The translations under genes and the position numbers were made by a program. The notes under the pieces are model-generated. The model was not told where the DNA came from. It searched no databases and worked only from the letters and a program-made list of their open reading frames with translations. From assembly GCA_965204755.1 (NCBI GenBank), contig OZ242011.1:416001-480000 (forward strand): 64,000 nucleotides of DNA, written 5' to 3'. Source of the DNA: Candidatus Marinacidobacterium sp. (lineage in GTDB: Bacteria > Acidobacteriota > Vicinamibacteria > Marinacidobacterales > Marinacidobacteraceae). Below are positions 1 through 64,000 of this stretch, piece by piece (position 1 is the stretch's first letter; each line of letters starts with the position of its first letter).

Positions 1-2
1 TC

Positions 3-875
3 GCCGCGGTTCCGGCCGCGGGCGCGCAGCCGGACCGAGCGGCCGACGACGGGGCGAAGAACCGGCAGGCGAAGAACCGGCAGGCGAAGAACTGGGAAGT
101 CCAGGTCTTCGCCAGCCCGGGCTGGAACGCGCTCCGAACCTCGGCGGAAGACGGCTTCGCGCTGAACCTCGGCCCGGCGGCGGTTTCCCCGACCCGGATC
201 AGCGGTTCCCGGCTGTCCTCGGACTTCGGCTGGGGCGCCGGCGCGCGGCTCTCCCGAGGCGACTGGGGCGTGGAAGCGGCCTACCGCCGCCTCCGGAGCC
301 AGGACCTGACGCCGGGCCACCTCCTCGTGGACACCGGCGCCTACGACGGCCTCCTCGAAGCGGTCACCGCCGACGACGCCGGGGGCTCGTTCACGACGCC
401 GGCGGCGCCGGATGCGGGCATCACCGAGGCGGCGGCGCCCCACGCGAACGGCAACCTGTTCTTCGGGCAGGTGTTCCGCAGCGTGCGCCTCGGGCGGGGA
501 ACCTCCCTCTCGATCGGTCTCGGCGGCGGGTACCTGCGCGTCAGGGACGAGTTCACCGACGACCTCGTCGCGCGCGACTGGGGCTCGCTCCCGCTCCCGG
601 ACGGCCTGTCCGACTTCTTCGACATCGAGACCGGCTTCCAGGCCACCCGGGACAGTTTCGTGTACGGCGGATCACTGGCGCTCACCAAGGAGATGGGCCG
701 GTTCCTCGTTCGACCGCGCCTCGATGTCATGGTCCCGACGCGGCGGTTCACCACGGGCTTCGACTACGCGATGACCATCACCGACGACGCCGCCCGGGAA
801 CTCGCCGGCGAAGTCACCACGAGCCTCCGACCGGTCCTCTTCCTCGCATCCCTCGAAATCGGACTCCGCCACTGA
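3..875 (+). CDS. Uncharacterised outer-membrane beta-barrel-like protein, 5'-truncated by the window edge; paralog of 29902-30774 and 30878-31738
   Basis: The frame is open from the window start (AAVPAAGAQP...WEVQVFASPGWNALRTSAED). It shares GWNxLxxSAED, WGVEAAYR, DLTP, RPRLDV and C-terminal LEIGLR motifs with the two paralogs and has amphipathic strands. Confidence 0.7.
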   Translation, partial: AAVPAAGAQPDRAADDGAKNRQAKNRQAKNWEVQVFASPGWNALRTSAEDGFALNLGPAAVSPTRISGSRLSSDFGWGAGARLSRGDWGVEAAYRRLRSQDLTPGHLLVDTGAYDGLLEAVTADDAGGSFTTPAAPDAGITEAAAPHANGNLFFGQVFRSVRLGRGTSLSIGLGGGYLRVRDEFTDDLVARDWGSLPLPDGLSDFFDIETGFQATRDSFVYGGSLALTKEMGRFLVRPRLDVMVPTRRFTTGFDYAMTITDDAARELAGEVTTSLRPVLFLASLEIGLRH

Positions 876-882
876 CCTGACC

Positions 883-909
883 GCGGGGAGGGCGCCCACC
901 CCTCCCCGC
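883..909. terminator. GC-rich hairpin between convergent genes
   Basis: Perfect 10-bp stem GCGGGGAGGG-N7-CCCTCCCCGC just after the stop at 875; no U-tract. Confidence 0.35.
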
Positions 910-967
910 ACTCCCTCCCGGCCCGCTCGCCGGGCCGGGGAACGACGGAGCCGGCCGCCGCCGACGC

Positions 968-2107
968 TCAGCCGACCGGTGCCGCTTCCCGCGCGAGGAC
1001 GCGCTCGTAGAGCGACTCGTATCTCGGCAGCACCGCCTCGCGGGCGAACAGCCGCTTCGCCCGCTCCCTCCCGGCGCGGCCCATCGCGCGGCGCCGCTCC
1101 TCGTCGCGCAGCAGGGCCGCGGAAGCCCGGGCCATCGCGGCGACTTCGCCGACCGGGAACAGGAAGCCGGAGACGCCATCCTCCACCACTTCCGGCAGAC
1201 CGCCGATCGTCGTGGCGACGACCGGCACCCGGGCCACCATCGCCTCGAGCGCGGTCAGCCCGAAACTCTCCTGCTCGCTGGGCAGGAGCAGCAGGTCGGC
1301 GCAACCGAGCGGCCCCTGGATGTCGTCCTGCTGGCCGAGGAAGATCACATCCTCGCCGAGTTCGAGTTCGCGCACGAGTTGCTGGGCGAACAGCCGCTCC
1401 GGGCCTTCCCCGATCAGGACCAGTTTCGCCGGCGTCCCGGCCCGCACCGAGGCGAAGATCCGCACCACATCGCTGATCCGCTTGACCGGGCGGAAGTTGG
1501 AAGCGTGCATCAGGATGGGCTCGCCGTTCGGCGCCCAGGCGTCCCGGGCGCACCGTTCGGGCCCCGGCGGCGGCAGGTCGGTGTTCACGAAGTTGGGGAT
1601 GACCTCGATCGGCAACTCCGGGGTGAAGTCGCGCCGGGTGCGCTCCGCGAGGTAGGAAGACACCGCCGTAACCGCGTCGGAGCGCTCGAGGACGAAGCGG
1701 ATCACCCGGTCGAAGGACTTGTCCGCGCCCACCAGGGTGATGTCGGTGCCGTGGAGGGTGGTCACCAGCCGCGTCCGTCCGCCGCCGATGATTTCGCAGG
1801 CCAGGAAGCCGCTCACCGCGTTCGGCACCGCGTAGTGGGCGTGGATCAGGTCGAGCCCGCCCTCGTTCGCCACCTCGGCCAGTTTCGTGGCGAGACCCAG
1901 GGTGTACGGCGGGTAGCGGAACAGCGGATACGAGGCGATCTCCACCTCGTGCAGGCGGATTCCCGGATGGAACCGCTGCAGCCGGAACGGCACCGCGTAA
2001 CTCACCACATGGACATCGTGGCCGCCCTCCGCCAGCCCCACGGCGAGTTCCGAGGCCACGACCCCGCTGCCGCCGTGCGTGGGGTAACAGACGATGGCGA
2101 TCCGCAA
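968..2107 (-). CDS. bshA: N-acetyl-alpha-D-glucosaminyl L-malate synthase (GT4, bacillithiol synthesis)
   Basis: LRIAIVCYPTHGGSG start (TTG at 2107), HAHYAVP, TTLHGTDITLVG, SNFRPVKR, ESFGL motifs. Confidence 0.9.
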   Translation of the reverse strand: MRIAIVCYPTHGGSGVVASELAVGLAEGGHDVHVVSYAVPFRLQRFHPGIRLHEVEIASYPLFRYPPYTLGLATKLAEVANEGGLDLIHAHYAVPNAVSGFLACEIIGGGRTRLVTTLHGTDITLVGADKSFDRVIRFVLERSDAVTAVSSYLAERTRRDFTPELPIEVIPNFVNTDLPPPGPERCARDAWAPNGEPILMHASNFRPVKRISDVVRIFASVRAGTPAKLVLIGEGPERLFAQQLVRELELGEDVIFLGQQDDIQGPLGCADLLLLPSEQESFGLTALEAMVARVPVVATTIGGLPEVVEDGVSGFLFPVGEVAAMARASAALLRDEERRRAMGRAGRERAKRLFAREAVLPRYESLYERVLAREAAPVG

Positions 2108-2530
2108 GACGAGGAGGGGGCGCGGCGGGCGGCGGGCCGCCGCCGGGCGGTGAGGGTAACCGGCGGGCGGGCCCGCCGGCCCGGAGGGGACCGCCCGCGC
2201 CGGCCCGGCGAGGCGCTCCGAAGAACGGCCCGGCCGGCCTTCGGTCGGCGCCCCGCCGCGCAGCGGCGTCCGGCCCCGCGAGGCGCCGGGCGTCGGCCCG
2301 GACCCGGCGGCGCGGCACGGCCGGGCGGGGTCGTCGTTGCGCTCGGCCCGGCGTTTTTGCGAGAATCCCGCCTCCGGGGAGGCGGCGCCTCCTTCGGCGG
2401 CAGGGGCCGGGAGAGGCATCCCGCCGGAAAGTTCCCGCGGGCGCTTTCCGGGCGCGCCGGGCAGACCGGCGCGGCGGTCCCTCTTGCCGGTGAGGACGAG
2501 AACCTCCGAGAACCGCCCCCGGAGAATTCC

Positions 2531-2971
2531 ATGGAAGACTCACTGCTCAAGATCAGCCATCGGCCGGCCACCAGCGTGGCGCCCGGCGAGACGATCTGCG
2601 ACGCCGTGGAGGTCATGGTGGACGCCGGAGTCGGCGCGGTCGCCGTGCTGCAGCCGGACGGCTCGCTGGCCGGGATGTTCACCGAGCGCGACCTCATGAC
2701 CCGGGTCGTGGCCCGGCACAAGGATCCGGAGACCACGACCGTGCAGGAGGCGATGACCAAGGACCCGGTCACCGTGCCCGAATCCACGCCCCTCGAACAG
2801 GCGCTGGAGATCATGGTGACCAACGACTTCCGGCATCTCCCCATCATGGACGGCGACCGGGTCCTCGGCATCGCCTCCGTGCGCCGCGTCCTGAAACACA
2901 AACTCGACGAGGAAAAAGAAGAACTCGAAGCCGTCGTCAGTTTCTTCAGTGCCGACGGCATCGGCGGCTGA
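2531..2971 (+). CDS. CBS domain pair protein
   Basis: ATG at 2531 after GGAGA; GMFTERDL and FRHLPI CBS motifs. Confidence 0.85.
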   Translation: MEDSLLKISHRPATSVAPGETICDAVEVMVDAGVGAVAVLQPDGSLAGMFTERDLMTRVVARHKDPETTTVQEAMTKDPVTVPESTPLEQALEIMVTNDFRHLPIMDGDRVLGIASVRRVLKHKLDEEKEELEAVVSFFSADGIGG

Positions 2972-5900
2972 CCCCGCCGGCGGCCGGCGTCCCCGCCGCC
3001 GCCGAACGGCGCGGCTCGCCGCGCTCCTCCTCGCCCTCGCGGCCCCGCTCCCGCTCGGCGGAGCGCCCTCCCCGGCCCCCGCCGAGGAGAAGTTCGCCGC
3101 CCTGCGCTGGCGCCACATCGGCCCGGTGGGGAACCGCGTCTCCGCCGTCCACGGCGTCCCCGGCGACCCGAACACCTACTACTTCGGCGCCGCCTCCGGA
3201 GGGGTCTTCCGCAGCCGGGACGGCGGCGTCCGCTGGACCCCGGTCTTCGACGACCAGCCGGTGCTCTCGATCGGCGCCCTCGCCGTCTCCGCCGCCGACC
3301 CGCAGGTCGTCTGGGCGGGCACGGGCGAGGCCCACATCCGCAGCAATGTCTCGCTGGGCAACGGGGTGTACCGCTCCACGGACGGCGGCGACACCTGGAC
3401 CCACGCCGGGCTCGAGGCCACCGGGCGCATCTCCCGGATCGCGACGCACCCCGACGACCCGGACACCGCCTGGGTGGCGGCGCTCGGCCACCTCTACGGC
3501 CCGCAGCCGGAGCGCGGCGTCTTCCGCACCGAGGACGGCGGCGCCTCCTGGGAGCGCGTCCTCTTCGTGGACGAACACACCGGCGCCTCCGAGATCGTGG
3601 TCAGCCCGGCCAACCCGCGGCTCCTGTTCGCCGGGATGTGGCAGATGCGGATGTGGACCTGGGGCCGGGAGAGCGGCGGCCCGGGCAGCGGCATCTTCGT
3701 GAGCCGCGACTCCGGGGACACCTGGGAGCGCCTCGCGGGAAACGGCCTCCCCGCCCCGCCTTGGGGGAAGGTCGCGCTGGCCATGACCCCGGCCGACCCC
3801 CGCCGGCTCTACGCGCTCATCGAAACGAGTTCCAACGAGGACTTCGCCCCGCTCGACGAACAGGACGGCGTGCTCTGGCGCTCGGACGACGCCGGCGCGA
3901 CTTGGGACTTGGTGAGCCGCGACCACACGCTGATGCAGCGGCCGCACTACTACACCCGGGTCGTCGCGGCCCCGGACGACGCGGACGAAGCGCACTTCCT
4001 GGCCACGCGCCACACGACCACCCTGGACGGCGGCCTCACCACCTTCCTGAACGACTCCGGCGGCGACCACCACGACATGTGGATCGCCCCCGACCGGCCC
4101 GACCGGATGATCGTCGGACACGACGGCGGCGTCAGCATCTCCACGAACCGGGGAGAGACCTGGCTCCGCCCCAGGCTCCCGATCGCCCAGATGTACCATG
4201 TGTACGCCGACGACCGCATCCCCTATTCGGTCATGGGAAACCGTCAGGACGGCCCCTCGTCGCGCGGGCCGTCCAACAGCCTGACCGGCGGCCCGATCCC
4301 CGTCGGGGAGTGGCGCGCGGTCGGCGGCTGCGAATCGGGCTTCGCCATCCCCGACCCGAGCGACGCCGGCGTCATCTGGTCGGGCTGCTACGAAGGCATC
4401 CTCGAGAGGTTCGACGAGCGGACCGGCCAAGCGCGGAATGTGAGCGTCTGGCCGGACAACCCGGAGGGGTGGGCGGCGGCGGAACTCCGCGACCGGTTCC
4501 AGTGGACCTTCCCGGTGCACATCTCGCCGCATGACTCCGACCGGGTGTACGCCGGCAGCCAGCGGGTGCACCGCACCACGAACGGCGGCCAGAGTTGGGA
4601 GGCGATCAGCCCCGACCTGACCGACGACGACCCGGCGCTCCAGCAGAAGACCGGCGGCCTCACCTTCGACGATGTGAGCCCGACCTACGCCGCGGTCCTG
4701 TTCTCGATCGCCGAGTCGCCGCACACCGCCGGCGTCCTCTGGGCCGGCAGCAACGACGGGAAACTCCATGTCTCGCGAGACGACGGAGCGACTTGGACCG
4801 ATGTCTCCGACCGCCTGCCCGGCCTGCCCCCGCTCGGGACCTTCAGCAACATCGAACCCTCGCGCCGCGCCGCCGGAACCGCCTATGTGACCGTGGACCT
4901 CCACCAGGTCGGCGACACGACGACCTACGCCTACCGGACCACCGACTTCGGGGCGAGTTGGCGCCGGCTCGGCGAAGACCTGCCGAAGACCACCCACGGC
5001 TACGCCCACACCATCCGCGAAGACCCCGCCCGGCCGGGCCTCCTCTACCTCGGCACGGAGAACGCCGTCCGGGTCTCCTTCGACGACGGCGCGACTTTCG
5101 AGTCGCTGCAGTCCAACCTGCCCCACGCCCCGGTCCACTGGTTGACCGTGCAGGAGCGCTTCTCCGACCTGGTCGCCGCGACCTACGGCCGGGGCTTCTG
5201 GATCCTCGACGACCTGACCCCGCTCCGGGAGTGGGGCGAAGAGGTGGAGAGCGCCGACATCCACCTCTTCCAGCCCCGCGAGGCCTGGCGGTTCCGGATG
5301 CGGCAGGCGGCGATGTCCCAGCCCGAGGACCCCGGCGCCGGCGAGAACCCGCCCTACGGCGCCGCGCTCCACTACCGGCTGGGCGAGGCCCGGCCCGGCG
5401 GCGTCTCGCTGACGATCCTGGACAGCGAAGGCAACACCGTCCGCGCGCTCTCCGGCAGCGGCGAGGCCGGCCTCCACCGGGTGCATTGGGACCTGCGGAA
5501 CGAGCCCACCCGCCGCCCCCGGCTCCGGACGCCGCCGCTCGGCAGCAGGGAAGTCATCCTCCCGGCGCGCGGCTTCCGGCTGCTCACCGAGTCCCGCCCG
5601 GTCGCCACGCTGATGCCGCCGGGCCGCTACACCGTCCGGCTCACCGCCGGCGAAGTGACCGAGGAGCGGCCCCTCGAAGTGCGGGCCGACCCCGACTCGC
5701 CCGCCGGAGGCGCCGAGATCGCCGGCCAGGTCGAAGTCCTGCTACGGATCCAGGAGATGGTCACCCGGGTCGGGGAGATGATCGAGGAGATCGAGTGGCT
5801 GCGCCGCCAGACGGCGGAACGCCGGGCGGTCGGCGCGGCGCGGGTCTCCGCCGTGGAGACCGCCGCCGAAGAGTACGAGAGCGCGCTCCGGGAACTCGAA

Positions 5901-6194
5901 GCGCGGTTCTTCGAGTTGCGCCTCACCGGCGGGAACGCCGGACAGGACACGCTGAGATGGCCCCGCCGCCTCCACGCCAAACTGTCGAGCCTCCACGGGT
6001 ACATCGGCGGCAGCGACCACCGCCCGACCGACCAGCACCTCGAAGTGCTGGCGCTCTACGAAGCGGAACTCGCCGAAACCGAAGCGATGCTCGCCCGCCT
6101 CGCCGGCGACGAACTGGCCGCGTTCAACCAGCAACTCGCCGAATCCGACCTCCCCCCGGTCGTCCGAACCTCCACCGAAGAACCCCCGCGCTGA
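2949..6194 (+). CDS. Secreted VPS10/BNR-repeat beta-propeller (sialidase/glycosyl-hydrolase-like) protein
   Basis: Signal peptide, WRHIGP..NRVSAV, many SxDGGxTW Asp-box repeats, C-terminal coiled region. Start codon approximate. Confidence 0.85.
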   Translation: MPTASAADPAGGRRPRRRRTARLAALLLALAAPLPLGGAPSPAPAEEKFAALRWRHIGPVGNRVSAVHGVPGDPNTYYFGAASGGVFRSRDGGVRWTPVFDDQPVLSIGALAVSAADPQVVWAGTGEAHIRSNVSLGNGVYRSTDGGDTWTHAGLEATGRISRIATHPDDPDTAWVAALGHLYGPQPERGVFRTEDGGASWERVLFVDEHTGASEIVVSPANPRLLFAGMWQMRMWTWGRESGGPGSGIFVSRDSGDTWERLAGNGLPAPPWGKVALAMTPADPRRLYALIETSSNEDFAPLDEQDGVLWRSDDAGATWDLVSRDHTLMQRPHYYTRVVAAPDDADEAHFLATRHTTTLDGGLTTFLNDSGGDHHDMWIAPDRPDRMIVGHDGGVSISTNRGETWLRPRLPIAQMYHVYADDRIPYSVMGNRQDGPSSRGPSNSLTGGPIPVGEWRAVGGCESGFAIPDPSDAGVIWSGCYEGILERFDERTGQARNVSVWPDNPEGWAAAELRDRFQWTFPVHISPHDSDRVYAGSQRVHRTTNGGQSWEAISPDLTDDDPALQQKTGGLTFDDVSPTYAAVLFSIAESPHTAGVLWAGSNDGKLHVSRDDGATWTDVSDRLPGLPPLGTFSNIEPSRRAAGTAYVTVDLHQVGDTTTYAYRTTDFGASWRRLGEDLPKTTHGYAHTIREDPARPGLLYLGTENAVRVSFDDGATFESLQSNLPHAPVHWLTVQERFSDLVAATYGRGFWILDDLTPLREWGEEVESADIHLFQPREAWRFRMRQAAMSQPEDPGAGENPPYGAALHYRLGEARPGGVSLTILDSEGNTVRALSGSGEAGLHRVHWDLRNEPTRRPRLRTPPLGSREVILPARGFRLLTESRPVATLMPPGRYTVRLTAGEVTEERPLEVRADPDSPAGGAEIAGQVEVLLRIQEMVTRVGEMIEEIEWLRRQTAERRAVGAARVSAVETAAEEYESALRELEARFFELRLTGGNAGQDTLRWPRRLHAKLSSLHGYIGGSDHRPTDQHLEVLALYEAELAETEAMLARLAGDELAAFNQQLAESDLPPVVRTSTEEPPR

Positions 6195-6292
6195 CCGGCC
6201 CGGCCGCTCGCGCGGCGACCGGACACGATGCGGACGCCGAACTACGCCCCGTCCACGAAATCGGGACAGCCTCACCTTCGCGGAGAAGGCGC

Positions 6293-6775
6293 ATGCGAAC
6301 AATCGAGATCCGGGAGTCCACCTACGAACGCCTCCAAAAACACGGGAAGCCGTTCGAAGACACGCCGGAGGCGGTGATCAACCGGGCGTTGGACGCGCTC
6401 GAGGAGCCGACGCCGACCCCGGACGAACCGGTCAGCGTCAGCGAGGAGCGCGTGTTCGGGCCTGCAGATCTGCCCGAAGTGATGCACACGGCGGTAACGG
6501 AGGCCGTCATCGACGGCCGGCGCATTCCCTCGCCCAACTGGCAGGTGCTCGCCAGAGAGATGTTGCTCCTCGCGGCGGGCCGCGCGAGCGGCCCCGACGA
6601 ACTCCGGAAGATGTGGCGACTGAACTCGGTCGAAGGCCGGAGGACCGACAGCGGCTACACCCACCTCCCCGGCGTCGATCTCTCGCTGCAGGCGACGGGC
6701 GCCGACACGGCGGCAGGCGCGCTGGTCGAGGCGGCGCAGTACTGGGGCATCGGCCTCGAAATCCGCTTCCGGTAG
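6293..6775 (+). CDS. Small protein resembling the 'SepA-like' family (N-terminal ribbon-helix-helix-like segment); probably truncated by a TGG->TAG change
   Basis: MRTIEIRESTYERLQKHGKPFEDTPEAVINRALDALE start. The frame continues after TAG 6773-6775 as RNKKAAAHPGEHG to a stop at 6853. Confidence 0.55.
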   Translation: MRTIEIRESTYERLQKHGKPFEDTPEAVINRALDALEEPTPTPDEPVSVSEERVFGPADLPEVMHTAVTEAVIDGRRIPSPNWQVLAREMLLLAAGRASGPDELRKMWRLNSVEGRRTDSGYTHLPGVDLSLQATGADTAAGALVEAAQYWGIGLEIRFR

Positions 6776-6940
6776 CGAAACAAGAAGGCGGCCGCACACC
6801 CCGGGGAGCACGGCTGTATCCGGGTGGCCCGCGCGGGAATCACCGCGCGGTAGGAGCGACGGACGCCGAACCGGGCAGTCCGTCAGCGGCAAGCGGATCC
6901 GGGGGAGCGCCGCGCGGCGGCGCCGGCCCGGCGGGCGGGG

Positions 6941-8833
6941 TCAGCCGGAGAGGCGTTCGGCGAGGAGGCCGCGGGCGATGAGGGTGAAGTCGTGTTCGGT
7001 GACGATGCCGACCAGGCGGCCGTCTTCCACCACCGGGAGGGCGCCGACGCCTCGGTCGTTCATCAACTGGATGGCGTCCACCGAGAGGGTGGACGGGGCG
7101 ATCGTGACGACATCGGTCTTCATCGCTTCGCGGACGGAGAGCAACTCGTCTTCCTCGAGGCCGCTCTCCGCCACCAACTTGATGATCGTGCGGTAGGAGA
7201 TCAGGCCGACCAGGCGGTCGTCCTCCTCCACCGGGATGTGGCGGATGCGGCCCCAGTCCATGAGGATCGCCGCCCGGCGCACCGACTCGTCGGGATGGAC
7301 GGTGCGGAGGTCGGTGGTCATGAACTGCTCCACCCGCAGGTAGTGGTGCTTCCAGCCGCCGGAGTCGCCGACCACCGGGAGGTCCCACTGCGCCACCGGG
7401 ACGCCTTCCCCCTGCTGCCGCCGCGCGGCGCCGGTGATCGCGCTCAACCGCTCGGACGCGGAGGCCTGGTTCGAGAGCGCCGAGAAACCGTCCAGCATCC
7501 AGCGGGCGCCGCTCCGGCCGGTCTTCACCCGTTCCTCCACGATGCCGACATAGCGGTCCACATCGCCGGGGGCCACTTCCTTCCGGGCGAGCCCGTCCCG
7601 GACGCGCGGCAGCAGTTCCTCGGTCAGCAGTTCGCGCGCCCGCCAGTGCTTGCCGTCGAGCCAGGTCAACTCGGACATCAGGCCGAGGCGGCTCGCGGCC
7701 AGGAAGTTCTCGAGCACTTCGGGGAACGAGAGCGCTTCGGAAGGATCCACGCCGTCGCCGGAGAGCGAACTCAGCAGGCCGAGCCAGACGGCGGCGTTCG
7801 CCACTTCGTCCGGCAGCGTCGGCCCGGAGGGCAGGTAGCGCGACTCGATGCGCAGGTGGGGTTTCCCGTCGGTCGCCCCGTAGCAGGGCCGGTTCCACCG
7901 CCACACCGTCCCGTTGTGCAGGGTGAGCGCGGGAAGCCGCGGCGGGTCGGCCTCGTCTTCTTCTTCGTCGCCGGCGTCGAGGAGCACCGGGTGGTGCGAG
8001 ATGTTCTCCCGCAGCAACTCGATGATCCCGCCGCGCACCCAGTCCCGGCCGAACGAACCCCGCGCCGCCTGCTCCCGGGTGTTCGGGCGGAGGCTCCTCG
8101 TATCGATGCTCTGCTGGAAGAGGCCGATCCGGGTCTCCCGCCAGAGGCGTCGCCCGAACAGCAGCGGCGAGTTCGTGGAACACGCCAGCAGCGGCGCGGT
8201 GACCAACTGCGCCAGGTTGTAGATCCGGGAGAACTCCTCGGCCCCCACCTGCAGGTGGATCTGGAAACTGGCGTTCGCCGCCTCCAGCATCACATTCCCG
8301 TGGGTCGCGTGGATTTCGTCCGCGCCGGACAGGTGCAGGTGGTACGGCTCGCCGCCGCGCAGCCGCGCCAGGGCCTCGTTCAGCACCCGGTAGCGCGGCA
8401 GCGGCGTCATGTTCTCGAGGTTCAGGTCCGAGAGTTTCAGCGTCGGGAGGATCCCGGTGAGCAGCACATCGGCCCCCACCCGCCGCGCGGCGTCCGAAGC
8501 CCGGGTCATCACTTCCTCGAGGCTCGCCTCCATCCGCGACAGGAGGTCCCCCGACAGCGGCAGCGGGTCGAGGTTCGCCTCCAGGTTGAACCGGGCGATC
8601 TCGGTGGTGAACCGGGGGTCGTCCAGTTCGCGCAGCACTTCCATCGCCAGCGGCGCCGGACGGTGGGCGTCGCCGATCAGGAACATCTCCTGTTCGACGC
8701 CGACCCGGTACACCCCTTCCTCGATCCGCCCGTCGGCGATCATCCGGTTGAGCGTCCGGAGGTCGCGGAACAGGCGCTTCTCGAATCGGCGCAGTTCCTC
8801 GCCGGAGACGGCGCGGGTGTCCAGGCGGCCCAT
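6941..8833 (-). CDS. Glutamate-cysteine ligase family (GCS2) protein with C-terminal CBS pair
   Basis: GVEQEMFL, EIARFNLE, SFQIHLQV, TVWRWNRPCY, HLRIESRYLPSGPT, then CBS repeats (IRHIPV, GALPVV). Confidence 0.88.
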   Translation of the reverse strand: MGRLDTRAVSGEELRRFEKRLFRDLRTLNRMIADGRIEEGVYRVGVEQEMFLIGDAHRPAPLAMEVLRELDDPRFTTEIARFNLEANLDPLPLSGDLLSRMEASLEEVMTRASDAARRVGADVLLTGILPTLKLSDLNLENMTPLPRYRVLNEALARLRGGEPYHLHLSGADEIHATHGNVMLEAANASFQIHLQVGAEEFSRIYNLAQLVTAPLLACSTNSPLLFGRRLWRETRIGLFQQSIDTRSLRPNTREQAARGSFGRDWVRGGIIELLRENISHHPVLLDAGDEEEDEADPPRLPALTLHNGTVWRWNRPCYGATDGKPHLRIESRYLPSGPTLPDEVANAAVWLGLLSSLSGDGVDPSEALSFPEVLENFLAASRLGLMSELTWLDGKHWRARELLTEELLPRVRDGLARKEVAPGDVDRYVGIVEERVKTGRSGARWMLDGFSALSNQASASERLSAITGAARRQQGEGVPVAQWDLPVVGDSGGWKHHYLRVEQFMTTDLRTVHPDESVRRAAILMDWGRIRHIPVEEDDRLVGLISYRTIIKLVAESGLEEDELLSVREAMKTDVVTIAPSTLSVDAIQLMNDRGVGALPVVEDGRLVGIVTEHDFTLIARGLLAERLSG

Positions 8834-8900
8834 TTGCGGGCGGGATTCTAGGGGCGGGAGGGGAGGCGGGGGCGGCCCCCTCCCGGCGGCGACCGGGGGG

Positions 8901-9590
8901 TCAGGCCGAGGGCGGGGCGTCCACGATGCGGCCGTCGAACAGGTGGATCGTCCGGACGGCGCGGTCGGCGTAGCGGGGGTCGTGGGTGACCATGCAGATC
9001 GTCGCCCCGGCTTCGTGGAGCGAGTCCAGCATGTTCATCACCTCCGTCCCGTTCTTGGAGTCGAGGTTCCCGGTCGGCTCGTCCGCCAGCAGGATCGAGG
9101 GTTCGCCCACCACCGCGCGGGCCACCGCCACCCGCTGCTGCTGCCCGCCGGAGAGTTGCGACGGGTAGTGCTTCCTCCGGTGCGACATCCCCACCTTCTC
9201 CAGCGCCGCCAGCGCCCGCTCCTTCCGCTCCGCCCCGGCGGTCCCCCGGTACACCAGCGGGAGTTCCACATTCTCGTACACCGTCAGGTCGCCGATCAGG
9301 TTGAACGCCTGGAAGATGAACCCCACCTCCCGGTTGCGGATCCGGGCGCGCTCCGCGAGTCCCAGGTTCGCCACCGCCTTCCCGTTCAGCGTGTACTCGC
9401 CGGAGTTCGGCGTGTCCAGCAGGCCGAGGATCGAGAGCAGCGTGGACTTCCCGCAGCCGGACGGGCCGGCCACCGCCACATAGTCCCCCGGCTCGAAACT
9501 CAGGCTCACTTCGGAGAGGGCGTGGGTCTCCACCTCGTCCGTCGTGAAGATCTTGCTGATGTTCTGGAGTTGGATCACGGGTTCGGCCAT
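8901..9590 (-). CDS. ABC transporter ATP-binding protein (MacB/LolD-like)
   Basis: GPSGCGKS, LSGGQQQRVA, LLADEPTGNLD, VTHD. Confidence 0.93.
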   Translation of the reverse strand: MAEPVIQLQNISKIFTTDEVETHALSEVSLSFEPGDYVAVAGPSGCGKSTLLSILGLLDTPNSGEYTLNGKAVANLGLAERARIRNREVGFIFQAFNLIGDLTVYENVELPLVYRGTAGAERKERALAALEKVGMSHRRKHYPSQLSGGQQQRVAVARAVVGEPSILLADEPTGNLDSKNGTEVMNMLDSLHEAGATICMVTHDPRYADRAVRTIHLFDGRIVDAPPSA

Positions 9591-9697
9591 GGGGTTCTCC
9601 TTCCGGGGTTCTCCTCCGGCAGTGCGCCGGTCAGTACAACACGCCGCGCCGCATCCGGTTCCCCGGGGCCGCCCGGCGGGTCAGCGCGGCCTCCCGG

Positions 9698-10951
9698 TCA
9701 CCGGAGACGGATCCGGTCGTAGCCCTCCCAGGCGGAGGTGTCCGAGAGGATGACCGTGTCCCCGACGGAGAGCCCCTCGACGATCTCCACCGTGTTCACC
9801 GAGGTCCGCCCCAGCCGGACGCGGACGCGGTAGCCGTACTCCTCCTCCGGGTCGAGCCGGAACATCTCGATCTCGCCCCCCTCTTCGCCGAAGGCGGGGC
9901 GGCCCACATGGAGCGCCTCGTCCAGCCGCTCGATCTCGATCAGCCCGTCCACCGAGAGTTCGCTCCGGGCGCCCCGCGGCAGGGCCCCGACGATCTCCAC
10001 ATCCACGGTGACCGCCCCGTCCCGCACCGCCGGATCCACCCGGGAGACCCGGCCGGCGGCGATCCCGCCGCGGGTGTCCACCTGCGCGGTCTGCCCCACC
10101 TCGATGTCCCGGGCCAGGACTTCGGCGATCCGCAGTTCCGCCTTCAACTCCCGGGGCTCCGCGATCCGCGCCAGGTCGTCCCCCGGCGCCACCTGCTGCC
10201 CGGCCTCCACGAACACCTCCTGCAGCACCCCGCCGATCCCGGCCCGCACCTCGAGGCCGGCGACCAGTTCCCGCTTCAGCGCGGCGGCAGTGCGCAACCG
10301 GTCCACCGCGGCCGTCTCCGCCCGGAGACTCGCCTCCGCCGCTTCCTCGCTCAGCCGCAGCCGCTCCGCCTCGCGCGCCGCCCGCCCGGCGAGTTCGTCG
10401 GCGGCCGCCCGGCTGTCCCGGAGGGCGAGGTCGCCGATGATCCCCTCGCCGTGGATCTCCGCGTCGGCCTCGGCGTCGAGCGCCGCCTGCCGGGACTCCG
10501 CCTCCACCCCGGCGAGCGCCGACCGCTGGTTCAGGACGCCGCGGCGCAACTGCACCCGCCGGTCGTCGAGGTTCGCCTCGGCGGCCGCGAGTTCCAGGTC
10601 GGCGGCGGAGAGTTCCTGCGCGAGCGAGGCGTTTTCCAGGGTCAGGATCACGGTGTCCGCCTCCACCCGGGTCCCCGCGAGGACTTCCACCCGGACCACC
10701 CGCCCGGCGGCCCGCGCCGAGAGGCGCCGCTCCAGCACCGGGACCAGCGTTCCCGGCCCCCGGACGCTCCGCAGCATCTCCCCGCGCCGCACCTGGTCGA
10801 GGAACACCGTCCCCCGATCCACGGTCGGCGCCGCCGGGCCGAGCCGGAGCGCCAGGACGGCGAGGAGCAGCACGAGGACGGCGCCGCCGCCGATGAGCAG
10901 GTTCCGCCGGCGGCGCCGAGCCTCGGCGACGCCCTCGCGGGTGACATCCAT
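9698..10951 (-). CDS. Efflux periplasmic adaptor subunit (HlyD/MacA-like)
   Basis: N-terminal TM anchor, VRGPGTLVP, lipoyl-like halves around a coiled coil, GRVSRVDP, C-terminal GLSVGDTVILSD. Confidence 0.88.
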   Translation of the reverse strand: MDVTREGVAEARRRRRNLLIGGGAVLVLLLAVLALRLGPAAPTVDRGTVFLDQVRRGEMLRSVRGPGTLVPVLERRLSARAAGRVVRVEVLAGTRVEADTVILTLENASLAQELSAADLELAAAEANLDDRRVQLRRGVLNQRSALAGVEAESRQAALDAEADAEIHGEGIIGDLALRDSRAAADELAGRAAREAERLRLSEEAAEASLRAETAAVDRLRTAAALKRELVAGLEVRAGIGGVLQEVFVEAGQQVAPGDDLARIAEPRELKAELRIAEVLARDIEVGQTAQVDTRGGIAAGRVSRVDPAVRDGAVTVDVEIVGALPRGARSELSVDGLIEIERLDEALHVGRPAFGEEGGEIEMFRLDPEEEYGYRVRVRLGRTSVNTVEIVEGLSVGDTVILSDTSAWEGYDRIRLR

Positions 10952-11015
10952 CGTGGGTTCGTTCCGGCGTCGGCGAAGGCCCGGGTCGAGTCCGGCCCCG
11001 CCGGCCGAAGGGAGC

Positions 11016-13088
11016 CTACCGGTTCCCCTCGTTCTCCCGTCCGGCTCCGGGAACCACGAGCGGCGCGTCCGCGAGGAGCGACCGGCCGGGAAGCGCCGGG
11101 TCCGGGGGGATCCCCAGCAGGTCGAGGGCGGTGGGCAGCACCTCGAGCGCGCTCGACCGGGGCCACGCCCCCGGCGCGACCCTCGGCCCCCAGGCGGCGA
11201 ACACCGCCAGCATGTCCAGCCGGGTGGACAGGAACCCGTGGCCGCCGGCCGGGGGCGCCGGCGCTACCACCTCCGGCGCCGGGAGGGGCGACGACCTAAG
11301 GCCGGGAGCGAGGATCGGGAAGAGGTCCCCGGTCGAGTCCCCGCCGAACCGCACCGCCCCGTTGTCGGAAGGCTCCAGGAACCCGGTGACCACCGGGCCG
11401 CCCTCCGGCGTCCGCAGGGCGAGCAGCGCTTCCCGCGCGGCCCGCAGCACATCCGCCTCTCCCGCGCTCCCGACCACGCCGCCGGGGCGGAAGGCGCGGT
11501 TCACCGCGACGCTCCCGTCCCCGGTGGAGAGGAGGAGCGCCTCGGTGCGGGAGAGATCGGGAAGACCGTCCGCGCCGAAGGCGAGGAGTCCCGCCCGCTC
11601 CAGCGCCACATTCAGGTGCGCCCGGCGGTCCGTTCCCGCCATGCCGTGGTCGCCGACCACCAGCAGGTGGGCGCCGGCGCGCTCGGCCACCGCGAACGCC
11701 CGCCCGAGCACCCGATCCACTTCCCGGAAGGCGCCGACGAACAGCGGACGCAGGGCCGCGGCGCGCTCGGGGTCGTACGAGGGAAGCCCCTCGTCCAAGT
11801 ACCCGTAAGTCAGGTGCGCCATCTCGTCGGCGAAGGGGAGGTAGAGGGCGAGGAGGCCCCAGTCCGGTATCGCCGCGCCGGCGGCCAAGTGTTCGACGGC
11901 AGTGTCCGCGAGCGCCTCCACGATCTCCAGCAGGCGGCCGACCGCGACTCCCGGCCCGCCGCCGGCGGCGTCCTTCCCGGCGGCCGGGGTCTCCCGCCGC
12001 GGCCCCAGGCGGCCGGAAGCGAACTCGGCCGGCCCGATCGTCCCGGAGTAGAAGGGCGCGCCCAAGCGCTCCCGCCACGCCTCCTCCGGGTGCGCCGCCA
12101 CCGCCCGCGCGCCGCTGCGAAAGACCACGAACCGCCCGGCCGCCTCCGCCGAGGGCGCGCGGGCGGCGAAGGCGCGGATCCGGAAGTCGGCCCGCCGGCC
12201 CCCGGCCCACGCGGCAAGCGGAATCGAGAACTCCCCTTCCCCGCCGACGCGGATGCGGGCGAGCAGGAGCGGGGGAGCGCCCGCGCCGGGCGCCGGCCCT
12301 CTGCCGCCCCGCGCTTCGTCCGGCAGGACGCCCAGCGTGTCCCAGCCGGAACCGGCGAGCGCCGGGTCGTCGAAGAGGACGCCCAGGAACCGGCTGTCGC
12401 CGACCCGGAAGCGGAAGAACCCGGCCCCGTCGCCGAATCCGGCCCCGACCGCCGCCGGCCGCGCCGCGAGGAGCGGGCTGCTCTTCTCGTCCAGCGTCGC
12501 CGGCGGAAGCCGGAGGTCCGTGTAGCCGGTGAGCAGGAAGAGGCGCTCCCGACCCCGCGCATCGAGCCGGGCGAGCGCCGGTTCGAGCGGGAAGGTGTGG
12601 GTGGCGTGGAGGGCGACGGCGCGAACCCCGGCCCGCGCCGCCCGCACCCAGAGCGGATCCGTCCGGAGCGTCCCCGCGGAGAAGCCGTCCCGGGTCTCCA
12701 GCAGCGAGAAGGACTCGGCGGGAGTCGCCAGCACGGTGTTGCCGGTCACGCCGGTCTCGGCGCCGGGCAGCCCGTTCCAGATCATGGCGAAGGACGGCGC
12801 CGTGCGCGAGGGGTGCGCCGGAATCAACCCGTCGGAGAACGCCCCCTCCCGCCGCAGCCGGGCGAAGTTGGGCAACTCGCCGGCGGCGAGCAGCCGCTCG
12901 ACCAGCAGCCGCCCCGCCCCGTCCACCGCGAGCACCACGAGCCGCGGCCGGGCCGCCGCCGCGCCGTTCCCGGTCCCGGCGATCGAAGCCGCCGCCGCTG
13001 CCGCGAACGCGAGCGCCGCAAGCGCCCACGCGCCCGCCGCGAGCGCGAACGCCGCGGAGAGCCCGGGCGAGGAGGAGCGGCGGATCAT
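11016..13088 (-). CDS. Alkaline-phosphatase-superfamily nucleotide pyrophosphatase/phosphodiesterase
   Basis: Signal peptide; LAVDGA, PSRTAPS (Thr nucleophile), DEMAH, GDHGM, GGHG metal-ligand motifs. Confidence 0.8.
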   Translation of the reverse strand: MIRRSSSPGLSAAFALAAGAWALAALAFAAAAAASIAGTGNGAAAARPRLVVLAVDGAGRLLVERLLAAGELPNFARLRREGAFSDGLIPAHPSRTAPSFAMIWNGLPGAETGVTGNTVLATPAESFSLLETRDGFSAGTLRTDPLWVRAARAGVRAVALHATHTFPLEPALARLDARGRERLFLLTGYTDLRLPPATLDEKSSPLLAARPAAVGAGFGDGAGFFRFRVGDSRFLGVLFDDPALAGSGWDTLGVLPDEARGGRGPAPGAGAPPLLLARIRVGGEGEFSIPLAAWAGGRRADFRIRAFAARAPSAEAAGRFVVFRSGARAVAAHPEEAWRERLGAPFYSGTIGPAEFASGRLGPRRETPAAGKDAAGGGPGVAVGRLLEIVEALADTAVEHLAAGAAIPDWGLLALYLPFADEMAHLTYGYLDEGLPSYDPERAAALRPLFVGAFREVDRVLGRAFAVAERAGAHLLVVGDHGMAGTDRRAHLNVALERAGLLAFGADGLPDLSRTEALLLSTGDGSVAVNRAFRPGGVVGSAGEADVLRAAREALLALRTPEGGPVVTGFLEPSDNGAVRFGGDSTGDLFPILAPGLRSSPLPAPEVVAPAPPAGGHGFLSTRLDMLAVFAAWGPRVAPGAWPRSSALEVLPTALDLLGIPPDPALPGRSLLADAPLVVPGAGRENEGNR

Positions 13089-13222
13089 CGGTCCGGGGAA
13101 TTGTCCCCCCGCCTGCCCGCTCCCGCCCGGCCGCCCGTCGCTCGGCCGCGCCCGGCGCCTCCCCTGCCTCGGCGCTCCGGCGCCGCGGGACCTCCGGGCT
13201 GCTAGGCTAGAAAGGAATCCCG

Positions 13223-13621
13223 TTGCGGCAGGAAACCTTCTCGTCCACCGCCATGACGCGCGGGATCCGTGTCGACGCGGAGTCGAGATTCGCCGACGAG
13301 CGGCGCGAGCCCGACCATGCGTGGCTCTTCCAGTACGACATCTCCATCACGAACGAGTCCGACGAGCCGGTGCAGTTGCTCAGCCGCCACTGGGTGATCG
13401 AACACGGCGAAGGCCAGGTGCAGGAAGTCCGGGGCCGGGGCGTCGTCGGCGCCCAGCCGACCATCGTCCCCGGCGACTCCTTCCACTACGCCTCCTGGTG
13501 CCCGCTGCTCGCGCCGTTCGGCACGATGCAGGGCACCTACCTCATGGAGAGCGCCGACGGCACGCGGTTCCGGGCGAAGATCGCCCGGTTCACCCTCAGC
13601 CAGCCGGTCACCCTCCACTGA
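13223..13621 (+). CDS. apaG: ApaG protein
   Basis: YDISITN, QLLSRHWVI, GRGVVGAQP, YASWCPL, GTMQGTY. Confidence 0.92.
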   Translation: MRQETFSSTAMTRGIRVDAESRFADERREPDHAWLFQYDISITNESDEPVQLLSRHWVIEHGEGQVQEVRGRGVVGAQPTIVPGDSFHYASWCPLLAPFGTMQGTYLMESADGTRFRAKIARFTLSQPVTLH

Positions 13622-13638
13622 GGGTCGTTGGCGGCGCC

Positions 13639-14454
13639 GTGGCCCGGAGCAGGCGGCGGCGTCCGCCGGAGGCGGAGCGGGCCGACCGTTACGACCTCTA
13701 CCAGAACTCGGTCCAGGACGCCCCCGCGGACGCCGCCTTCCTCGACGACGAGTTCGAACGCCGCCGCGGCCGCCGACCGAAGTCCTTCCGCGAAGACTTC
13801 TGCGGCACCGCCGCGCTCTCCTGCGAGTTCGCGGCCCGGCGCCCCGACAACACCGCGATCGGCGTGGACCTCGACCCGGACCCGCTCGCCTGGGGGCGCG
13901 AGCACAACCTCTCCCGCCTCGGGCGCGCCGGCGCGAAGCGCGTCGAACTCGTCGAGAGCGATGTCCTCGATGTCCGGGAGCCCCGGGTGGACCTCGTCGC
14001 GGCGATGAACTTCAGTTACTGGACCTTCGACACGCGGGCCCGGATGCTCACCTACTTCGAGCGCGTCCGCGCCTCGCTCGCGCCGGACGGGCTCTTCTTC
14101 GCCGACGCCTACGGCGGCTCGGACTGCCACGAGGAGCGCGAATACGCCCGGGAGGAAGACGGTTTCGACTTCATTTGGGACCAGGTCGCGTTCGACCCGA
14201 TCAGCGGACGGATGAAGTGCGCCATCCACTACGAGTTCCCCGACGGCAGCCGGATGGAGAACGCGTTCCGCTACCAGTGGCGGTTCTGGTCGCTCCCCGA
14301 ACTCCGCGAGTTGCTGGCCGAGGCCGGATTCCGCCGGACGGCGGTCCTCTGGGAAGGCGCCGACGAGAACGGCGACGGGAACGGCGAGTTCGAGGAAGTG
14401 ACCGAAGGGTCCGCCGACGAAACCTGGATCGCCTACCTGGTGAGCGAACCCTGA
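13639..14454 (+). CDS. Class I SAM-dependent methyltransferase
   Basis: LYQNSVQ, REDFCGTAALS, GVDLD, MNFSYW, WDQ..FDP motifs. GTG start at 13639 inferred. Confidence 0.8.
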   Translation: MARSRRRRPPEAERADRYDLYQNSVQDAPADAAFLDDEFERRRGRRPKSFREDFCGTAALSCEFAARRPDNTAIGVDLDPDPLAWGREHNLSRLGRAGAKRVELVESDVLDVREPRVDLVAAMNFSYWTFDTRARMLTYFERVRASLAPDGLFFADAYGGSDCHEEREYAREEDGFDFIWDQVAFDPISGRMKCAIHYEFPDGSRMENAFRYQWRFWSLPELRELLAEAGFRRTAVLWEGADENGDGNGEFEEVTEGSADETWIAYLVSEP

Positions 14455-14491
14455 GGCCGGACGAGGCGCCGCGCGCGAAGCCGTCACAACG

Positions 14492-15238
14492 ATGCCCGCT
14501 CCCGCTGCCGCCGGCCGGCAGACCGCGGCGCTCCTCGTCATCGGCAACGAAATCCTGTCCGGCAAGATCGCCGACACGAACACGCAGGCATTGGCCCGCC
14601 TCCTCCGGAAGAAGGGCGCGGCGCTTCGCCGCGTGGTGACCATCGGCGACGACCCCGCCGCCATCGCCACGGAGGTCGCCTCGCTCCGGGCCGACCACGA
14701 CCTGGTCTTCACTTCCGGCGGCGTGGGCGGCACCCACGACGATGTGACGATGGAGGGCGTCGCCCGCGCGTTCGGCGTCGGCGTCGTCCTCCATCCCGAG
14801 TTCCTGGAGGCCCTGCGCCGGCGCGGCCTCGGGGAACACCACCGCAGCCTCGCCCGCGCCCCGGAGGGCGCCGTCCTGCGGCGCGCCGAAGGCGCCGGCT
14901 TCCCGGTCGTGGTGATGGAGGAGGTCTGGATCCTCCCGGGCCTGCCACCCGCGTTCCGGCAGAAACTGGAGGTGCTCGACGCGTGCCTCCCGGACGGCGC
15001 GGCCTACGCCTGCGACGAGGAACGGGTCCCCGGCCCCGAGGAACACCTGATCCCGCTCCTGAACCGGGTCGTGGAGCAACACCCGGAGGTGCAGATCGGC
15101 TCCTACCCCGGAGACACGGAAACCCGCATCACCTTCGACGCCGACGACGAAGACTCGGTGCGCCGGGCCGCCGCCGCGTTCCGCGAGTCCCTGCGGGAGC
15201 GGAGCGCCGGCGCGGAGACGCGGGCAGGCGCGGTATGA
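14492..15238 (+). CDS. CinA-like/molybdopterin-binding-domain protein
   Basis: LLVIGNEILSGKIADTN, TSGGVGGTHDDVT, LPGLP, IGSYP. Confidence 0.85.
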   Translation: MPAPAAAGRQTAALLVIGNEILSGKIADTNTQALARLLRKKGAALRRVVTIGDDPAAIATEVASLRADHDLVFTSGGVGGTHDDVTMEGVARAFGVGVVLHPEFLEALRRRGLGEHHRSLARAPEGAVLRRAEGAGFPVVVMEEVWILPGLPPAFRQKLEVLDACLPDGAAYACDEERVPGPEEHLIPLLNRVVEQHPEVQIGSYPGDTETRITFDADDEDSVRRAAAAFRESLRERSAGAETRAGAV

Positions 15239-17346
15239 CGGGCCTTCTCACCGGGCGCGACCCGACACGGCGCGCAAGGTTCGCCTTCGCCGCGGCGGCC
15301 ATCTCCCTGCCCTTCGTTGCTGCAACTCCCGCCGCAACGCAGGACGCCCTCCCCCTGAGCGACACCCACCGCCAGTGGCTGGAAGAGGAAGTCATCTACA
15401 TCATCAGCGACAGGGAAAAGGACGCGTTCGGCCAACTCCAATCGGAGGCGGAACGCGAAGCCTTCATCGAAGCCTTCTGGCGCCGCCGCGACCCGGAACC
15501 GCTCACCCCGGAAAACGAGTTCCGCACCGAACACTACGAGCGCATCGCCTACGCCAACTCCCGCCTCGGCGGCGAAACCGCCATCCCCGGCTGGATGACC
15601 GACCGCGGCCGCCTCTGGATCACCTTGGGCGAACCGGACGAGCGCGACACTTTCGTATCCGTACCGGGTCTCTACCCGGCAGAACTCTGGTTCTACCTCC
15701 AAAACGACGAGTACCTGCTGCCTCCGCTCTACATCCTTTTCTTCCGGGAGTACAACGCCGGCCCGTTCATCCAGTTCAACCACCTGATCCACCTGCCGGA
15801 GGAACTGCTACCGGCACAATCCTTTTCGGAAGGGGATTCTCGTGACGAGGCATTCGTCACACTCCAAGAGATCTCTCCGCACCTCGCGCACGCCACTATC
15901 ACCATGCGGGCCGATCGTGGAGTCACGACCGGACTGGCCCTGCCGGACATCGCCCAGTTGGAAACACAGACGCTGCTCCAAGACATCACCCGCGCGCCGC
16001 ATCGTCTCCTCGACACGAGTTGGGTTACTGGGGCCGACGCCGGACGCGGTCTCGTCGAGACTGAGTACCTGTTCAACTTCGTCCCGAGCGCCGGCGTAGC
16101 TCGTCTCTTTCCAGGCCCTGCCTCCGGCCCCCCATCGTGGTTCGTCCACTACGCCGTTGAGATCGAGCCCCAGTACTTCACCCTCGCCCGCGAAGAAGGC
16201 GGCACCGACTACTTCACCCGGTTCGACATCCAAGGACAAGTAACCGACGAAGACGGCGCAGTCGTGTACGACTTCGCGACGAGACCGTTCCTGCGTCTGA
16301 CCGGGAGCGAACTTCGGGAGGTCGGCGCGCGGCCCTTCGCTTGGCGAGGAATGTTCCCCCTGATTCCCGGAGAGTTTCGGCTGCGCATCGTCGTCAAGAA
16401 CGAGGCCCGCGCCGAATACACCGTCTTCGAGGACAAACTCACACCTCCCGCTCCTGACGCGCCCCTCCTGTCACGCCCCCTATTGCTCCATGCCGTCAGG
16501 GAGGAGGACACTGACGCGTACGCATCGTGGTCTCCCGAGGAGATTCTCTTGGTGCCCAACGGCCGGGGCGTCGCTCCTCTTGGCGCCCTTCTTCTCGTCG
16601 CGACGGCAACCGAAGGGCACGGAATCGTAAAGTACCGCGTCGTTCCCTGGACCGCGGGCGGAACGGGGGCCGGCGCCGCGCCCGTCGCCGAACAGGAGGT
16701 CACGGTCGAACGAGGGCTCGCGCAATGGACACCGCGGACAGACTCATGGAAGTCCGGTCGCTATGTTCTCACCGCTGTCGCGGGGGAGGAGGAAACCAGC
16801 ACTCTCTTTGACTTGACAGCCCGTGCAGGAGTCGCACGGCCATGGGGGCTCACTGACTCTTTCGATCCAACGGCGCCCGGCACCTTGGCGGCCGCCCTCG
16901 GCGAGCAGTGGCTCCGGGTTCGGGAGAGGGCGGCAGCCCGCGAGATGTTTCGCACTGCGTTGGAAGAAGCGCCGAATCTCCGGCGCGCGCGCCTCGTCCT
17001 CGGCCGGTTCGCGCTGGACGAGAACACGCCCCGGGAGGCCGTCAGCCTTCTCGAACCGGCTCTCGCCCAAGCACCCGACGACCCCGGGATCCTGCGCACT
17101 CTGGGAGACGCGCACCGCGAATCCGGCAACCCCTCCCGGGCAGCAGCCCTCTATGAGCGTTCGCTCGCCCTCCGAAGCCCGGATGTGGAACTCCTCAACG
17201 CGCTTGGATGGTCACTTGCGGCGGCCGGCGAACCGACGAGAGCCATCGGGTATCTGGAGCGCTCGCTTGAATTCGACCCAGAACAGGCGGAAGTCCGAGA
17301 ACTTCTGAAGACCGTTCGCGCGAGCGCGTCCCCGCCGAAGGGCTGA
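15235..17346 (+). CDS. GWxTD domain protein with C-terminal TPR repeats
   Basis: WLEEEVIYII, FWRRRDP, EHYERIAYAN, GWMTDRGR; TPR-like helices at the C-terminus; ATGA overlap with the upstream stop. Confidence 0.88.
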   Translation: MTGLLTGRDPTRRARFAFAAAAISLPFVAATPAATQDALPLSDTHRQWLEEEVIYIISDREKDAFGQLQSEAEREAFIEAFWRRRDPEPLTPENEFRTEHYERIAYANSRLGGETAIPGWMTDRGRLWITLGEPDERDTFVSVPGLYPAELWFYLQNDEYLLPPLYILFFREYNAGPFIQFNHLIHLPEELLPAQSFSEGDSRDEAFVTLQEISPHLAHATITMRADRGVTTGLALPDIAQLETQTLLQDITRAPHRLLDTSWVTGADAGRGLVETEYLFNFVPSAGVARLFPGPASGPPSWFVHYAVEIEPQYFTLAREEGGTDYFTRFDIQGQVTDEDGAVVYDFATRPFLRLTGSELREVGARPFAWRGMFPLIPGEFRLRIVVKNEARAEYTVFEDKLTPPAPDAPLLSRPLLLHAVREEDTDAYASWSPEEILLVPNGRGVAPLGALLLVATATEGHGIVKYRVVPWTAGGTGAGAAPVAEQEVTVERGLAQWTPRTDSWKSGRYVLTAVAGEEETSTLFDLTARAGVARPWGLTDSFDPTAPGTLAAALGEQWLRVRERAAAREMFRTALEEAPNLRRARLVLGRFALDENTPREAVSLLEPALAQAPDDPGILRTLGDAHRESGNPSRAAALYERSLALRSPDVELLNALGWSLAAAGEPTRAIGYLERSLEFDPEQAEVRELLKTVRASASPPKG

Positions 17347-17494
17347 ACCACCCCACAGGCGGCTCCACACCTCGGAGCAGTGCAACCCGGTCAATTCGAT
17401 ATTTTGGACGGCGACCCTACCCCACCCGGACGCCGGCCCCGGCCTGAATCGCCAGCCTCCCGAGACTCTCGGAGAACGGCCCGCCTCCGATGCA

Positions 17495-17509
17495 TGGCAT
17501 AATCGTTGC
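17495..17509 (+). promoter_or_regulatory. Putative sigma-54 (-24/-12) promoter of the TonB receptor gene
   Basis: TGGCATAATCGTTGC matches TGGCACG-N4-TTGC with exact GG-GC spacing, ~105 nt upstream of the ATG at 17616. Confidence 0.65.
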
Positions 17510-17615
17510 CCGATCGCACCTCTCGGCCGTGCGAGAGCCGCCTCCCGCGACACCCGCAGGGCCCCTCATCTCGGCGACTCATTCTCGAGATCAACCTCAA
17601 TATCAAGGAGACCCA

Positions 17616-20600
17616 ATGCGAAAGCCCGCTTTCGCGCTGCTGCTCGCAGCGCTGCTCGCCGCTCCGACCCTTGCGTTCGGACAGGCGGGCGACTCCAGCC
17701 TTCGCGGCACGGTCCGCGACGACTCCGGCGCGGTGCTCCCCGGCGCGACGGTTACGGCGACCAGTCCGGCGCTGATCCAGCCCGCATCGACCGTTACAGA
17801 CAGCCAAGGCGCCTATCGGCTGGTGAACCTTCCCGCAGGCACCTACACACTGGAGGCGTCTCTTTCCGGCTTCAACACATTCCGACAAGAAGGCATCCTG
17901 CTGCGCGCCAGTTCGAACTTCGGCGTGGAGCCGGTGCTCTCAATCGGCGGTGTCGAAGAGACGATCACCGTCACGGCCGAGACCCCGATGCTCGAGGTCT
18001 CCCGTCCCGGCAACATCCTGACGATCGAGGGTGATCTGCAGCGCGATTTGCCGATCCAAGCGCGCGGCAACTGGAGCGACTTCCTCGAGTTGACCCCCGG
18101 CGTGAACGCCCGGCCCTTCGACGACGGCTCGGGCCGTATGGTTTATTTCGGCCATGCCACCGAGCACTTCTCCCATGTCATCCAGTTGGAAGGCATGGCC
18201 GCAGCGGGTTACACCGATTCGCAAGTCACATATGTCGGCATGAATGCCGACATGATGGAGGACATGTCGGTGAAGACTGGCGGCGCCGAAGCCAAGGATC
18301 CGATGGGCACCGGCCTGATCATCAATGTAATCACCAGGAGTGGCGGCAACGATCTCTCGGGCTCGGCAGCGTACGACCATCAGGAGTTCGACTGGGGCAC
18401 CGGCGACGATGACGGCTTGACTGGTTTCTTCGGCGACAACGAGGTTCCTCCCGGCTTCAACCCGTTTTCCGCCGAGAAGTCGAGCCTCGCCGGTCTCGAA
18501 CAGTATGGGAGTGGCGTCTACGATCCTGAGACTCAGGAAGGGAGAGCCGGTTCAACCGGCACTCCAACCGCCCATCTGGTGCGCCAAGCGGATTTCTCGT
18601 TCGGCGGCCCGATCATGCGCGACAAGGCGTGGTTCTTCGCGTCCTACCGATACGCCGATCTCTCGGCGCGGATCAGCCGTGGCGGAACCGATGTCGAACG
18701 CCTCACTGCCCTCTCCGGCATCGCCTTGGGCGGTCTCGGCGCCGCTCCGACCTACTCAGAGTTCCTGAACACGACCACGAGCCATCAGCCCTATCTCAAG
18801 ATCAGCGCCCAACTGAACTCGAGTCATGAACTGAACGCGTACTACCAGCGTGACACGACGGAGAACACTTCAAACCGCGAGTACGACCTCGCTTCGAGAC
18901 TCACTGTCCAGACCGGCGGTAACCTCTATGGTGCCAAACTGACATCGGTCTTCGGAGCGAACACAACCGGACAGTTCACTCTCTCCTACAACGACAAGGC
19001 ATCTCAGGTTCCCCTCGACCTCCAGCCGCAAGCGGGCGACCTACCGCTCTATCTGGAGATCCACAGCGGTTATTCGGTCAACAGCAGCGGAACGATCAGC
19101 GGGGGGGGGCGCCTCGCAGCCGCCGGCACCCCAAACGGCTCTGACCGGCCCGCGCGTCTCGTTCTTCTGCGGGGCGACATCACGCGCTATGTGGATGACT
19201 TGGCCGGTTCCCACGAGTTCGCTGTCGGTGTCTATGCGGCGCCTTGGAATCGCTATCCGAGCACAACTACCTACTCGTTGATGAACGGATGGTCCACCGA
19301 GCACCACGCCATGGTGGACGCCAACGGCAACATAACGGAAGATCTGGGTGCCGCGGCGGCTACCCGCTGGTTCTATCGGACCCGCACCGGCGACGAGTCC
19401 GGCCCGATCGCCACACTGCAGACGATCGACGCAACAGATAGTGATATCGGCGTCTATCTCCAAGACTCGTGGAAGCCAGCCGACCGGCTGACGCTGAATA
19501 TCGGGGTCCGCGCCGATTTCGTGCGACGCTCGGACGGGATTCGCAACTTCGACCGGATGAACACCGTGGCCATAGGCCCTCGTGCCGGCTTCGCCTACCA
19601 GGTCACCGCGGACGGCCGCAACATCCTCCGCGGCAGTTACGGCCGTGTACACGAACAGATGAACGGACGAGACGCGGTCACTCGGGTTCACGGCGGCGCC
19701 ACTGCCGGCAGTTACACGGAATATGACCACGACGGTGACGGTCTTCCGGATCACTCGGTGTACAACCCTCCGGTTGCCAGTCTGCCAAACGATGTGCTCT
19801 TCGACCCGGACATCGGGCAGCCGTTCGTGGACGAGTTCATCGGCGGCCTGCGGCGGCAGTTCGGCAGCCAGATTTCCGTGGACGCTGCGGTGATCCACCG
19901 CCGATACCAAGACAACTACGCGCTGCTCGATCAGAACGGGTACTACCCGTCCCAAGCACCGGCCCCGGTACCCTTGGGTGAGTTCCAGTTTGGCGCCGTC
20001 GACATTGAACAGGGTTCCATTCGCCAGCAGACGAACAACTCGTGGAGCCAGTTGCGCTATACGGCGATCGAGATCACGACGGCCCGCCGCACTGAGCGGA
20101 TGTCCGCCACGCTGAACTTCAGCCGCCAATGGCAGAGTTTCGGCGGCGACTGGAACCCCCACGACCCGGCCCGCTACATCCATCCGGAGAAGTTCGCATC
20201 CACCAAGGCCCTCTATATGCCGCGCGGCAACAACGAGCACAACACACTAAGGGCATCTACGGCGACCTCCTACGCGCCGACTTGGCGCCAGTGGTCACTG
20301 CGTGGCGGCATGAGTTATGTCATGCCTTACGACTTTACAGTCGCGGTGAGTTACACCGGGAACGCCGGACCGTGGACCGGTCCGCTTCTCCAGAGGCTGC
20401 CCAGCGACAGCCCAGATGTCGCGCAGTACGGCCCCGGCAGCGCGAACAACGGCAAGACGAATCCTCTGTCCACCAGGTACCGCGTCGTCGGGCCTGACCG
20501 AGGTGAACTGCAGGCCCAGGCGCCGACAGTCCACACGGTGGGGCTTTCGCTCGGGAAGATCCTCGACTTCGGCCCAGCACAACTCGAGTTGTCCGCCCAA

Positions 20601-20741
20601 GTCTTCAACCTGCTTGATGCCGCCAACCACAACCAGTTCACTTATAGTGGCGCGAATCGGACTTGGGTCCCGGCCTTTATGGAGTTGCGAAGCCGGCAGA
20701 ACGCGCGCACGATGCTCGTTCGAGGCACTCTCCGGTTCTAA
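17616..20741 (+). CDS. TonB-dependent receptor with N-terminal carboxypeptidase-regulatory-like domain (Oar-like)
   Basis: AAGGAG RBS; signal peptide; GTVRDDSGAVLPGATVT; FGGPIMRDKAWFF; YLQDSWK..RLTLNIGVR; C-terminal F. Confidence 0.9.
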   Translation: MRKPAFALLLAALLAAPTLAFGQAGDSSLRGTVRDDSGAVLPGATVTATSPALIQPASTVTDSQGAYRLVNLPAGTYTLEASLSGFNTFRQEGILLRASSNFGVEPVLSIGGVEETITVTAETPMLEVSRPGNILTIEGDLQRDLPIQARGNWSDFLELTPGVNARPFDDGSGRMVYFGHATEHFSHVIQLEGMAAAGYTDSQVTYVGMNADMMEDMSVKTGGAEAKDPMGTGLIINVITRSGGNDLSGSAAYDHQEFDWGTGDDDGLTGFFGDNEVPPGFNPFSAEKSSLAGLEQYGSGVYDPETQEGRAGSTGTPTAHLVRQADFSFGGPIMRDKAWFFASYRYADLSARISRGGTDVERLTALSGIALGGLGAAPTYSEFLNTTTSHQPYLKISAQLNSSHELNAYYQRDTTENTSNREYDLASRLTVQTGGNLYGAKLTSVFGANTTGQFTLSYNDKASQVPLDLQPQAGDLPLYLEIHSGYSVNSSGTISGGGRLAAAGTPNGSDRPARLVLLRGDITRYVDDLAGSHEFAVGVYAAPWNRYPSTTTYSLMNGWSTEHHAMVDANGNITEDLGAAAATRWFYRTRTGDESGPIATLQTIDATDSDIGVYLQDSWKPADRLTLNIGVRADFVRRSDGIRNFDRMNTVAIGPRAGFAYQVTADGRNILRGSYGRVHEQMNGRDAVTRVHGGATAGSYTEYDHDGDGLPDHSVYNPPVASLPNDVLFDPDIGQPFVDEFIGGLRRQFGSQISVDAAVIHRRYQDNYALLDQNGYYPSQAPAPVPLGEFQFGAVDIEQGSIRQQTNNSWSQLRYTAIEITTARRTERMSATLNFSRQWQSFGGDWNPHDPARYIHPEKFASTKALYMPRGNNEHNTLRASTATSYAPTWRQWSLRGGMSYVMPYDFTVAVSYTGNAGPWTGPLLQRLPSDSPDVAQYGPGSANNGKTNPLSTRYRVVGPDRGELQAQAPTVHTVGLSLGKILDFGPAQLELSAQVFNLLDAANHNQFTYSGANRTWVPAFMELRSRQNARTMLVRGTLRF

Positions 20742-20864
20742 CGCCAACGCTTAGGGCTGCCTACTGAACTCGCAGCCATACCACGACATTGTGGCGCTTG
20801 CCCTACGGGGTGAGCGCCACACTCATGTACGCTGGAGGTGGGGAGGAATGCCGCGACCCCCGAT

Positions 20865-21113
20865 CTTGACTTCGACGGTTTGGCCTTGTAAGTAGTTAAC
20901 GGGTTGGGAACTTGGTTTCGTAGGCACACTACAACCGGGCGGAGTTCGGGGGTGGAACCGGCGTGGCCCGCCGGGGCAGTCGGAGGCCCACCGGCCGGTA
21001 GATCCGCTCCGCCTCCGGGGTAGCCTTCGAGGGCAGGAAGAACCGCTCGTTCGTGCCCCGGTCGCAGCCGTGGGAGACCTCCACACGGAGCAGTTCCCGC
21101 AGCAGCCGCTCCT
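20865..21113 (-). mobile_element. 3' end fragment of an IS (probably IS1634 family, 'type B'), copy 1
   Basis: Near-identical to 22414-22735. Encodes a transposase-like C-terminus (ERLLRELL..LPSKATPEAERIYR..GLRLP) and ends in ...GTCGAAGTCAAG. Confidence 0.65.
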
Positions 21114-21114
21114 T

Positions 21115-21543
21115 TTGAGCAGGCAAAAAAATGTCCCCACTTTTCGGCAACCAAAATGCCCCACCTGCCGGCCCGCGGGAGAGAAGCTTGTCTTGGCGCG
21201 GCATTACCTGAACTGGGGGCTGAGCCGTCGGTTCGGGGGTAAGCCGGCGGACGCTGGGGCGGTGGCTGGCGTCGGGGATCTGGTGGCGGAGCGGCAGGAG
21301 GCGGTTCGGTATCGGGATCGGCTCCCGGGTCCGACGGTTCTGGACGGGTATCGGGAGGAGTGGGGCCAAGTGCTGGGGGACGAGGTGATGGCGGCGGCGA
21401 TGCTGGATCGGCTGCTCCACCACGCCCACATCGTGAACATCCGGGGGAACAGCTACCGGCTCCGGCACCGGGAGGACCTCGTCAAGGTGTTCCGTCGGCG
21501 AACGGGAGAGGAGCCGGCGTCAGCCGGAACGGGCAACGCATGA
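21115..21543 (+). mobile_element. Internally deleted IS21-family remnant (left end + istA 5' fragment fused to istB 3' fragment)
   Basis: Repeated AAAATG(T/C)CCC(C)AC end motifs; LARHYL..GLS istA-like start; EEWGQVLGDEVMAAAMLDRLLHHAHIVNIRGNSYRL is an IstB C-terminus. Confidence 0.75.
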
Positions 21544-21673
21544 GGTCGGCCCGGCCCCTCCGCTTCACCCGGTTCCGGCGCCGGAGCACCGCCCCTCAGG
21601 TCGGTCGGGCCGCTGGCTCCCTCGGCCCTCCGGGCCTCCGTCCCAAGCGGCCCGACCGACCCGTCGGAGCCCT

Positions 21674-21958
21674 CTAGCACTCGTCGCAGCTGGGGCCGCC
21701 GCAGGTGTCGCAGGTGTCGGGGCAGGTGTGCCTCTCGTCGTCCGTCGGACCCGGGCAGCCGCCGCAGGTGTACCCGCAGGTCGGGCAGCAGGTCCGCGGG
21801 CAGGTCGGGTCGCAGGTGTTGTGGCCTCCGGCGGCATCCCCCATCTGGTCGTCGGTGAGGCTGACCAGGGGACGCTTCTTCAGGCGGAGCACCTGCTTCT
21901 TCTCGGTCTTCTCCTCGGCCGGCGGCCGCGGACCCGTCTCAGTGGCGGACTTTTTCAT
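21674..21958 (-). CDS. RiPP-like precursor peptide (94 aa): double-Gly leader + Cys/Thr-rich core
   Basis: GGGAGA RBS; leader ...LRLKKRPLVSLTDDQMGDAAGG; 49-aa core HNTCDPTCPRTCCPTCGYTCGGCPGPTDDERHTCPDTCDTCGGPSCDEC. Confidence 0.8.
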   Translation of the reverse strand: MKKSATETGPRPPAEEKTEKKQVLRLKKRPLVSLTDDQMGDAAGGHNTCDPTCPRTCCPTCGYTCGGCPGPTDDERHTCPDTCDTCGGPSCDEC

Positions 21959-22181
21959 CGTCGTCTTCTCCCATGGAAGGAAACAGTGGACCAATCGGCC
22001 GGCTCTCGCTCGACCGCCCGGTGAACTGTTGGCCAGTATCCGGCTCGAGACGGGAGATGTCAAACGCGTAGTCGGGGACGAGACGGCAGGAGCCCGGAAC
22101 CTTCGAAACGGGGGTTGCTCCCCGCTCCCGGAGCGTCAGAAGGCCCGACCGCATTACCGTTCGGAACACACGCCTGCTTCA

Positions 22182-22413
22182 ACAGCCCACGGAAGCACGC
22201 CAGGACGCCTCGGCCGGGGATCGCGGCAAGGCGAGTCGGTATCGGGTGTGGCGACCGGCGCCGGAGCGAGGGAGCGCGCCGAGGGTCACCAGCCCTGCGA
22301 GGTCGCAGGTCGCGGTGGCTGGAGTGGCGGCGGCGGTGCGGCGGTAGTTCCCGGCGCTGAGGCGGCCCTCGAGACCCTCCGGCCTCCGACCGGAACAGGC
22401 GGCGCAGCGCCTT
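22182..22413 (-). pseudogene. fic pseudogene, 3' part
   Basis: DNA similar to 28501-28737 (3' end of the intact fic); cut off at 22414 by the IS end. Confidence 0.75.
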
Positions 22414-22735
22414 CTTGACTTCGACGGTTTGGCTTTGTAAGTGGTTGACAGTTAGGGAGTTGGTTTCGTAGGCACACTACAACCGGGCGGAGTCCGGCGG
22501 GGAGTGTCGGGGGTCAGGCGACTTCGCGCGAGTCGCCTCGGGGGTGGAACCGGCGTAGCCCGCCGGGGCAGTCGGAGGCCCACCAGCCGGTAGATCCGCT
22601 CCGCCTCCGGGGTGGCCTTCGAGGGCAGGAAGAACCACTCGTTCGTGCCCCGGTCGCAGCCGTGGGAGGCCTCCACCCAGAGCAGTTCCCGCAGCAGCCG
22701 CTCCTCGCGCAGCGGCGCCTCCGGGTAGGCCCGGG
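22414..22735 (-). mobile_element. 3' end fragment of the 'type B' IS, copy 2
   Basis: Starts CTTGACTTCGACGGTTTGG like 20865; encodes the same transposase C-terminus. Confidence 0.65.
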
Positions 22736-22739
22736 CGTA

Positions 22740-24270
22740 GACGCCGTGGAGGCCGTCCGCCTCAGCCTCGAGGGCCGGAACCTCGTCGAACCCGGGGACG
22801 CCTTCCAGATCCTCCGCGCCCTCCCCCACGGCCACGCCGCCGCCGCCCTCGGAACCCTCAAGCGCCTCCGACTGCCGGGCCTCCTCGACCGCAAGCGCTT
22901 CCGACCCCCGCGACCTCGCCCTCGCCCTCATCGCCGCCCGACTCCTCGCCCCCCGCCCCAGACTCGCCACCGCCCGGACCCTCGCGCCGGAGACCGCCTC
23001 CGCCTCCCTCGGCACCCTCCTCGATCTCGGGGAAGTGCGGTTACAGCCGGGACCGCAGGAGCAACACCCTGCAGATCGTCTTCGGCCTGCTCTGCTCCAA
23101 GGAGGGCTGCCCGGTCGCCGTCGAGGTCTTCCCCGGCAACACCGCCGACCCCGAGACGGTGGCCGCCCAGGTGGCCAAACTCCGCGACCGCTTCGGCCTC
23201 CGCCAACTGGTCCTGGTCGGCGACCGGGGGATGCTCACCGCCCGGCGCATCCGCGAGGACCTGAGCCCGGAGGAGGGCTTCCGCTGGGTCACCGCGCTGC
23301 GCTCCGCCGATATCCGCGCCCTGGTCGAAGCCGGCGCGGTGAACCCCTCCCTGTTCGACCGGCGGGACCTGGCCGAGATCTCCTCCGACCGCTACCCCGG
23401 GGAGCGCCTGGTGGTCTGCTTCAACCCCCGGCTCGCCGAGGAGCGCCGCCGCAAGCGCGAAGACCTGCTCGCCGCCACCGAGAAAGCGGCTGGAAGCCAT
23501 CGCCGCCGCCACCCGGCGCGAGCGCCGACCGCTGCGCGGCGCCGCCCGCATCGGAAAGCGCGTCGGCGCCCTCATCGGCCGCTTCAAGGTCGAAAAGCAC
23601 TTCCTCACCGAGATCACCGACGACTCCTTCGCCTTCCGCCGGAACGAAGACGCCATCGCCCGGGAACGGGCCCTCGACGGCTTCTACATCCTCCGCACCA
23701 ACGCCGAGCCCGAACTGCTCTCCACCGAACAGACCGTCCGCGCCTACAAGTCCCTCGCCTCGGTGGAGACCGCCTTCCGCAGCATGAAGTCCCTCGACCT
23801 CCAGGTCCGCCCCATCCACCACCGCCGCCCCGACCGGGTCCGTTCCCACATCTTCCTGTGCATGCTCGCCTACTACCTGGAATGGCACATGCGCCAGGCG
23901 CTCGCCCCCGTCCTGTTCCAGGACCACGACCGGGAGGCCGCCGAGCGCGAGCGCCCCTCCCCGGTCCAGCCCGCGCAGCGCTCCCCGGCGGCCAAGGCCA
24001 AGGTCGCCGCCCGCCGCACCCCGGAGGGGCTGCCGCTGCACGACTTCCCGACGCTGATCCAGCACCTCGGGACCCTCACCCTCAACACCGTCCGCGCCCC
24101 CAGCCGGAACGCCACCTTCCAGATGCGCGCGAACCCCACCCGGCTCCAGGCAAAGGCCTTCGACCTGCTCCGCCTTCCCGCCTCCGCGTAGCCAGAACCG
24201 AACACCCCCCGCCGCGCGGATCCCCGGTCCGTTCTCGGGCTTCTGACCTTTTGCCCCTTGGAACTTCCGG
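22740..24270 (+). mobile_element. Degenerate IS1634-family element (5'-truncated, frameshifted copy of 58816-60776)
   Basis: Near-identical DNA to the intact copy. Internal deletion near 23035, frameshifts near 22900 and 23483, terminal IR TGGAACTTCCGG ending at 24270 followed by CTAG. Confidence 0.88.
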
Positions 24271-24273
24271 CTA

Positions 24274-24640
24274 GTCTGTGTCGCCAACGCGGTCTCGGCG
24301 AACCACCGCAGCCACGGGGTAATGTCGAAGGAGCGGTTCACCCGTTCGATGACTTGGTAGTATGGTCGGCGGCGGGCGATCTCGCGGGAGGGTGCCGCCA
24401 GGCTCGAGCCGCCGAGGGCTCGCGCCAGCGCCTTTTCCGCCCAGGGCGCGGGCCATGCGTCCGCTACCGTTCTCGAAGGGATGGACGAAGACGAAGCCGA
24501 GATGGGCCACGCCGGCCGAAGTGACCCGTGGGAGCCCTTCCGCCGCGGATCTCTCGTACCAGCGGACGAATTGCTCCATTTCAGCCGGTAGCGCCCCTCG
24601 CCACTTTGCCGGAAGGTCCTGACTTCAGGGAGGTCGGTGA
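24274..24640 (-). pseudogene. fic pseudogene, middle part
   Basis: MEQFVRWYERSAAE...HPFENGSGRMAR...INRSFDITPWLRWFAETA-like frames; similar to 28830-29240 but frameshifted. Confidence 0.8.
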
Positions 24641-24682
24641 CAGCCGGGCAGCAGGTGTCGATACCGGTCGTATACTCGGCAC

Positions 24683-26137
24683 ATGAACCGTCGACGGAGA
24701 GAAGTGGAGATCGTTCCCTGGGTGCGCTACATCCGCCTTGGCGCCGTCGTCTGCGCGCTGGTCGGCTCGGTTTCCGGCTGCGGAGAGGATTCGGCCGCGC
24801 CCGCGACACCCGGCCCGGCGGCGCCGGCGCTCCTGCCTCCGGAGACGCGGCCCGAAGCCGTCGTTCCCGGAGAGATTCGCGCGTGGCTCGACGCGAATGT
24901 CCATCCGTTCGACGGCGCGCATCTCTCGCTGCCCCACACGGACATCGAGTTCCTGCGCGACTTGGTGGGCGACGCACGCGTGGTAGCGCTCGGCGAGGCC
25001 ACCCACGGCACTCGGGATTTCTTCGAAATGAAGGCGCGCATCCTCCGGTTCCTGGTCGAAGAAATGGGCTTCAACACCTTCGCCATCGAGGCCTCTTGGC
25101 CGGAGGCGATGCGCCTCGACCGCTATGTGCGCACCGGAGACGGCGATTCCGCCGTACTCCTGTCAGGGCTGTACTTCTGGACCTGGCGGACCGAGTCGGT
25201 GCTGGAGATGATCGAGTGGATGCGTGCCCACAACGAGGCGGGCGGGAACATCGGATTCCATGGCATAGACATGCAACTTCCCAGAATGGCCCTGCACATC
25301 GTGCGTGAATTCATCCGTTTCGTGGACCCCGCGCGCGTGGACGAGGTGGCCTCCCGGCTCGACTGCCTCGCTCGGCACGCCAATCAGCCGGATCGACTGC
25401 TGCCGCCAGTGAGTTATCGGGACCTGACGGACGCCGAGCGGGCGGAGTGCGGCGCCGCCCTGGAGGAAGTGGGGGCGCTTCTGGAGGCGAACCGCGCACG
25501 GTACGAGTTGGCCGGAGGCGTGAACACGGCAGCAGTCGCAGAGCGGAGCCTGCGCATCGCCTACCAGTATCACTTGGCAGAGGTCGGGAGGAGTGAAGGG
25601 GGACGGGCGCAAGGGGCGGCGCTTCGGGAAGGGTTCATGGCAGAGAACACCCTTTGGCTCAACGACCGCATCGGGCCTGAGGGTCGCATGGTGCTCTGGG
25701 CGCACAACCTCCATGTTGCGACCAAGCCCGGGAGACAGGGGCACTATCAGCGGGAGGCCCTCGGCGACGACATGGTGGTCATCGGTTTCAGCCACGAAGG
25801 CGGCCGCTTCACCGCCGGCGACCTGTCACGGAGCCCATTCATGCAGAGGGTGTTCGATCTGCCGCCCCCCGTGGAGAATTCCTTCGAGGCGATTCTGGCC
25901 GGGGCATCTCCTCCGAGGTTCGTCCTCGACCTGCGCCGGACCGCAGACGAGCCCGGAAGTGAGTGGTTGTTCGAACCTCGCCTGTTCCGCAACATCGGGT
26001 GCTGCTTCCACCCGGACTGGTCGACACGGTCGGTCTTCTCCCTGAGTCCGCTCCCGGATTGGTTCGACGCCATCATCCACTTCGAGTCCACTCGGCCGAC
26101 TGTCCTGCTGCCGTCGCGGCTGCCAAGTACTTGGTGA
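24683..26137 (+). CDS. Erythromycin-esterase-family lipoprotein
   Basis: Lipobox VSGC; VALGEATHGTRDFF, FAIEASW, GFHGIDMQ, LWAHNLH, FDAIIH. TATACT lies 6 nt before the ATG (possible leaderless mRNA). Confidence 0.88.
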   Translation: MNRRRREVEIVPWVRYIRLGAVVCALVGSVSGCGEDSAAPATPGPAAPALLPPETRPEAVVPGEIRAWLDANVHPFDGAHLSLPHTDIEFLRDLVGDARVVALGEATHGTRDFFEMKARILRFLVEEMGFNTFAIEASWPEAMRLDRYVRTGDGDSAVLLSGLYFWTWRTESVLEMIEWMRAHNEAGGNIGFHGIDMQLPRMALHIVREFIRFVDPARVDEVASRLDCLARHANQPDRLLPPVSYRDLTDAERAECGAALEEVGALLEANRARYELAGGVNTAAVAERSLRIAYQYHLAEVGRSEGGRAQGAALREGFMAENTLWLNDRIGPEGRMVLWAHNLHVATKPGRQGHYQREALGDDMVVIGFSHEGGRFTAGDLSRSPFMQRVFDLPPPVENSFEAILAGASPPRFVLDLRRTADEPGSEWLFEPRLFRNIGCCFHPDWSTRSVFSLSPLPDWFDAIIHFESTRPTVLLPSRLPSTW

Positions 26138-26139
26138 AG

Positions 26140-28335
26140 ATGAACTGCCGCGCCGCGCGGTCGGTGGGAAGCCGGTTCGTGCGCCTGTCGATCGTCGCCG
26201 CCTTGGTGCTCGGAGGCTGCTCCGGCGAGTCGCCGACCCTGCCCGGTGCTCCTCCGACACCGAATGCACCACCCGCGACGGTCCCCGAACCGCCGACCGA
26301 AGCGCCAGCGACTGGCCGAATTTCCGTCACCGACGACGATCTCATTCTCGCCGAACTGATCTCGGGCGACATGACCGGCAGTCCTTTCGACCTGAACGGG
26401 AAGACACTGGTCTTCACACCGGACGGCTCGGGCGGGTATTCGCGCTCCGTCAACCCGGTGCTCTGGGAGGCAGATGTCGGCGACGATGTCTCTGTCCTCG
26501 CTCCCGTCGCGTTCCGGAACTTCCGGTTCGAGTTCTCCGGGCAGCGGTGGGACTCGTTCCACATCAGTCCGAGGGGAGTGCTGACTTTCGGCAGCCCTTA
26601 CATCGACTCGTACTGGGCCACGCAACGGTTTTCGACCATGCGCCAACTCGCAGCGCCCCTGTCCGACCAGCCCACCATCAGTGTCCTGTACAAACCACTC
26701 CTCTTGCGGCACGGTATCGGACCCTTCGTCTCGTACCGGCCGGACCGGGTAGTCGTTACTTGGCTGGCGAGGGAGCCCCTCTTTTATGTCGACGGCGTTC
26801 CTCCCAAGGAGCCTTCCCGCTTCCAAGCCGTCCTCGGCGCCGACGGGAGCATCCGGTTCAACTACCTCGATGTCGCCTTCGGCGACGGCGTCGTCGGTCT
26901 TTTCCCGGCGACGGCCCCTGAGAAGGGCGACCTCATCGCCAGCCTTACGGACGCGAGGGATCCCTCGCTTCCCGGTCATCTCGACCTCCTGGAAGCGGCC
27001 ATCTACGGGACCGACACCGCTGACCGGGTGATCGTGGAATTCACCGTGCGCGACACGATCCCCGATCCGGCCGCCGGTATCGCCATCACTTATGGTCTCC
27101 TGTTTGATACGGATGAACCGTACTGGACTTATTGGAGCAACGCAGATGAGGACTTCCGATTGTCCATACGCTTGGAAGACGGCGACACCCGAACCAGAGG
27201 AGGGTCACTGTTGCCTCGGGAGGCAGGCGATCGGATCGCGATGCTGGCCGATATCGGTTTCTCGGCCAGCATCATGGCCAGCGCCACGCAGTACGAACGC
27301 TCCGTCTGGGCCGCCGGCGACAGCACGACCCCGCGTGAGGTCACGGTGCCGGAGGCGACGACGGATCTGTCGAAATCTGAAGATGGGTTCACTACGAGGC
27401 CGCGCGAGGTCTTCCGCTATCGCGACGCCCCCGACCTCGCCGCCGTCGCGTGCCGCATCGTCGCAGAATTGGGCGACACTTTCGACTTGTTCGTGTTCCA
27501 CAGCGAGTTCCGGATAGATGTCCAAGAGAGCCTGTCGGACTGGCGGGCGTACGGGAGCAACGAGGGAGTGCGGGGAACCGGCATGGGGTACCAGAGTCCC
27601 GCTCCATGCGGCAGAGGTCGGCTGAAGGGTCATTGGAGGATCCCGAACTGGGTCAAGGGCGGGAATGTGTGGTCGAGGAGTCGCGCGGAGTCCGAAGTCG
27701 CTGCCGATGGATTCGATGCCGGCCGGTACCACTTCGCCCATGAGTTCGGACATACCTGGCTGGCGGTGGCCGGCTATGAAGAGAACGGCGTGCGCCGGGA
27801 ATTGTCTCGAACCGGACATTGGCTCCCCGGACTCCACGCGCCTACAGCGTTTCCGTGGCGGGAGAATGTGCGGTGCCGTCGCTCGCTTATGGGAGGGTGG
27901 TACTGGGTCGAAAACGAAGACGGGTCATTCACTCGGGAAAACTGCTACGGCGCCTCCGCCCGAGGCTTTTCGTGGTTGGATCTCTATCTCATGGGACTGG
28001 CTCGCGCCGATGAGGTTCCAGACATGTTCATCGTGCGGAACCTGCGGGAAATCGGAGAGTTGCGGTACTCCGGCGACAAGGAGGTGGTGTCGATCGAACA
28101 GATCATCGCTGCCGAGGGGCTACGCGAGCCGACTCCCGCGACATCGCAGAAGGACTTCAACGCCGGCTTCGTGTACCTGCTGGATCCTGGGCAGGTACCG
28201 GAGCCCGACCTGCTGGAGCGCCATGGGCGATTTCGGGACGCGGCCGTTGAGCACTGGGAGCACATCACGGGCGGGCGTTCCCGTATTACGACTGAAGTCG
28301 CCCGGGAAAATCGAGCAGCGGCCACGAGGAAGTGA
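26140..28335 (+). CDS. Secreted lipoprotein with nidogen-like region and HExxH zinc-metallopeptidase domain
   Basis: Lipobox VLGGC, Pro-rich linker, VVVTW..FQAVL..DGSIRFNY, FAHEFGHTW, GHW, LDLYLMGL. Confidence 0.7.
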   Translation: MNCRAARSVGSRFVRLSIVAALVLGGCSGESPTLPGAPPTPNAPPATVPEPPTEAPATGRISVTDDDLILAELISGDMTGSPFDLNGKTLVFTPDGSGGYSRSVNPVLWEADVGDDVSVLAPVAFRNFRFEFSGQRWDSFHISPRGVLTFGSPYIDSYWATQRFSTMRQLAAPLSDQPTISVLYKPLLLRHGIGPFVSYRPDRVVVTWLAREPLFYVDGVPPKEPSRFQAVLGADGSIRFNYLDVAFGDGVVGLFPATAPEKGDLIASLTDARDPSLPGHLDLLEAAIYGTDTADRVIVEFTVRDTIPDPAAGIAITYGLLFDTDEPYWTYWSNADEDFRLSIRLEDGDTRTRGGSLLPREAGDRIAMLADIGFSASIMASATQYERSVWAAGDSTTPREVTVPEATTDLSKSEDGFTTRPREVFRYRDAPDLAAVACRIVAELGDTFDLFVFHSEFRIDVQESLSDWRAYGSNEGVRGTGMGYQSPAPCGRGRLKGHWRIPNWVKGGNVWSRSRAESEVAADGFDAGRYHFAHEFGHTWLAVAGYEENGVRRELSRTGHWLPGLHAPTAFPWRENVRCRRSLMGGWYWVENEDGSFTRENCYGASARGFSWLDLYLMGLARADEVPDMFIVRNLREIGELRYSGDKEVVSIEQIIAAEGLREPTPATSQKDFNAGFVYLLDPGQVPEPDLLERHGRFRDAAVEHWEHITGGRSRITTEVARENRAAATRK

Positions 28336-28500
28336 GTCCGGTCCCGCCACGGACGGCTCGGGGGACGCTCGCGTCCGACGGCGACTCCTCGCCGGAGGAC
28401 GGCAGACGAACGCGGACAGATGAGACGGCCGGCGACGACTGGCGCCGGAGACGCGGTGCGCAGACGCCGGTTCACCTGGTAACGCCATGTCGCCTCGATC

Positions 28501-29631
28501 TCACCAGCCCGCAGGCGCACGCGAGGACGCCTCGTCCAACGGTGGCGGCAAGGCGAGCAGGTATCGGGTGTGGCGACCGGCGCCGGAGCGGTGGAGCGCG
28601 CCGAGGGTCACCAGCCCCGCGAGGTCGCGGGTCGCGGTGGCCGGGGTGGCGCCGGTGATGCGGCGGTAGTTCCCGGCGCTGAGGCCGCCCTCGAAGCCCT
28701 CCGGTTCCGCGCGGAACAGGCGGCGCAGCGCCTTCGCCTCGCGGGGGCTCAATCGGTCGCCCAGCCGTCGGAACATCCGCGCCTGTTCCACCGAGCAGGC
28801 GACGCGGCGTTCGCTCCAGCGCTGGGCGGCCACCGCGGTCTCGGCGAACCACCGCAGCCACCGGGTGATGTCGAGGGAGCGGTTCGCCCGTTCGAGGACC
28901 TGGTAGTAGGCGCCGCGGCGGCAGGCGATCTCGCGGGAGAGCGCGATCAGGCTCGGGCAGCCGAGGGCGCGCGCCAGCGCCTTTTCCGCCACGGAGCGGG
29001 CGATGCGTCCGTTGCCGTCCTCGAAGGGATGGACGAAGACGAAGTCGAGGTGGGCCACGCCGGCCCAGGTGAGCGGGGGGAGCGCCTCCGCCGCGGACCT
29101 CTCGTACCAGCGGACGAATCGCGCCATTTCGGCCGGAACCCGCGCGGAAGGCGGCGCTTCGTAGTGAACTGCGGCGGCCGGGCCGGAGACGACCTGCATC
29201 GGTTGGCCGCCTCGCCGGAAGGCCCCGATCTGGGATAGATCGGAACGGCCACGCAAGAGACGCCGATGCCAGTCGCACAACCCGGAGAGCGCCAGCGGCC
29301 GGTCGAAGTCGGAGTAGAGGGCGACCATCAGGTCCGCCGCCCCGGTCTCCTCCGGAGTCGGACGCCGCTGCTTGCCCTTCCAGCCGAAGTGCTCCCGGAT
29401 GGAGGACTGCAACGAGTCGCGATCGAGGATCTCCCCCTCGATGGCCGAGGTCTCGACCGCCTCGTCGGTCAGGAACTCCACCCGGAGTTCCCGGCGTTCC
29501 TCCTCATCGAGATGCCACGCCGCTCCCAGCGACCGTTCCGCCGCGAGGCGGAAATCGGCCTCGAGCGGCGCGATCTCCGCTTCGTCCCAAGTGAACCGGG
29601 GCCACTCCGGCCGCTGCCGGATCCAGCGCAT
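28501..29631 (-). CDS. Fic family protein (DUF4172 N-terminus, C-terminal HTH)
   Basis: MRWIRQRPEWPRFTWD, TSAIEGE, canonical HPFEDGNGRIAR, C-terminal ATATRDLAGLV..G.GRHTRY. Confidence 0.9.
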   Translation of the reverse strand: MRWIRQRPEWPRFTWDEAEIAPLEADFRLAAERSLGAAWHLDEEERRELRVEFLTDEAVETSAIEGEILDRDSLQSSIREHFGWKGKQRRPTPEETGAADLMVALYSDFDRPLALSGLCDWHRRLLRGRSDLSQIGAFRRGGQPMQVVSGPAAAVHYEAPPSARVPAEMARFVRWYERSAAEALPPLTWAGVAHLDFVFVHPFEDGNGRIARSVAEKALARALGCPSLIALSREIACRRGAYYQVLERANRSLDITRWLRWFAETAVAAQRWSERRVACSVEQARMFRRLGDRLSPREAKALRRLFRAEPEGFEGGLSAGNYRRITGATPATATRDLAGLVTLGALHRSGAGRHTRYLLALPPPLDEASSRAPAGW

Positions 29632-29685
29632 GAGCGATAGAAGCGCAATCTATCGCTCATGAAATGGCCGATTCGTGAGCGATAG
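29629..29685. promoter_or_regulatory. Palindromic operator-like site overlapping the fic start codon
   Basis: CATGAGCGATAG-N9-CTATCGCTCATG perfect 12-bp inverted repeat plus a third half-site TGAGCGATAG at 29676-29685. Confidence 0.6.
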
Positions 29686-29901
29686 GAAATTCCTGCGATC
29701 CGATGCCACCGGGGAGCACCGCGCTCCGGGCGAATCGGGGCTTCTTCCGTATCTGGTGTTCCCCGGCGCACCCGATCCTCACAACGCTGCTCTGGCGGCA
29801 GTCGAGGGAGCCGCCGGACCGGAGCGCGCCTCTCGATACTCCGCGGCCGAGACGCGGCGGCGCGGCGGACGATGCCCTCGCCCGAAACCGCCGGACCGGA
29901 G

Positions 29902-30774
29902 TCAGTTCCGGAGGCCGATCTCCAGGGTGGCGAGGAAGTAGATGGGGCGGAGGCTCGTGGCCACGCTCCCGCCGAGCGGGCCGCCGAGGACGGACGCGCC
30001 CACCGCGTAGTCCACCGAAGTCGTCAGCGCCCTCCCCGCGACGATCACATCCAGGCGCGGTCGGACCAGCATCGGGCCGACTTCCGCGGTCATGGCGAGC
30101 GAGCCGCCGTAGGCGACGGAGGTGCGGCGGGCGGCGAAGTCCGCGGTGAGGGCCGGCGAAGTGGCGAGCCGGGCCGGGAGGGGGAGCCCGCCCCAGTCGC
30201 GGGCCAGGAGGGCGTCCGTCTTGGCGTCGGTGACCCGCAGGAAGCCGCCGCCGACGCCGACGGAGAGCGACGCGCCGCGAACCAGCGGCACCCGGCGCAC
30301 GATCTGGCCGAAATACAGGTCGGTCCGGGCGCGGGGCGTCTCCGGCGAGGAGAAGTCCGCGAGCCGGGCGGCCGTTCCCGCGCCGGCCGGAGAGACCGAC
30401 AGGGACTGGATGAAGGTGTCGTAGGCGCCGGCGTCGGCCAGCAGGTAGGACGGGGTCAGGTCCCGGCTGCGGATGAACCGGTAGGCGGCCTCGACGCCCC
30501 AGTCCCCCCACATCGCCCGGCCCCCGGCGCCCCAGCCGAGGTCGAGGGCGTTGCGCGCGCCGCTGATCGTGGTGGAGAAAGTCTCGCCGCCGGCGGTCAG
30601 CCCGAAACCGTCTTCCGCCGAGGTGCGGAGCCCGTTCCAGGCCGGGCCGCCGAAGAGTTGCAATTCGATGCGGCGGCCACCCTGCGCGGCGGCGGGCGAG
30701 GCGCTCGCCGCGACGAGGGTGGCCGCGAAGAGGGCCGCTGCCGCGGCGGCGAGGCCGGAGGTCGGGGTCTTCAT
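29902..30774 (-). CDS. Uncharacterised outer-membrane beta-barrel-like protein (paralog 2)
   Basis: GGAGG RBS, signal peptide MKTPTSGLAAAA, motifs shared with 3-875. Confidence 0.75.
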   Translation of the reverse strand: MKTPTSGLAAAAAALFAATLVAASASPAAAQGGRRIELQLFGGPAWNGLRTSAEDGFGLTAGGETFSTTISGARNALDLGWGAGGRAMWGDWGVEAAYRFIRSRDLTPSYLLADAGAYDTFIQSLSVSPAGAGTAARLADFSSPETPRARTDLYFGQIVRRVPLVRGASLSVGVGGGFLRVTDAKTDALLARDWGGLPLPARLATSPALTADFAARRTSVAYGGSLAMTAEVGPMLVRPRLDVIVAGRALTTSVDYAVGASVLGGPLGGSVATSLRPIYFLATLEIGLRN

Positions 30775-30877
30775 GGGGTTGCCTCCCGGTCGGTATTGTC
30801 TCTTGGACGCGGGCCGGCCGAACGGCGCCGGGCGCAACCGACCGGCGGAGCGGGCGCCCGGCGCCGGGAGGAAGGCG

Positions 30878-31738
30878 TCAGTTCCGGCGCAGCCCGATCT
30901 CGAGCGACGCCAGCAGGAAGACCGGCCGGACGCTCGTCTCGAGCGCCCCGGTGACGGTCAGGCTGCTCCCCGGGGGAGCGAGCCGGGGGTAGTCGAACTC
31001 GAACGCGGTGGTGAGGGGCTCGGCAGTCAGGACGACATCCAGGCGAGGGCGGAGGAAGAGGGGGCCGGCCTGCACCGAGAGGGCCACCGAGCCGCCGTAG
31101 GCGAGCCCGTCCCGGTCGGCGCGGAAGGTCACCCGGTCGAAGGGAATCCCGTCCGCCACCGCCGGCAGGGCCACCTGCTCCCAGTCCTGGGCCAGCAGCC
31201 CCTTCGTGAACGAGTCGGTGACCCGCAGGTAGCCGGCGCCGGCGCCGACCGACAGCCGGGCCCCGCGGGCGAGCGCGATGCGATAGACGACCTGGCCGAA
31301 GTAGAGGTCCGCCCGGGAGCGCGGCAGTTCGGCCGGGCCGCCCGCCGGGCGGAACGCGGCGCCCTGAGCGGCGTAGGCGCCGATGTCGGCGAGCAGGTGC
31401 GACGGGGTGAGGTCGCGGCTGTCGATCCGGCGGTAGGCGGCTTCGATCCCCCACTGCCCCCATCCGAGGCGCAGGCCGCCGCCGTAGGCGAAGTCCGACG
31501 AGAGCCGCGAGCCGATGACCGTCGCGACGGGGCCGGCGGTCGTGTCGAGGCGGAGCGAGTCCTCGGCGGAGGCGCTGAGCGCGTTCCAGCCCGGCGTGCC
31601 GAAGATCTCGATGTAGAGACCGGTGTCGGGGCGCGGAGGCTGCGCGGCCGCGGCGGCGGGAACGGCGGCGAGCGCCAGGGCCGCCAGCGCGCCGGCGATC
31701 CGGCGCCGGCCCGGTCGAAACCCGACGGCTTTCTTCAT
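30878..31738 (-). CDS. Uncharacterised outer-membrane beta-barrel-like protein (paralog 3)
   Basis: Signal peptide, GWNALSASAED, WGIEAAYR, RPRLDV, LEIGLRRN. Confidence 0.75.
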   Translation of the reverse strand: MKKAVGFRPGRRRIAGALAALALAAVPAAAAAQPPRPDTGLYIEIFGTPGWNALSASAEDSLRLDTTAGPVATVIGSRLSSDFAYGGGLRLGWGQWGIEAAYRRIDSRDLTPSHLLADIGAYAAQGAAFRPAGGPAELPRSRADLYFGQVVYRIALARGARLSVGAGAGYLRVTDSFTKGLLAQDWEQVALPAVADGIPFDRVTFRADRDGLAYGGSVALSVQAGPLFLRPRLDVVLTAEPLTTAFEFDYPRLAPPGSSLTVTGALETSVRPVFLLASLEIGLRRN

Positions 31739-31983
31739 GGTGATCGGCCCTCCCGGCGCCTCTCGGAGGGCCGGAGACTAGCAACCGGCGAGTCTTCCCG
31801 CCGCCGGTCGGCCGAGGGCGGACGCCCCCGGGGCGCGCCGCGGGGGGCTCGGCGGGCGCCCGGACGGGGCCGGAATCGGCGGCGCGAGGGGCGGGTCTCG
31901 TCTCGGCCGGCGCCGACTACACTCCGAAACCCCTTCCCGTTCCGGGCCGGCCGGCCCGGCGACCCTTCGACCGGAGGCGCCTC

Positions 31984-33438
31984 ATGTCCCGATTCCCCGC
32001 TTTCTCCGCTTCCCTGCTGGCCGCCTTCGTCCTCCCGGCGGCGGGCGCGGCGCTGCCCGCCGCGGCGGAAGACGACGCCGCCCACGCCGTCATCGGCGAG
32101 TTCCTCGGCGCGCAACGCTCGGACTTCGAGGAAGTGGCGCTCAGCATCTGGGAGTGGGCCGAGGTCGGCTACCAGGAGGAGAAGAGTTCCGGCCTCCTGC
32201 AGGAGCAACTGCGGGCCGCCGGGTTCGAGGTCGAGGCCGGGGTCGCCGGGATGCCGACCGCGTTCGTCGCCGAGTGGGGTTCCGGCGGGCCGGTGATCGG
32301 GATCCTCGCCGAATACGACGCCCTGCCGGGGATCAGCCAGACAGCGGCCCCCCGGCCGGAAGAGCGCGAAGGGGTCGGCGCGGGCCATGCCTGCGGCCAC
32401 CACCTCTTCGGAACGGCCTCGGTGGCCGCCGGGCTGGCCGTGAAGGACTGGCTGGCGCGCAGCGGGGCCGAGGGGCGCGTCCGCGTGTACGGCACGCCGG
32501 CGGAGGAAGGCGGCGCCGGCAAGGTGTACCTGGTGCGGGCGGGGCTGTTCGCCGATGTGGACGCCGTCCTCGCCTGGCACCCGGGGGACCGGAACGACGC
32601 GAGCCCGGGGGACTCGCTCGCCAACCTCTCCGCCAAGTTCCGGTTCCGGGGCGTCTCCGCGCACGCCGCCGGGGCGCCCGACCAGGGGCGGTCGGCGCTC
32701 GACGGCGTGGAGGGCATGAACTTCCTGGTGAACCTGATGCGGGAGCATGTCCACGAACGCAGCCGCATCCACTATGTGATCACCCGGGGCGGCGAAGCGC
32801 CGAATGTGGTGCCGAACTTCGCCGAGGTCTATTACTACGCCCGCCATCCGTCGGTCGAGACCGCCCGGTCGAACTGGGAGCGCATCCTGGAGGCGGCGGA
32901 GGGCGCGGCGCTGGGCACCGGCACCGAAGTCAGCCACGAGATGATCCACGGGATCTACAACCTGCTGCCGAACGAGACGATCGGGCGGCTGCTCCACGCG
33001 AACCTGACCGCGATCGGGGGCTTCGCCTACACCGAGGAGGAGCGCGCGTTCGCCGAGGAGATCCAGACCAGTCTGGCCCGCCCCCGGCCGATCGGCTCCC
33101 AGGAGGGCGTGTCGGAGTGGAAGCGCACGCCCGCCGGAGGCTCGACCGATGTGGCGGATGTGAGTTGGGTGGCGCCGACCGCGCAGTTCCGCACCGCCAC
33201 CTGGGTGCCCGGCACGCCCGCCCACAGTTGGCAGGCGGTGGCCGCCGGGGGCAGCAGCATCGGGCTCAAGGGGATGCACCTGGCGGCGGAGGTGCTCGCC
33301 CGGACGGCCGCGGACCTGATGCGCGACCCGGAGACGCTGGCCGCGGCGCAGGCGGAACTCGAGGAGGCGCGGGGGCCGGACTTCGTTTACGAGCCGCTGC
33401 TCGGGGACCGTCCGCCGCCGCTGGACTACCGGCGGTAG
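31984..33438 (+). CDS. M20 amidohydrolase (AbgB-like), secreted
   Basis: AEYDALPG, GHACGHH, PAEEGG, WHP, GGSTDVADVSW. Confidence 0.9.
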   Translation: MSRFPAFSASLLAAFVLPAAGAALPAAAEDDAAHAVIGEFLGAQRSDFEEVALSIWEWAEVGYQEEKSSGLLQEQLRAAGFEVEAGVAGMPTAFVAEWGSGGPVIGILAEYDALPGISQTAAPRPEEREGVGAGHACGHHLFGTASVAAGLAVKDWLARSGAEGRVRVYGTPAEEGGAGKVYLVRAGLFADVDAVLAWHPGDRNDASPGDSLANLSAKFRFRGVSAHAAGAPDQGRSALDGVEGMNFLVNLMREHVHERSRIHYVITRGGEAPNVVPNFAEVYYYARHPSVETARSNWERILEAAEGAALGTGTEVSHEMIHGIYNLLPNETIGRLLHANLTAIGGFAYTEEERAFAEEIQTSLARPRPIGSQEGVSEWKRTPAGGSTDVADVSWVAPTAQFRTATWVPGTPAHSWQAVAAGGSSIGLKGMHLAAEVLARTAADLMRDPETLAAAQAELEEARGPDFVYEPLLGDRPPPLDYRR

Positions 33439-33564
33439 TGCGGCCCCGCCCTTTCCCGGCGCGGGGGGAGGCGCCCGACGGCGGAACCGGCCCTCCCGGC
33501 GTCCCCCCGCGCGGGGCGGATACACTCGCCCCCCACCCTCTCTCCCCGCCCGGAGGAACGCTCC

Positions 33565-34947
33565 ATGTCCTCGACGCCGCTCTCCCGCCGTCCGTTCCGT
33601 CTCGCCGCACTGCTCGCGCTGTTCGGCGCCGTCGGTCTCGCCGCCGGCGCCTCCGCCCAGGGCGGCCTTCGCCTGGCCCTCACCGGCGACTCGATCATCA
33701 CCCGCAAGTTGAGCGTGTACCAGGAGCCGCAGTTCCTGGAACTCATCGATCTCCTGCGGGACGCCGACCTCGCCTTCACCAATGTGGAGGTGCTGTTCCA
33801 CGACTACGAGTCGTACCCGATGAGTTCGAGCGGCGGCACCTACATGCGCGCCCAGCCGGAGTTGGTCTCCGAACTCGCGTGGGCCGGGATAGACCTCGGG
33901 TCGCTGGCGAACAACCACTCCGGCGACTTCGGGCCGCCGGCGATGCTGATGACGCAGAAATATGTGCGCGAAGCGGGCATCGTCGCCGCCGGCGTGGGCG
34001 GGAGTCTGGCGGAAGCGCGCGCCGCGAAGTTCGTCGAGACCCGCCACGGCCGGGTGGCGCTGATTTCGGTCTCCTCGACCTTCCCGTTCCACTCCATGGC
34101 CGGGAAGTCGCGCGACGACATCCCGCCGCGGCCCGGGCTGAACCCGCTCCGCCACACCACGACCTACCTGGTGACCCGCGAACAACTCGAGGGCGTCCGC
34201 GAAACGATGCGCGGCCTGGGTATGGCCCCGCCGGAGAGCGGCGACTCGCTCTCGTTCCTGCGCCAGCGGTTCGAAGTCGCCGACGCTCCCGGCATCCGGA
34301 CGGAACCGCACGCCGGGGACTTGGCGGAGATCGCCTCCGTCGTGAACAACGCCAGCCGGCTCGCCGATGTGGTGATGGTGACCATCCACGCCCACGAGGG
34401 CGCGGGGAGCCGGTTCGTACCCGCGCAGTTCCTCGAGACTTTCGCCCGGGCGATGGTGGACGCCGGGGCCTCGGTGTTCGTCGGGCACGGACCGCATGTG
34501 CTCCGCGCCATCGAGATCTACAAGGGCGCGCCGATCCTCTACAGCCTCGGGGACTTCGTGTTCCAGAACGAGACGCTGGAGCGGCTGCCCTACGAGAACT
34601 ACCAGCGCTACGGACTGAGTGAAATGGACGGGCTGGCCGACTTCAACGCCGCCCGCTACCAGAACGACACCGTCGGGTTCCCGGCGATTCCGGAGATCTG
34701 GGAGGCGGTGGTCGCCATCCCCGAGTTCCGGGGCAGCCGCCTCGCCAGCCTGACGCTCCACCCGATCACGCTCGGACACGGGAAACCGGTTTCCGTGCGC
34801 GGCCGGCCGATGATGGCCGAAGGCCCGCTCGCCGACAAGATCCTCGACGACCTGGTCCGGTTGTCGGAGCCGTACGGGACGCGGTTCGAACGCCGGGACG
34901 GGATCGCCGCCGTCGTACTCCCGCAGCAGACGACGGACGAGCAGTAG
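33565..34947 (+). CDS. CapA/PgsA-family metallophosphoesterase
   Basis: TGDSI, NVE, LANNH, IHAHE, GHGPH, YSLGDF. Confidence 0.88.
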   Translation: MSSTPLSRRPFRLAALLALFGAVGLAAGASAQGGLRLALTGDSIITRKLSVYQEPQFLELIDLLRDADLAFTNVEVLFHDYESYPMSSSGGTYMRAQPELVSELAWAGIDLGSLANNHSGDFGPPAMLMTQKYVREAGIVAAGVGGSLAEARAAKFVETRHGRVALISVSSTFPFHSMAGKSRDDIPPRPGLNPLRHTTTYLVTREQLEGVRETMRGLGMAPPESGDSLSFLRQRFEVADAPGIRTEPHAGDLAEIASVVNNASRLADVVMVTIHAHEGAGSRFVPAQFLETFARAMVDAGASVFVGHGPHVLRAIEIYKGAPILYSLGDFVFQNETLERLPYENYQRYGLSEMDGLADFNAARYQNDTVGFPAIPEIWEAVVAIPEFRGSRLASLTLHPITLGHGKPVSVRGRPMMAEGPLADKILDDLVRLSEPYGTRFERRDGIAAVVLPQQTTDEQ

Positions 34948-34952
34948 CGCCG

Positions 34953-36140
34953 GTGCGTCGCGCGTCCGGCCGGCGGGCCGCCGCGCGGGGCGGGGCGGCG
35001 GCGCTCGCCGGCGCGGTGGTCGGGGCGGCGTTCGCCGCGCCCGGAGCGGTGTCCGGGCAGGAGTCCCGCCCGACTTCCGGCGCTCCGACCGCGGCGGCCG
35101 AACGCCCGTTGCGCGTGGACATCCACGCCCACCCGTCGCGGTTCCACCGCGCCGACGCGCCGCGGATCAGCGACGAGGAGATCGCCCGTTACCTCGACCG
35201 CGGGATGGACGCGGTCGTCGCCACGATCAGCACGGATACCCCGTATCGAGGCGGGTATGTGTTGCGCGACGGGACGCGGATCGAGAGCGGGAACCGCCGC
35301 CCCGATCCCGGCGAACCGTGGGCCTACACGCTCGACCGGTTCGAGCGGCTGTCGCGCACGGTCGCCGAAGCGAACGCGGTGTTCGCGCGGACGCCGGCGG
35401 AGGCGCGCGCGGCGCGGGCGGCGGGTTCGCTCGCGCTCCTGCCCGCGGTGGAAGGGGCCGATTCCCTGGAGGGGGACCTCGACCGGCTGCGCGAACTGCA
35501 CCGGATGGGGCTCGCGCTGCTGCAACTCGTCCACTTCCGGCCGAACGGTCTGGGGCATATCCAGACCTGGCCGTACACGCCCGGCGGCCTCACCGACTTC
35601 GGCCGGGAAGTGGTCCGGGAGTGCAACCGCTTGGGAATCGTCCTGGATCTCGCCCATGCCAACCCGGAGACGATCCGGGACACCCTGGAGATATCCGAAC
35701 ACCCGGTGGTGTTCAGCCATACCGGGTCGTTCGCCCTGGCGGAGCACGACCGGCATCTCCGCGACGCCGAAATCGCGGCGATCGCGGAAGGCGGCGGCGT
35801 CATCGGGATCTGGCCGAACGCCGGCCTCGTTCCGACGGTGGCCGATCTCGCCCGGCATGTGCGGCGGGTGGCGGAGGTCGCCGGCGTCCGCAGCGCCGGT
35901 TTCGGCAGTGACCTGCGCGGGATGTCCGCTTACAGCGAAGGCTTCGGCGACGAAGCGAACTTCGAGGCCGTCGCGGAAGCGCTCGGCGACGCCGGCTTCG
36001 ACGAAAGTGAGGTGGACGCGGTGCTCGGCGGCAATTTCGAGCGCGTGTGGACCGCCGTTACCGCTCATCTTCCCGGGGGCGCGGATCCGCCCCCGGACAG
36101 CGCCGCTCCGTACGGCGGCGAAGGAGGGAATCGTCCATGA
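34953..36140 (+). CDS. Membrane dipeptidase (M19)
   Basis: DIHAH, AVEGAD, GLTDFGREVV..CNRLGIVLDLAH, FSHTG, FGSD, LGGNF. Confidence 0.88.
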   Translation: MRRASGRRAAARGGAAALAGAVVGAAFAAPGAVSGQESRPTSGAPTAAAERPLRVDIHAHPSRFHRADAPRISDEEIARYLDRGMDAVVATISTDTPYRGGYVLRDGTRIESGNRRPDPGEPWAYTLDRFERLSRTVAEANAVFARTPAEARAARAAGSLALLPAVEGADSLEGDLDRLRELHRMGLALLQLVHFRPNGLGHIQTWPYTPGGLTDFGREVVRECNRLGIVLDLAHANPETIRDTLEISEHPVVFSHTGSFALAEHDRHLRDAEIAAIAEGGGVIGIWPNAGLVPTVADLARHVRRVAEVAGVRSAGFGSDLRGMSAYSEGFGDEANFEAVAEALGDAGFDESEVDAVLGGNFERVWTAVTAHLPGGADPPPDSAAPYGGEGGNRP

Positions 36141-37351
36141 CCCGTAGGGATTCCGTGACCCCGCCCCCACCGGGCCGCGCGCCCGCGGCGCCGCGCCCGC
36201 TCCGGCAATCGTCCTCCCCGGGGACAGCGCGCGTTTCGACCCGCCGACGCTTCGCGCGGCTGTCCGTTTGCGGCGGGTTCGCCGGCCTGCTCGGCGCCGC
36301 GTGCTCCTCGCCGGACCCCGCGGCGCTGCGGGACGAGCGGTTCCGCGAGATCGTCGCCGCCGCCCGCGACGCGGCCGGCAGTCCGGGTCTCTCCGCGGCG
36401 GTCGCCGTCGGGGGCGAGATCGTCTGGAGCGGCGCCTCCGGCCTCGCCGATGTGGAGAACGCGGTCCCGGCGACGGCGGACAGCGTGTACCGGATCGCCT
36501 CGATCTCGAAACCCATCGCCGCCACCGCGGTCATGCATCTCGCCGAACAGGGCGTCCTCGACATCGAAGCGTCCGTCCGGGAGTACTTCCCGGCCTTTCC
36601 CGAAAAGGGACACCCGGTGACGGTGCGCCAACTCATGAACCACACCTCCGGCATCCGCCACTACGAACCGGGCGAGTTCGACATGAAGGAGCACTTCGAC
36701 ACCGTCGAAGCCGGGACGGTGATCTTCCGCGACGATCCCCTGCTGTTCGAACCCGGCGCGCAATACAGTTATTCCACCTACGCCTACAACCTGTTGGCCG
36801 GGGTGGTGGAATCGGTCTCCGGACAGTCCTTCGACGACTACCTGCAGCAGAACATCTGGGGCCCGGCCGGCATGGAGACGACCTACCTCGAACACCAGGG
36901 CGACATCGTGCCGCACCGCGTCCGCCAGTATGTGAAGTCCGAGGAGCCGCCCCTGGTGCGGAACGCCCCCTTCGCCGACCTCTCCATCAAGTGGGCCGGC
37001 GGCGGCATGATCGCCACCGCCCCCGACCTCGTCCGCTTCGCGCTCGCGCTGGACGCGGAAACCATCCTCTCCACCGCGACCCAGGGCCGGATGACCACCC
37101 CGACCGAGTTGGCCGACGGCTCGCTGAGCCCGTACGGCCTCGGCTGGCGGGTGGAAGAAGATGAAGTGGGCCTCTGGGTCGCCCACTCCGGAGGCGCCAC
37201 CGGCGGCACCACCCACCTCCTCCGCCTCCCCGAACGCGGCCTCGCCGTCGCGCTCACCGCCAATGTCCAGAGCGGCGAAGGCCTCCCCGACGCCGCCCGC
37301 CGCCTCGCCGACGCCGCCCTCGCCACCGCCGCCGAACTCACCACCCGGTAA
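36137..37351 (+). CDS. Serine hydrolase, beta-lactamase class C/AmpC-like (lipoprotein, possibly Tat-exported)
   Basis: AAGGAGG RBS; TRRRF and LGAAC; IASISK (SxxK), HTSGI, YSYST, HSGG. Confidence 0.88.
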   Translation: MTRRDSVTPPPPGRAPAAPRPLRQSSSPGTARVSTRRRFARLSVCGGFAGLLGAACSSPDPAALRDERFREIVAAARDAAGSPGLSAAVAVGGEIVWSGASGLADVENAVPATADSVYRIASISKPIAATAVMHLAEQGVLDIEASVREYFPAFPEKGHPVTVRQLMNHTSGIRHYEPGEFDMKEHFDTVEAGTVIFRDDPLLFEPGAQYSYSTYAYNLLAGVVESVSGQSFDDYLQQNIWGPAGMETTYLEHQGDIVPHRVRQYVKSEEPPLVRNAPFADLSIKWAGGGMIATAPDLVRFALALDAETILSTATQGRMTTPTELADGSLSPYGLGWRVEEDEVGLWVAHSGGATGGTTHLLRLPERGLAVALTANVQSGEGLPDAARRLADAALATAAELTTR

Positions 37352-37378
37352 CCGCCGCCCCCCGCCCTCCCCCGCCCC

Positions 37379-38644
37379 ATGCTCGAACGCCTCACCGTCC
37401 GCGGCTTCAAGTCGCTGCGGGATGTGACTTTCGAGCCCGGCGAACACCTGACCGTCCTCTTCGGCGCGAACGCCGCCGGAAAAACGAACTTGGTCGAGTC
37501 CATCGCCGCCCTCGCGGCCCTCGCGACCGGAGCCGACCTCCACGACGCCCTCGACCGCCCGTTCCCCGTCCGCGGCAATCCCGCCGAGGTGTTCGCCTTC
37601 CCGCCGCCCGGACTCTCGGCGCTGTTGGAGACGGAAGGCCCGGATCCGGTCCTGTCGATCGAGGCCGACTTGGCAACCGAACGCGGCTCGTACCGGTACC
37701 GCATCGCGCCCGGTCTCACGCGTCCGTCCGGCCACCTCTTCGTCGCCGACGAATACCTGGTCCGGACGGGGACGGAAAACGAGTCCGGGCCACTGATCGA
37801 GCACGCGGACGAACGACTCCGCATTCGCGGCGACGGTCGGCAGGTGGAGGCGCAGTACGAGCCACTCCGCCAAAACCACTCGATGCTGTCCTCCGATCGC
37901 TTCCGCGGTCCCGGATACGAGCGACTCGACGCCGTTCGTCGCGAATTCCGGAATTGGCGCTCCTGCGCCCTGGAGCCGCGGTTCCAGATGCGGAGCCTCC
38001 AATTCCCCGCCGATGTGAAGGACATCGGCCCGCACGGTCAACACCTGGCTTCCTTTCTCCACAAATTACAGACTGCGGCGCCCGAGCACTTCGAGTCGTT
38101 GATTCTCAAGATGCGGGTTCTCGTGCCCGCCGTCGAGGGCCTGCGCATCCATAGGGAACCGATTCGAGGCGCCCTCGACATCATGGTCAGCGAAGGCGGC
38201 GTCGAATACCCGACCGCGCTCGTGTCGGAGGGAACGCTGCGGGCGCTCGCCCTGTGCGCCATCGCCGTGAATCCTTGGCGGGAGGGCGGCCTCCTCACCA
38301 TGGAGGAGCCGGAAAACGGCGTCCATCGGCGCCACCTCGACCTCTTGGCCCGGCTGCTGCTCTCCCTGGGTCAGGACGGCCGGCGCCAGGTCATCGTCAC
38401 CACGCACTCTCCACGATTCGTCGAGACCGTGCTGAAGATGAAGCGCGACAGCGAACAGCCGGACGGAATACGCCTGTTCCAAGTTCGGCGCGCGAACCCC
38501 GGGAACGGCAGCGGCGCCAGCGTCGAGCCCTTCGAGATCCCTCCCGCGCTCCTCGATGATCCCGAACTCACCCGCGCCCTCGCCGACCGCGGCGACGACG
38601 GGCTGTTCGAGGGCCTGCTCCTGCGCGGGTACCTGGATGGCTGA
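37379..38644 (+). CDS. ABC-type (AAA_21-like) ATPase, copy 1
   Basis: GFKSL, Walker A GANAAGKT, SEGTLR signature, Walker B/D-loop MEEPENGVH, TTHSP. Confidence 0.88.
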   Translation: MLERLTVRGFKSLRDVTFEPGEHLTVLFGANAAGKTNLVESIAALAALATGADLHDALDRPFPVRGNPAEVFAFPPPGLSALLETEGPDPVLSIEADLATERGSYRYRIAPGLTRPSGHLFVADEYLVRTGTENESGPLIEHADERLRIRGDGRQVEAQYEPLRQNHSMLSSDRFRGPGYERLDAVRREFRNWRSCALEPRFQMRSLQFPADVKDIGPHGQHLASFLHKLQTAAPEHFESLILKMRVLVPAVEGLRIHREPIRGALDIMVSEGGVEYPTALVSEGTLRALALCAIAVNPWREGGLLTMEEPENGVHRRHLDLLARLLLSLGQDGRRQVIVTTHSPRFVETVLKMKRDSEQPDGIRLFQVRRANPGNGSGASVEPFEIPPALLDDPELTRALADRGDDGLFEGLLLRGYLDG

Positions 38645-39286
38645 GGAAGTCTTCGCCGTCCTGCTCGCCGAAGACCGCGCCCATGAACTGTTCCTGAAGC
38701 CCCTGCTTCGCCGACTCGCCGAAGAAAGCGGCGCAACGATGGAGATCCGCGTTATCTCCGCGCGGGGCGGTCACGGCGTCGCGCTTGGTGAGTACCGGAC
38801 CTACCAACGCGCCCGATCCATCCTGTTCGCCGGTGATCCGGTCCCCGACCTCGTCGTCGTAGCACTCGACGGCAACTGCTCGTCCTTCGCCGAGACGCGA
38901 GCGAGCATCGAAGATGCCACCGACGACACGCTGCGGACCCGCCTGGTCACCGCCTGCCCCGATCCCCACATCGAACGCTGGTACCTCGCTGATCCCGCGG
39001 CCCTGAAACGGCTCGTCGGAAAGGCGCCGACCCTCGGGGCGACGAAATGCGAACGCCACTACTACAAGCGACTACTACAAGCGACTACTACAAGCGACTC
39101 CTCGCCGAGACGCTGCGCGGAGGACGCTATCCCGCCGTGCGGTACGACGACACCGAGTTCGCTCCCCGGATCGTCGAAGAAATGGACCTGCACCGCGCCG
39201 GCAGGAACGACCACTCGCTGAGAGCCTTCCTTCGCCAAACCGCGGACCGGCTCCGGCAGATCGTCGGCGTACGCTCCCGGGACTGA
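38637..39286 (+). pseudogene. DUF4276/TOPRIM-like putative nuclease, copy 1, frameshifted by a tandem repeat
   Basis: MAEEVFAVLLAEDRAH..LDGNC..PHIERW. The C-terminus (YYKRLLAE...RAGRNDHSL) is in another frame after the 13-bp repeat. Confidence 0.75.
39058..39099 (+). repeat. 13-bp tandem repeat ACTACTACAAGCG x3 (+ACT)
   Basis: Read directly at 39058, 39071 and 39084. Confidence 0.95.
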
Positions 39287-39314
39287 GGGTCGCCGCATCC
39301 CGCGTATCCGGATC

Positions 39315-39610
39315 GCCGCGCCGGAGGGTATGGAGACCACCTCCCCTCGAACATCGAGGAGACATCGCGACGAAACGCGCCCGACAGCATGGGAACTCCC
39401 CGGCATCCGCCGCCGGTGCGGAACATGACCTTGCCCACCTCTCCGTCGCGGGTGTCGGGGACGGTATGATCGTCGCCGTGCTCGATCTCATGCGCTTCGC
39501 GGTGGCGCCGGGCGCCGAAACGATCCCCGCCGCCGCCGCCGCTGCCCGCTGCCTTGCCGGAGACACCCTCGCCTCGGCCGCCGAAGGCTCCGCCCGGTAG
39601 CCGCGCCGCC
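39315..39610 (+). pseudogene. Decayed duplicate of the 3' part of the serine hydrolase gene
   Basis: Blocks such as ATGGAGAC(C/G)ACCT..CTCGAACA, ATGATCG..GCTTCGCG..GAAAC and GCCGCCGAA..CCCGGTA match 36860-37360 in order. Confidence 0.7.
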
Positions 39611-39624
39611 AACCTCCTCGCGCC

Positions 39625-40881
39625 TTGCTCGAACGCCTCACGGTCCGCGGCTTCAAGTCGCTGCGCGATGTCACCTTCGAGCCGGCGGCCGGCCTGTCCG
39701 TGCTCTTCGGTCCCAACGCGGCGGGAAAGAGCAACCTGCTCGAAGCCATCCAGGCGCTCTCCGCCATGGCGGAGTCCCGCACGCTCCGGGATGTCCTCGG
39801 GCCTCCACTCCCGGTACGCGGGCATACCATCGAATCCTTCGCCTTCCCGCCCGGCGCGATCCCCGCCCTCTTCAACGACAACGGCCCCGGCCCGGTCCTG
39901 ACCCTGGAAGCCGACCTCGTGTCCGCGGCCGGCGCCTATCGCTATCGAATATCCCCCCGGCTGCACCCGGCCTCCGGCCGCCTCGGCGTCGCGGACGAGT
40001 ACCTCGGCAAGAGACCGGCAAAGGGGCGAGCGCTTCGGCCGGCCATCGAGGCCCGGGACGGCCGACTCCATATTCGCCGCAACGGCCGCCTGACCCACCC
40101 TCCACGAAACGGTCTCGAGTCGAACCGCGCCGTTCTCTCCGACCACGGTCTTTCTGGCGCCGGGTACGAGTGGTTGGACGCCGTCCGGAACGAACTCGCG
40201 GATTGGCGCATCTACTCGCTCGCTCCGCGTTTCCGGATGCGCAACGAGCAGTCAATCGCAGATGTCGTCGACATCGGACACTTCGGTGAAGATATCTGTC
40301 CGTTCCTGTACAAACTCCGCGGCCTGTTCCCCAAACACTACGAACAGGTCTCCCGCCTGCTCCACCAGTGCGTTCCGGAAATCGAGAGACTGGATATCCT
40401 GGTGAACGAAGTTCGCGGGACGCTCGACTTGACCGTCTTCCAATCCGGTATCCGGTATTTCTCCCGGGTCATGTCGGAAGGGACGCTCCGCGCCATCGCC
40501 TACTGCGCCATCGCGGTGAATCCTTGGGCAAGCGGCGGTCTCGTCGCGGTGGAAGAGCCCGAGAATGGCATCCACCCCCAGCGTCTGGAAATGATCGCCC
40601 GCCTCCTTCTCTCCCTCGCGGAAAAAGGCGGAAAACAGGTCATCGTCGCCACGCACTCGCCGCTGTTCGTCAGCACGATCGCGGCGGCCAAGAGACGATC
40701 CCGCGATCCGGACGGAATCGGTCTGTTCCAAGTGCGTTTCGAAGACGAACAGACCGTCATCGAATCCATCGAGATTCCCGATTCCGTGTTCGAGAACGAA
40801 GAGGTCGCCTCTTCGCTCTCCGACCGCGGGGAGCAGAGCGTGGTCGAGGGCCTGCTCCTTCGCGGGATGTTGAGTGCCTGA
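39625..40881 (+). CDS. ABC-type (AAA_21-like) ATPase, copy 2
   Basis: Same N-terminus LERLTVRGFKSLRDVTFEP; GPNAAGKS, MSEGTLR, VEEPENGIHP, ATHSP. Confidence 0.88.
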   Translation: MLERLTVRGFKSLRDVTFEPAAGLSVLFGPNAAGKSNLLEAIQALSAMAESRTLRDVLGPPLPVRGHTIESFAFPPGAIPALFNDNGPGPVLTLEADLVSAAGAYRYRISPRLHPASGRLGVADEYLGKRPAKGRALRPAIEARDGRLHIRRNGRLTHPPRNGLESNRAVLSDHGLSGAGYEWLDAVRNELADWRIYSLAPRFRMRNEQSIADVVDIGHFGEDICPFLYKLRGLFPKHYEQVSRLLHQCVPEIERLDILVNEVRGTLDLTVFQSGIRYFSRVMSEGTLRAIAYCAIAVNPWASGGLVAVEEPENGIHPQRLEMIARLLLSLAEKGGKQVIVATHSPLFVSTIAAAKRRSRDPDGIGLFQVRFEDEQTVIESIEIPDSVFENEEVASSLSDRGEQSVVEGLLLRGMLSA

Positions 40882-41509
40882 CGGCTTTCGCGTCGCCCTC
40901 TTCGCGGAGGACGCGGCGCACCGGGCCTTCCTGGAGCCGATGTTGCGCCGCGTCGCCGCCGAAGAGTCGGTGTCCGTGCGGATCGCCATCATATCCGCGT
41001 TGGGTGGTCACCCGAGAGCGATGAGGGAGTTCGGGGCTTGGCATACGAATTGGACCGAGCGCCGAACTTCCGCGACCGAGGCGGACATCGTCGTGGTTGC
41101 CATAGACGGGAACTGTTCGACCTTCCGGGAGACTCGGGAGCGCATCAGGAACGCGGCATCGGCGGAGATCCGGGACCGGGTCGTCGCCGCCTGCCCTGAT
41201 CCGCACATCGAGAGATGGTTCATGGCCGATCCTGCTTCCTTCGCTCGCGTCGTCGGCGCCAGCCCCGTACTGGGTCCCGAGAAGTGCGAACGGGAGCATT
41301 ACAAGACGATCCTGTCCCGCGCGGTCAGCGGCGCCGGCTCGAGCCTGCGCCTGGACCTGGACGGCGCCGAGTTGGCGCCGGATCTCGCCGGGGACATGAG
41401 TCTGTATCGCGCCGGCAAGAACTGCCCGTCCCTCGGGGCGTTCGTCCGGGACTTGCGCAACCTGCTGAAACGGCTCGCGGCGCAGTCCCCGACGGGTCGA
41501 GGCGCGTAG
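40874..41509 (+). CDS. DUF4276/TOPRIM-like putative nuclease, copy 2 (intact)
   Basis: FAEDAAH, VAIDGNC, CPDPHIERWFMAD; overlaps the ATPase stop. Confidence 0.72.
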   Translation: MPDGFRVALFAEDAAHRAFLEPMLRRVAAEESVSVRIAIISALGGHPRAMREFGAWHTNWTERRTSATEADIVVVAIDGNCSTFRETRERIRNAASAEIRDRVVAACPDPHIERWFMADPASFARVVGASPVLGPEKCEREHYKTILSRAVSGAGSSLRLDLDGAELAPDLAGDMSLYRAGKNCPSLGAFVRDLRNLLKRLAAQSPTGRGA

Positions 41510-41565
41510 CGAACGCGCCCCCGACCGGCCGGCGCGCGGGGGAGCGCTGGCCGGCGGGATTCAGG

Positions 41566-43668
41566 TCAGTTGCCGCCCTCGTCGGTTTCGGCGGTGTCCT
41601 CGTCGGTTTCGGATTCCGGGGCGGTCTCCCATTCGTAGTCCAGGCCGCGGACATGGCGTTCGAACCAATCGATCTCCACATTGACCTTGAAGAGTTCGTG
41701 GCGGAGTTCGCGCCAGCCGTGGGGCTCCCTCGGCGCGATGTAGAGGTGCGTGTCCACGCCGTTCGTCTTGAGCGCCCGGTAGAGTTCGACGGACTGCGGC
41801 GGCGGGACTCGGACATCGTTCTCGCCCACGAGGACGATGGTGGGCGTGGTCACCTTGTAGATGTCCTTGAGCGGGGAATGGCCCCAGTAGGTGTCGATCG
41901 GGGCGTCCTCCTGCCAGGGCGTGCCGCCGAACCAGGGCGTGCGGTAGATGCGCACATCGCTCTGGCCGTACATGGAGATCCAGTTCACCGCGCCCGCGCC
42001 GGAACTCGCCGCCTTGAAGCGGTCGGTGTGGGTGATGATCTTGTTCGTCATGTGGCCGCCGCCGCTCCAGCCCATCTTGGCCATGCGGTCGCCGTCGGCG
42101 ATTCCTTCGGCGATCAGGTAGTCCACGCCGGTCATCACATCGAGGTGCGCCTGGTGGAAGTAGTGGCCGACCATGTCCCGGAGGAAGTCGTCGCCGTAGC
42201 CGGTGCTGCCCCGGTAGTTCGGTTTGAAGACCGCGTAGCCCCGCGCCGCCAGCACCTGGACATAACTGCTCCACCGGCCGAAGCCGAACTTGTCCGAAGC
42301 GGCCGGGCCGCCGTGCGTCTGGACGACGATCGGGTACCGCTGCCCTTCCTCGTAGCCGAGCGGCAGGTAGAGGATTCCCTCCACTTCGACGCCGTCTTCG
42401 CCCGGCCAGCGGACCGCCTTCTGGATCGGCAGTTCGAAGGTTTCGTCCAGGTAGTCGAAGACGGAAGTGACCTTGGTCATCCCGCCTCCTTCGGCCGGGA
42501 GGCGGTGGATGTCCCCGGCGTTCTCCCGGGTGTTGACGCCGAAGACATGGGCGCCGGCGGCGGCGCTGAAACTCCAGCCGCCGATGCTGTGGTCGCCGGC
42601 GGTGAGCGCGGTCGGCTCGGCGTCGTCCACGCCGCCGTGGAAGAGTTCCGTCCGGATACCGGTGTTCGCCGTGAAGTAGATGGTTCCGTCCGGCGCCCAG
42701 CGGGCGGAGGTCACTTCGTGCGGCATCGCCTCGTAGAGCATCCGGTGCGGGCCGCCGGCGGCGGGGACGAGGAAGATGTTGTCGTTGAAGTAGGTCTCGA
42801 AGTCGGCGCTCGAATCCGAGAGGAACATCACCGCGCTCCCGTCCGGCGAGATCTCGGCGCCGCGCTCCGCCACCGTGTTGTCGGTGAGTCGGAGCGCGCC
42901 GCTCCCGTCGGCGTCCATGATCCAGACTTCGCCTTCGTCGCGGTTGTCGACCAGCGGGGTCGGCGCGCGCGAGTGCGCGACCCGGGCGCCGTCGGTCGAG
43001 AGGCGGAACTCGAGCACCGAGTAGTCACCTTCGGTGATCCGCTCGGCGGCGCTTTCCGCGCCGGGGCTCGCGGCGATGCGCCACAGGTGGCGCTGCTTGT
43101 AGTCCTCGTCGAAGGCGAAGACATCGTCCTGGAGGTCGTCCTTCTTCTTCTCTTCGGGGGTCTTGGGGTCGGGGGCGATGAAGTAGATCCAGGCGCCGTC
43201 CGGCGAGAAGGCGAACGACGAAACGGAACTCTCGTGCTCGGTGAGCGGCGACGCTTCGCCGCCCCGGTTGCGCATGACGAAGACCTGGGTGAACGGGCTC
43301 TCCCCGCGGCGCGCCAGGAAAGCGACGCGCGAACCGTCCGGCGACCAGCGGGGGCTCGACTCGCCGTGTTCGCCGTTGGTGAGCCGCACATCGCCGCTGC
43401 CGTCGGCTTCGATCCGGTGGATGTGCGTCGTGCGTCCGTTCTTCTTCCAGTCGGTGTCCGACCGGGTGTAGAGCAACTGCGAACCGTCGGGAGACAGCCG
43501 CGGGCTGCCCACGCCGGGGACATCGAGCAACTCCACGATGGTCATCGGACGCTTGGCCTGCGGGGCGGCTAGCGCCGAGGACGCGAGCGGAACGAGCGCG
43601 AACGCCGCTGTCGCGGCGACCGCCGCGCGAGCGGTAAGGGAACGGGAAACGGAACGGAACGGGACCAT
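41566..43668 (-). CDS. S9 prolyl oligopeptidase-family peptidase with beta-propeller
   Basis: SPDG repeats, HGGP, NYRGSTGYG, GWSGGG nucleophile, GENDVRV, EPHG. Confidence 0.92.
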   Translation of the reverse strand: MVPFRSVSRSLTARAAVAATAAFALVPLASSALAAPQAKRPMTIVELLDVPGVGSPRLSPDGSQLLYTRSDTDWKKNGRTTHIHRIEADGSGDVRLTNGEHGESSPRWSPDGSRVAFLARRGESPFTQVFVMRNRGGEASPLTEHESSVSSFAFSPDGAWIYFIAPDPKTPEEKKKDDLQDDVFAFDEDYKQRHLWRIAASPGAESAAERITEGDYSVLEFRLSTDGARVAHSRAPTPLVDNRDEGEVWIMDADGSGALRLTDNTVAERGAEISPDGSAVMFLSDSSADFETYFNDNIFLVPAAGGPHRMLYEAMPHEVTSARWAPDGTIYFTANTGIRTELFHGGVDDAEPTALTAGDHSIGGWSFSAAAGAHVFGVNTRENAGDIHRLPAEGGGMTKVTSVFDYLDETFELPIQKAVRWPGEDGVEVEGILYLPLGYEEGQRYPIVVQTHGGPAASDKFGFGRWSSYVQVLAARGYAVFKPNYRGSTGYGDDFLRDMVGHYFHQAHLDVMTGVDYLIAEGIADGDRMAKMGWSGGGHMTNKIITHTDRFKAASSGAGAVNWISMYGQSDVRIYRTPWFGGTPWQEDAPIDTYWGHSPLKDIYKVTTPTIVLVGENDVRVPPPQSVELYRALKTNGVDTHLYIAPREPHGWRELRHELFKVNVEIDWFERHVRGLDYEWETAPESETDEDTAETDEGGN

Positions 43669-43758
43669 GGAAAAGCCCTCCTTCGGTGCGGATTCTCCCG
43701 CGCCGGGCGCGGCGCTTCAACCGCGCGCCGCTAGAATCGCCGAAACGGGCGGGGCCGG

Positions 43759-44817
43759 ATGCGAGTCGGAATCACGGGCGCGACCGGGCTCGTCGGGCGC
43801 GCGCTGATCCGCGAGTTGCTGGGCGCCGGGGCGGAAGACGCCGGCGCGGAAGGCGCCGGCGCGAAGGACGTCGGCGGGACGCCCGCCGGGTGGCGCGTCA
43901 CCGCCCTGACCCGGAGCGACGCCCGCCCGGCCGGATTGCCCGCCGAAGTCGAGACCGCGCGCTGGGATCCGCTCGGCGGCCCTCTCGGCGGCGCTGACGC
44001 CTCGCTCGACCGCGCCCTCGGCGAACTGGACGCGGTCGTCCACCTGGCCGGCGAACCAGTCGGCAAGCGCTGGACTGAGGAGCGGAAGCGCCGGATCCGC
44101 GAGAGCAGGCTCCGGGGGACGGCGACCCTAGTCGCCGCGCTCGGGCGCGCCCGGACCGGAACGGGCTCCGGCGGGTCGGACTCCGGCGGGTCGGACTCCC
44201 CCGGCGGCGAGAACGGCGGCCCTTCGCGGCTGCTCGCCGCCTCCGCCGTCGGCTACTACGGCGCCCGGGGGGACGAGGAACTCGACGAAGACGCCGCGCC
44301 CGGCGAAGGGTTCCTGACCGAGGTCTGCCTCGCCTGGGAGGCGGAGACCGCCGCCGCCCGTGAACACGGCGTGGAGACGGCGTCGCTCCGGCTGGGACTG
44401 GTGCTCGCCCCGGACGGCGGCGCGCTGGCGCGGATGCTGCCGCCCTTCCGGTTCGGCCTCGGCGGACGGCTCGGCGACGGCCGCCAGCGGATGCCCTGGA
44501 TCCACCTCGAGGATGTGGCCCGCGCCTTCCGCTTCCTGCTCGAAGCGCCCGCCGGTTCGCTCGCCCCGACCTACAACCTGACCGCGCCGGCGCCGGCGAC
44601 GAACGCGGAGTTCACCCGCGCCCTCGGCCGGGCGCTCCGCCGGCCCACGCCGTTCCCGGCGCCGGGCTTCGCGCTGCGCCTCGCCCTCGGCGAGATGGCT
44701 GACGCGCTCCTGCTCAGCGGACAACGGGCCGTCCCGAAGCGACTCCTCGACTCCGGTTTCGACTTCCGCCACCGATCCCTCGACGCCGCCCTCGAGAGCC
44801 TGCTCGGCCGGCGCTGA
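43759..44817 (+). CDS. TIGR01777/YfcH-family NAD-dependent epimerase-like oxidoreductase
   Basis: ITGATGLVG, VHLAGEP, SAVGYYG, WE, PWIHLED. Confidence 0.9.
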   Translation: MRVGITGATGLVGRALIRELLGAGAEDAGAEGAGAKDVGGTPAGWRVTALTRSDARPAGLPAEVETARWDPLGGPLGGADASLDRALGELDAVVHLAGEPVGKRWTEERKRRIRESRLRGTATLVAALGRARTGTGSGGSDSGGSDSPGGENGGPSRLLAASAVGYYGARGDEELDEDAAPGEGFLTEVCLAWEAETAAAREHGVETASLRLGLVLAPDGGALARMLPPFRFGLGGRLGDGRQRMPWIHLEDVARAFRFLLEAPAGSLAPTYNLTAPAPATNAEFTRALGRALRRPTPFPAPGFALRLALGEMADALLLSGQRAVPKRLLDSGFDFRHRSLDAALESLLGRR

Positions 44818-44839
44818 CCCGGCCCGTCCGACCCGCCCG

Positions 44840-47194
44840 TTGCCGAAGCGACGCGCCCCGGCGGCCGGCCGGAAGAAACTCTCCCGCCGCCGACGGGCCG
44901 GGGGCGGCGGGCGCGCCCTGGCGCGCGGCATCCTGCTCGGCGCGCTGTTCACCGGCGCGGCGGTCACCGGCGTGATCCTCGGCCTGCTCGCCGCCTACCA
45001 GAGCGATGTGGGGGTCATCGAGCGGATCGAACAGGCCCTCGACCGCGAGGGCGCCACCACCTTCGTCTACGACCGCCACGGGACGGAGATCGGGCAGTTC
45101 CGCAGCGAGGACCAGCGCCGGATCGTCCTCGAATACGAGGCGCTGCCGAAACACCTGCGCGACGCGCTGGTCGCCTCCGAGGACAAGCGGTTCTGGGCGC
45201 ACCACGGGTTCGACCCGATCGGGATCGTCCGCGCCGCCTGGCGGAACTTCCGATCCGGGCGGACGGTGCAGGGCGCGAGCACGATCACCCAGCAGGTGGC
45301 CCGCGAACTGTTCGACGAACGCGCCCCGACCATCGAACGCAAGATCCGCGAAGCCATCACCGCCGCCGAGATCGAGCGGGCGTACACCAAGCAGGAGATC
45401 CTCACCCACTACGCCAACCTGGTCCACCTCGGCAACAGCAACGACGGGGTGGGCGCGGCGGCGGCCGACTACTTCGACAAGAGCGCCTCCGAACTCACCG
45501 TGGGCGAGGCGGCGATGCTGGTCGGCATCGCCCCGAACCCCGCCCGCTACAACCCGTTCCGCAGCGTGGAGGAAGCCGCGCGGCAGCGCGACCGGGTGGT
45601 CGGCCGCATGTTGGCCGAGGACTTCCTGACCGAGGAAGAGGCGGAAGCGGCCCGCTCCGAGCCGGTGCGCCTACGCCCCCGGGGAGGCAACCGGCTGGGC
45701 GCGCATTTCCTGGAGATGGTGCGGCTGCGCCTCCGGCGGGACTACGGCGGGGCGCGGACCCGGGAAGGCGGCCTCCGGGTGTACACCACGCTCGACGCCG
45801 GGATGCAGGACTCCGCCGAGCGGGCGGTGGCGCGGGCGCTCCGGGCCCACGACAAGCGGCGCGGGTTCCGGGGATTCGAGCGCAACCTGCTCGACGAAGG
45901 GCTCGCGATCGAGGACTTCGCCACCGGTTCGCGGGGAGCGCCGGCGGCGCCGGGGGCCATCCTCCCCGGCGTCGTAACCGAAGCCGGCCGCCATCCGCGG
46001 GTCCGCATCGGCGGGCGGACCGCCTGCGTGGACGCCGGCTCGCTGGCGTGGACCCACCGGCCCGCGGAGCGCCTGTTCCGGGTCGGCGATGTGAGCCCCT
46101 TCCGCATCCTGTCGCCGGACGACGAGACTTCCTCCCTGCCCCCGGAGTGCGGACTCCTGTGGAAGGTCGCGCTCGAACAGGAGCCGCAGGCGGAGGGCGC
46201 CTTCGTCGCGCTCGAGACCGGCACCGGGGCGCTCCGGGCGCTGGTCGGCGGCTTCGACTTCGACCGGAGCGAGTTCAACCGGGCGACGCAGGCCCGCCGC
46301 CAGGCCGGCTCCTCGTTCAAGCCGTTCGCCTACGGGGCGGCGCTGGCCAGCGGCCGGTTCTCGACCGCGTCGCTGCTCTTCGACCAGCCGTTCTCCTACA
46401 CCGACCCGGTGACCCGGGCGGTGTACGAGCCCCACAACTACGACGAGGAGCACCTCGGCTGGATCACGCTGCGCCGGGCGTTCGAGGGGTCGCGGAATGT
46501 GCCGGCGGTGCGGATGGTCCACGAACTCGGCCCGGAGCGGGTCGCCGAGTTCGCGAAGCGCCTCGGCATCTCCGGCGACCTGCTCCCGGTGCTCTCCATC
46601 ACCCTCGGGGCCGCCGATGTCTCGCTCCAGGAGATGGTCTCCGCGTACGGCGCGTTCCCGAACCAGGGCGTGCGCATGAAGCCCTACTTCATCACCCGGA
46701 TCACCGACCGGGAGGGCCGCGAACTCGAAGCGTTCCACCCCGAGACCGCTTCGGTGATCCGCGCCGACCTGGCCTATGTCCTGACGCACCTGCTCGAGGG
46801 CGTGGTGCAGCGGGGCACGGCGGTGTCCGCCCGGCGGCTGGGACGGCCCATCGCCGGGAAGACCGGCACCACGAACGACTTCACCGACGCCTGGTTCATC
46901 GGGTTCGACACCGAGTTGGCGGCGGGCGTCTGGGTCGGGCACGACCAGCCGAGCCTCACCCTCGGCGACAAGGAGAGCGGCGCCCGGGTGGCGCTCCCGG
47001 CCTGGACCTGGTTCATGGAGGAAGCGCGCGCCGGGGCGCCGGCGACCCCGTTCCCGGCGCCGCGCAATGTGGCGCTCGTCCCCGTGGACCTCGAGAGCGG
47101 CCAGCCGGCCCCCGCCGGCCCGAACACCATCCTGGAAGCGTTCCTCCCCGGCACCGAGCCCGCCACCGGCGGCAACAACGACGACGACCGGTAA
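44840..47194 (+). CDS. mrcA: Penicillin-binding protein 1A
   Basis: EDKRFWAHHG, GASTITQQ, RKIRE transglycosylase motifs; GSSFKP, SRN, KTGT transpeptidase motifs. Confidence 0.9.
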   Translation: MPKRRAPAAGRKKLSRRRRAGGGGRALARGILLGALFTGAAVTGVILGLLAAYQSDVGVIERIEQALDREGATTFVYDRHGTEIGQFRSEDQRRIVLEYEALPKHLRDALVASEDKRFWAHHGFDPIGIVRAAWRNFRSGRTVQGASTITQQVARELFDERAPTIERKIREAITAAEIERAYTKQEILTHYANLVHLGNSNDGVGAAAADYFDKSASELTVGEAAMLVGIAPNPARYNPFRSVEEAARQRDRVVGRMLAEDFLTEEEAEAARSEPVRLRPRGGNRLGAHFLEMVRLRLRRDYGGARTREGGLRVYTTLDAGMQDSAERAVARALRAHDKRRGFRGFERNLLDEGLAIEDFATGSRGAPAAPGAILPGVVTEAGRHPRVRIGGRTACVDAGSLAWTHRPAERLFRVGDVSPFRILSPDDETSSLPPECGLLWKVALEQEPQAEGAFVALETGTGALRALVGGFDFDRSEFNRATQARRQAGSSFKPFAYGAALASGRFSTASLLFDQPFSYTDPVTRAVYEPHNYDEEHLGWITLRRAFEGSRNVPAVRMVHELGPERVAEFAKRLGISGDLLPVLSITLGAADVSLQEMVSAYGAFPNQGVRMKPYFITRITDREGRELEAFHPETASVIRADLAYVLTHLLEGVVQRGTAVSARRLGRPIAGKTGTTNDFTDAWFIGFDTELAAGVWVGHDQPSLTLGDKESGARVALPAWTWFMEEARAGAPATPFPAPRNVALVPVDLESGQPAPAGPNTILEAFLPGTEPATGGNNDDDR

Positions 47195-47242
47195 CCGCCG
47201 CCCCGCCGGACGCCGCCCCGCTCCCCCCATCGAAAGGGCCCC

Positions 47243-47860
47243 ATGAACAAACGAACCGTCCTGCTCGGCTGCGGCGGCGCGCTGGCCGCGCTGCTGGTGG
47301 TCGGCGCCGTCCTGTTCTCTTCGCTGACCTCGACCTACAACTCGCTGGTGACGCTCGACGAAGCGGTGAAGGCCGGCTGGTCGCAGGTCGAGAATGTGTA
47401 CCAGCGCCGCTCCGACCTGATCCCGAACCTGGTGAACACCGTCCAAGGCGCCGCCGACTTCGAGCGGGAGACGCTCGAGGCGGTGGTCAGCGCCCGGTCG
47501 CGGGCCACCGGGGTGCAGGTCTCGGCGGCGGACTTGAACGACCCGCAGGCGCTCGCCCGGTTCCAGGCGGCGCAGGGCGCGCTCTCCGGGGCGCTCTCCC
47601 GGCTCATGGTCGTCGTCGAGCGGTACCCGGACATCAAGGCCAACCAGAACTTCCTGAGCCTCCAGGACGAGTTGGCGGGGACGGAGAACCGGATCGCCGT
47701 GGAGCGCCGCCGGTTCAACGAGGCCGCGCAGGCCTACAACACCCGGCGGCGCCGGTTCTTCGCCCGGATCGTGGCCGGGTGGTTCGACTTCGGGGAGGCG
47801 GCCTACTTCGAGGCCGAGGAAGGCGCGGAGGCGCCGCCGGAAGTGGACTTCTCCCGTTGA
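47243..47860 (+). CDS. lemA: LemA family protein
   Basis: YN.LV..DE, QRRSDLIPNLV, ERYPDIKANQNF, ENRIAVERRRFN. Confidence 0.93.
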   Translation: MNKRTVLLGCGGALAALLVVGAVLFSSLTSTYNSLVTLDEAVKAGWSQVENVYQRRSDLIPNLVNTVQGAADFERETLEAVVSARSRATGVQVSAADLNDPQALARFQAAQGALSGALSRLMVVVERYPDIKANQNFLSLQDELAGTENRIAVERRRFNEAAQAYNTRRRRFFARIVAGWFDFGEAAYFEAEEGAEAPPEVDFSR

Positions 47861-48792
47861 GGACCCGCCTCCCGGCGGGGCTGCGCCCGCCGCTCCTCGC
47901 CGCGCCGGCGCTGATCCTGGCGGCCGCCGCTCCGCCCGCCGCCCAGGAGCCGGGCCCGGAGACCGCGTTCCCCGAACTCACCGGGCGGGTGGTGGACTCC
48001 GCCGGCATCCTCTCTCCCGAGGACCGGGCCTCGCTGGAAGCGACCCTCGCGCAGTTGGAGCGGGACACCACCGTCCAGGTCGTGGTCGCCAGCGTGCCCC
48101 GGATCGAAGGCGCCATCGAGGACTACTCGCTGCGGCTCGCCGAGCACTGGGGGATCGGGCAGGCCGAGACCGACAACGGGGCGCTCGTCCTCGTCTCGAT
48201 CGAGGATCGGCGGGCGCGGATCGAGGTCGGCTACGGGCTCGAAGGGGCGATCCCGGACGGGCTGGCCGGCCGCATCATCCGGAACGAACTGGCGCCCCGC
48301 TTCGCCTCCGGCGAGTACGCCTCCGGCCTCGCCGCGACGGCCCTGGCGCTCGGCCAGGCCGCGCGCGGCGAGTACCGCGCCGCCGCCGCTCCGGCGGGCC
48401 CGGGCGCCCAAGGCCGGCGCGGAAACCGTTCGCGCGCCTGGCCGCTGCTCTTCTTCGGCGCCTTCATCGTCCTGCAGTTGCTCGGCTATGTCGGGAACGC
48501 CTTCCATCCGGCGGGGGCGGCGGCGCTCGGCGGCGGGTTGGCGGCGCTGCTCGGCCTCCTGCTGCTCGGCGGGCTGGCCTCGCTCTGGCTGGCGCCGGTC
48601 GGACTCCTCGCCGGATTCGGCGCCACCGCCTTCACCCGCGCCACCGCCGGGCGGGCCTCCGGCTGGGGCTACGCCGGCGTGCCGGGGGGCGGCGGCGTGG
48701 CCTTCCGCGGCGGAGGCTTCGGGGGCGGCTTCTCCGGTTTCGCCGGGGGCGGCGGCGGTTTCGGCGGCGGCGGCGCCAGCGGGAGTTGGTGA
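47857..48792 (+). CDS. TPM-domain membrane protein (YgcG-like)
   Basis: GRVVDSAGIL, WGIG..DNG, RIEVGYGLEGAIPD, Gly-rich tail GGGGFGGGGASGSW. Start inferred. Confidence 0.88.
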   Translation: MRTRLPAGLRPPLLAAPALILAAAAPPAAQEPGPETAFPELTGRVVDSAGILSPEDRASLEATLAQLERDTTVQVVVASVPRIEGAIEDYSLRLAEHWGIGQAETDNGALVLVSIEDRRARIEVGYGLEGAIPDGLAGRIIRNELAPRFASGEYASGLAATALALGQAARGEYRAAAAPAGPGAQGRRGNRSRAWPLLFFGAFIVLQLLGYVGNAFHPAGAAALGGGLAALLGLLLLGGLASLWLAPVGLLAGFGATAFTRATAGRASGWGYAGVPGGGGVAFRGGGFGGGFSGFAGGGGGFGGGGASGSW

Positions 48793-48826
48793 GGCCCATG
48801 ACCGCAACCGAACGGAATCCCTCCCG

Positions 48827-49279
48827 ATGAGGGTCCCGCGCGCGCTCCGGGCGCACCTCTCCGAAGAAGACCTCGACCGCATCGCCGCCGCCATCGGCGA
48901 AGCGGAGCGGGAGACCTCGGGCGAACTCCGGGTCCATGTGGTCGCGCGCCTCCTGCCCTTCGAGAAGCCGCGCCGCCGGGCGATCCGCGAGTTCTTCTCG
49001 CTGGGCGTGGACCGGACGAAGGACGGCTCCGGGGTCCTGCTGTTCCTCGCGGTGAAGTCCGGCCGGTTCGAGATCGTGGCCGACCGGGCGATCGACGAAA
49101 AGGTGGGAACCGACGCCTGGAACGGGATCGCCGCCGAGATCACCGAGCACATCCGGGAGAACGGGATCGCCGACGGCCTCGAACACGGCGTCCGCCGGAT
49201 CGGCGCCTTCCTGAAGTCCCACTTCCCGATCCAGCCGGACGATGTGAACGAACTCCCGGACGAAGTGACCTTCGGGTGA
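48827..49279 (+). CDS. TPM-domain protein (DUF477-like, short)
   Basis: AERETSGELRVH, GVLLFL, ADRAID, HFP..NELPD. Confidence 0.88.
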   Translation: MRVPRALRAHLSEEDLDRIAAAIGEAERETSGELRVHVVARLLPFEKPRRRAIREFFSLGVDRTKDGSGVLLFLAVKSGRFEIVADRAIDEKVGTDAWNGIAAEITEHIRENGIADGLEHGVRRIGAFLKSHFPIQPDDVNELPDEVTFG

Positions 49280-49493
49280 TCCCCGGAGGATCTGCGGGAG
49301 ACCGACTCAACCATGAACGAATCGCACGGCGCGCAAATCGTTGCTTCCCATGACCTTTCCAGTTATCTGACCGGCGACGGCTCAACTTCCGGCGGGCCGG
49401 GCGCGGCTCCCGCCCTCCGCCGGCCGGCGGCGCGGCTACTATCCCCGCTGCCCGCCGGCCCCTCCCCGGGCGGGAAGGAGCGTTCCGCGTCCC

Positions 49494-52025
49494 ATGTCTG
49501 AAGCCAGCGACCCCAAGAAGAAAGCAGCGAAGGGGAAGTCCTCCGGGAGCGGCGCCGTGAGCGCCCCGGTCACGGAGAGCGACTCGCCGCACGGGCAGGT
49601 GCACCGGATGGTGCCGGTGTTGCCGCTCCGGGACATCGTCGTCTTCCCGCACTCCTTCCTGCCGCTCTCGGTGGGCCGGAAGAGCACGCTCCGGATGCTC
49701 CGGGACGCCACCAAGGAAGCGTCCGACGCCGCCGGCGGGGGCTCGAACCCGCGGGTGATGCTGGCCGTCCTGACCCAGAAGGACGACTCGGTGGACCAGC
49801 CGGGCGAGGAGGACCTCTACCAGGTCGGCACCGCGGCGCGGCTGGAGAAGCAGGTGAAGATGCGCGAGGGCACGGTGCGCATCGTGATCCGGGGCAGTTT
49901 CCGCTTCCGGGTCGAGCGGATCGTCCAGACCGAGCCCTATGTGCGGGCGGACATCCGGGTGCTCGACGGCACCGTCGGCGCGAACAAGTCCGTGGAGTTC
50001 GAGGCGCTCACCCGGAAGATCCGGGAAGAGTTGCAGGAGATGATCAAGACCGACCTGTTCCCCCGGGCGCGGGAGGTCATGAAGACCAACCTGGCGCGGG
50101 TGGGGAGCGCCGGCCAACTCGCCGACTTCGTCGCCGAGCAACTCCCCAGCCTGAGCACCGAGATGCGCCAGGAAGTGCTCCAGACGCTCTCCATCGAGGA
50201 GCGGCTGGGCCTCGCCTACGCCGCGATCCTCCGCGAAAAGCAGGTGCGCGATCTGGGCCGGAGCATCGAGTCCAAGGTCAAGAGCGAGGTGGGGCGTTCG
50301 CAGCGCGAGTTCTTCCTGCGCGAGCAGATGAAGGCCATCCAGAAGGAACTCGGCGAAGGCGAAGACACCTCCCGCGAACTCGACGAGTTGCGGGAGAAGA
50401 TCGAGAAGGCGGGGATGCCGGAGGAAGCGGAGAAGGAAGCCCTCCGCGAATTCCGCCGCCTGGGGCGGATCCCCTCCGCCTCCGCGGAGTACACCGTCGG
50501 GCGCACCTACCTCGACTGGCTGGTGCGGGTCCCCTGGGACAAGCGCACCGAGGACAAGTACGACATCCCCCGCGCCAAGGAGATCCTCGAAGCCGACCAC
50601 TACGACCTGGAGAAGGTCAAGGACCGGATTCTGGAGTTCCTCGCGGTGCGGGAGCGGAAGCCCGACCAGAAGGGCCCGATCCTCTGCTTCGCCGGGCCGC
50701 CCGGCGTGGGCAAGACCAGCCTCGGGAAGTCCATCGCCTCCGCGGTGGGGCGGGAGTTCGTGCGGCTGAGCCTCGGCGGCATCCGGGACGAAGCGGAGAT
50801 CCGCGGGCACCGGCGCACCTACATCGGGGCGCTCCCCGGCCAGATCATCCAGGGGCTGGTGCGCGCCGGCACCAGGAACCCGGTGTTCATGCTCGACGAG
50901 GTGGACAAACTGGGGATGGACTTCCGCGGCGACCCGAGTTCCGCGCTGCTCGAAGTGCTCGACCCGGAGCAGAACGACAGTTTCCGCGACCACTACCTCG
51001 ACCTGGCGTTCGACCTCTCCGATGTCCTGTTCATCGCCACCGCGAACATGGTGGACCCGATCCCGCCGGCGCTGAAGGACCGGATGGAAGTCCTGCACCT
51101 GCAGGGCTACACCGAGGAGGAGAAGATCCAGATCGCGGTCCGCCACATCATCCCCCGGCAACTCGAGAACCACGGCGTCGAGGAAGACGAAGTGGCGCCG
51201 GCGTTCGAACGGGACGCGATCGCGCTCATCATCCGCGACTACACCCGCGAGGCGGGGCTGCGGAACATGGAGCGGTCCATCGCCAAGATCTGCCGGAAAG
51301 CGGTCCGCAAACTGGCGGAGGGGGAGAAGGGGCCGCTCCGCGTGACCCCGGAAGTGGTCAGCGACCTGCTCGGGGCGCCGACTTCGCTCTCCCGCGAGTT
51401 GGCGCAGCGCGTCAGCGTGCCCGGGGTGGCGGTCGGGCTGGCCTGGACGCCGGTGGGGGGCGACCTGCTCTTCGCCGAAGTCTCCCGGATGAAGGGCAAC
51501 AACCGGCTGACGCTGACCGGTCAACTCGGGGAGGTCATGAAGGAGTCCGCCGCCGCCGCGCTCTCCTGGGTGCGGCGGAACGGCCCCGCCTACGGGCTCT
51601 CCGGGGACTTCTACCGGAAGTCGGACATCCACTTCCATGTGCCGGAGGGCGCGACGCCCAAGGACGGCCCCTCCGCCGGGATCACCCTGGTGGCGGCGCT
51701 GGTGTCGGTGATCGCCGGCGTCAACTGCCGGCCGGAACTGGCGATGTCCGGGGAGATCACCCTCACCGGGCATGTGCTGCCGGTGGGCGGGATCAAGGAG
51801 AAACTCCTCGCCGCGCACCGCTACGGCATCCGGGAAGTGATCCTGCCCCGGCTGAACGAGCCGACCTTCCTCGAGGATGTGCCCGACGAGATCCGGGACG
51901 ACCTGCAGGTGCACTTCGTCGCGAACCTGGACGAGGCGCTGGCGATCATCTTCCCGACGCTCTCGCCGGCGGCGCGCGCGTCGCTGGAAGGCGCCGCCGG
52001 GGATTCGGACCGGGCGATCCACTGA
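49494..52025 (+). CDS. lon: ATP-dependent Lon protease
   Basis: LPLRDIVVFP, GPPGVGKT, RGHRRTYIGALPG, PKDGPSAG, GGIKEK. Confidence 0.96.
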   Translation: MSEASDPKKKAAKGKSSGSGAVSAPVTESDSPHGQVHRMVPVLPLRDIVVFPHSFLPLSVGRKSTLRMLRDATKEASDAAGGGSNPRVMLAVLTQKDDSVDQPGEEDLYQVGTAARLEKQVKMREGTVRIVIRGSFRFRVERIVQTEPYVRADIRVLDGTVGANKSVEFEALTRKIREELQEMIKTDLFPRAREVMKTNLARVGSAGQLADFVAEQLPSLSTEMRQEVLQTLSIEERLGLAYAAILREKQVRDLGRSIESKVKSEVGRSQREFFLREQMKAIQKELGEGEDTSRELDELREKIEKAGMPEEAEKEALREFRRLGRIPSASAEYTVGRTYLDWLVRVPWDKRTEDKYDIPRAKEILEADHYDLEKVKDRILEFLAVRERKPDQKGPILCFAGPPGVGKTSLGKSIASAVGREFVRLSLGGIRDEAEIRGHRRTYIGALPGQIIQGLVRAGTRNPVFMLDEVDKLGMDFRGDPSSALLEVLDPEQNDSFRDHYLDLAFDLSDVLFIATANMVDPIPPALKDRMEVLHLQGYTEEEKIQIAVRHIIPRQLENHGVEEDEVAPAFERDAIALIIRDYTREAGLRNMERSIAKICRKAVRKLAEGEKGPLRVTPEVVSDLLGAPTSLSRELAQRVSVPGVAVGLAWTPVGGDLLFAEVSRMKGNNRLTLTGQLGEVMKESAAAALSWVRRNGPAYGLSGDFYRKSDIHFHVPEGATPKDGPSAGITLVAALVSVIAGVNCRPELAMSGEITLTGHVLPVGGIKEKLLAAHRYGIREVILPRLNEPTFLEDVPDEIRDDLQVHFVANLDEALAIIFPTLSPAARASLEGAAGDSDRAIH

Positions 52026-52032
52026 CCGCGGC

Positions 52033-52055
52033 GGGGCCGCCGGGCGGGCGGCCCC
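52033..52055. terminator. Hairpin between convergent lon and tsaC
   Basis: Perfect 9-bp stem GGGGCCGCC-N5-GGCGGCCCC. Confidence 0.4.
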
Positions 52056-52069
52056 CCCTTCCGGCGAGG

Positions 52070-52687
52070 CTACGAAGCCGGCGGGAGCGAGTCCAGCGAT
52101 CCCCGAATCGCGCGCGGGGTCGGCCCGGTGAGGTCGAGGATGACCGAGGGAGCGCCCCCCGGGGTCGTCCCCCCGTCGAGCACCGGGATCGGGGATCCCT
52201 CCGGGACGGCGGGCGCCAGCCCGGCGGCCGCTTCGGCGGCGGTTCGCGCCGGGGGTTCGCCGCTGCGGTTCGCGCTGGTGGAGATGACGGGGTGGCCGAT
52301 CCCGGCGGCGAGGGCGCGGGCCAGCGGATGGGCGCTCACCCGCACCGCCGCCGACCCGGCGCCGCCCCGGAGCGGCAGCACCAGGGTGAGCGGCCCCGGC
52401 CAGTAGCGGCGGGCCAGCGCCTCCGCCGCCGGGGGGAACTCGCACGCCGCCGCCGCCTGCTCCCGGTCGGCGGCGATCCAGGGGAGCGGCTTCCCGGGGT
52501 CGCGCGCCTTGAGCCGGAACACGAGCGAGCGGCCGCGCTCCGACCGGGGGTCCGCGCCCAGCGCGTAGAAGGTCTCGGTGGGATAGACGGCGGCGCCGCC
52601 GGCGAGGAGCGCGGCGCAGGCCGCCTTGAGCGCCGCGCTCCGGGCGGCCTCGTCCCCGCAGGGGAGGATCCGGAGGCCGGGGCTCAC
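52070..52687 (-). CDS. tsaC: L-threonylcarbamoyladenylate synthase
   Basis: YPTETFYALG, KAR..KPL, WPGPLTLV, STSANRSG; GTG start overlapping the xerD stop. Confidence 0.9.
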   Translation of the reverse strand: MSPGLRILPCGDEAARSAALKAACAALLAGGAAVYPTETFYALGADPRSERGRSLVFRLKARDPGKPLPWIAADREQAAAACEFPPAAEALARRYWPGPLTLVLPLRGGAGSAAVRVSAHPLARALAAGIGHPVISTSANRSGEPPARTAAEAAAGLAPAVPEGSPIPVLDGGTTPGGAPSVILDLTGPTPRAIRGSLDSLPPAS

Positions 52688-53634
52688 GAGCCGTCCCGCT
52701 TGGCGCGGGGGTGGTGGTCGTCGTAGATCTGGCGCAGCCGCTCCTCGGAGACATGGGTGTAGATCTGCGTCGTGGTAACCGAGGCGTGGCCGAGCAGTTG
52801 CTGGAGGCTCCGGAGGTCGGCGCCCCGTTCGAGCAAGTGGGTGGCGAAGGAGTGGCGGAGCACATGCGGGGAGAGGGGCCGCCGGATCCCGGCGACGGCC
52901 TGGTACTCCCGCACGATCTGCCAGAAGCGGATCCGGCTCATCGCCCGGCCGCGGGCGGTCACGAAGACGACCGGCGCCGCGCCGCGGCCCTTGAGGAGGG
53001 CCGGCCGGCCCTCCGCCAGCCACTCCCGAAGCCGCGCGCCGGCGGTCTCCCCGAAGGGGACGATCCGCTCCCGGTCCCCCTTCCCCACGATGTCGAGATA
53101 GCCGGGCGCGCCGACTTCGCCGAGCACCACGCCGGAGAGCGGCAGCCCCACCAGTTCGCTCACCCGGAGACCGGTGGCGTAGAGGAGTTCCAGCATCGTC
53201 CGGTCGCGGACGCCGCGCGGCGAGCCGTCGGGCGCGGCGAGCAGGCGCTCCACTTCGTCGAGCGAGAGGTAGCGCGGCAGCGCGGCGAGCGTCCGGGTCG
53301 GGGCGATCTCCCGCGACGGGTCGCGCTCGATGAGTCCTTCCTCCACGAGGAAGCCGTAGAAGCCGCGGACGGCGGAGACCGCGCGGCGGATGGAGCGGAA
53401 GTCGAGGCCGCGGTGGTGGAGGAACGAGACGAACTCCCGCAGGTCTTCGGCTTCGAGCGCCGGCAGGGCCCGGTCGCCGGCGAACTCCGCGAGTTTCGCC
53501 AGGTCGCGGCGGTAGGCGGCGAGCGTGTTCCGGGAGAGCCCCCGCTCCACCGCCAGGTGGTCGAAGTAGGGGCCGTACTGCGGAGGGGCGGCCTTCGCCG
53601 GGTCGGGCTTGCCCGAGGCGCGGCGGCTCGGCAC
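52684..53634 (-). CDS. xerD: Site-specific tyrosine recombinase XerD
   Basis: VERGLSRNTLAAYRRDL, LYATGLRVSEL, GKGDRERIVP, HVLRHSFATHLL, LGH..TTQIYTH. Start approximate. Confidence 0.88.
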   Translation of the reverse strand: MPSRRASGKPDPAKAAPPQYGPYFDHLAVERGLSRNTLAAYRRDLAKLAEFAGDRALPALEAEDLREFVSFLHHRGLDFRSIRRAVSAVRGFYGFLVEEGLIERDPSREIAPTRTLAALPRYLSLDEVERLLAAPDGSPRGVRDRTMLELLYATGLRVSELVGLPLSGVVLGEVGAPGYLDIVGKGDRERIVPFGETAGARLREWLAEGRPALLKGRGAAPVVFVTARGRAMSRIRFWQIVREYQAVAGIRRPLSPHVLRHSFATHLLERGADLRSLQQLLGHASVTTTQIYTHVSEERLRQIYDDHHPRAKRDGS

Positions 53635-53645
53635 GGGGGGCGGCG

Positions 53646-55376
53646 TCAGGGCGCGGGCCCGGCCCCGGCGGAACCGGTTCCCGGCGGACGGCGGCGAAGG
53701 ACCTGGAGCAGGCGGCGGAGGAGGGGGGCGGCCGCTTCCCGGATCGGCCCGTAGTCGGCCGGCGCGAGCCGCCGGGCCGCGAGGGAGAACGCGCCGAGCC
53801 CGATCCCGACGGCGGCCGCGACGGCAACGAGGTCGGGAAGCGTCCCCGGCCCCGCCCCGGAGCGGATCGCCCACGAGACGGCGGCCGCCGCCCCTCCGGT
53901 GACGAGCGCCACCGGGCCCGCGCGGAGCGCCGCTCCCGCGAGGTCGAGGTACGCGGCGCGGGCCCGCGAGCGGCCGAGTCCGTCCCGCCCGAGCCGGGGC
54001 GCGAGCAGGACCGCCTGCGCCAGCAGGGAGAAGTAGGACACGGAGACCACGGCCAGCGGTAGCCCGACTTGGCCCAGGTCGGCGGTGACCACGAAGGCCC
54101 GGGTCAGCAGGTAGGTGACCCCGGTGCCGACCACCGCCACCAGCAGCGGCGGGCGGGTGGAGCCGAGGGCGAAGAAGGCGTCGGTGAGGATCTTGGCGGT
54201 CCCGAACGCCGGGAGACCGAGGGCGAAGACCGAGAGGAGGAGGGTCACCTGGGCGGCGTCCTCCGGGGTGAACGCGCCCCGGCGGTAGATGAGCGAGACC
54301 AGCGGTTCGGCGACGGCGGTGAGCCCCGCGGCCGCGCTCAGTCCGAGCAGGATCGTCAGCCGGCCGGCGCGGGTGAGGACGCGGGCGAAACCCTCCGGGT
54401 CGCCGCGTCCGGCGGCGCGGGTGAGCGAGGGGAGTCCGGCGTTCGAGAGCGCGACGCCGATCAGGCCGGACGGCAACTGCGCCAGCCGGTACGCCATGGA
54501 GAACCAGGAGAGCCAGGAGGTCCCGATGGAGGCGAAGTGCCGCGAGATCAGCACATTGATCTGGAGCGTCCCGGCGGCGCCGGCGGCGGGGGCGAACAGC
54601 CGGGCCACCCGGCGGAACGCCGGGTCGCGGAGGGTGGCCCGGAGGCCGCCGGCCGGGGTGCGCCGGTAGCCGGCGCGGCGGAGCCCGACCGCCTGGGCCG
54701 CGAGTTGCGCCAGCCCGCCGACCGGGACGCCGACCGCCAGCCCGGCCATCGGGTGGAGGCCGAGCGCCTCCGCGGAGAAGTAGCCGGCGACCGCGAACAC
54801 GATCGTCGCCACATTGAAGAGCGAGGACGCGAGGCCGGTGAGGAAGAAGCGGTGCCGGGCGTGGAGCGCGCCCAGGTAGAGGGCGGCGAGCGCGGCGAAG
54901 AAGATGAACGGGAACATCAGCCGGGTCAGCCAGACGGTGAGTTCCCTCCCGGTGGCGAACCGGCCGCCGAGCGCCTCCGGCAGCGGCGCCCGGAACGCTT
55001 CGCGCGAGAACACGAAGTCCACCAGGGCCGGCGCGAAGACCACGCCCAGGACGGTGACCAGCAACGCCGCCAGGAAAAGCGCCCGGAAGACGCGGGTGAA
55101 GAGCCGGTGGGCGGCCTCGCGCCCTTCGCCGGCGTCCACCGCGGCGAAGGTGGCGATGAAGGCCTTGGAGAGCGCTCCCTCGCCGAGCATCTCCCGGAGG
55201 GTGCTCGGGAAGGTGTAGGCGGCGAAGAAGGCGTCGAGCAGCGCCGTGGGGAAGAGGTAGGCGAGCACCTGCTCGCGGAGGAGGCCGCTGATCCGGGAGA
55301 CCACCACGCCGAGACTGACCGCCCCGGCGCGGCGGGTCAGTTGGCGCTCGTCCCGGGCGGCGCTGGATTCGGACAT
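53646..55376 (-). CDS. murJ: Lipid II flippase MurJ
   Basis: SRISGLLRE, DAFFAAY..P..LR..GEGALS.AFI, RLAQLP, RGAF; multiple TM helices. Confidence 0.9.
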   Translation of the reverse strand: MSESSAARDERQLTRRAGAVSLGVVVSRISGLLREQVLAYLFPTALLDAFFAAYTFPSTLREMLGEGALSKAFIATFAAVDAGEGREAAHRLFTRVFRALFLAALLVTVLGVVFAPALVDFVFSREAFRAPLPEALGGRFATGRELTVWLTRLMFPFIFFAALAALYLGALHARHRFFLTGLASSLFNVATIVFAVAGYFSAEALGLHPMAGLAVGVPVGGLAQLAAQAVGLRRAGYRRTPAGGLRATLRDPAFRRVARLFAPAAGAAGTLQINVLISRHFASIGTSWLSWFSMAYRLAQLPSGLIGVALSNAGLPSLTRAAGRGDPEGFARVLTRAGRLTILLGLSAAAGLTAVAEPLVSLIYRRGAFTPEDAAQVTLLLSVFALGLPAFGTAKILTDAFFALGSTRPPLLVAVVGTGVTYLLTRAFVVTADLGQVGLPLAVVSVSYFSLLAQAVLLAPRLGRDGLGRSRARAAYLDLAGAALRAGPVALVTGGAAAAVSWAIRSGAGPGTLPDLVAVAAAVGIGLGAFSLAARRLAPADYGPIREAAAPLLRRLLQVLRRRPPGTGSAGAGPAP

Positions 55377-55716
55377 CGGGTTCCGGCGCCGGGCCCGGAG
55401 CGCGCCGTTCGGGCCCCCCGGACGGCGCCGGAAGGGATGGTACGCCGGGTTCGCCGCGCGTTTCGGGCGGTCGAGCGACCGCTGCGGAGACTCCGGGGAA
55501 GAGTCGGGGGGCCGCCGGGTACGGGAAAACGGCCGGCCCGTCGGGGCGCGTTGCCCGACGGAACCGGCCGAGGGAGGGGGCGTCGGCCCGCGTCCGACCG
55601 ATCCGGCTGGAGGAACCGGACGGCCGGGCGGTCGATGGCCGACCCGCATCGAGACCGGGCCGGCCCCGGCGCGGGAGACGCGGCGAGCGCCTTCCCGCGG
55701 GCCGGAGGGAAGTCGG

Positions 55717-56277
55717 TCAGTGCACGGTGACTTCGATCTGCCGCGGCAGCGCCTTCTCCGCCTTCGGGAGCGTGATGGTGAGCACCCCGTCCCGGGACTC
55801 GGCGCGGATCGCGGAGACCTCCACGGTCTCCGATACCCGGAAACTCCGGCGGAACCGCCCGAGCGCCCGCTCGCGATGCGTCCACCGGCCCCGGCCGTTC
55901 TCCGCGACCTTCTCCACGACCGGCGCGGCGCCGCCATCGTCCGAGCCGCCCTCGGCGGCCGTGGAGTTCCCGTTCGAGGGGCTCCCGTTCGCGGGCCGGC
56001 CGCGGTTCCCTTCGAGGGTCAGCGTTCCGGAGTCGAACCGGATCGCGATCTCCTCGCGCGGAACGCCGGGCAGATCCGCTTCGATCACCACCGCGGCGCC
56101 GGTGTCGCGGACATCCACGCGGGGGCTCCAGGAGGGCCGGGCCCCGTCGCGGCCGAGGTCGGGCGGGAGGCCGCCGCCGTCGGCGAGCAGCGGCCCGAAG
56201 ACCCCGTCTCCGGGGAACGAGCCGTCGAACAGCCGCCGGAACGCGCCGGCGGGGTGGAAGAGAGTGAGGTTGGTCAT
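55717..56277 (-). CDS. Hsp20/alpha-crystallin small heat-shock protein
   Basis: AAGGAG RBS; PRVDV, ADLPGV, ER..GRFRRSF, DGVLTITLPK. Confidence 0.92.
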   Translation of the reverse strand: MTNLTLFHPAGAFRRLFDGSFPGDGVFGPLLADGGGLPPDLGRDGARPSWSPRVDVRDTGAAVVIEADLPGVPREEIAIRFDSGTLTLEGNRGRPANGSPSNGNSTAAEGGSDDGGAAPVVEKVAENGRGRWTHRERALGRFRRSFRVSETVEVSAIRAESRDGVLTITLPKAEKALPRQIEVTVH

Positions 56278-56294
56278 GAGTGTCTCCTTCATGA

Positions 56295-57767
<1,473 letters not shown>

Positions 57768-57938
57768 CCCGCCCCGCCCGGCCTCGGAACCACCGGGCGG
57801 GCGCGACGAATGGCCGGGGCCGCGAGCCGCCGCGTCCGCCCGGTCAGCCGGCGCCAAGCCGAGCGCCCGGGCAGCCCCGATTCAGGCCCCGCCGGGAAAC
57901 CCGAAGAACGGGTGAACCGCTGACCCGGCGTCCGGATC

Positions 57939-58559
57939 GTGGAAGAACGCGCCGGCCCGGTTCGGGCCCCGAACCCCGGAAGGAACTGGACCCGGGGCCT
58001 GCCGGAAGACCTGAGCGAGAAGATCGACCGTGCCGACTACGACCAGGCCCGCACCACCGTCCGCTCCATCGTCGAAAGCCCGATCTTTGACCTGTTCCGA
58101 GCCGAGCCCCGAGGGGACATGCCCGTCGGCGTGTTGGACCGGCAGGTGTGCGAATGGATCGGAGCACGGACTTTTCTCGTTCGGCTCCCTGACCGCGTCA
58201 TGCACAAACAGGACGGCCGTCACGCCAACGCAGACCTGCCGGGCCATCCGGAACTCACCATGGACGACTATCGGCGCCTCCCGGCGCTCGTCGAACGCCC
58301 CGACTTCGTCTTCCGCGCCGAACCGCGTCGCTCGACCGGGATTGGCACGCTCGACCGCCGACTGAACTTGGTCCGCCAGGTTGACGGCCGGATCTACCAC
58401 CTCGTCGTCGAACGGCGGGCGACGGATCGGAGCGTGGAAGTCGTCAGCCTCCACCGAATCAAGGCCCCGAGAGTGAGGGCGAGGCTCGAACGAGCCGAAG
58501 TATTCCGACCTGTGGACTGGAAGAATTGGGACTGGAAGAACTGGGACTGGAAGGGATGA
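57939..58559 (+). CDS. Stand-alone putative RNase of the PBECR (Barnase/EndoU/Colicin/RelE-like) type
   Basis: KQ..H...HPELTMDDYRRLPALVERP followed by a beta-meander ending in VVSLHR; recalled as the pattern of MuF C-terminal PBECR2 domains. Confidence 0.6.
   Translation: MEERAGPVRAPNPGRNWTRGLPEDLSEKIDRADYDQARTTVRSIVESPIFDLFRAEPRGDMPVGVLDRQVCEWIGARTFLVRLPDRVMHKQDGRHANADLPGHPELTMDDYRRLPALVERPDFVFRAEPRRSTGIGTLDRRLNLVRQVDGRIYHLVVERRATDRSVEVVSLHRIKAPRVRARLERAEVFRPVDWKNWDWKNWDWKG
58514..58553 (+). repeat. 15-bp tandem repeat encoding (DWKNW)n tail
   Basis: GACTGGAAGAATTGG GACTGGAAGAACTGG GACTGGAAG. Confidence 0.9.
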
Positions 58560-58560
58560 G

Positions 58561-58718
58561 GCGGGACTGCGCCTGGTAGTCCCATGGGGCCGCCCGACGA
58601 GCACCGCGCTAACGCTCGCCGCTCGGAAGAACCGAGTCCTTTTGTCGGGTTGCCAGGCACCCCTCACCGCATCAGCGTATGCGTAGAGGCGACGGCCCTT
58701 GGGCGGATGCTAGCACGG
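58561..58718 (+). ncRNA. Putative structured RNA, repeat unit 1
   Basis: Several hairpins and possible long-range pairings; duplicated at 58764; G-U pairs favour the + strand. Confidence 0.5.
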
Positions 58719-58894
58719 GATCTGGTTGGCGGCGGGGCCGTAGCGAAACCGGAAGAGACGACAGCGGGACTGCGCCTGGTAGTCCCGCGGGGCCGCCCGA
58801 CGAGCACCGCGCTAACCGGAAGTTCCAAGGGGCAAGAGGCCAGAAGTCCAAGAAGGGACGGGGGATCCGGGAAGCGGGGGGTGTTCGGTTCTGG

Positions 58895-60631
58895 CTACGC
58901 GGAGGCGGGAAGGCGGAGCAGGTCGAAGGCCTTTGCCTGGAGCCGGGTGGGGTTCGCGCGCATCTGGAAGGTGGCGTTCCGGCTGGGGGCGCGGACGGTG
59001 TTGAGGGTGAGGGTCCCGAGGTGCTGGATCAGCGTCGGGAAGTCGTGCAGCGGCAGCCCCTCCGGGGTGCGGCGGGCGGCGACCTTGGCCTTGGCCGCCG
59101 GGGAGCGCTGCGCGGGCTGGACCGGGGAGGGGCGCTCGCGCTCGGCGGCCTCCCGGTCGTGGTCCTGGAACAGGACGGGGGCGAGCGCCTGGCGCATGTG
59201 CCATTCCAGGTAGTAGGCGAGCATGCACAGGAAGATGTGGGAACGGACCCGGTCGGGGCGGCGGTGGTGGATGGGGCGGACCTGGAGGTCGAGGGACTTC
59301 ATGCTGCGGAAGGCGGTCTCCACCGAGGCGAGGGACTTGTAGGCGCGGACGGTCTGTTCGGTGGAGAGGAGGTCGGGTTCGGCGTTGGTGCGGAGGATGT
59401 AGAAGCCGTCGAGGGCCCGTTCCCGGGCGATGGCGTCTTCGTTCCGGCGAAAGGCGAAGGAGTCGTCGGTGATCTCGGTGAGGAAGTGCTTTTCGACCTT
59501 GAAGCGGCCGATGAGGGCGCCGACGCGCTTTCCGATGCGGGCGGCGCCGCGCAGCGGGCGGCGCTCGCGCCGGGTGGCGGCGGCGATGGCCTCCAGCCGC
59601 TTCTCGGTGGCGGCGAGCAGGTCTTCGCGCTTGCGGCGGCGCTCCTCGGCGAGCCGGGGGTTGAAGCAGACCACCAGGCGCTCCCCGGGGTAGCGGTCGG
59701 AGGAGATCTCGGCCAGGTCCCGCCGGTCGAACAGGGTGGGGTTCACCGCGCCGGCTTCGACCAGGGCGCGGATGTCGGCGGAGCGCAGCGCGGTGACCCA
59801 GCGGAAGCCCTCCTCCGGGCTCAGGTCCTCGCGGATGCGCCGGGCGGTGAGCATCCCCCGGTCGCCGACCAGGACCAGTTGGCGGAGGCCGAAGCGGTCG
59901 CGGAGTTTGGCCACCTGGGCGGCCACCGTCCCGGGGTCGGCGGTGTTGCCGGGGAAGACCTCGACGGCGACCGGGCAGCCCTCCTTGGAGCAGAGCAGGC
60001 CGAAGACGATCTGCAGGGTGTTGCGCTTGCGGTCGCGGCTGTAGCCGCGCCGGGCCAGCGGGCAGCGTCGGCCCTCGAAGTAGGTGGAGGTGAGGTCGTA
60101 GAGGATGAGGGTGTTGTCGCGGAGGTGGCGGGCGGCCAGCCGGGTCTCGACGGCCTGCTGGCGGGCGCCGAGCCAGTCGAGGGCGGCGTAGAGCTCGTTC
60201 TCCTCGACTTCCCCGAGATCGAGGAGGGCGCCGAGGGAGGTGGAGGCGGTCTCCGGGGCGAGGGTCCGGGCGGTGGCGAGTTTGGAGCGGGGGGCGAGGA
60301 GTCGGGCGGCGATGAGGGCGAGGGCGAGGTCGCGGGGGCGGGAGCGGCGGCGGTCGAGGAGGGCGGGCAGTCCGAGGCGCTTGAGGGTTCCGAGGGCGGC
60401 GGCGGCGTGGCCGTGGGGGAGGGCGCGGAGGATCTGGAAGGCGTCCCCGGGTTCGACGAGGTTCCGGCCCTCGAGGCTGAGGCGGACGGCCTCCACGGCG
60501 TCGGGTTTCGCGCGGTGGAGGGGGGTGAGGTTGGCGAGGGTTCGCTTGCGGACTTTCCCGTTTTCGCGGAAGGACTCGCGGAGGAGGACGGTGGGCGGGG
60601 AGTTCCGGTTGGGGACGAACTCGACATACAT
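58895..60631 (-). CDS. IS1634-family DDE transposase
   Basis: MYVEFVPNRNSPPTVLLRESFRENGKVRKRTLANL, LYDLTSTYFEG, VGDRGM, YKSL..VETAFRSMK, VRSHIFLCMLAYYL. Confidence 0.93.
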   Translation of the reverse strand: MYVEFVPNRNSPPTVLLRESFRENGKVRKRTLANLTPLHRAKPDAVEAVRLSLEGRNLVEPGDAFQILRALPHGHAAAALGTLKRLGLPALLDRRRSRPRDLALALIAARLLAPRSKLATARTLAPETASTSLGALLDLGEVEENELYAALDWLGARQQAVETRLAARHLRDNTLILYDLTSTYFEGRRCPLARRGYSRDRKRNTLQIVFGLLCSKEGCPVAVEVFPGNTADPGTVAAQVAKLRDRFGLRQLVLVGDRGMLTARRIREDLSPEEGFRWVTALRSADIRALVEAGAVNPTLFDRRDLAEISSDRYPGERLVVCFNPRLAEERRRKREDLLAATEKRLEAIAAATRRERRPLRGAARIGKRVGALIGRFKVEKHFLTEITDDSFAFRRNEDAIARERALDGFYILRTNAEPDLLSTEQTVRAYKSLASVETAFRSMKSLDLQVRPIHHRRPDRVRSHIFLCMLAYYLEWHMRQALAPVLFQDHDREAAERERPSPVQPAQRSPAAKAKVAARRTPEGLPLHDFPTLIQHLGTLTLNTVRAPSRNATFQMRANPTRLQAKAFDLLRLPASA

Positions 60632-60638
60632 GGGCCGT

Positions 60639-60667
60639 ATTGTAGTGATAAACCATTCAGATATCAA
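60639..60667 (-). promoter_or_regulatory. Sigma-70 promoter of the transposase (likely leaderless mRNA)
   Basis: TTGATA-N17-TACAAT, then 7 nt to the ATG at 60631. Confidence 0.65.
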
Positions 60668-60916
60668 CATCAACTATCAGGAGATGGCATATATACATGG
60701 CTACACCGTTGACTCGATCCTGCCGCAACGATCCGTAGGTCAACGACTTATCTCGAAACCCGGCTGGAACTTCCGGCTAACGCTCGCCGCTCGGAAGAAC
60801 CGAGTCCTTTTTCGGGTTGCCAGGCACCCCTCACCGCATCAGCGGAAGCGTAGAGGAGGACGGCCCTTGGGCGGATAGTAGCCCGGCGTCGCGATCGGCG
60901 GCGGGCCGGCTGACGG

Positions 60917-61516
60917 TCAGGCTTCGTCGGGTTCCGGTTTCGTTTCCGCGGGGTCCTTCGCGGCGTCGGGACGGCGGAGGGCGCCGTCGACGCCGGAGTC
61001 GCGTTCCAGGACGCGGCCGTAGAGCCAGAGGAGGTCGGAGAGGCGGTTCACGAAGGCGAGGGTCTCCGGGGACGGAGCGGCGGCCTCGCCGCTCTCCGCC
61101 AGGCGGAAGAGGGCGCGTTCGGCGCGGCGGCAAGCCGTCCGGGCGAGATCGAACGCCGCCGCCGCCGTGTGGCCGCCGGGGAGCGCCCAGTCGGAGAGCA
61201 TCCCCTCGCGGGATTCGAGGCGGCGCACCTCGTCGGTGACTTCGGCGACGGCCTCCGCCGGGACGCCGCGGGCGCCGGCGGCCGGTTCGGCGGATGCCGG
61301 GGCGCCGATGGAGGCGGAGACCCCGAACAGCAGTCGCTGCAGGTCTTCGGCGCGGCGGCGGATCTCCGGCGAGGGCGCGAGGGAGCGGGCGAAGCCGATC
61401 GCGGAGACCAACTCGTCGAGGGCGCCGAGCGCTTCGACGGCGGCGGACGCCTTCGACACCCGGCGGTCGCCGAGTTGCGTCCGGCCGGTGTCCCCGAGCG
61501 TCGTGGAGATGCTCAC
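60917..61516 (-). CDS. PduO-type cob(I)alamin adenosyltransferase
   Basis: TTLGDTGRT, EALGALDEL, RTACRRAER, NRLSDLLW. Confidence 0.9.
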   Translation of the reverse strand: MSISTTLGDTGRTQLGDRRVSKASAAVEALGALDELVSAIGFARSLAPSPEIRRRAEDLQRLLFGVSASIGAPASAEPAAGARGVPAEAVAEVTDEVRRLESREGMLSDWALPGGHTAAAAFDLARTACRRAERALFRLAESGEAAAPSPETLAFVNRLSDLLWLYGRVLERDSGVDGALRRPDAAKDPAETKPEPDEA

Positions 61517-61556
61517 GGCGCCCTCCGGACCGCGGAGCGCCGGCGCGAGCGGCTCG

Positions 61557-63995
61557 TCACCGGCCCCGCCATTCCAGCCGGACGCGCGCGGCCCGGCCGA
61601 GCGGGCGGAAACCGCCGCTCTGGTAGGCGCCGTCGTCGAAGGCGTCCTCGACCACCGCGCGCAGCGTGAGCCCGGGGACGACTTCGAAGGAGGCCGCGAG
61701 GTCCAGCCGGCGCATTCCGGAGAAGCGGAAAACGCGGGTGGCGAAGGTCTCCGGATCGAAGACCGGCGCGTGGAGGGCGGAGGAGAGGTGGAGGTCCGCC
61801 GACCAGGCGAAGCGGGCCGACGGCGCGCCGGAGAGGAGCGCCCCGCCCTGGTGGAGCGGCAGCAGCCAGGCCGAAGGCAGTTCCGGCGGGGCGCCCTCCG
61901 GGGGGTCGGCGGCGGTGCGGGTGTAGGTCAGCCGGGCGCGGACCCGGCCCGGCAGGGCGAAGCCGAAGTCCGTCTCGAAGCCGCGCGCGGTCCCGGCGGA
62001 GTCGTTCCGGTAGCCCCCGGTCCGCCCGAAGGGGTCCGCCGCCGGGTCGAAGGAGCCGAAGGCGATGACCTGCGGGCGGCGGGAGTGGAACGCGGCGGCC
62101 CGAAGGCGCGCCCCGCCGTCCGCCGACTCCCAGGCGAAGCCGGCGTCCGTCGCGGAGGCGCGCTCCGGTTCGAGCGTCGGGTCGCCGAACACCGAGTAGC
62201 CGAACGCGGAGTACCAGGTCCCGAACCGCTCGTAGAGCGAGGGGGCGCGAAACCCCCGGCCCCAGGAGGCGTGGAGCGAGAGCCCGGGGCCGGCGGCGAC
62301 GGTGGCGGAGGCATCGGCGGTGAGGGCGGCGGCGCCCGGCGGCGGGACGGCGCCGGAGTAGGGGCTGCCCTCCCGGGGTTCGAGTTCCGGCGCCGCCGTG
62401 CGGAACCGGTGGAGGCGCAGCGCGCCCCGGAGCGAGGCGCGCCCCCCCGGCGTCCTCGCCTCCCCCTGGGCGAAGGCGGCGAGCGCGGACTGGCGCAGCC
62501 GGGCGGAGAACGCCGGATCCTCCGTCCGGGCGCGCTCCTGCTCCGCCTCGCCGCCGAGGAGCCAGCGGTAGGCGCCGCGGGCGACCTCGATCCGGGCGGC
62601 GCCGGAGCGGAGGCCGCCGGCGTAGGAGATCGTCTGCGCCTCCGGCGGGTCCCACGGGTTCCGGCCGGCCGGGCCGTCGGTGTTCTTCCGCCGCGTGGCC
62701 AAGTCGTGGAAGCGAAGGGTCCACGAGACATTCGGCGTCGGGTCGGCGGAGAGGGAGACCAGCGTGGAGAGCAGCCGCGTCCCCTGGACGGCGTCCGGGT
62801 CGGCCGCCGCCGGAATGAAGGTCGCGGAGCCGAAGTCCAGCGAGTCGGCGGACTCGCCCGCGTCGTAGCGCCGGAGGACTCCGGGAGCCGGGGCGGCCGC
62901 GGCGACGACGCCGGTCGCCGGGGCGGCGAACGGGAACGGCTCGTCGGAGAGTCCCACCTCGGCGTCCGAGAAGAAGGCCCGGCCCGAGAGACGGAGGCCG
63001 GAGGAGAACCGGCGGCCGAGGCGCAGGCCCGCCGTCCGGTTGCGGAACCGGTCGTCGCCGGTGGCGCCGTCCGAAACCCGGCGTTCGCCGAAGGAGGCGA
63101 ACACGCCGCCGCGCGGGCCGCCGGCGCCCCACTCCCCGGCGCCGGCCGCCTGCCCCGCGGTTCCGAGTTCGGCGAACAGCCGGCCGCCCTCCCCGCGGGC
63201 GCCCCGGCGGGTGACGACCTGCAGGACGCCGCCCATGGCGTTCGTGCCGTAGAGGGTGGCTCCGCCGCCCCGGCGGAGTTCCAGCCGCGCCACCCCCAGC
63301 AGGTCGAGCGACGGGAGGAGCGCCGCGCTGTCGCCGGTGATCGAGGCGGTGTCCCGGAGCGGCGCGCCGTCCACCACGACGGCGGTGGCGGAACCGGGGA
63401 GCCCGCGGACCTGGAGTTCGGCCACGGTTCCCGGCCCGCCGGTCTGCCGGAGCCAGACCCCGGCGAGGCCGCGCAGCGCCTCGACCGCCGCCCACTCCCC
63501 GCGGCCCCGCAGTTCGGCCGCGGTCAGGGCGTCCACCGACTGCCCGGACTCGCGCTCCGCCCGGGGAGCGAGGGCCGCGGAGACGACGACCGACTCCCGA
63601 TGCGCGGCGAAGCGCAGGACGAGTTCCACCGGGGGCCCGCCGGAGCGGTGGTCGGCCTCCACCGGCGAGGCGGCGGTGTCGCCGAGGGACGCCGACAGGA
63701 GGTAGCGGGCGGGCGGGAGGTCGGGGAACGCGGCGGCGCCGCTCCCGTCGGTGAGGGCGGCGGCGCGCTCCCCGCCGAGCACGGCGTCCGCGAAGACCCG
63801 GGCCCCGGCGGCGGGACGGCCGGCGGAGTCCCGGACGACCACGATGAGCGCGTCGGTAAGCGCGTCGGGGAGCGCGCCGGGAGCCGACTGCGCCGGCGCG
63901 GCGGCGGCCGCACCCGGGAGGGCGAGCGCGAAGAGGACCGCGCCGCCCCGGCGGCGCGGGAGGGAGAAGAAGCGCCCGAGAGGGTGCTGACGCAT
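61557..63995 (-). CDS. TonB-dependent receptor, probably BtuB-like cobalamin importer
   Basis: Carboxypeptidase-regulatory-like N-domain, ESVVVSA TonB-box-like motif, plug (VRG..VVVDG, LYGTNAMGGV), FRAPSLYE; directly upstream of the adenosyltransferase. Confidence 0.8.
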   Translation of the reverse strand: MRQHPLGRFFSLPRRRGGAVLFALALPGAAAAAPAQSAPGALPDALTDALIVVVRDSAGRPAAGARVFADAVLGGERAAALTDGSGAAAFPDLPPARYLLSASLGDTAASPVEADHRSGGPPVELVLRFAAHRESVVVSAALAPRAERESGQSVDALTAAELRGRGEWAAVEALRGLAGVWLRQTGGPGTVAELQVRGLPGSATAVVVDGAPLRDTASITGDSAALLPSLDLLGVARLELRRGGGATLYGTNAMGGVLQVVTRRGARGEGGRLFAELGTAGQAAGAGEWGAGGPRGGVFASFGERRVSDGATGDDRFRNRTAGLRLGRRFSSGLRLSGRAFFSDAEVGLSDEPFPFAAPATGVVAAAAPAPGVLRRYDAGESADSLDFGSATFIPAAADPDAVQGTRLLSTLVSLSADPTPNVSWTLRFHDLATRRKNTDGPAGRNPWDPPEAQTISYAGGLRSGAARIEVARGAYRWLLGGEAEQERARTEDPAFSARLRQSALAAFAQGEARTPGGRASLRGALRLHRFRTAAPELEPREGSPYSGAVPPPGAAALTADASATVAAGPGLSLHASWGRGFRAPSLYERFGTWYSAFGYSVFGDPTLEPERASATDAGFAWESADGGARLRAAAFHSRRPQVIAFGSFDPAADPFGRTGGYRNDSAGTARGFETDFGFALPGRVRARLTYTRTAADPPEGAPPELPSAWLLPLHQGGALLSGAPSARFAWSADLHLSSALHAPVFDPETFATRVFRFSGMRRLDLAASFEVVPGLTLRAVVEDAFDDGAYQSGGFRPLGRAARVRLEWRGR

Positions 63996-64000
63996 GGAGA

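Follow-up and report, generated by a model that had tools for sequence, protein, structure and literature searches.

The open reading frame on the reverse strand at positions 21674-21958 of the window (the whole 64,000-nt stretch of DNA analysed here) is probably the functional, separately transcribed precursor gene (LanA) of a class I lanthipeptide, the maturation of which would take place in trans. The preliminary description had proposed that the peptide is modified in trans into a densely cross-linked product, and this appears to be the best-supported reading of the sequence when the precursor's paralogs, the LanB, LanC and C39 genes lying beside one of them and the co-occurrence of precursor and enzymes in 7 of 28 genomes are considered together. 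Counting against it are the lack of any maturase within the 64 kb, the fragments of insertion sequences (IS) that flank the gene, and a leader-model score that falls below the cut-off.

The gene encodes a peptide of 94 aa, with leader codons 1-45 at 21824-21958, core codons 46-94 at 21677-21823 and the stop codon at 21674-21676. The 45-aa leader terminates in LRLKKRPLVSLTDDQMGDAAGG, ending with G44-G45, and is followed by a 49-aa core with the sequence HNTCDPTCPRTCCPTCGYTCGGCPGPTDDERHTCPDTCDTCGGPSCDEC. This core contains 12 Cys, 9 Thr and 1 Ser, arranged as eight TC dipeptides and one SC dipeptide, and is divided into two Cys clusters by the segment PGPTDDERH; 10 Ser/Thr and 12 Cys are thus available for the formation of (methyl)lanthionine, (Me)Lan. 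A Shine-Dalgarno-like GGGAG is located on the same strand at 21968-21972, 9 nt 5' of the ATG. Translation and direct reading of the sequence confirm the 94-aa frame, 45-aa leader, 12-Cys core, eight TC dipeptides and ribosome binding site (RBS) of the preliminary description. The alternative that the frame is a fragment of a larger Cys-rich protein fails, since the longest start-to-stop ORF in the same frame is only 129 aa (21674-22063). The likelihood of such a frame arising by chance was addressed by a six-frame scan of the genome, a single contig of 3.98 Mb with a GC content of 71.7%, which contains 46,489 stop-to-stop frames of at least 30 aa. Among frames with seven or more Cys in their last 55 residues, the window frame has eight TC dipeptides in that region and the runner-up has three; the remaining Cys-rich frames in the scan are off-frame noise typical of high (72%) GC.

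The available text of Walker et al. 2020 (PMC7268733) describes an LxLxKx5L...GG motif for class I LanAs of Bacteroidetes associated with C39 proteases, a group that includes pinensin. The window leader matches the LxLxKx5L portion as L24-R-L26-K-K28-RPLVS-L34 and ends in the double glycine, in agreement with its earlier assignment to a GG-leader, pinensin-like class I type. A search with leader models did return the NCBIfam model NF038153 (lant_leader_L1a), at 18.1 bits (E = 0.0022) and hence below the 22-bit cut-off. Metallothionein models of Pfam and NCBIfam gave no match to the window precursor.

Paralogs with the same kind of leader exist, as had been anticipated, and a six-frame regular-expression scan of the genome identified exactly two: P1 (genome positions 1409543-1409851, reverse strand) and P2 (1593672-1593980, forward strand). 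Against the family profile, the window precursor scores 117.6 bits, P1 96.9 and P2 95.5; against NF038153, P2 scores 11.7 bits and P1 does not match. The relationship is visible at the protein level only, as blastn at an E-value of 1e-5 found no DNA match of the window gene to P1 or P2. A word-indexed protein search recovered 22 homologues of 89-106 aa with 45-100% identity across the aligned part, and the near relatives of the window precursor (92-94% identity) retain all 12 Cys. When 25 sequences are aligned, L24, R29, L34, Q38, A43, G44, C49, C53 and P54 are invariant, and T48, T52, T56, C57, C61, T64, C65, C79, C86 and C91 are at least 90% conserved. The consensus following the double glycine is HPHxTC(E/D)PTCPxTCCPTCPxTC, which gives way to a variable tail; most family cores start with HPH, two residues of which are missing from the window peptide and its closest relatives. 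Searching 1.84 billion cluster representatives with the profile gave 79 matches at E<=1e-3, of which 20 reached E<=1e-10 and only four exceed 135 aa in length. The weaker matches are short peptides with a KKLxLKKxT...GG leader type, a type that these remote relatives share with the Bacteroidetes-type LanAs. A scan of metagenome contigs for the family yielded a single locus of 1.2 kb, L010.

The regularity of the core is a property of the family as a whole. Across 35 family sequences, Thr or Ser immediately precedes Cys at 294 of 409 positions, and 203 of 374 Cys-Cys gaps have a spacing of four. Family cores hold 9-14 Cys, and in 27 of the 35 Cys outnumber Ser and Thr combined, so that thioethers cannot take up every Cys. 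A C-terminal Cys is present in 20 of the 35, the window precursor included. All 25 aligned cores are acidic, with net charges from -3 to -8 (median -6), and the window core carries -6.

No LanB, LanC, LanM, radical-SAM or C39 protein was detected among 52 ORFs of the window that were compared with Pfam, as the preliminary description had indicated, and the LanB, LanC and C39 genes of the genome all lie outside the window. The nearest LanB and LanC are ~0.97 Mb away from the window precursor, beside P1. There, on the same strand and following P1, are found a LanC of 405 aa (PF05147, 2e-27) and a full-length LanB of 1,095 aa with glutamylation and elimination domains (PF04738, 1.5e-143; PF14028, 4e-58), both within 1.4046-1.4092 Mb, and then a C39-ABC exporter of 743 aa, which is the sole C39 match in the genome; the frames of all three are open. 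Two HlyD-type genes were also located at the P1 cluster by tblastn with the proteins of a sister genome from the same genus. The whole genome contains one full LanB plus a LanB fragment next to P2, one LanC and one C39 domain. YcaO, MNIO and SPASM proteins, the last two of which had been suggested as candidate maturases together with LanB, LanC and the exporter, were not found in whole-genome scans; as marker completeness is 89%, these families are to be regarded as not found instead of proven absent. Among solved structures, the LanB is closest to 9g04, MibB (5ehk, 2e-45) and NisB (4wd9, 1.4e-20), and the LanC matches the LanC-like fold family (8byk, 1.3e-11); a LanM model produced only partial matches to the LanC, far below threshold. 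With the sole LanB, LanC and C39 domain located beside a paralog with the same leader, and with no YcaO, MNIO or SPASM found, maturation in trans is the best reading of the window gene, and the distance suggests that one maturation hub serves dispersed precursors.

The distribution of the family among relatives points in the same direction. Of 61 genomes of relatives, 7 contain a match to the precursor profile, every one of them in the organism's own taxonomic family, f1: matches are found in 6 of 27 other f1 genomes and in none of 33 genomes of other families. The precursor, LanB and LanC (over cut-off) occur in the identical 7 of 28 f1 genomes, a pattern to which no statistic is attached because kin are not independent. 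In all six other genomes with a precursor, homologs lie beside maturation genes: one family member is located 1.6-2.1 kb from LanB with LanC in between. The cluster order, seen in full or in part across the cluster regions of these six genomes, is Oar-type outer-membrane protein (OMP), precursor, LanC, LanB, small HlyD, C39-ABC and long HlyD, and no further enzyme is conserved within the cluster among the genomes examined. The sister genome contains ten precursor matches in six loci and one LanBC pair; the genome of the window contains three precursors at three loci and likewise one LanBC. A TCEPTCPQTCCPTCPHTC block is common to the window precursor and the LanC-adjacent precursor of the sister genome. 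In the genome of the window, P2 still has an OMP of the cluster type, with just a fragment of LanB, and the LanBC cluster has clearly been rearranged.

On the preferred reading, transcription would start from the gene's own promoter (22063-22035) and proceed to a hairpin at 21661-21599. The genome's only LanB would recognise the LxLxKx5L leader and dehydrate the Thr and Ser residues of the (TCxx)n core, and the only LanC would then couple the thiols of Cys to these dehydrated residues. Dehydratases of class I draw on glutamyl-tRNA, as established for NisB. The 10 Ser/Thr set an upper limit of ten (methyl)lanthionine rings, which would leave at least two of the 12 Cys free or in a disulfide. 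Neighbouring T-C pairs cannot bridge each other, which leaves two candidate patterns, a forward one of overlapping Dhb(i)-Cys(i+5) rings and a reverse one of four-residue Cys(i+1)-Dhb(i+4) rings. The only C39 domain, that of the ABC exporter in the P1 cluster, would cleave after Gly45 during export, assisted by the two HlyD-type adaptors, and outer-membrane passage or later re-uptake would probably occur through an Oar-type, TonB-dependent-like barrel such as the product of the neighbouring gene. The mature 49-aa product is predicted to be rigid, proline-rich, polycyclic and strongly anionic (net -6), and for this last reason is unlikely to be a classical cationic lantibiotic. Recognition of the leader in trans, the number and pattern of the rings, and expression are deduced here from sequence.

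The signals expected of a separately transcribed gene are present. A sigma-70-like site, TTGACA-17 nt-GATACT, is located on the reverse strand at 22035-22063 and agrees with the consensus at 10 of 12 hexamer positions; one promoter-like site is found upstream of the precursor, compared with a mean of 0.0 in 50 shuffles. When aligned with the window, the upstream regions of three sister-genome precursors have TTGAC or TTGAA at the columns occupied by this TTGACA. The 220-nt spacer upstream of the window precursor has been retained despite the mobile DNA nearby. Beginning 12 nt past the stop codon, an inverted-repeat search identified a hairpin on the same strand (21599-21661) with perfect 16-bp arms and a 31-nt loop, whose fold energy of -66.9 kcal/mol (z -5.5) was equalled by 0 of 200 shuffles. 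It is likely to be the transcript end, a terminator function that is inferred since the hairpin has no U-tract. Taken with the RBS, these elements indicate that a transcription unit of ~465 nt looks intact.

Copies of the locus in other sequencing runs bear on its conservation. The contigs from runs X2 (covering 21560-21983) and X4 (covering 21668-21945) show no difference from the window; identical copies in runs X1, X2 and X4 may represent one strain, and X1 is possibly the source sample. A contig from X5, a sponge-metagenome run, carries a diverged variant. Its coding part has three changes in 182 nt, two of them synonymous and one replacing Asp50 by Glu (codons read by hand), and the 240 nt upstream of the gene contain 18 substitutions and 5 indels. 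Within the promoter, 0 of 12 hexamer positions are changed as opposed to 5 of 17 spacer positions. The X5 contig diverges completely 3' of 21777, which implies that this leader is combined with another C-terminal core.

The preliminary description called the precursor an orphan, which holds insofar as no maturase gene is nearby; the gene does not stand alone, as it lies in a conserved neighbourhood of an Oar-type OMP, a GWxTD/TPR protein and a Fic protein that is syntenic with locus L004 of the sister genome. The OMP gene (17490-20741, forward strand) is convergent with the precursor and encodes a 1,083-aa protein (PF13620, 2e-19; PF25183, 1.8e-20; weak PF00593) composed of a CarboxypepD_reg N-terminal domain and a large beta-barrel, with no match to the Plug domain at E<=0.01 in Pfam. 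Its upstream partner (14983-17346, forward strand) encodes a GWxTD-domain/TPR protein of 787 aa (PF20094 and TPR; TIGR04514, 4.5e-29). A Fic/DUF4172 protein of 376 aa, identified with Pfam, is encoded on the reverse strand at 28501-29631. In L004, the corresponding Fic/DUF4172 gene (8623-9729; 73% identical) directly precedes the precursors, two intact tandem genes in place of the single precursor of the window, and the OMP and GWxTD/TPR protein are 76% and 72% identical, respectively, to those of the window.

Mobile DNA is, judging from the matches found, inserted on either side of the window precursor. Directly abutting the precursor hairpin is an IS21 remnant (21355-21595, forward strand) made up of the final ~40 residues of IstB (matching just positions 197-236 of the Pfam IstB_IS21 profile) and the element end, which falls at ~21595, past which the other contigs diverge. 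Identity is 83% between 21355-21479 and the copy of IS21 that accompanies P1, and 93% between 21523-21595 and DNA flanking P2. On the other side, blastn against the genome revealed a disrupted upstream flank (22179-24588) in which two pieces of a Fic gene (22179-22414 and 24283-24588) are separated by IS fragments (22412-22745 and 22740-24274). The split Fic pieces, which have 86-87% identity to the intact Fic gene, represent a partial second copy, and the IS pieces of 22412-24274 have 95-98% identity to 2-5 other genomic copies.

Such surroundings raise the possibility that the window gene is a decaying relic, a copy stranded by IS-mediated rearrangement and now unexpressed or unused, with P1 as the only real substrate. 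The IS21, IS4-like and other IS fragments on both sides and the split Fic copy are in keeping with this, as is the rearranged cluster of this genome, which left P2 with its cluster-type OMP and LanB fragment. Nei-Gojobori pN/pS values against the paralogs (whole leader, 0.65-0.84; core, 0.81-2.0), obtained from short, diverged pairs, are not clearly below 1 and give no clean signal of purifying selection. Yet the ORF, RBS, promoter hexamers and hairpin of the window gene are all intact, it outscores both P1 and P2 on the family profile, and two intact precursors lie at the syntenic position in the sister genome. Drift in the X5 variant affects the spacer and 5' region, with conservation of the coding part and promoter hexamers, and scattered precursors are normal for the sister genome, which has six loci to one LanBC. 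Decay is therefore considered unlikely.

The pairing of precursors with Oar-type OMPs extends beyond the window. In each of the six other genomes the cluster precursor is immediately preceded by an Oar-type OMP gene (PF13620 plus PF25183 barrel), and P2 likewise has an Oar-type OMP gene upstream. Five of the cluster OMPs are mutually 74-81% identical, and the genomes G012 and G017 have different types (28-30%). In the sister genome, a PF13620 match lies within 7 kb of the precursors at six of six loci (37 such matches in 4.5 Mb), and an Oar-type OMP lies within 7 kb at two of the three precursor loci in the genome of the window. At least four OMP types, sharing only about 25-40% identity, are found beside precursors; the window/L004, L005 and L006 types are themselves ~25-40% identical to one another. 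The L006-type OMP, 71% identical between two genomes, accompanies precursors that have an NATCDATC block, in one case at an orphan locus and in the other inside the cluster. At two loci, L006 and G012, the OMP is preceded by a DAO-domain protein.

The precursor-adjacent OMPs share the PF13620 N-terminal domain and large barrel with Oar of Myxococcus xanthus, as far as the accessible text on Oar goes, and the window OMP differs in its lack of a Plug match. According to that text, Oar is a CarboxypepD_reg-type TonB-dependent transporter required for PopC secretion (PMC6434023), so for the precursor-adjacent OMPs of the same domain type export and re-uptake are both conceivable. Uptake of noursin, in the portion of its description available, is reported to be TonB-independent. 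The occurrence of the pairing both inside and outside the cluster suggests an outer-membrane transport step, undescribed for lanthipeptides in the searchable literature, in which the window OMP may play a part; if functional, the pairing would offer a testable handle on RiPP export or uptake in diderm bacteria. A more speculative extension, which we regard as doubtful, is that each precursor and its adjoining Oar-type barrel form a cognate peptide-transporter cassette. One LanBC/C39 hub would then supply this host-associated acidobacterium with a panel of hyper-cross-linked, anionic, His/Asp/Cys-rich class I lanthipeptides, each secreted or re-imported by its own barrel, whose role might be to scavenge metals or nutrients or to signal, and not to act as antibiotics. 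Hints in this direction are the four or more dissimilar OMP types beside precursors and the association of the L006-type OMP with NATCDATC precursors.

The same barrels enter into a second alternative, in which the peptide is a secreted, thiol-rich metal binder, close to the metallothionein-like binder that the preliminary description had named as its other possibility: exported by way of GG/C39 in a largely unmodified or partly cyclised form, it would use free Cys, His, Asp and Glu to bind metal, and the neighbouring barrel would import the complex. Consistent with this are the excess of Cys (12, against 10 Ser/Thr) in the window core and in 27 of 35 family cores, the acidity of all 25 aligned cores, the HPH start of most of them, and the OMPs within 7 kb at six of six sister-genome loci and two of three here. 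It is quite improbable, however, given that the family strictly accompanies LanB and LanC, in 7 of 28 genomes, and that Thr or Ser is placed before 294 of 409 Cys, pairs that metal binding alone would not require. Moreover, thioethers would use up most of the thiols, and no metal-related gene was identified at the window locus.

Chemistry other than or additional to (Me)Lan, such as a C-terminal aminovinyl-cysteine or ThaA/ThaO-like thiazoles made by an unrecognised enzyme, is very unlikely: the terminal Cys of 20 of 35 family members (including the window precursor), the DAO-domain proteins before the OMPs of L006 and G012, and the thiazoles installed by a GMC oxidase in the Cys-rich lanthipeptide core of another acidobacterium (per the available part of PMC13083261) would fit it, but HFCD flavoprotein matches lie 25 kb to ~300 kb from the clusters, YcaO, MNIO and SPASM were not found in the genome, and the cluster has no further conserved enzyme in the genomes examined. 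There are two HFCD flavoprotein matches per genome, and since none is near a cluster, LanD-type formation of aminovinyl-cysteine (AviCys) was dropped as a leading reading.

The arrangement in which a single lanthipeptide synthetase serves many precursors is known from the prochlorosins, where one LanM (ProcM) modifies many dispersed ProcA peptides. The system described here resembles it in having one maturase set, several precursors scattered over the chromosome, and a conserved leader followed by a variable core; it differs in that the enzymes are a class I LanB and LanC instead of a LanM, that the N-terminal half of the core is conserved, and that an outer-membrane barrel gene is paired with the loci. 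It may thus be a class I counterpart of this one-enzyme, many-precursor logic. Compared with NisA/NisB/NisC, the LanB is homologous to NisB and MibB and the LanC shares the LanC-like fold family. Unlike the nisin leader, however, the window leader lacks an FxLD box; export and cleavage would involve a C39-ABC protein in place of a subtilisin, the product would be anionic, and the host is a diderm whose cluster includes HlyD adaptors and an OMP.

The closest likeness is to the Bacteroidetes-type class I LanAs of the pinensin group, which, in the text available on them, correspond in leader motif, GG end, C39-ABC exporter in the cluster, and a core rich in Ser/Thr and Cys. Here, in contrast, the host is an acidobacterium of the Vicinamibacteria, LanB is full-length and not split, the window gene is 0.97 Mb from its presumed enzymes, the core is of the (TCxx)n type with 9-14 Cys and a net charge of -3 to -8, and NF038153 is missed by 4 bits. 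Class II and III acidobacterial lanthipeptides, which are different from the window family, have been described in PMC13083261 as far as its text is available; among them is the ThaA/ThaM/ThaO system of a coral-associated acidobacterium, a class II Cys-rich lanthipeptide in which a GMC oxidase forms thiazoles. That system and the present one have in common an acidobacterial, host-associated origin and a Cys-rich core, and no LanM or GMC enzyme occurs in the clusters examined here. The searchable literature, supplements aside, yielded no description of the window precursor family. It is unusual among RiPP families in its core, its charge and its recurrent OMP partner, and is not a new principle. 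The (TCxx)n core with its 9-14 Cys predicts unusually dense, possibly new ring topology, a charge so strongly negative speaks against the usual action on lipid II or membranes, and the window gene illustrates that a precursor with no maturase in 64 kb can be assigned to enzymes through its leader family and genome-wide co-occurrence.

Two further genes of the window locus were considered in relation to the precursors. The GWxTD/TPR protein was rejected as a general precursor partner: three of its five full-length tblastn matches in this genome adjoin matches to Oar-type OMPs (0.43, 0.64 and 2.02 Mb), and only the window pair is near a precursor. An erythromycin-esterase-family protein of 484 aa (PF05139, 2.1e-71) is encoded on the forward strand at 24683-26137; its link to precursors is confined to the genus, being absent from G012 and G025 (G017 has no copy), and all six matches in the genome lie within 16 kb of some precursor gene.

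The putative class I LanA precursor of the window has two same-leader paralogs elsewhere in its genome, P1 (genome 1409543-1409851, minus strand) and P2 (genome 1593672-1593980, plus strand). The P2 locus (L008/L022; genome 1593672-1594650) lies outside the window; directly upstream of P2 is a cluster-type Oar-like outer-membrane protein (OMP) gene, whose product is 77% identical to the cluster OMP of the sister genome, and downstream LanB is present only as a short fragment spanning profile positions 284-344. At P1 the LanC-LanB-HlyD-C39-ABC-HlyD set is complete, and upstream an IS21 copy takes the place of the OMP. The two loci look like the products of a duplication and split of the ancestral cluster.

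An IS21 IstB gene also separates the cluster OMP from the precursor in G025, another genome of the taxonomic family. Two precursor-family matches, one in G025 (L014/L041; C17:1159132-1159362) and one in the sister genome G002 (L029; C1:4409186-4409461), each contain one in-frame TGA, and these copies may be broken. In the window, an IS fragment near the precursor (22740-24274) has 96-98% identity both to a DDE_Tnp_1 (IS4-like) transposase element at 58812-60673 and to a further copy at genome 0.705 Mb. The GC content of window 16000-28000, the region of the OMP, precursor and esterase, falls to 62-67%, versus 70-78% in the flanks.

A contig from the sponge-metagenome run X5, compared with window 21560-22200, shares the leader and N-terminal core of the precursor, but past a sharp breakpoint at 21777 its C-terminal core is entirely different. 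The pattern resembles a cassette-style swap of the variable core end.

The window's genome has six matches to the erythromycin-esterase family (PF05139), none of them more than 16 kb from a precursor gene: one is in the window (24683-26137), and five stand in tandem near P2 (genome 1577912-1585000). In the sister genome, all such matches are within 6 kb of precursors. The association was not observed in G012 or G025, and no PF05139 copy was found in G017. In two genomes, the gene before the L006-type OMP encodes a protein of ~630-660 aa that ends in a DAO (FAD oxidoreductase) domain (L006:3625-5508 and L038:16660-18648); one genome has it at an orphan precursor locus, the other at the LanBC cluster.

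Elsewhere in the window, 37379-41509 holds two tandem gene pairs. In each, an AAA_21/AAA_15 ATPase (37379-38644 in the first pair, 39625-40881 in the second) comes before a DUF4276 protein (38556-39221 and 40874-41509, respectively), an arrangement that resembles a defence-type pair present in duplicate.

Follow-up and report, generated by a model that had tools for sequence, protein, structure and literature searches.

Bacterial RNAs that fold into complex shapes and have a dedicated protein partner are rare finds. IscB and TnpB are nucleases whose genes lie on mobile elements and adjoin a large structured omega RNA; tandem arrays are, to our knowledge, not a feature of these systems. For phage MuF toxins, protein immunity is the only kind we know of. 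In type III toxin–antitoxin systems (ToxIN, CptIN, and TenpIN), short RNA repeats (36 nt in ToxI) are encoded upstream of the toxin, a terminator lies between the two, and the toxins form three ToxN-like families (excerpted text of PMC3401426). MuF polymorphic toxins combine an N-terminal MuF domain with a variable C-terminal toxin-type domain, and 89.4% of 191 such genes have a small putative immunity ORF next downstream (Jamet et al. 2017; excerpted text of PMC5576092). PBECR or MuF-C domains (PF18812) occur in phage polyvalent proteins. One histidine defines five of six PBECR families, phage Mu's own MuF-C domain is predicted to be inactive, and the inactive PBECR domain of Mu gp30 is predicted to bind RNA; these excerpts mention no RNA partner of PBECR domains (Iyer et al. 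2017; excerpted text of PMC5512222).

Here we describe a locus of Candidatus Marinacidobacterium sp. (GCA_965204755.1) that shares features with each of these systems and differs from each. The window, that is, the whole stretch of DNA analyzed, comprises 64,000 nt (contig OZ242011.1, 416,001–480,000, forward strand), and positions are window-based. Like type III systems, the locus has a protein of the endoRNase kind beside a same-strand tandem array of structured RNAs; the modules are multicopy and dispersed, and a link to phage conflict is plausible. However, the RNA units are about 165 nt long, contain seven helices, and lie downstream of the gene with no terminator between them, which differs from the arrangement in the excerpts of PMC3401426 and, at about five times the length of known type III antitoxin units, counts against an inhibitory role for the RNA. 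The protein is BECR-like by fold match and not of the ToxN, CptN, or TenpN kind, and none of five family proteins matched a PADLOC model. By the features that define type III systems of the ToxIN type, the locus does not qualify as one.

As in MuF polymorphic toxins, an N-terminal MuF domain is joined to a variable C-terminal toxin-type domain, and one copy lies in a Mu-like packaging module. Unlike the genes covered by the excerpts of PMC5576092, those described here have a noncoding RNA and not a small ORF as their downstream partner; most copies lie outside prophages and several lack the MuF domain. The likeness to PBECR domains as outlined in the excerpts of PMC5512222 consists of the MuF fusion, sub-threshold PF18812 scores, a MuF C-terminal fold match, and BECR toxins as the best solved structures, yet no member reaches the Pfam cut-off and the histidine that defines PBECR is not invariant. 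With regard to position and size, the RNA resembles the omega RNAs, which are structured, about 150–200 nt long, and encoded 3′ of a nuclease gene that stems from a mobile element. The protein does not share its fold with IscB and TnpB, however, there is no guide segment, and Rfam gave no match to omega RNAs. Our best reading, to which we give somewhat less than an even chance, is that the RNA is an antitoxin or immunity factor that occupies the position of the MuF immunity ORF; transcription, binding, toxicity, and neutralization are what we infer from this arrangement.

The gene and its PBECR3-like domain

The ORF at 57939–58559 (+ strand; start GTG, stop TGA) encodes 206 aa, as the earlier note had described. 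That note had also called it an orphan PBECR-like RNase. The gene is better described as what remains of a MuF head-protein gene of the Mu type: truncated at its 5′ end, it retains only the 3′ part, which encodes the PBECR3-like domain. Similarity to a MuF-fused paralogue extends upstream of the ORF (57804–57938, + strand), beginning at 57804 for DNA and at 57855 for protein, and the protein similarity continues in the ORF's frame across an in-frame stop. The ORF has neither the MuF domain nor the adjacent portal gene that are features of MuF toxin modules. Orthologues are 200–208 aa long at 64–87% identity. The ORF is flanked by GAPDH on one side and by a convergent cobalamin adenosyltransferase gene on the other. 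The transposase of an insertion sequence (IS) is the only protein gene between the ORF and the latter, which agrees with the original observation that no immunity-protein gene is adjacent.

The window ORF matches Pfam PBECR3 (PF18812) with an E value of 0.016 and 15.5 bits, below the cut-off of 30. Paralogues and homologues score 15.6–24.7 bits, all of them under this curated threshold; one database homologue (P0015) bears a precomputed PF18812 label. Because no member reaches the cut-off, we use the name PBECR3-like and do not claim membership of PF18812 by Pfam's rule. In the MuF-fused paralogue the same domain is joined to Phage_Mu_F (E 2.8e-15), which is present in all ten long homologues, and MuF-fused forms match PHROG 220, "minor head protein and DNA pilot."

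A structure model of the ORF (pLDDT 81) gave 15 matches with E≤0.001 in a BFVD fold search, from 5.6e-8 for the best to 7.7e-4, with names that include "Phage MuF C-terminal domain-containing protein" and "Nuclease." In the BECR core fold, a helix precedes a sheet of four or five strands. Among solved structures, the top rows of VIA-align are all BECR/RelE-type RNase toxins, with Z scores of 5.3–3.9 that are under the tool's caution level of 8 (BrnT 5.3, CdiA-CT 5.0 and 4.8, colicin D 4.5, RelE 4.1). Foldseek against the PDB reached E values of 0.15 or worse, and a search of the family profile against the sequences of solved structures returned a single chance-level row (E 0.52). The earlier PBECR call is supported by the MuF-fused paralogue, the recurrent sub-threshold Pfam matches, the phage MuF-C fold match, and BECR/RelE top rows at modest Z. 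The domain is of the phage PBECR/MuF-C kind in both kinship and fold class.

K90 and Q91 do not vary among 27 homologues, and H103 occurs in at least 90% of them. H89 varies, and S170 is shared by every member of a set of 18 sequences but not by all 27. No histidine is invariant among the 27 homologues, which, like the predicted inactivity of phage Mu's MuF-C domain, casts doubt on catalytic competence and counts against a nuclease that needs an inhibitor.

A structured RNA downstream of the gene

The RNA begins 0–3 nt past the ORF's stop codon. Copy 1 is full length, about 165 nt (58560–58724, + strand; covariance-model match of 144.4 bits, E 5.7e-40). Comparison of copies yields, on the + strand of the window, a hairpin P1 at 58563–58583 (58563–58570/58576–58583), followed by a long-range stem P2 spanning 58586–58699 (58586–58593/58692–58699). 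P2 encloses P3 (58595–58602/58614–58621), P4 (58622–58626/58632–58636), P7 (58637–58640/58687–58690), P5 (58646–58650/58659–58663), and the variable hairpin P6 (within 58664–58686). A 3′ tail (58700–58724) contains a conserved UAGC motif 11–14 nt past P2, present as UA(G/A)C in 41 of 50 copies.

Single-sequence folding energy is uninformative at 68% GC (z of 0.22 and −0.08 on the two strands), and support for the structure hence comes from the comparison of copies. In a set of 50 copies, drawn from five genomes, 90.9% of the cells are paired versus 34–52% in controls with slid partners. Compensatory, double-sided changes occur in 20 pairs (4–8 in the controls) and in 97 cells (5–15 in the controls). 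Every nested helix contains at least one compensatory pair in this set, and P1, P2, and P4 were recovered de novo from an alignment that was not fitted to the structure. In P1, for example, an A-U pair is replaced by G-C in 6 of the 50 copies. G-U pairs are found at two positions in 50/50 and 48/50 copies, and so the fold is possible on the gene-sense strand only, the orientation originally proposed. The expectation that a conserved, covarying element would be found downstream of homologues has been borne out.

Four of the pairings suggested at first were kept, with covariation: GGGACTGC/GTAGTCCC is P1, GGGGCCG/CGGCCCT is P2, GAGC/GCTC is part of P3, and CTCGG/CCGAG is P4. The enclosing CCCGA/TCGGG stem and the outer CCTC/GAGG stem were rejected, since they are not conserved (66.9% paired, a value reached by 350 of 500 shuffles). 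The proposed complementarity GCCTGG/CCAGGC, between the loop of P1 (58571–58575) and that of P5 (58654–58658), is present in 98.8% of the cells and broken in three. It never covaries in the 50 copies, which counts against an inhibitor that depends on this kissing contact.

No Rfam 15 covariance model matches the element at E≤1, neither in the window nor in the arrays of loci L032 and L008, and ARAGORN finds no tRNA or tmRNA. A tRNA-like or hammerhead-like reading is therefore unsupported; a CUGAUG-like string occurs in some copies only. A small ORF was also rejected, since at most 33 of the 50 copies are open in any one frame and core length modulo 3 splits 22/14/14. The element is a genuine motif of structured RNA and new with respect to Rfam.

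The recurrence of the element downstream, split by an IS, is as the earlier note had stated. Positions 58561–58613 match 58764–58816 at 96%, and the rest of copy 1 (58608–58740) matches 60776–60908 at 100%, 94%, and 74% in three blocks. The 5′ part of copy 2 (58763–58816, + strand) contains P1, the 5′ strand of P2, and the start of P3 according to repeat comparison and the covariance model; its 3′ part (60782–60893, + strand, 3′ end approximate) is based on repeat comparison and a partial model match at 60759–60859. The IS between them (58817–60775, minus strand, 1959 bp) encodes a DDE_Tnp_1 transposase (ORF 58895–60673, minus strand) and has 11-bp terminal inverted repeats (58817–58827 and 60765–60775) and a 6-bp target duplication (58811–58816 and 60776–60781). 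In near-identical contigs from two other runs (X4, X11), 58810 is joined straight to 60776 without the IS, and hence copy 2 is intact in those samples.

One might take the locus for decaying prophage debris without present function, given that the gene is truncated and preceded by an in-frame stop and that an IS interrupts the second RNA copy in this strain. We find this barely credible. Every nested helix covaries, the truncated ORF is held at 200–208 aa in relatives down to 64% identity, and the gene–RNA pair has been kept across two genera.

Linkage and dispersal of gene and RNA

In its own genome the RNA lies directly 3′ of all four paralogues. In a sister genome it is found 16–104 nt downstream of nine out of ten matches with E≤1e-40, plus one fragment. 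In a second genus, a homologue with 33–36% protein identity lies right upstream of the RNA in all five fetched loci. The gene–RNA pairing is conserved across related marine bacteria of two genera, and the link is strong. Distant MuF homologues in ordinary Mu-like prophages occur without the RNA (model R1 finds nothing in L022–L024), and R1 does not match phage B23 (best E 0.33). A 21-mer scan of genome contigs yielded 11 loci (one named MAG); the same scan found the element neither in viral contigs nor in JGI metagenome contigs, and phage records did not match it. A protein-pattern scan of genome contigs gave no confirmed relative.

The earlier note had raised the prospect of a dispersed repeat unrelated to the gene. 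Copies are indeed scattered, 14 of them here and 32 in the sister genome, but the element is also tied to the gene family: 9 of the 14 and most of the 32 follow this one protein family. The other five copies here have no intact gene, and some of them lie right after unrelated genes on the same strand, which weighs against an inhibitor. Arrays contain up to 6–7 units. The upstream gene varies from a full MuF gene through remnants of 165–213 aa and scraps of 38 aa to none at all, and some units consist of a gene 3′ fragment and the RNA.

One could argue from these copy numbers and variable gene extents that we are dealing mainly with a mobile or selfish repeat, which moves as DNA or via an RNA intermediate and carries different lengths of the upstream gene with it. 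This would explain shared 3′ ends, varying 5′ cut points, and tandem arrays, and it would fit the third-position GC content of the MuF genes (0.83–0.86 vs. 0.92–0.96 in their neighbors). It is nevertheless improbable, for the following reasons. First, the long-range compensatory pairs, like the conserved G-U pairs, suggest that selection acts on the gene-sense strand as a folded single strand. Second, no terminal inverted repeats bound the RNA unit. Third, of the five RNA-bearing genomes, two contain a single weak match to reverse transcriptase (PF00078) and the other three contain none. Fourth, the element was not found in the viral contigs, JGI metagenome contigs, or phage records. A reading of the repeated gene 3′ ends as DGR-like was rejected as well: by eye, differences between copies are not confined to adenines, and the reverse transcriptase is weak or missing.

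In most loci the RNA starts 3–13 nt past the stop codon, and some ORFs end within P1. Such proximity would be expected of a cis-acting element at the 3′ end of the transcript. It could protect the mRNA from 3′ exonucleases, mark a processing site, act like a terminator, or be a ribozyme that cleaves itself and so divides the array into units; none of these roles needs a specific protein contact. P4 and the U-rich tract that follows it have a terminator-like score, orphan copies stand right after unrelated same-strand genes, and an elaborate fold in which two loops do not vary would be in keeping with a ribozyme. Still, a general 3′ element should reach many gene families, whereas most copies follow one, and the link persists at 33–36% protein identity. 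A stabilizer needs neither a seven-helix fold nor arrays of up to 6–7 copies, and known ribozyme families in Rfam are unmatched. We consider a cis-acting role distinctly unlikely.

Only one module of this genome (C1:3967471–3968781) has a MuF domain beside a portal in a Mu-like packaging module. It is part of a late operon with the order gp27–terminase–portal–methylase–MuF, in which the methylase gene separates portal and MuF. This position counts against inhibition, because a lytic-phase protein has no obvious need of an inhibitor. It fits with the RNA as a ligand of an RNA-binding, catalytically weak or dead domain, i.e., as its cargo, scaffold, or cofactor, for example in a ribonucleoprotein that enters phage heads along with the MuF protein or accompanies the DNA on delivery. 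The same gene–RNA linkage would be expected, none of the 27 homologues' histidines is invariant, MuF-fused forms match the "DNA pilot" PHROG, and an RNA-binding role is predicted for the inactive domain of Mu gp30 (excerpted text of PMC5512222). Yet most modules are far from portal or head genes and outside prophages, and Portal_Mu, which has one match each in three of five genomes and none in two, is next to a module in this genome only. Truncated forms without the MuF domain are conserved, and a packaged cofactor is not expected in tandem arrays or orphan units. We regard a ligand role as unlikely.

A candidate RNA immunity factor

How could an RNA antitoxin have come about and work? The locus may be a gene–RNA module derived from Mu-like phages of this acidobacterial lineage, in which the C-terminal PBECR3-like domain of a MuF head protein was cut free and kept as an open, conserved ORF. 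Since the RNA starts so close to the stop codon in most loci, it is most likely made as a 3′ extension of the nuclease mRNA, and this putative transcript would often carry an array of 2–7 units. The RNA would fold into the P1 hairpin and a multi-helix junction closed by P2, probably locked by the kissing contact between the P1 and P5 loops. As the cognate partner it would restrain the nuclease domain in a type III-like manner, from the place that a small immunity ORF usually occupies in MuF polymorphic toxin loci. The near-invariant P1 hairpin and P5 loop may form the protein's recognition surface, and arrays would provide more RNA relative to protein.

Polymorphic toxin loci contain orphan cassettes of toxin tips and immunity genes, which units of a gene 3′ fragment and the RNA resemble. 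Units with a mere scrap of the gene's 3′ end could accordingly be retained orphan immunity cassettes. There is a fair, though less than even, chance that the system represents a new class, in which a large (about 165 nt) multi-helix RNA acts as antitoxin or immunity factor against a BECR-fold RNase borne by phage MuF head proteins. It would then be the first RNA "immunity gene" in a module of the polymorphic-toxin type and a protein–RNA toxin–antitoxin family with neither part related to those of ToxIN, CptIN, and TenpIN, and its arrays and orphan units would form a repertoire of RNA immunity.

Should the RNA restrain the nuclease, the logic of protein–RNA toxin–antitoxin systems would also apply to phage MuF toxins and to the large superfamily of BECR toxins, and the two partners would be a new RNA–protein recognition pair. 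The motif stands out by seven covarying helices, two near-invariant loops, tandem arrays, and its strict tie to one nuclease-type domain. Even with another role, such as ribonucleoprotein cargo, ribozyme, or mRNA element, it would be a new RNA family. Because its partner gene is already identified, the motif is directly testable in a laboratory host.

Further observations concern the sequence of P1. It shares 11 nt with the widely conserved "790" region of 16S rRNA, and the organism's own 16S differs at one of these; we considered rRNA mimicry and treat the resemblance as chance. A DCAW C-terminus, which is P1 read up to its TAG, occurs in 6 of 18 database homologues and speaks for the linkage of gene and RNA. 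The 3′ end of the window ORF contains a 15-nt tandem repeat of 2.7 copies (58514–58553, + strand) that codes for WDWKN repeats, and its unit is similar to the 5′ strand of P1.

The ORF and its split second unit

A GAPDH gene (Gp_dh_N and Gp_dh_C domains) ends 171 nt before the ORF at 57939–58559 (+; 206 aa), in a genome of 3.98 Mb on a single contig (the window is G000:C1:416001–480000). The ORF's downstream neighbor, on the opposite strand, is a cobalamin adenosyltransferase gene (60917–61516). A first copy of the RNA, placed by a covariance model at 58560–58724, immediately follows the stop codon. The earlier note had claimed that this element recurs downstream and is split there by an insertion sequence (IS). 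This proved correct: a second copy begins at 58763, agrees with the first at 96% over 54 nt, and picks up again at 60776, where three blocks match at 100%, 94%, and 74%. The intervening IS (58817–60775; 1959 bp) is bounded by 11-bp inverted ends, shows a 6-bp target duplication, and encodes a DDE_Tnp_1 transposase (E 1.6e-15). Elsewhere the genome carries a second full copy of it (G000:C1:704641–706599, 98.4%) and partial copies, one of them inside the window (~22740–24269). The IS is polymorphic between samples, as contigs from two other sequencing runs (X4 and X11) join 58810 directly to 60776; one IS-free contig is 20,880 nt long and has 4 differences across 57800–58810. Hence, the ancestral state is the ORF followed by two intact tandem units.

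A structured RNA found in one family

The window's genome holds 14 copies of the element, 13 intact and the one split by the IS. A 21-nt hairpin is near-invariant among the copies, and the remainder falls to ~70% identity. The covariance model was built from the 13 intact copies, and pairing statistics were computed on 50 full-length copies. In this 50-copy alignment, which is fitted to the model and hence biased toward the proposed structure, 90.9% of cells hold standard pairs, compared with 34–52% when the partners are slid. Both-sided changes occur at 20 of 42 pairs (4–8 in slid controls) and in 97 cells (5–15 in slid controls). For four of five measures none of 500 shuffles reached the observed value; for the fifth, further pair types, 49 of 500 did. 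A model-independent check, a MAFFT alignment of 24 copies folded with RNAalifold, recovered helices P1, P2, and P4, with 10 of 24 pairs compensated. Clean double changes in P1, P2, and P7 come from a second genus of the same family, P1 changes from A–U to G–C in 6 of the 50 copies, and P6 is a hairpin variable in both length and sequence.

G–U pairs are kept in P1 (50/50 copies) and P2 (48/50), so the folding strand is the gene's strand, and the earlier argument that such pairs make the element strand-specific and co-directional with the ORF stands. The loop–loop complementarity proposed in the same place is kept between the P1 and P5 loops in 98.8% of cells, but because these loops hardly vary a kissing contact is plausible but unproven. 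Two further stems suggested there (CCCGA/TCGGG and an outer CCTC/GAGG) are not conserved. A UA(G/A)C motif lies 11–14 nt 3′ of P2 in 41/50 copies.

Judged by sequence comparison, this is a structured RNA, and the motif is new. No Rfam family matches it, nor does it match tRNA or tmRNA. A reading as a small ORF was ruled out; the element is non-coding. A simple scan scored P4 plus the U-rich stretch 3′ of it as terminator-like (58621–58646 and 60789–60814), the region having three such sites versus 2.3 expected from shuffles. P1 (58571–58581) has 11 nt in common with the widely conserved "790" region of 16S rRNA, and the genome's own 16S (G000:C1:~2267070) differs at one of these. This resemblance is probably due to chance, with a rough expectation of a few in 100.

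In the genome_contigs collection the 21-mer occurs in one other species genome only, a MAG of Candidatus Marinacidobacterium sp., the window's own genus, with 29 exact matches in 11 loci (matches in G401 and G402 have identical coordinates and are counted as one sister genome). The covariance model finds 32 copies there. Within the second genus, 3 of 16 genomes carry the element, with 6 copies in all, and 73 genomes from other families gave no match.

Linkage to a PBECR3-like gene family

The RNA is tied to a nuclease-type gene family, as the earlier note had suspected for a single gene. In the window's genome it directly follows all four family genes, in 2, 1, 4, and 2 copies, which accounts for 9 of the 14. 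A protein profile search of the sister genome, independent of the RNA, gave 16 matches. At E≤1e-40 the RNA lies 16–104 nt downstream on the same strand for nine of ten, and it also follows one C-terminal fragment; none was found near the five weak matches. The sole exception at E≤1e-40 is the middle of three tandem MuF/PBECR-like genes (locus L027, 2485–7482), where the RNA follows the first and third. The second genus has a homologue (33–36% identity) directly upstream of the RNA in 5/5 loci examined out of six.

Distant MuF homologues from three further genomes of the phylum (of 400 searched) are without the RNA, as are two sequenced phages with F proteins 27–29% identical. The former belong to Mu-like prophages of the ordinary kind, downstream of a portal gene; at L023, the locus read in detail, the MuF gene is followed by a terminator. 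This prophage also carries a C4 antisense RNA at 3214–3292 (−) (RF01695, 56.9 bits, above the gathering score). In Alteromonadaceae phage B23 a 273-nt unannotated gap separates the F and I protein genes (L051, 3014–3286); the RNA model has no match in it.

The PBECR assignment of the earlier note held as kinship with phage MuF C-terminal domains; the match to Pfam PBECR3 is sub-threshold (E 0.016; 15.5 bits, where the cut-off is 30). Three paralogues in the genome are 40–49% identical to the ORF product, and in one (C1:3967471–3968781) a Phage_Mu_F domain (E 2.8e-15) precedes the PBECR3-like domain. Similarity to this paralogue reaches 57855 in protein and 57804 in DNA, upstream of the ORF's GTG and across an in-frame TGA. 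Hence, the ORF is a 5′-truncated MuF gene. The truncated length (200–208 aa) is retained in relatives to 64% identity; that the locus is debris we regard as highly improbable. Searched against 1.84 billion representatives, the domain family yields 427 members at E≤0.001, of which 13 reach E≤1e-30. Ten long members all carry Phage_Mu_F, and three of them a sub-threshold PBECR3. The MuF-fused forms match PHROG 220, "minor head protein and DNA pilot"; PADLOC gave no match for the family proteins.

An AlphaFold model of the ORF product (pLDDT 81, pTM 0.78) matches predicted phage proteins (MuF C-terminal domain, Nuclease, PolyVal) at E 5.6e-8 to 7.7e-4. Against solved structures Foldseek returns weak rows (best E 0.15, BrnT). 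An exhaustive aligner puts BECR/RelE-type RNase toxins on top, with every Z below the tool's caution level: BrnT 5.3, CdiA-CT 5.0, a Salmonella toxin 4.9, CdiA-CT 4.8, colicin D 4.5, and RelE 4.1. The theme of these matches is consistent, at Z scores under the caution level. Across the aligned family K90 and Q91 are invariant and H103 is nearly so, with no invariant histidine. A fair label is a PBECR3-like putative nuclease, probably with a BECR fold.

In most genes the stop codon begins 6–16 nt ahead of P1. In others the frame enters the RNA and twice stops at a TAG within P1; likewise, 6/18 database homologues end in DCAW, that is, they read through P1 to its TAG. The ORF's tail (58514–58553) contains a 15-nt unit, present in 2.7 copies and similar to the P1 5′ strand. 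This unit could pair with the P1 3′ strand instead; orthologues of the ORF end in DCAW. Such an arrangement may link the end of translation to how the first RNA unit folds. That the RNA is itself a cis-acting 3′ element or a ribozyme seems to us quite unlikely.

A possible partner RNA and its history

Among 191 MuF toxin genes, 89.4% have a small putative immunity ORF downstream of them (PMC5576092). In this clade alone, that place is taken by an RNA that is non-coding, structured, and often multi-copy. The simplest reading, by analogy with type III toxin–antitoxin systems and offered tentatively, makes the RNA a cognate partner that restrains the nuclease domain. It would be co-transcribed with the nuclease gene, perhaps cut into units, and recognized by the domain via the invariant P1 and P5 loops. 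A non-inhibitory role, with RNA and domain forming an RNP, is unlikely in our view; in its favor, RNA binding has been predicted for Mu's inactive MuF-C domain (Iyer et al., PMC5512222). This locus does not qualify as a member of the known type III families, which have short repeats upstream, a terminator between repeats and toxin gene, and ToxN-like toxins (PMC3401426). The best placement of the gene–RNA system, provisional and pending tests, is with the protein-RNase-plus-repeated-RNA kind. The literature searched, including the accessible parts of PMC5512222, PMC5576092, PMC3401426, and a 2026 BECR preprint, yielded no description of an RNA that partners MuF or PBECR proteins.

One module of the genome (L050, G000:C1:3963745–3973829) lies in a Mu-like late operon among pieces of a Mu-like prophage: Gp27, large terminase, Portal_Mu (E 8.5e-101), an N6_N4 methylase in a 745-aa frame between portal and MuF, MuF/PBECR, and the RNA. 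A repressor-like S24/HTH gene and then a Mu transposase follow 3′ of the RNA, which would fit the insertion of a second Mu-like element there. The remaining modules lie among ordinary genes, for example, peptidase S9 and a SpoIIE-type phosphatase, and none adjoins a portal gene. Third-position GC of these modules is lower than that of their neighbors.

At C1:3057645–3058863 a scrap of the gene's 3′ end precedes each RNA in four ~350-nt units; such a scrap also occurs in the second unit at C1:3895 and at the orphan C1:2042217 (38 aa kept). Other orphan units have no gene trace and adjoin unrelated genes. Polymorphic toxin loci carry orphan toxin-tip/immunity cassettes, and the pattern seen here, of shared 3′ ends with varied 5′ extents, resembles these. 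It could also suggest retroposition, but the five RNA-bearing genomes have weak matches to reverse transcriptase or none. That the element is a mobile repeat we consider very improbable. In the sister genome, N6_N4 DNA methylase genes lie directly after two RNA units (L033 4114–5706 (−); L035 446–2215 (−)), and a DUF5131 gene (L030 1693–2625 (−)) has an orphan unit on its downstream side. These neighbors may be shared phage-derived cargo.
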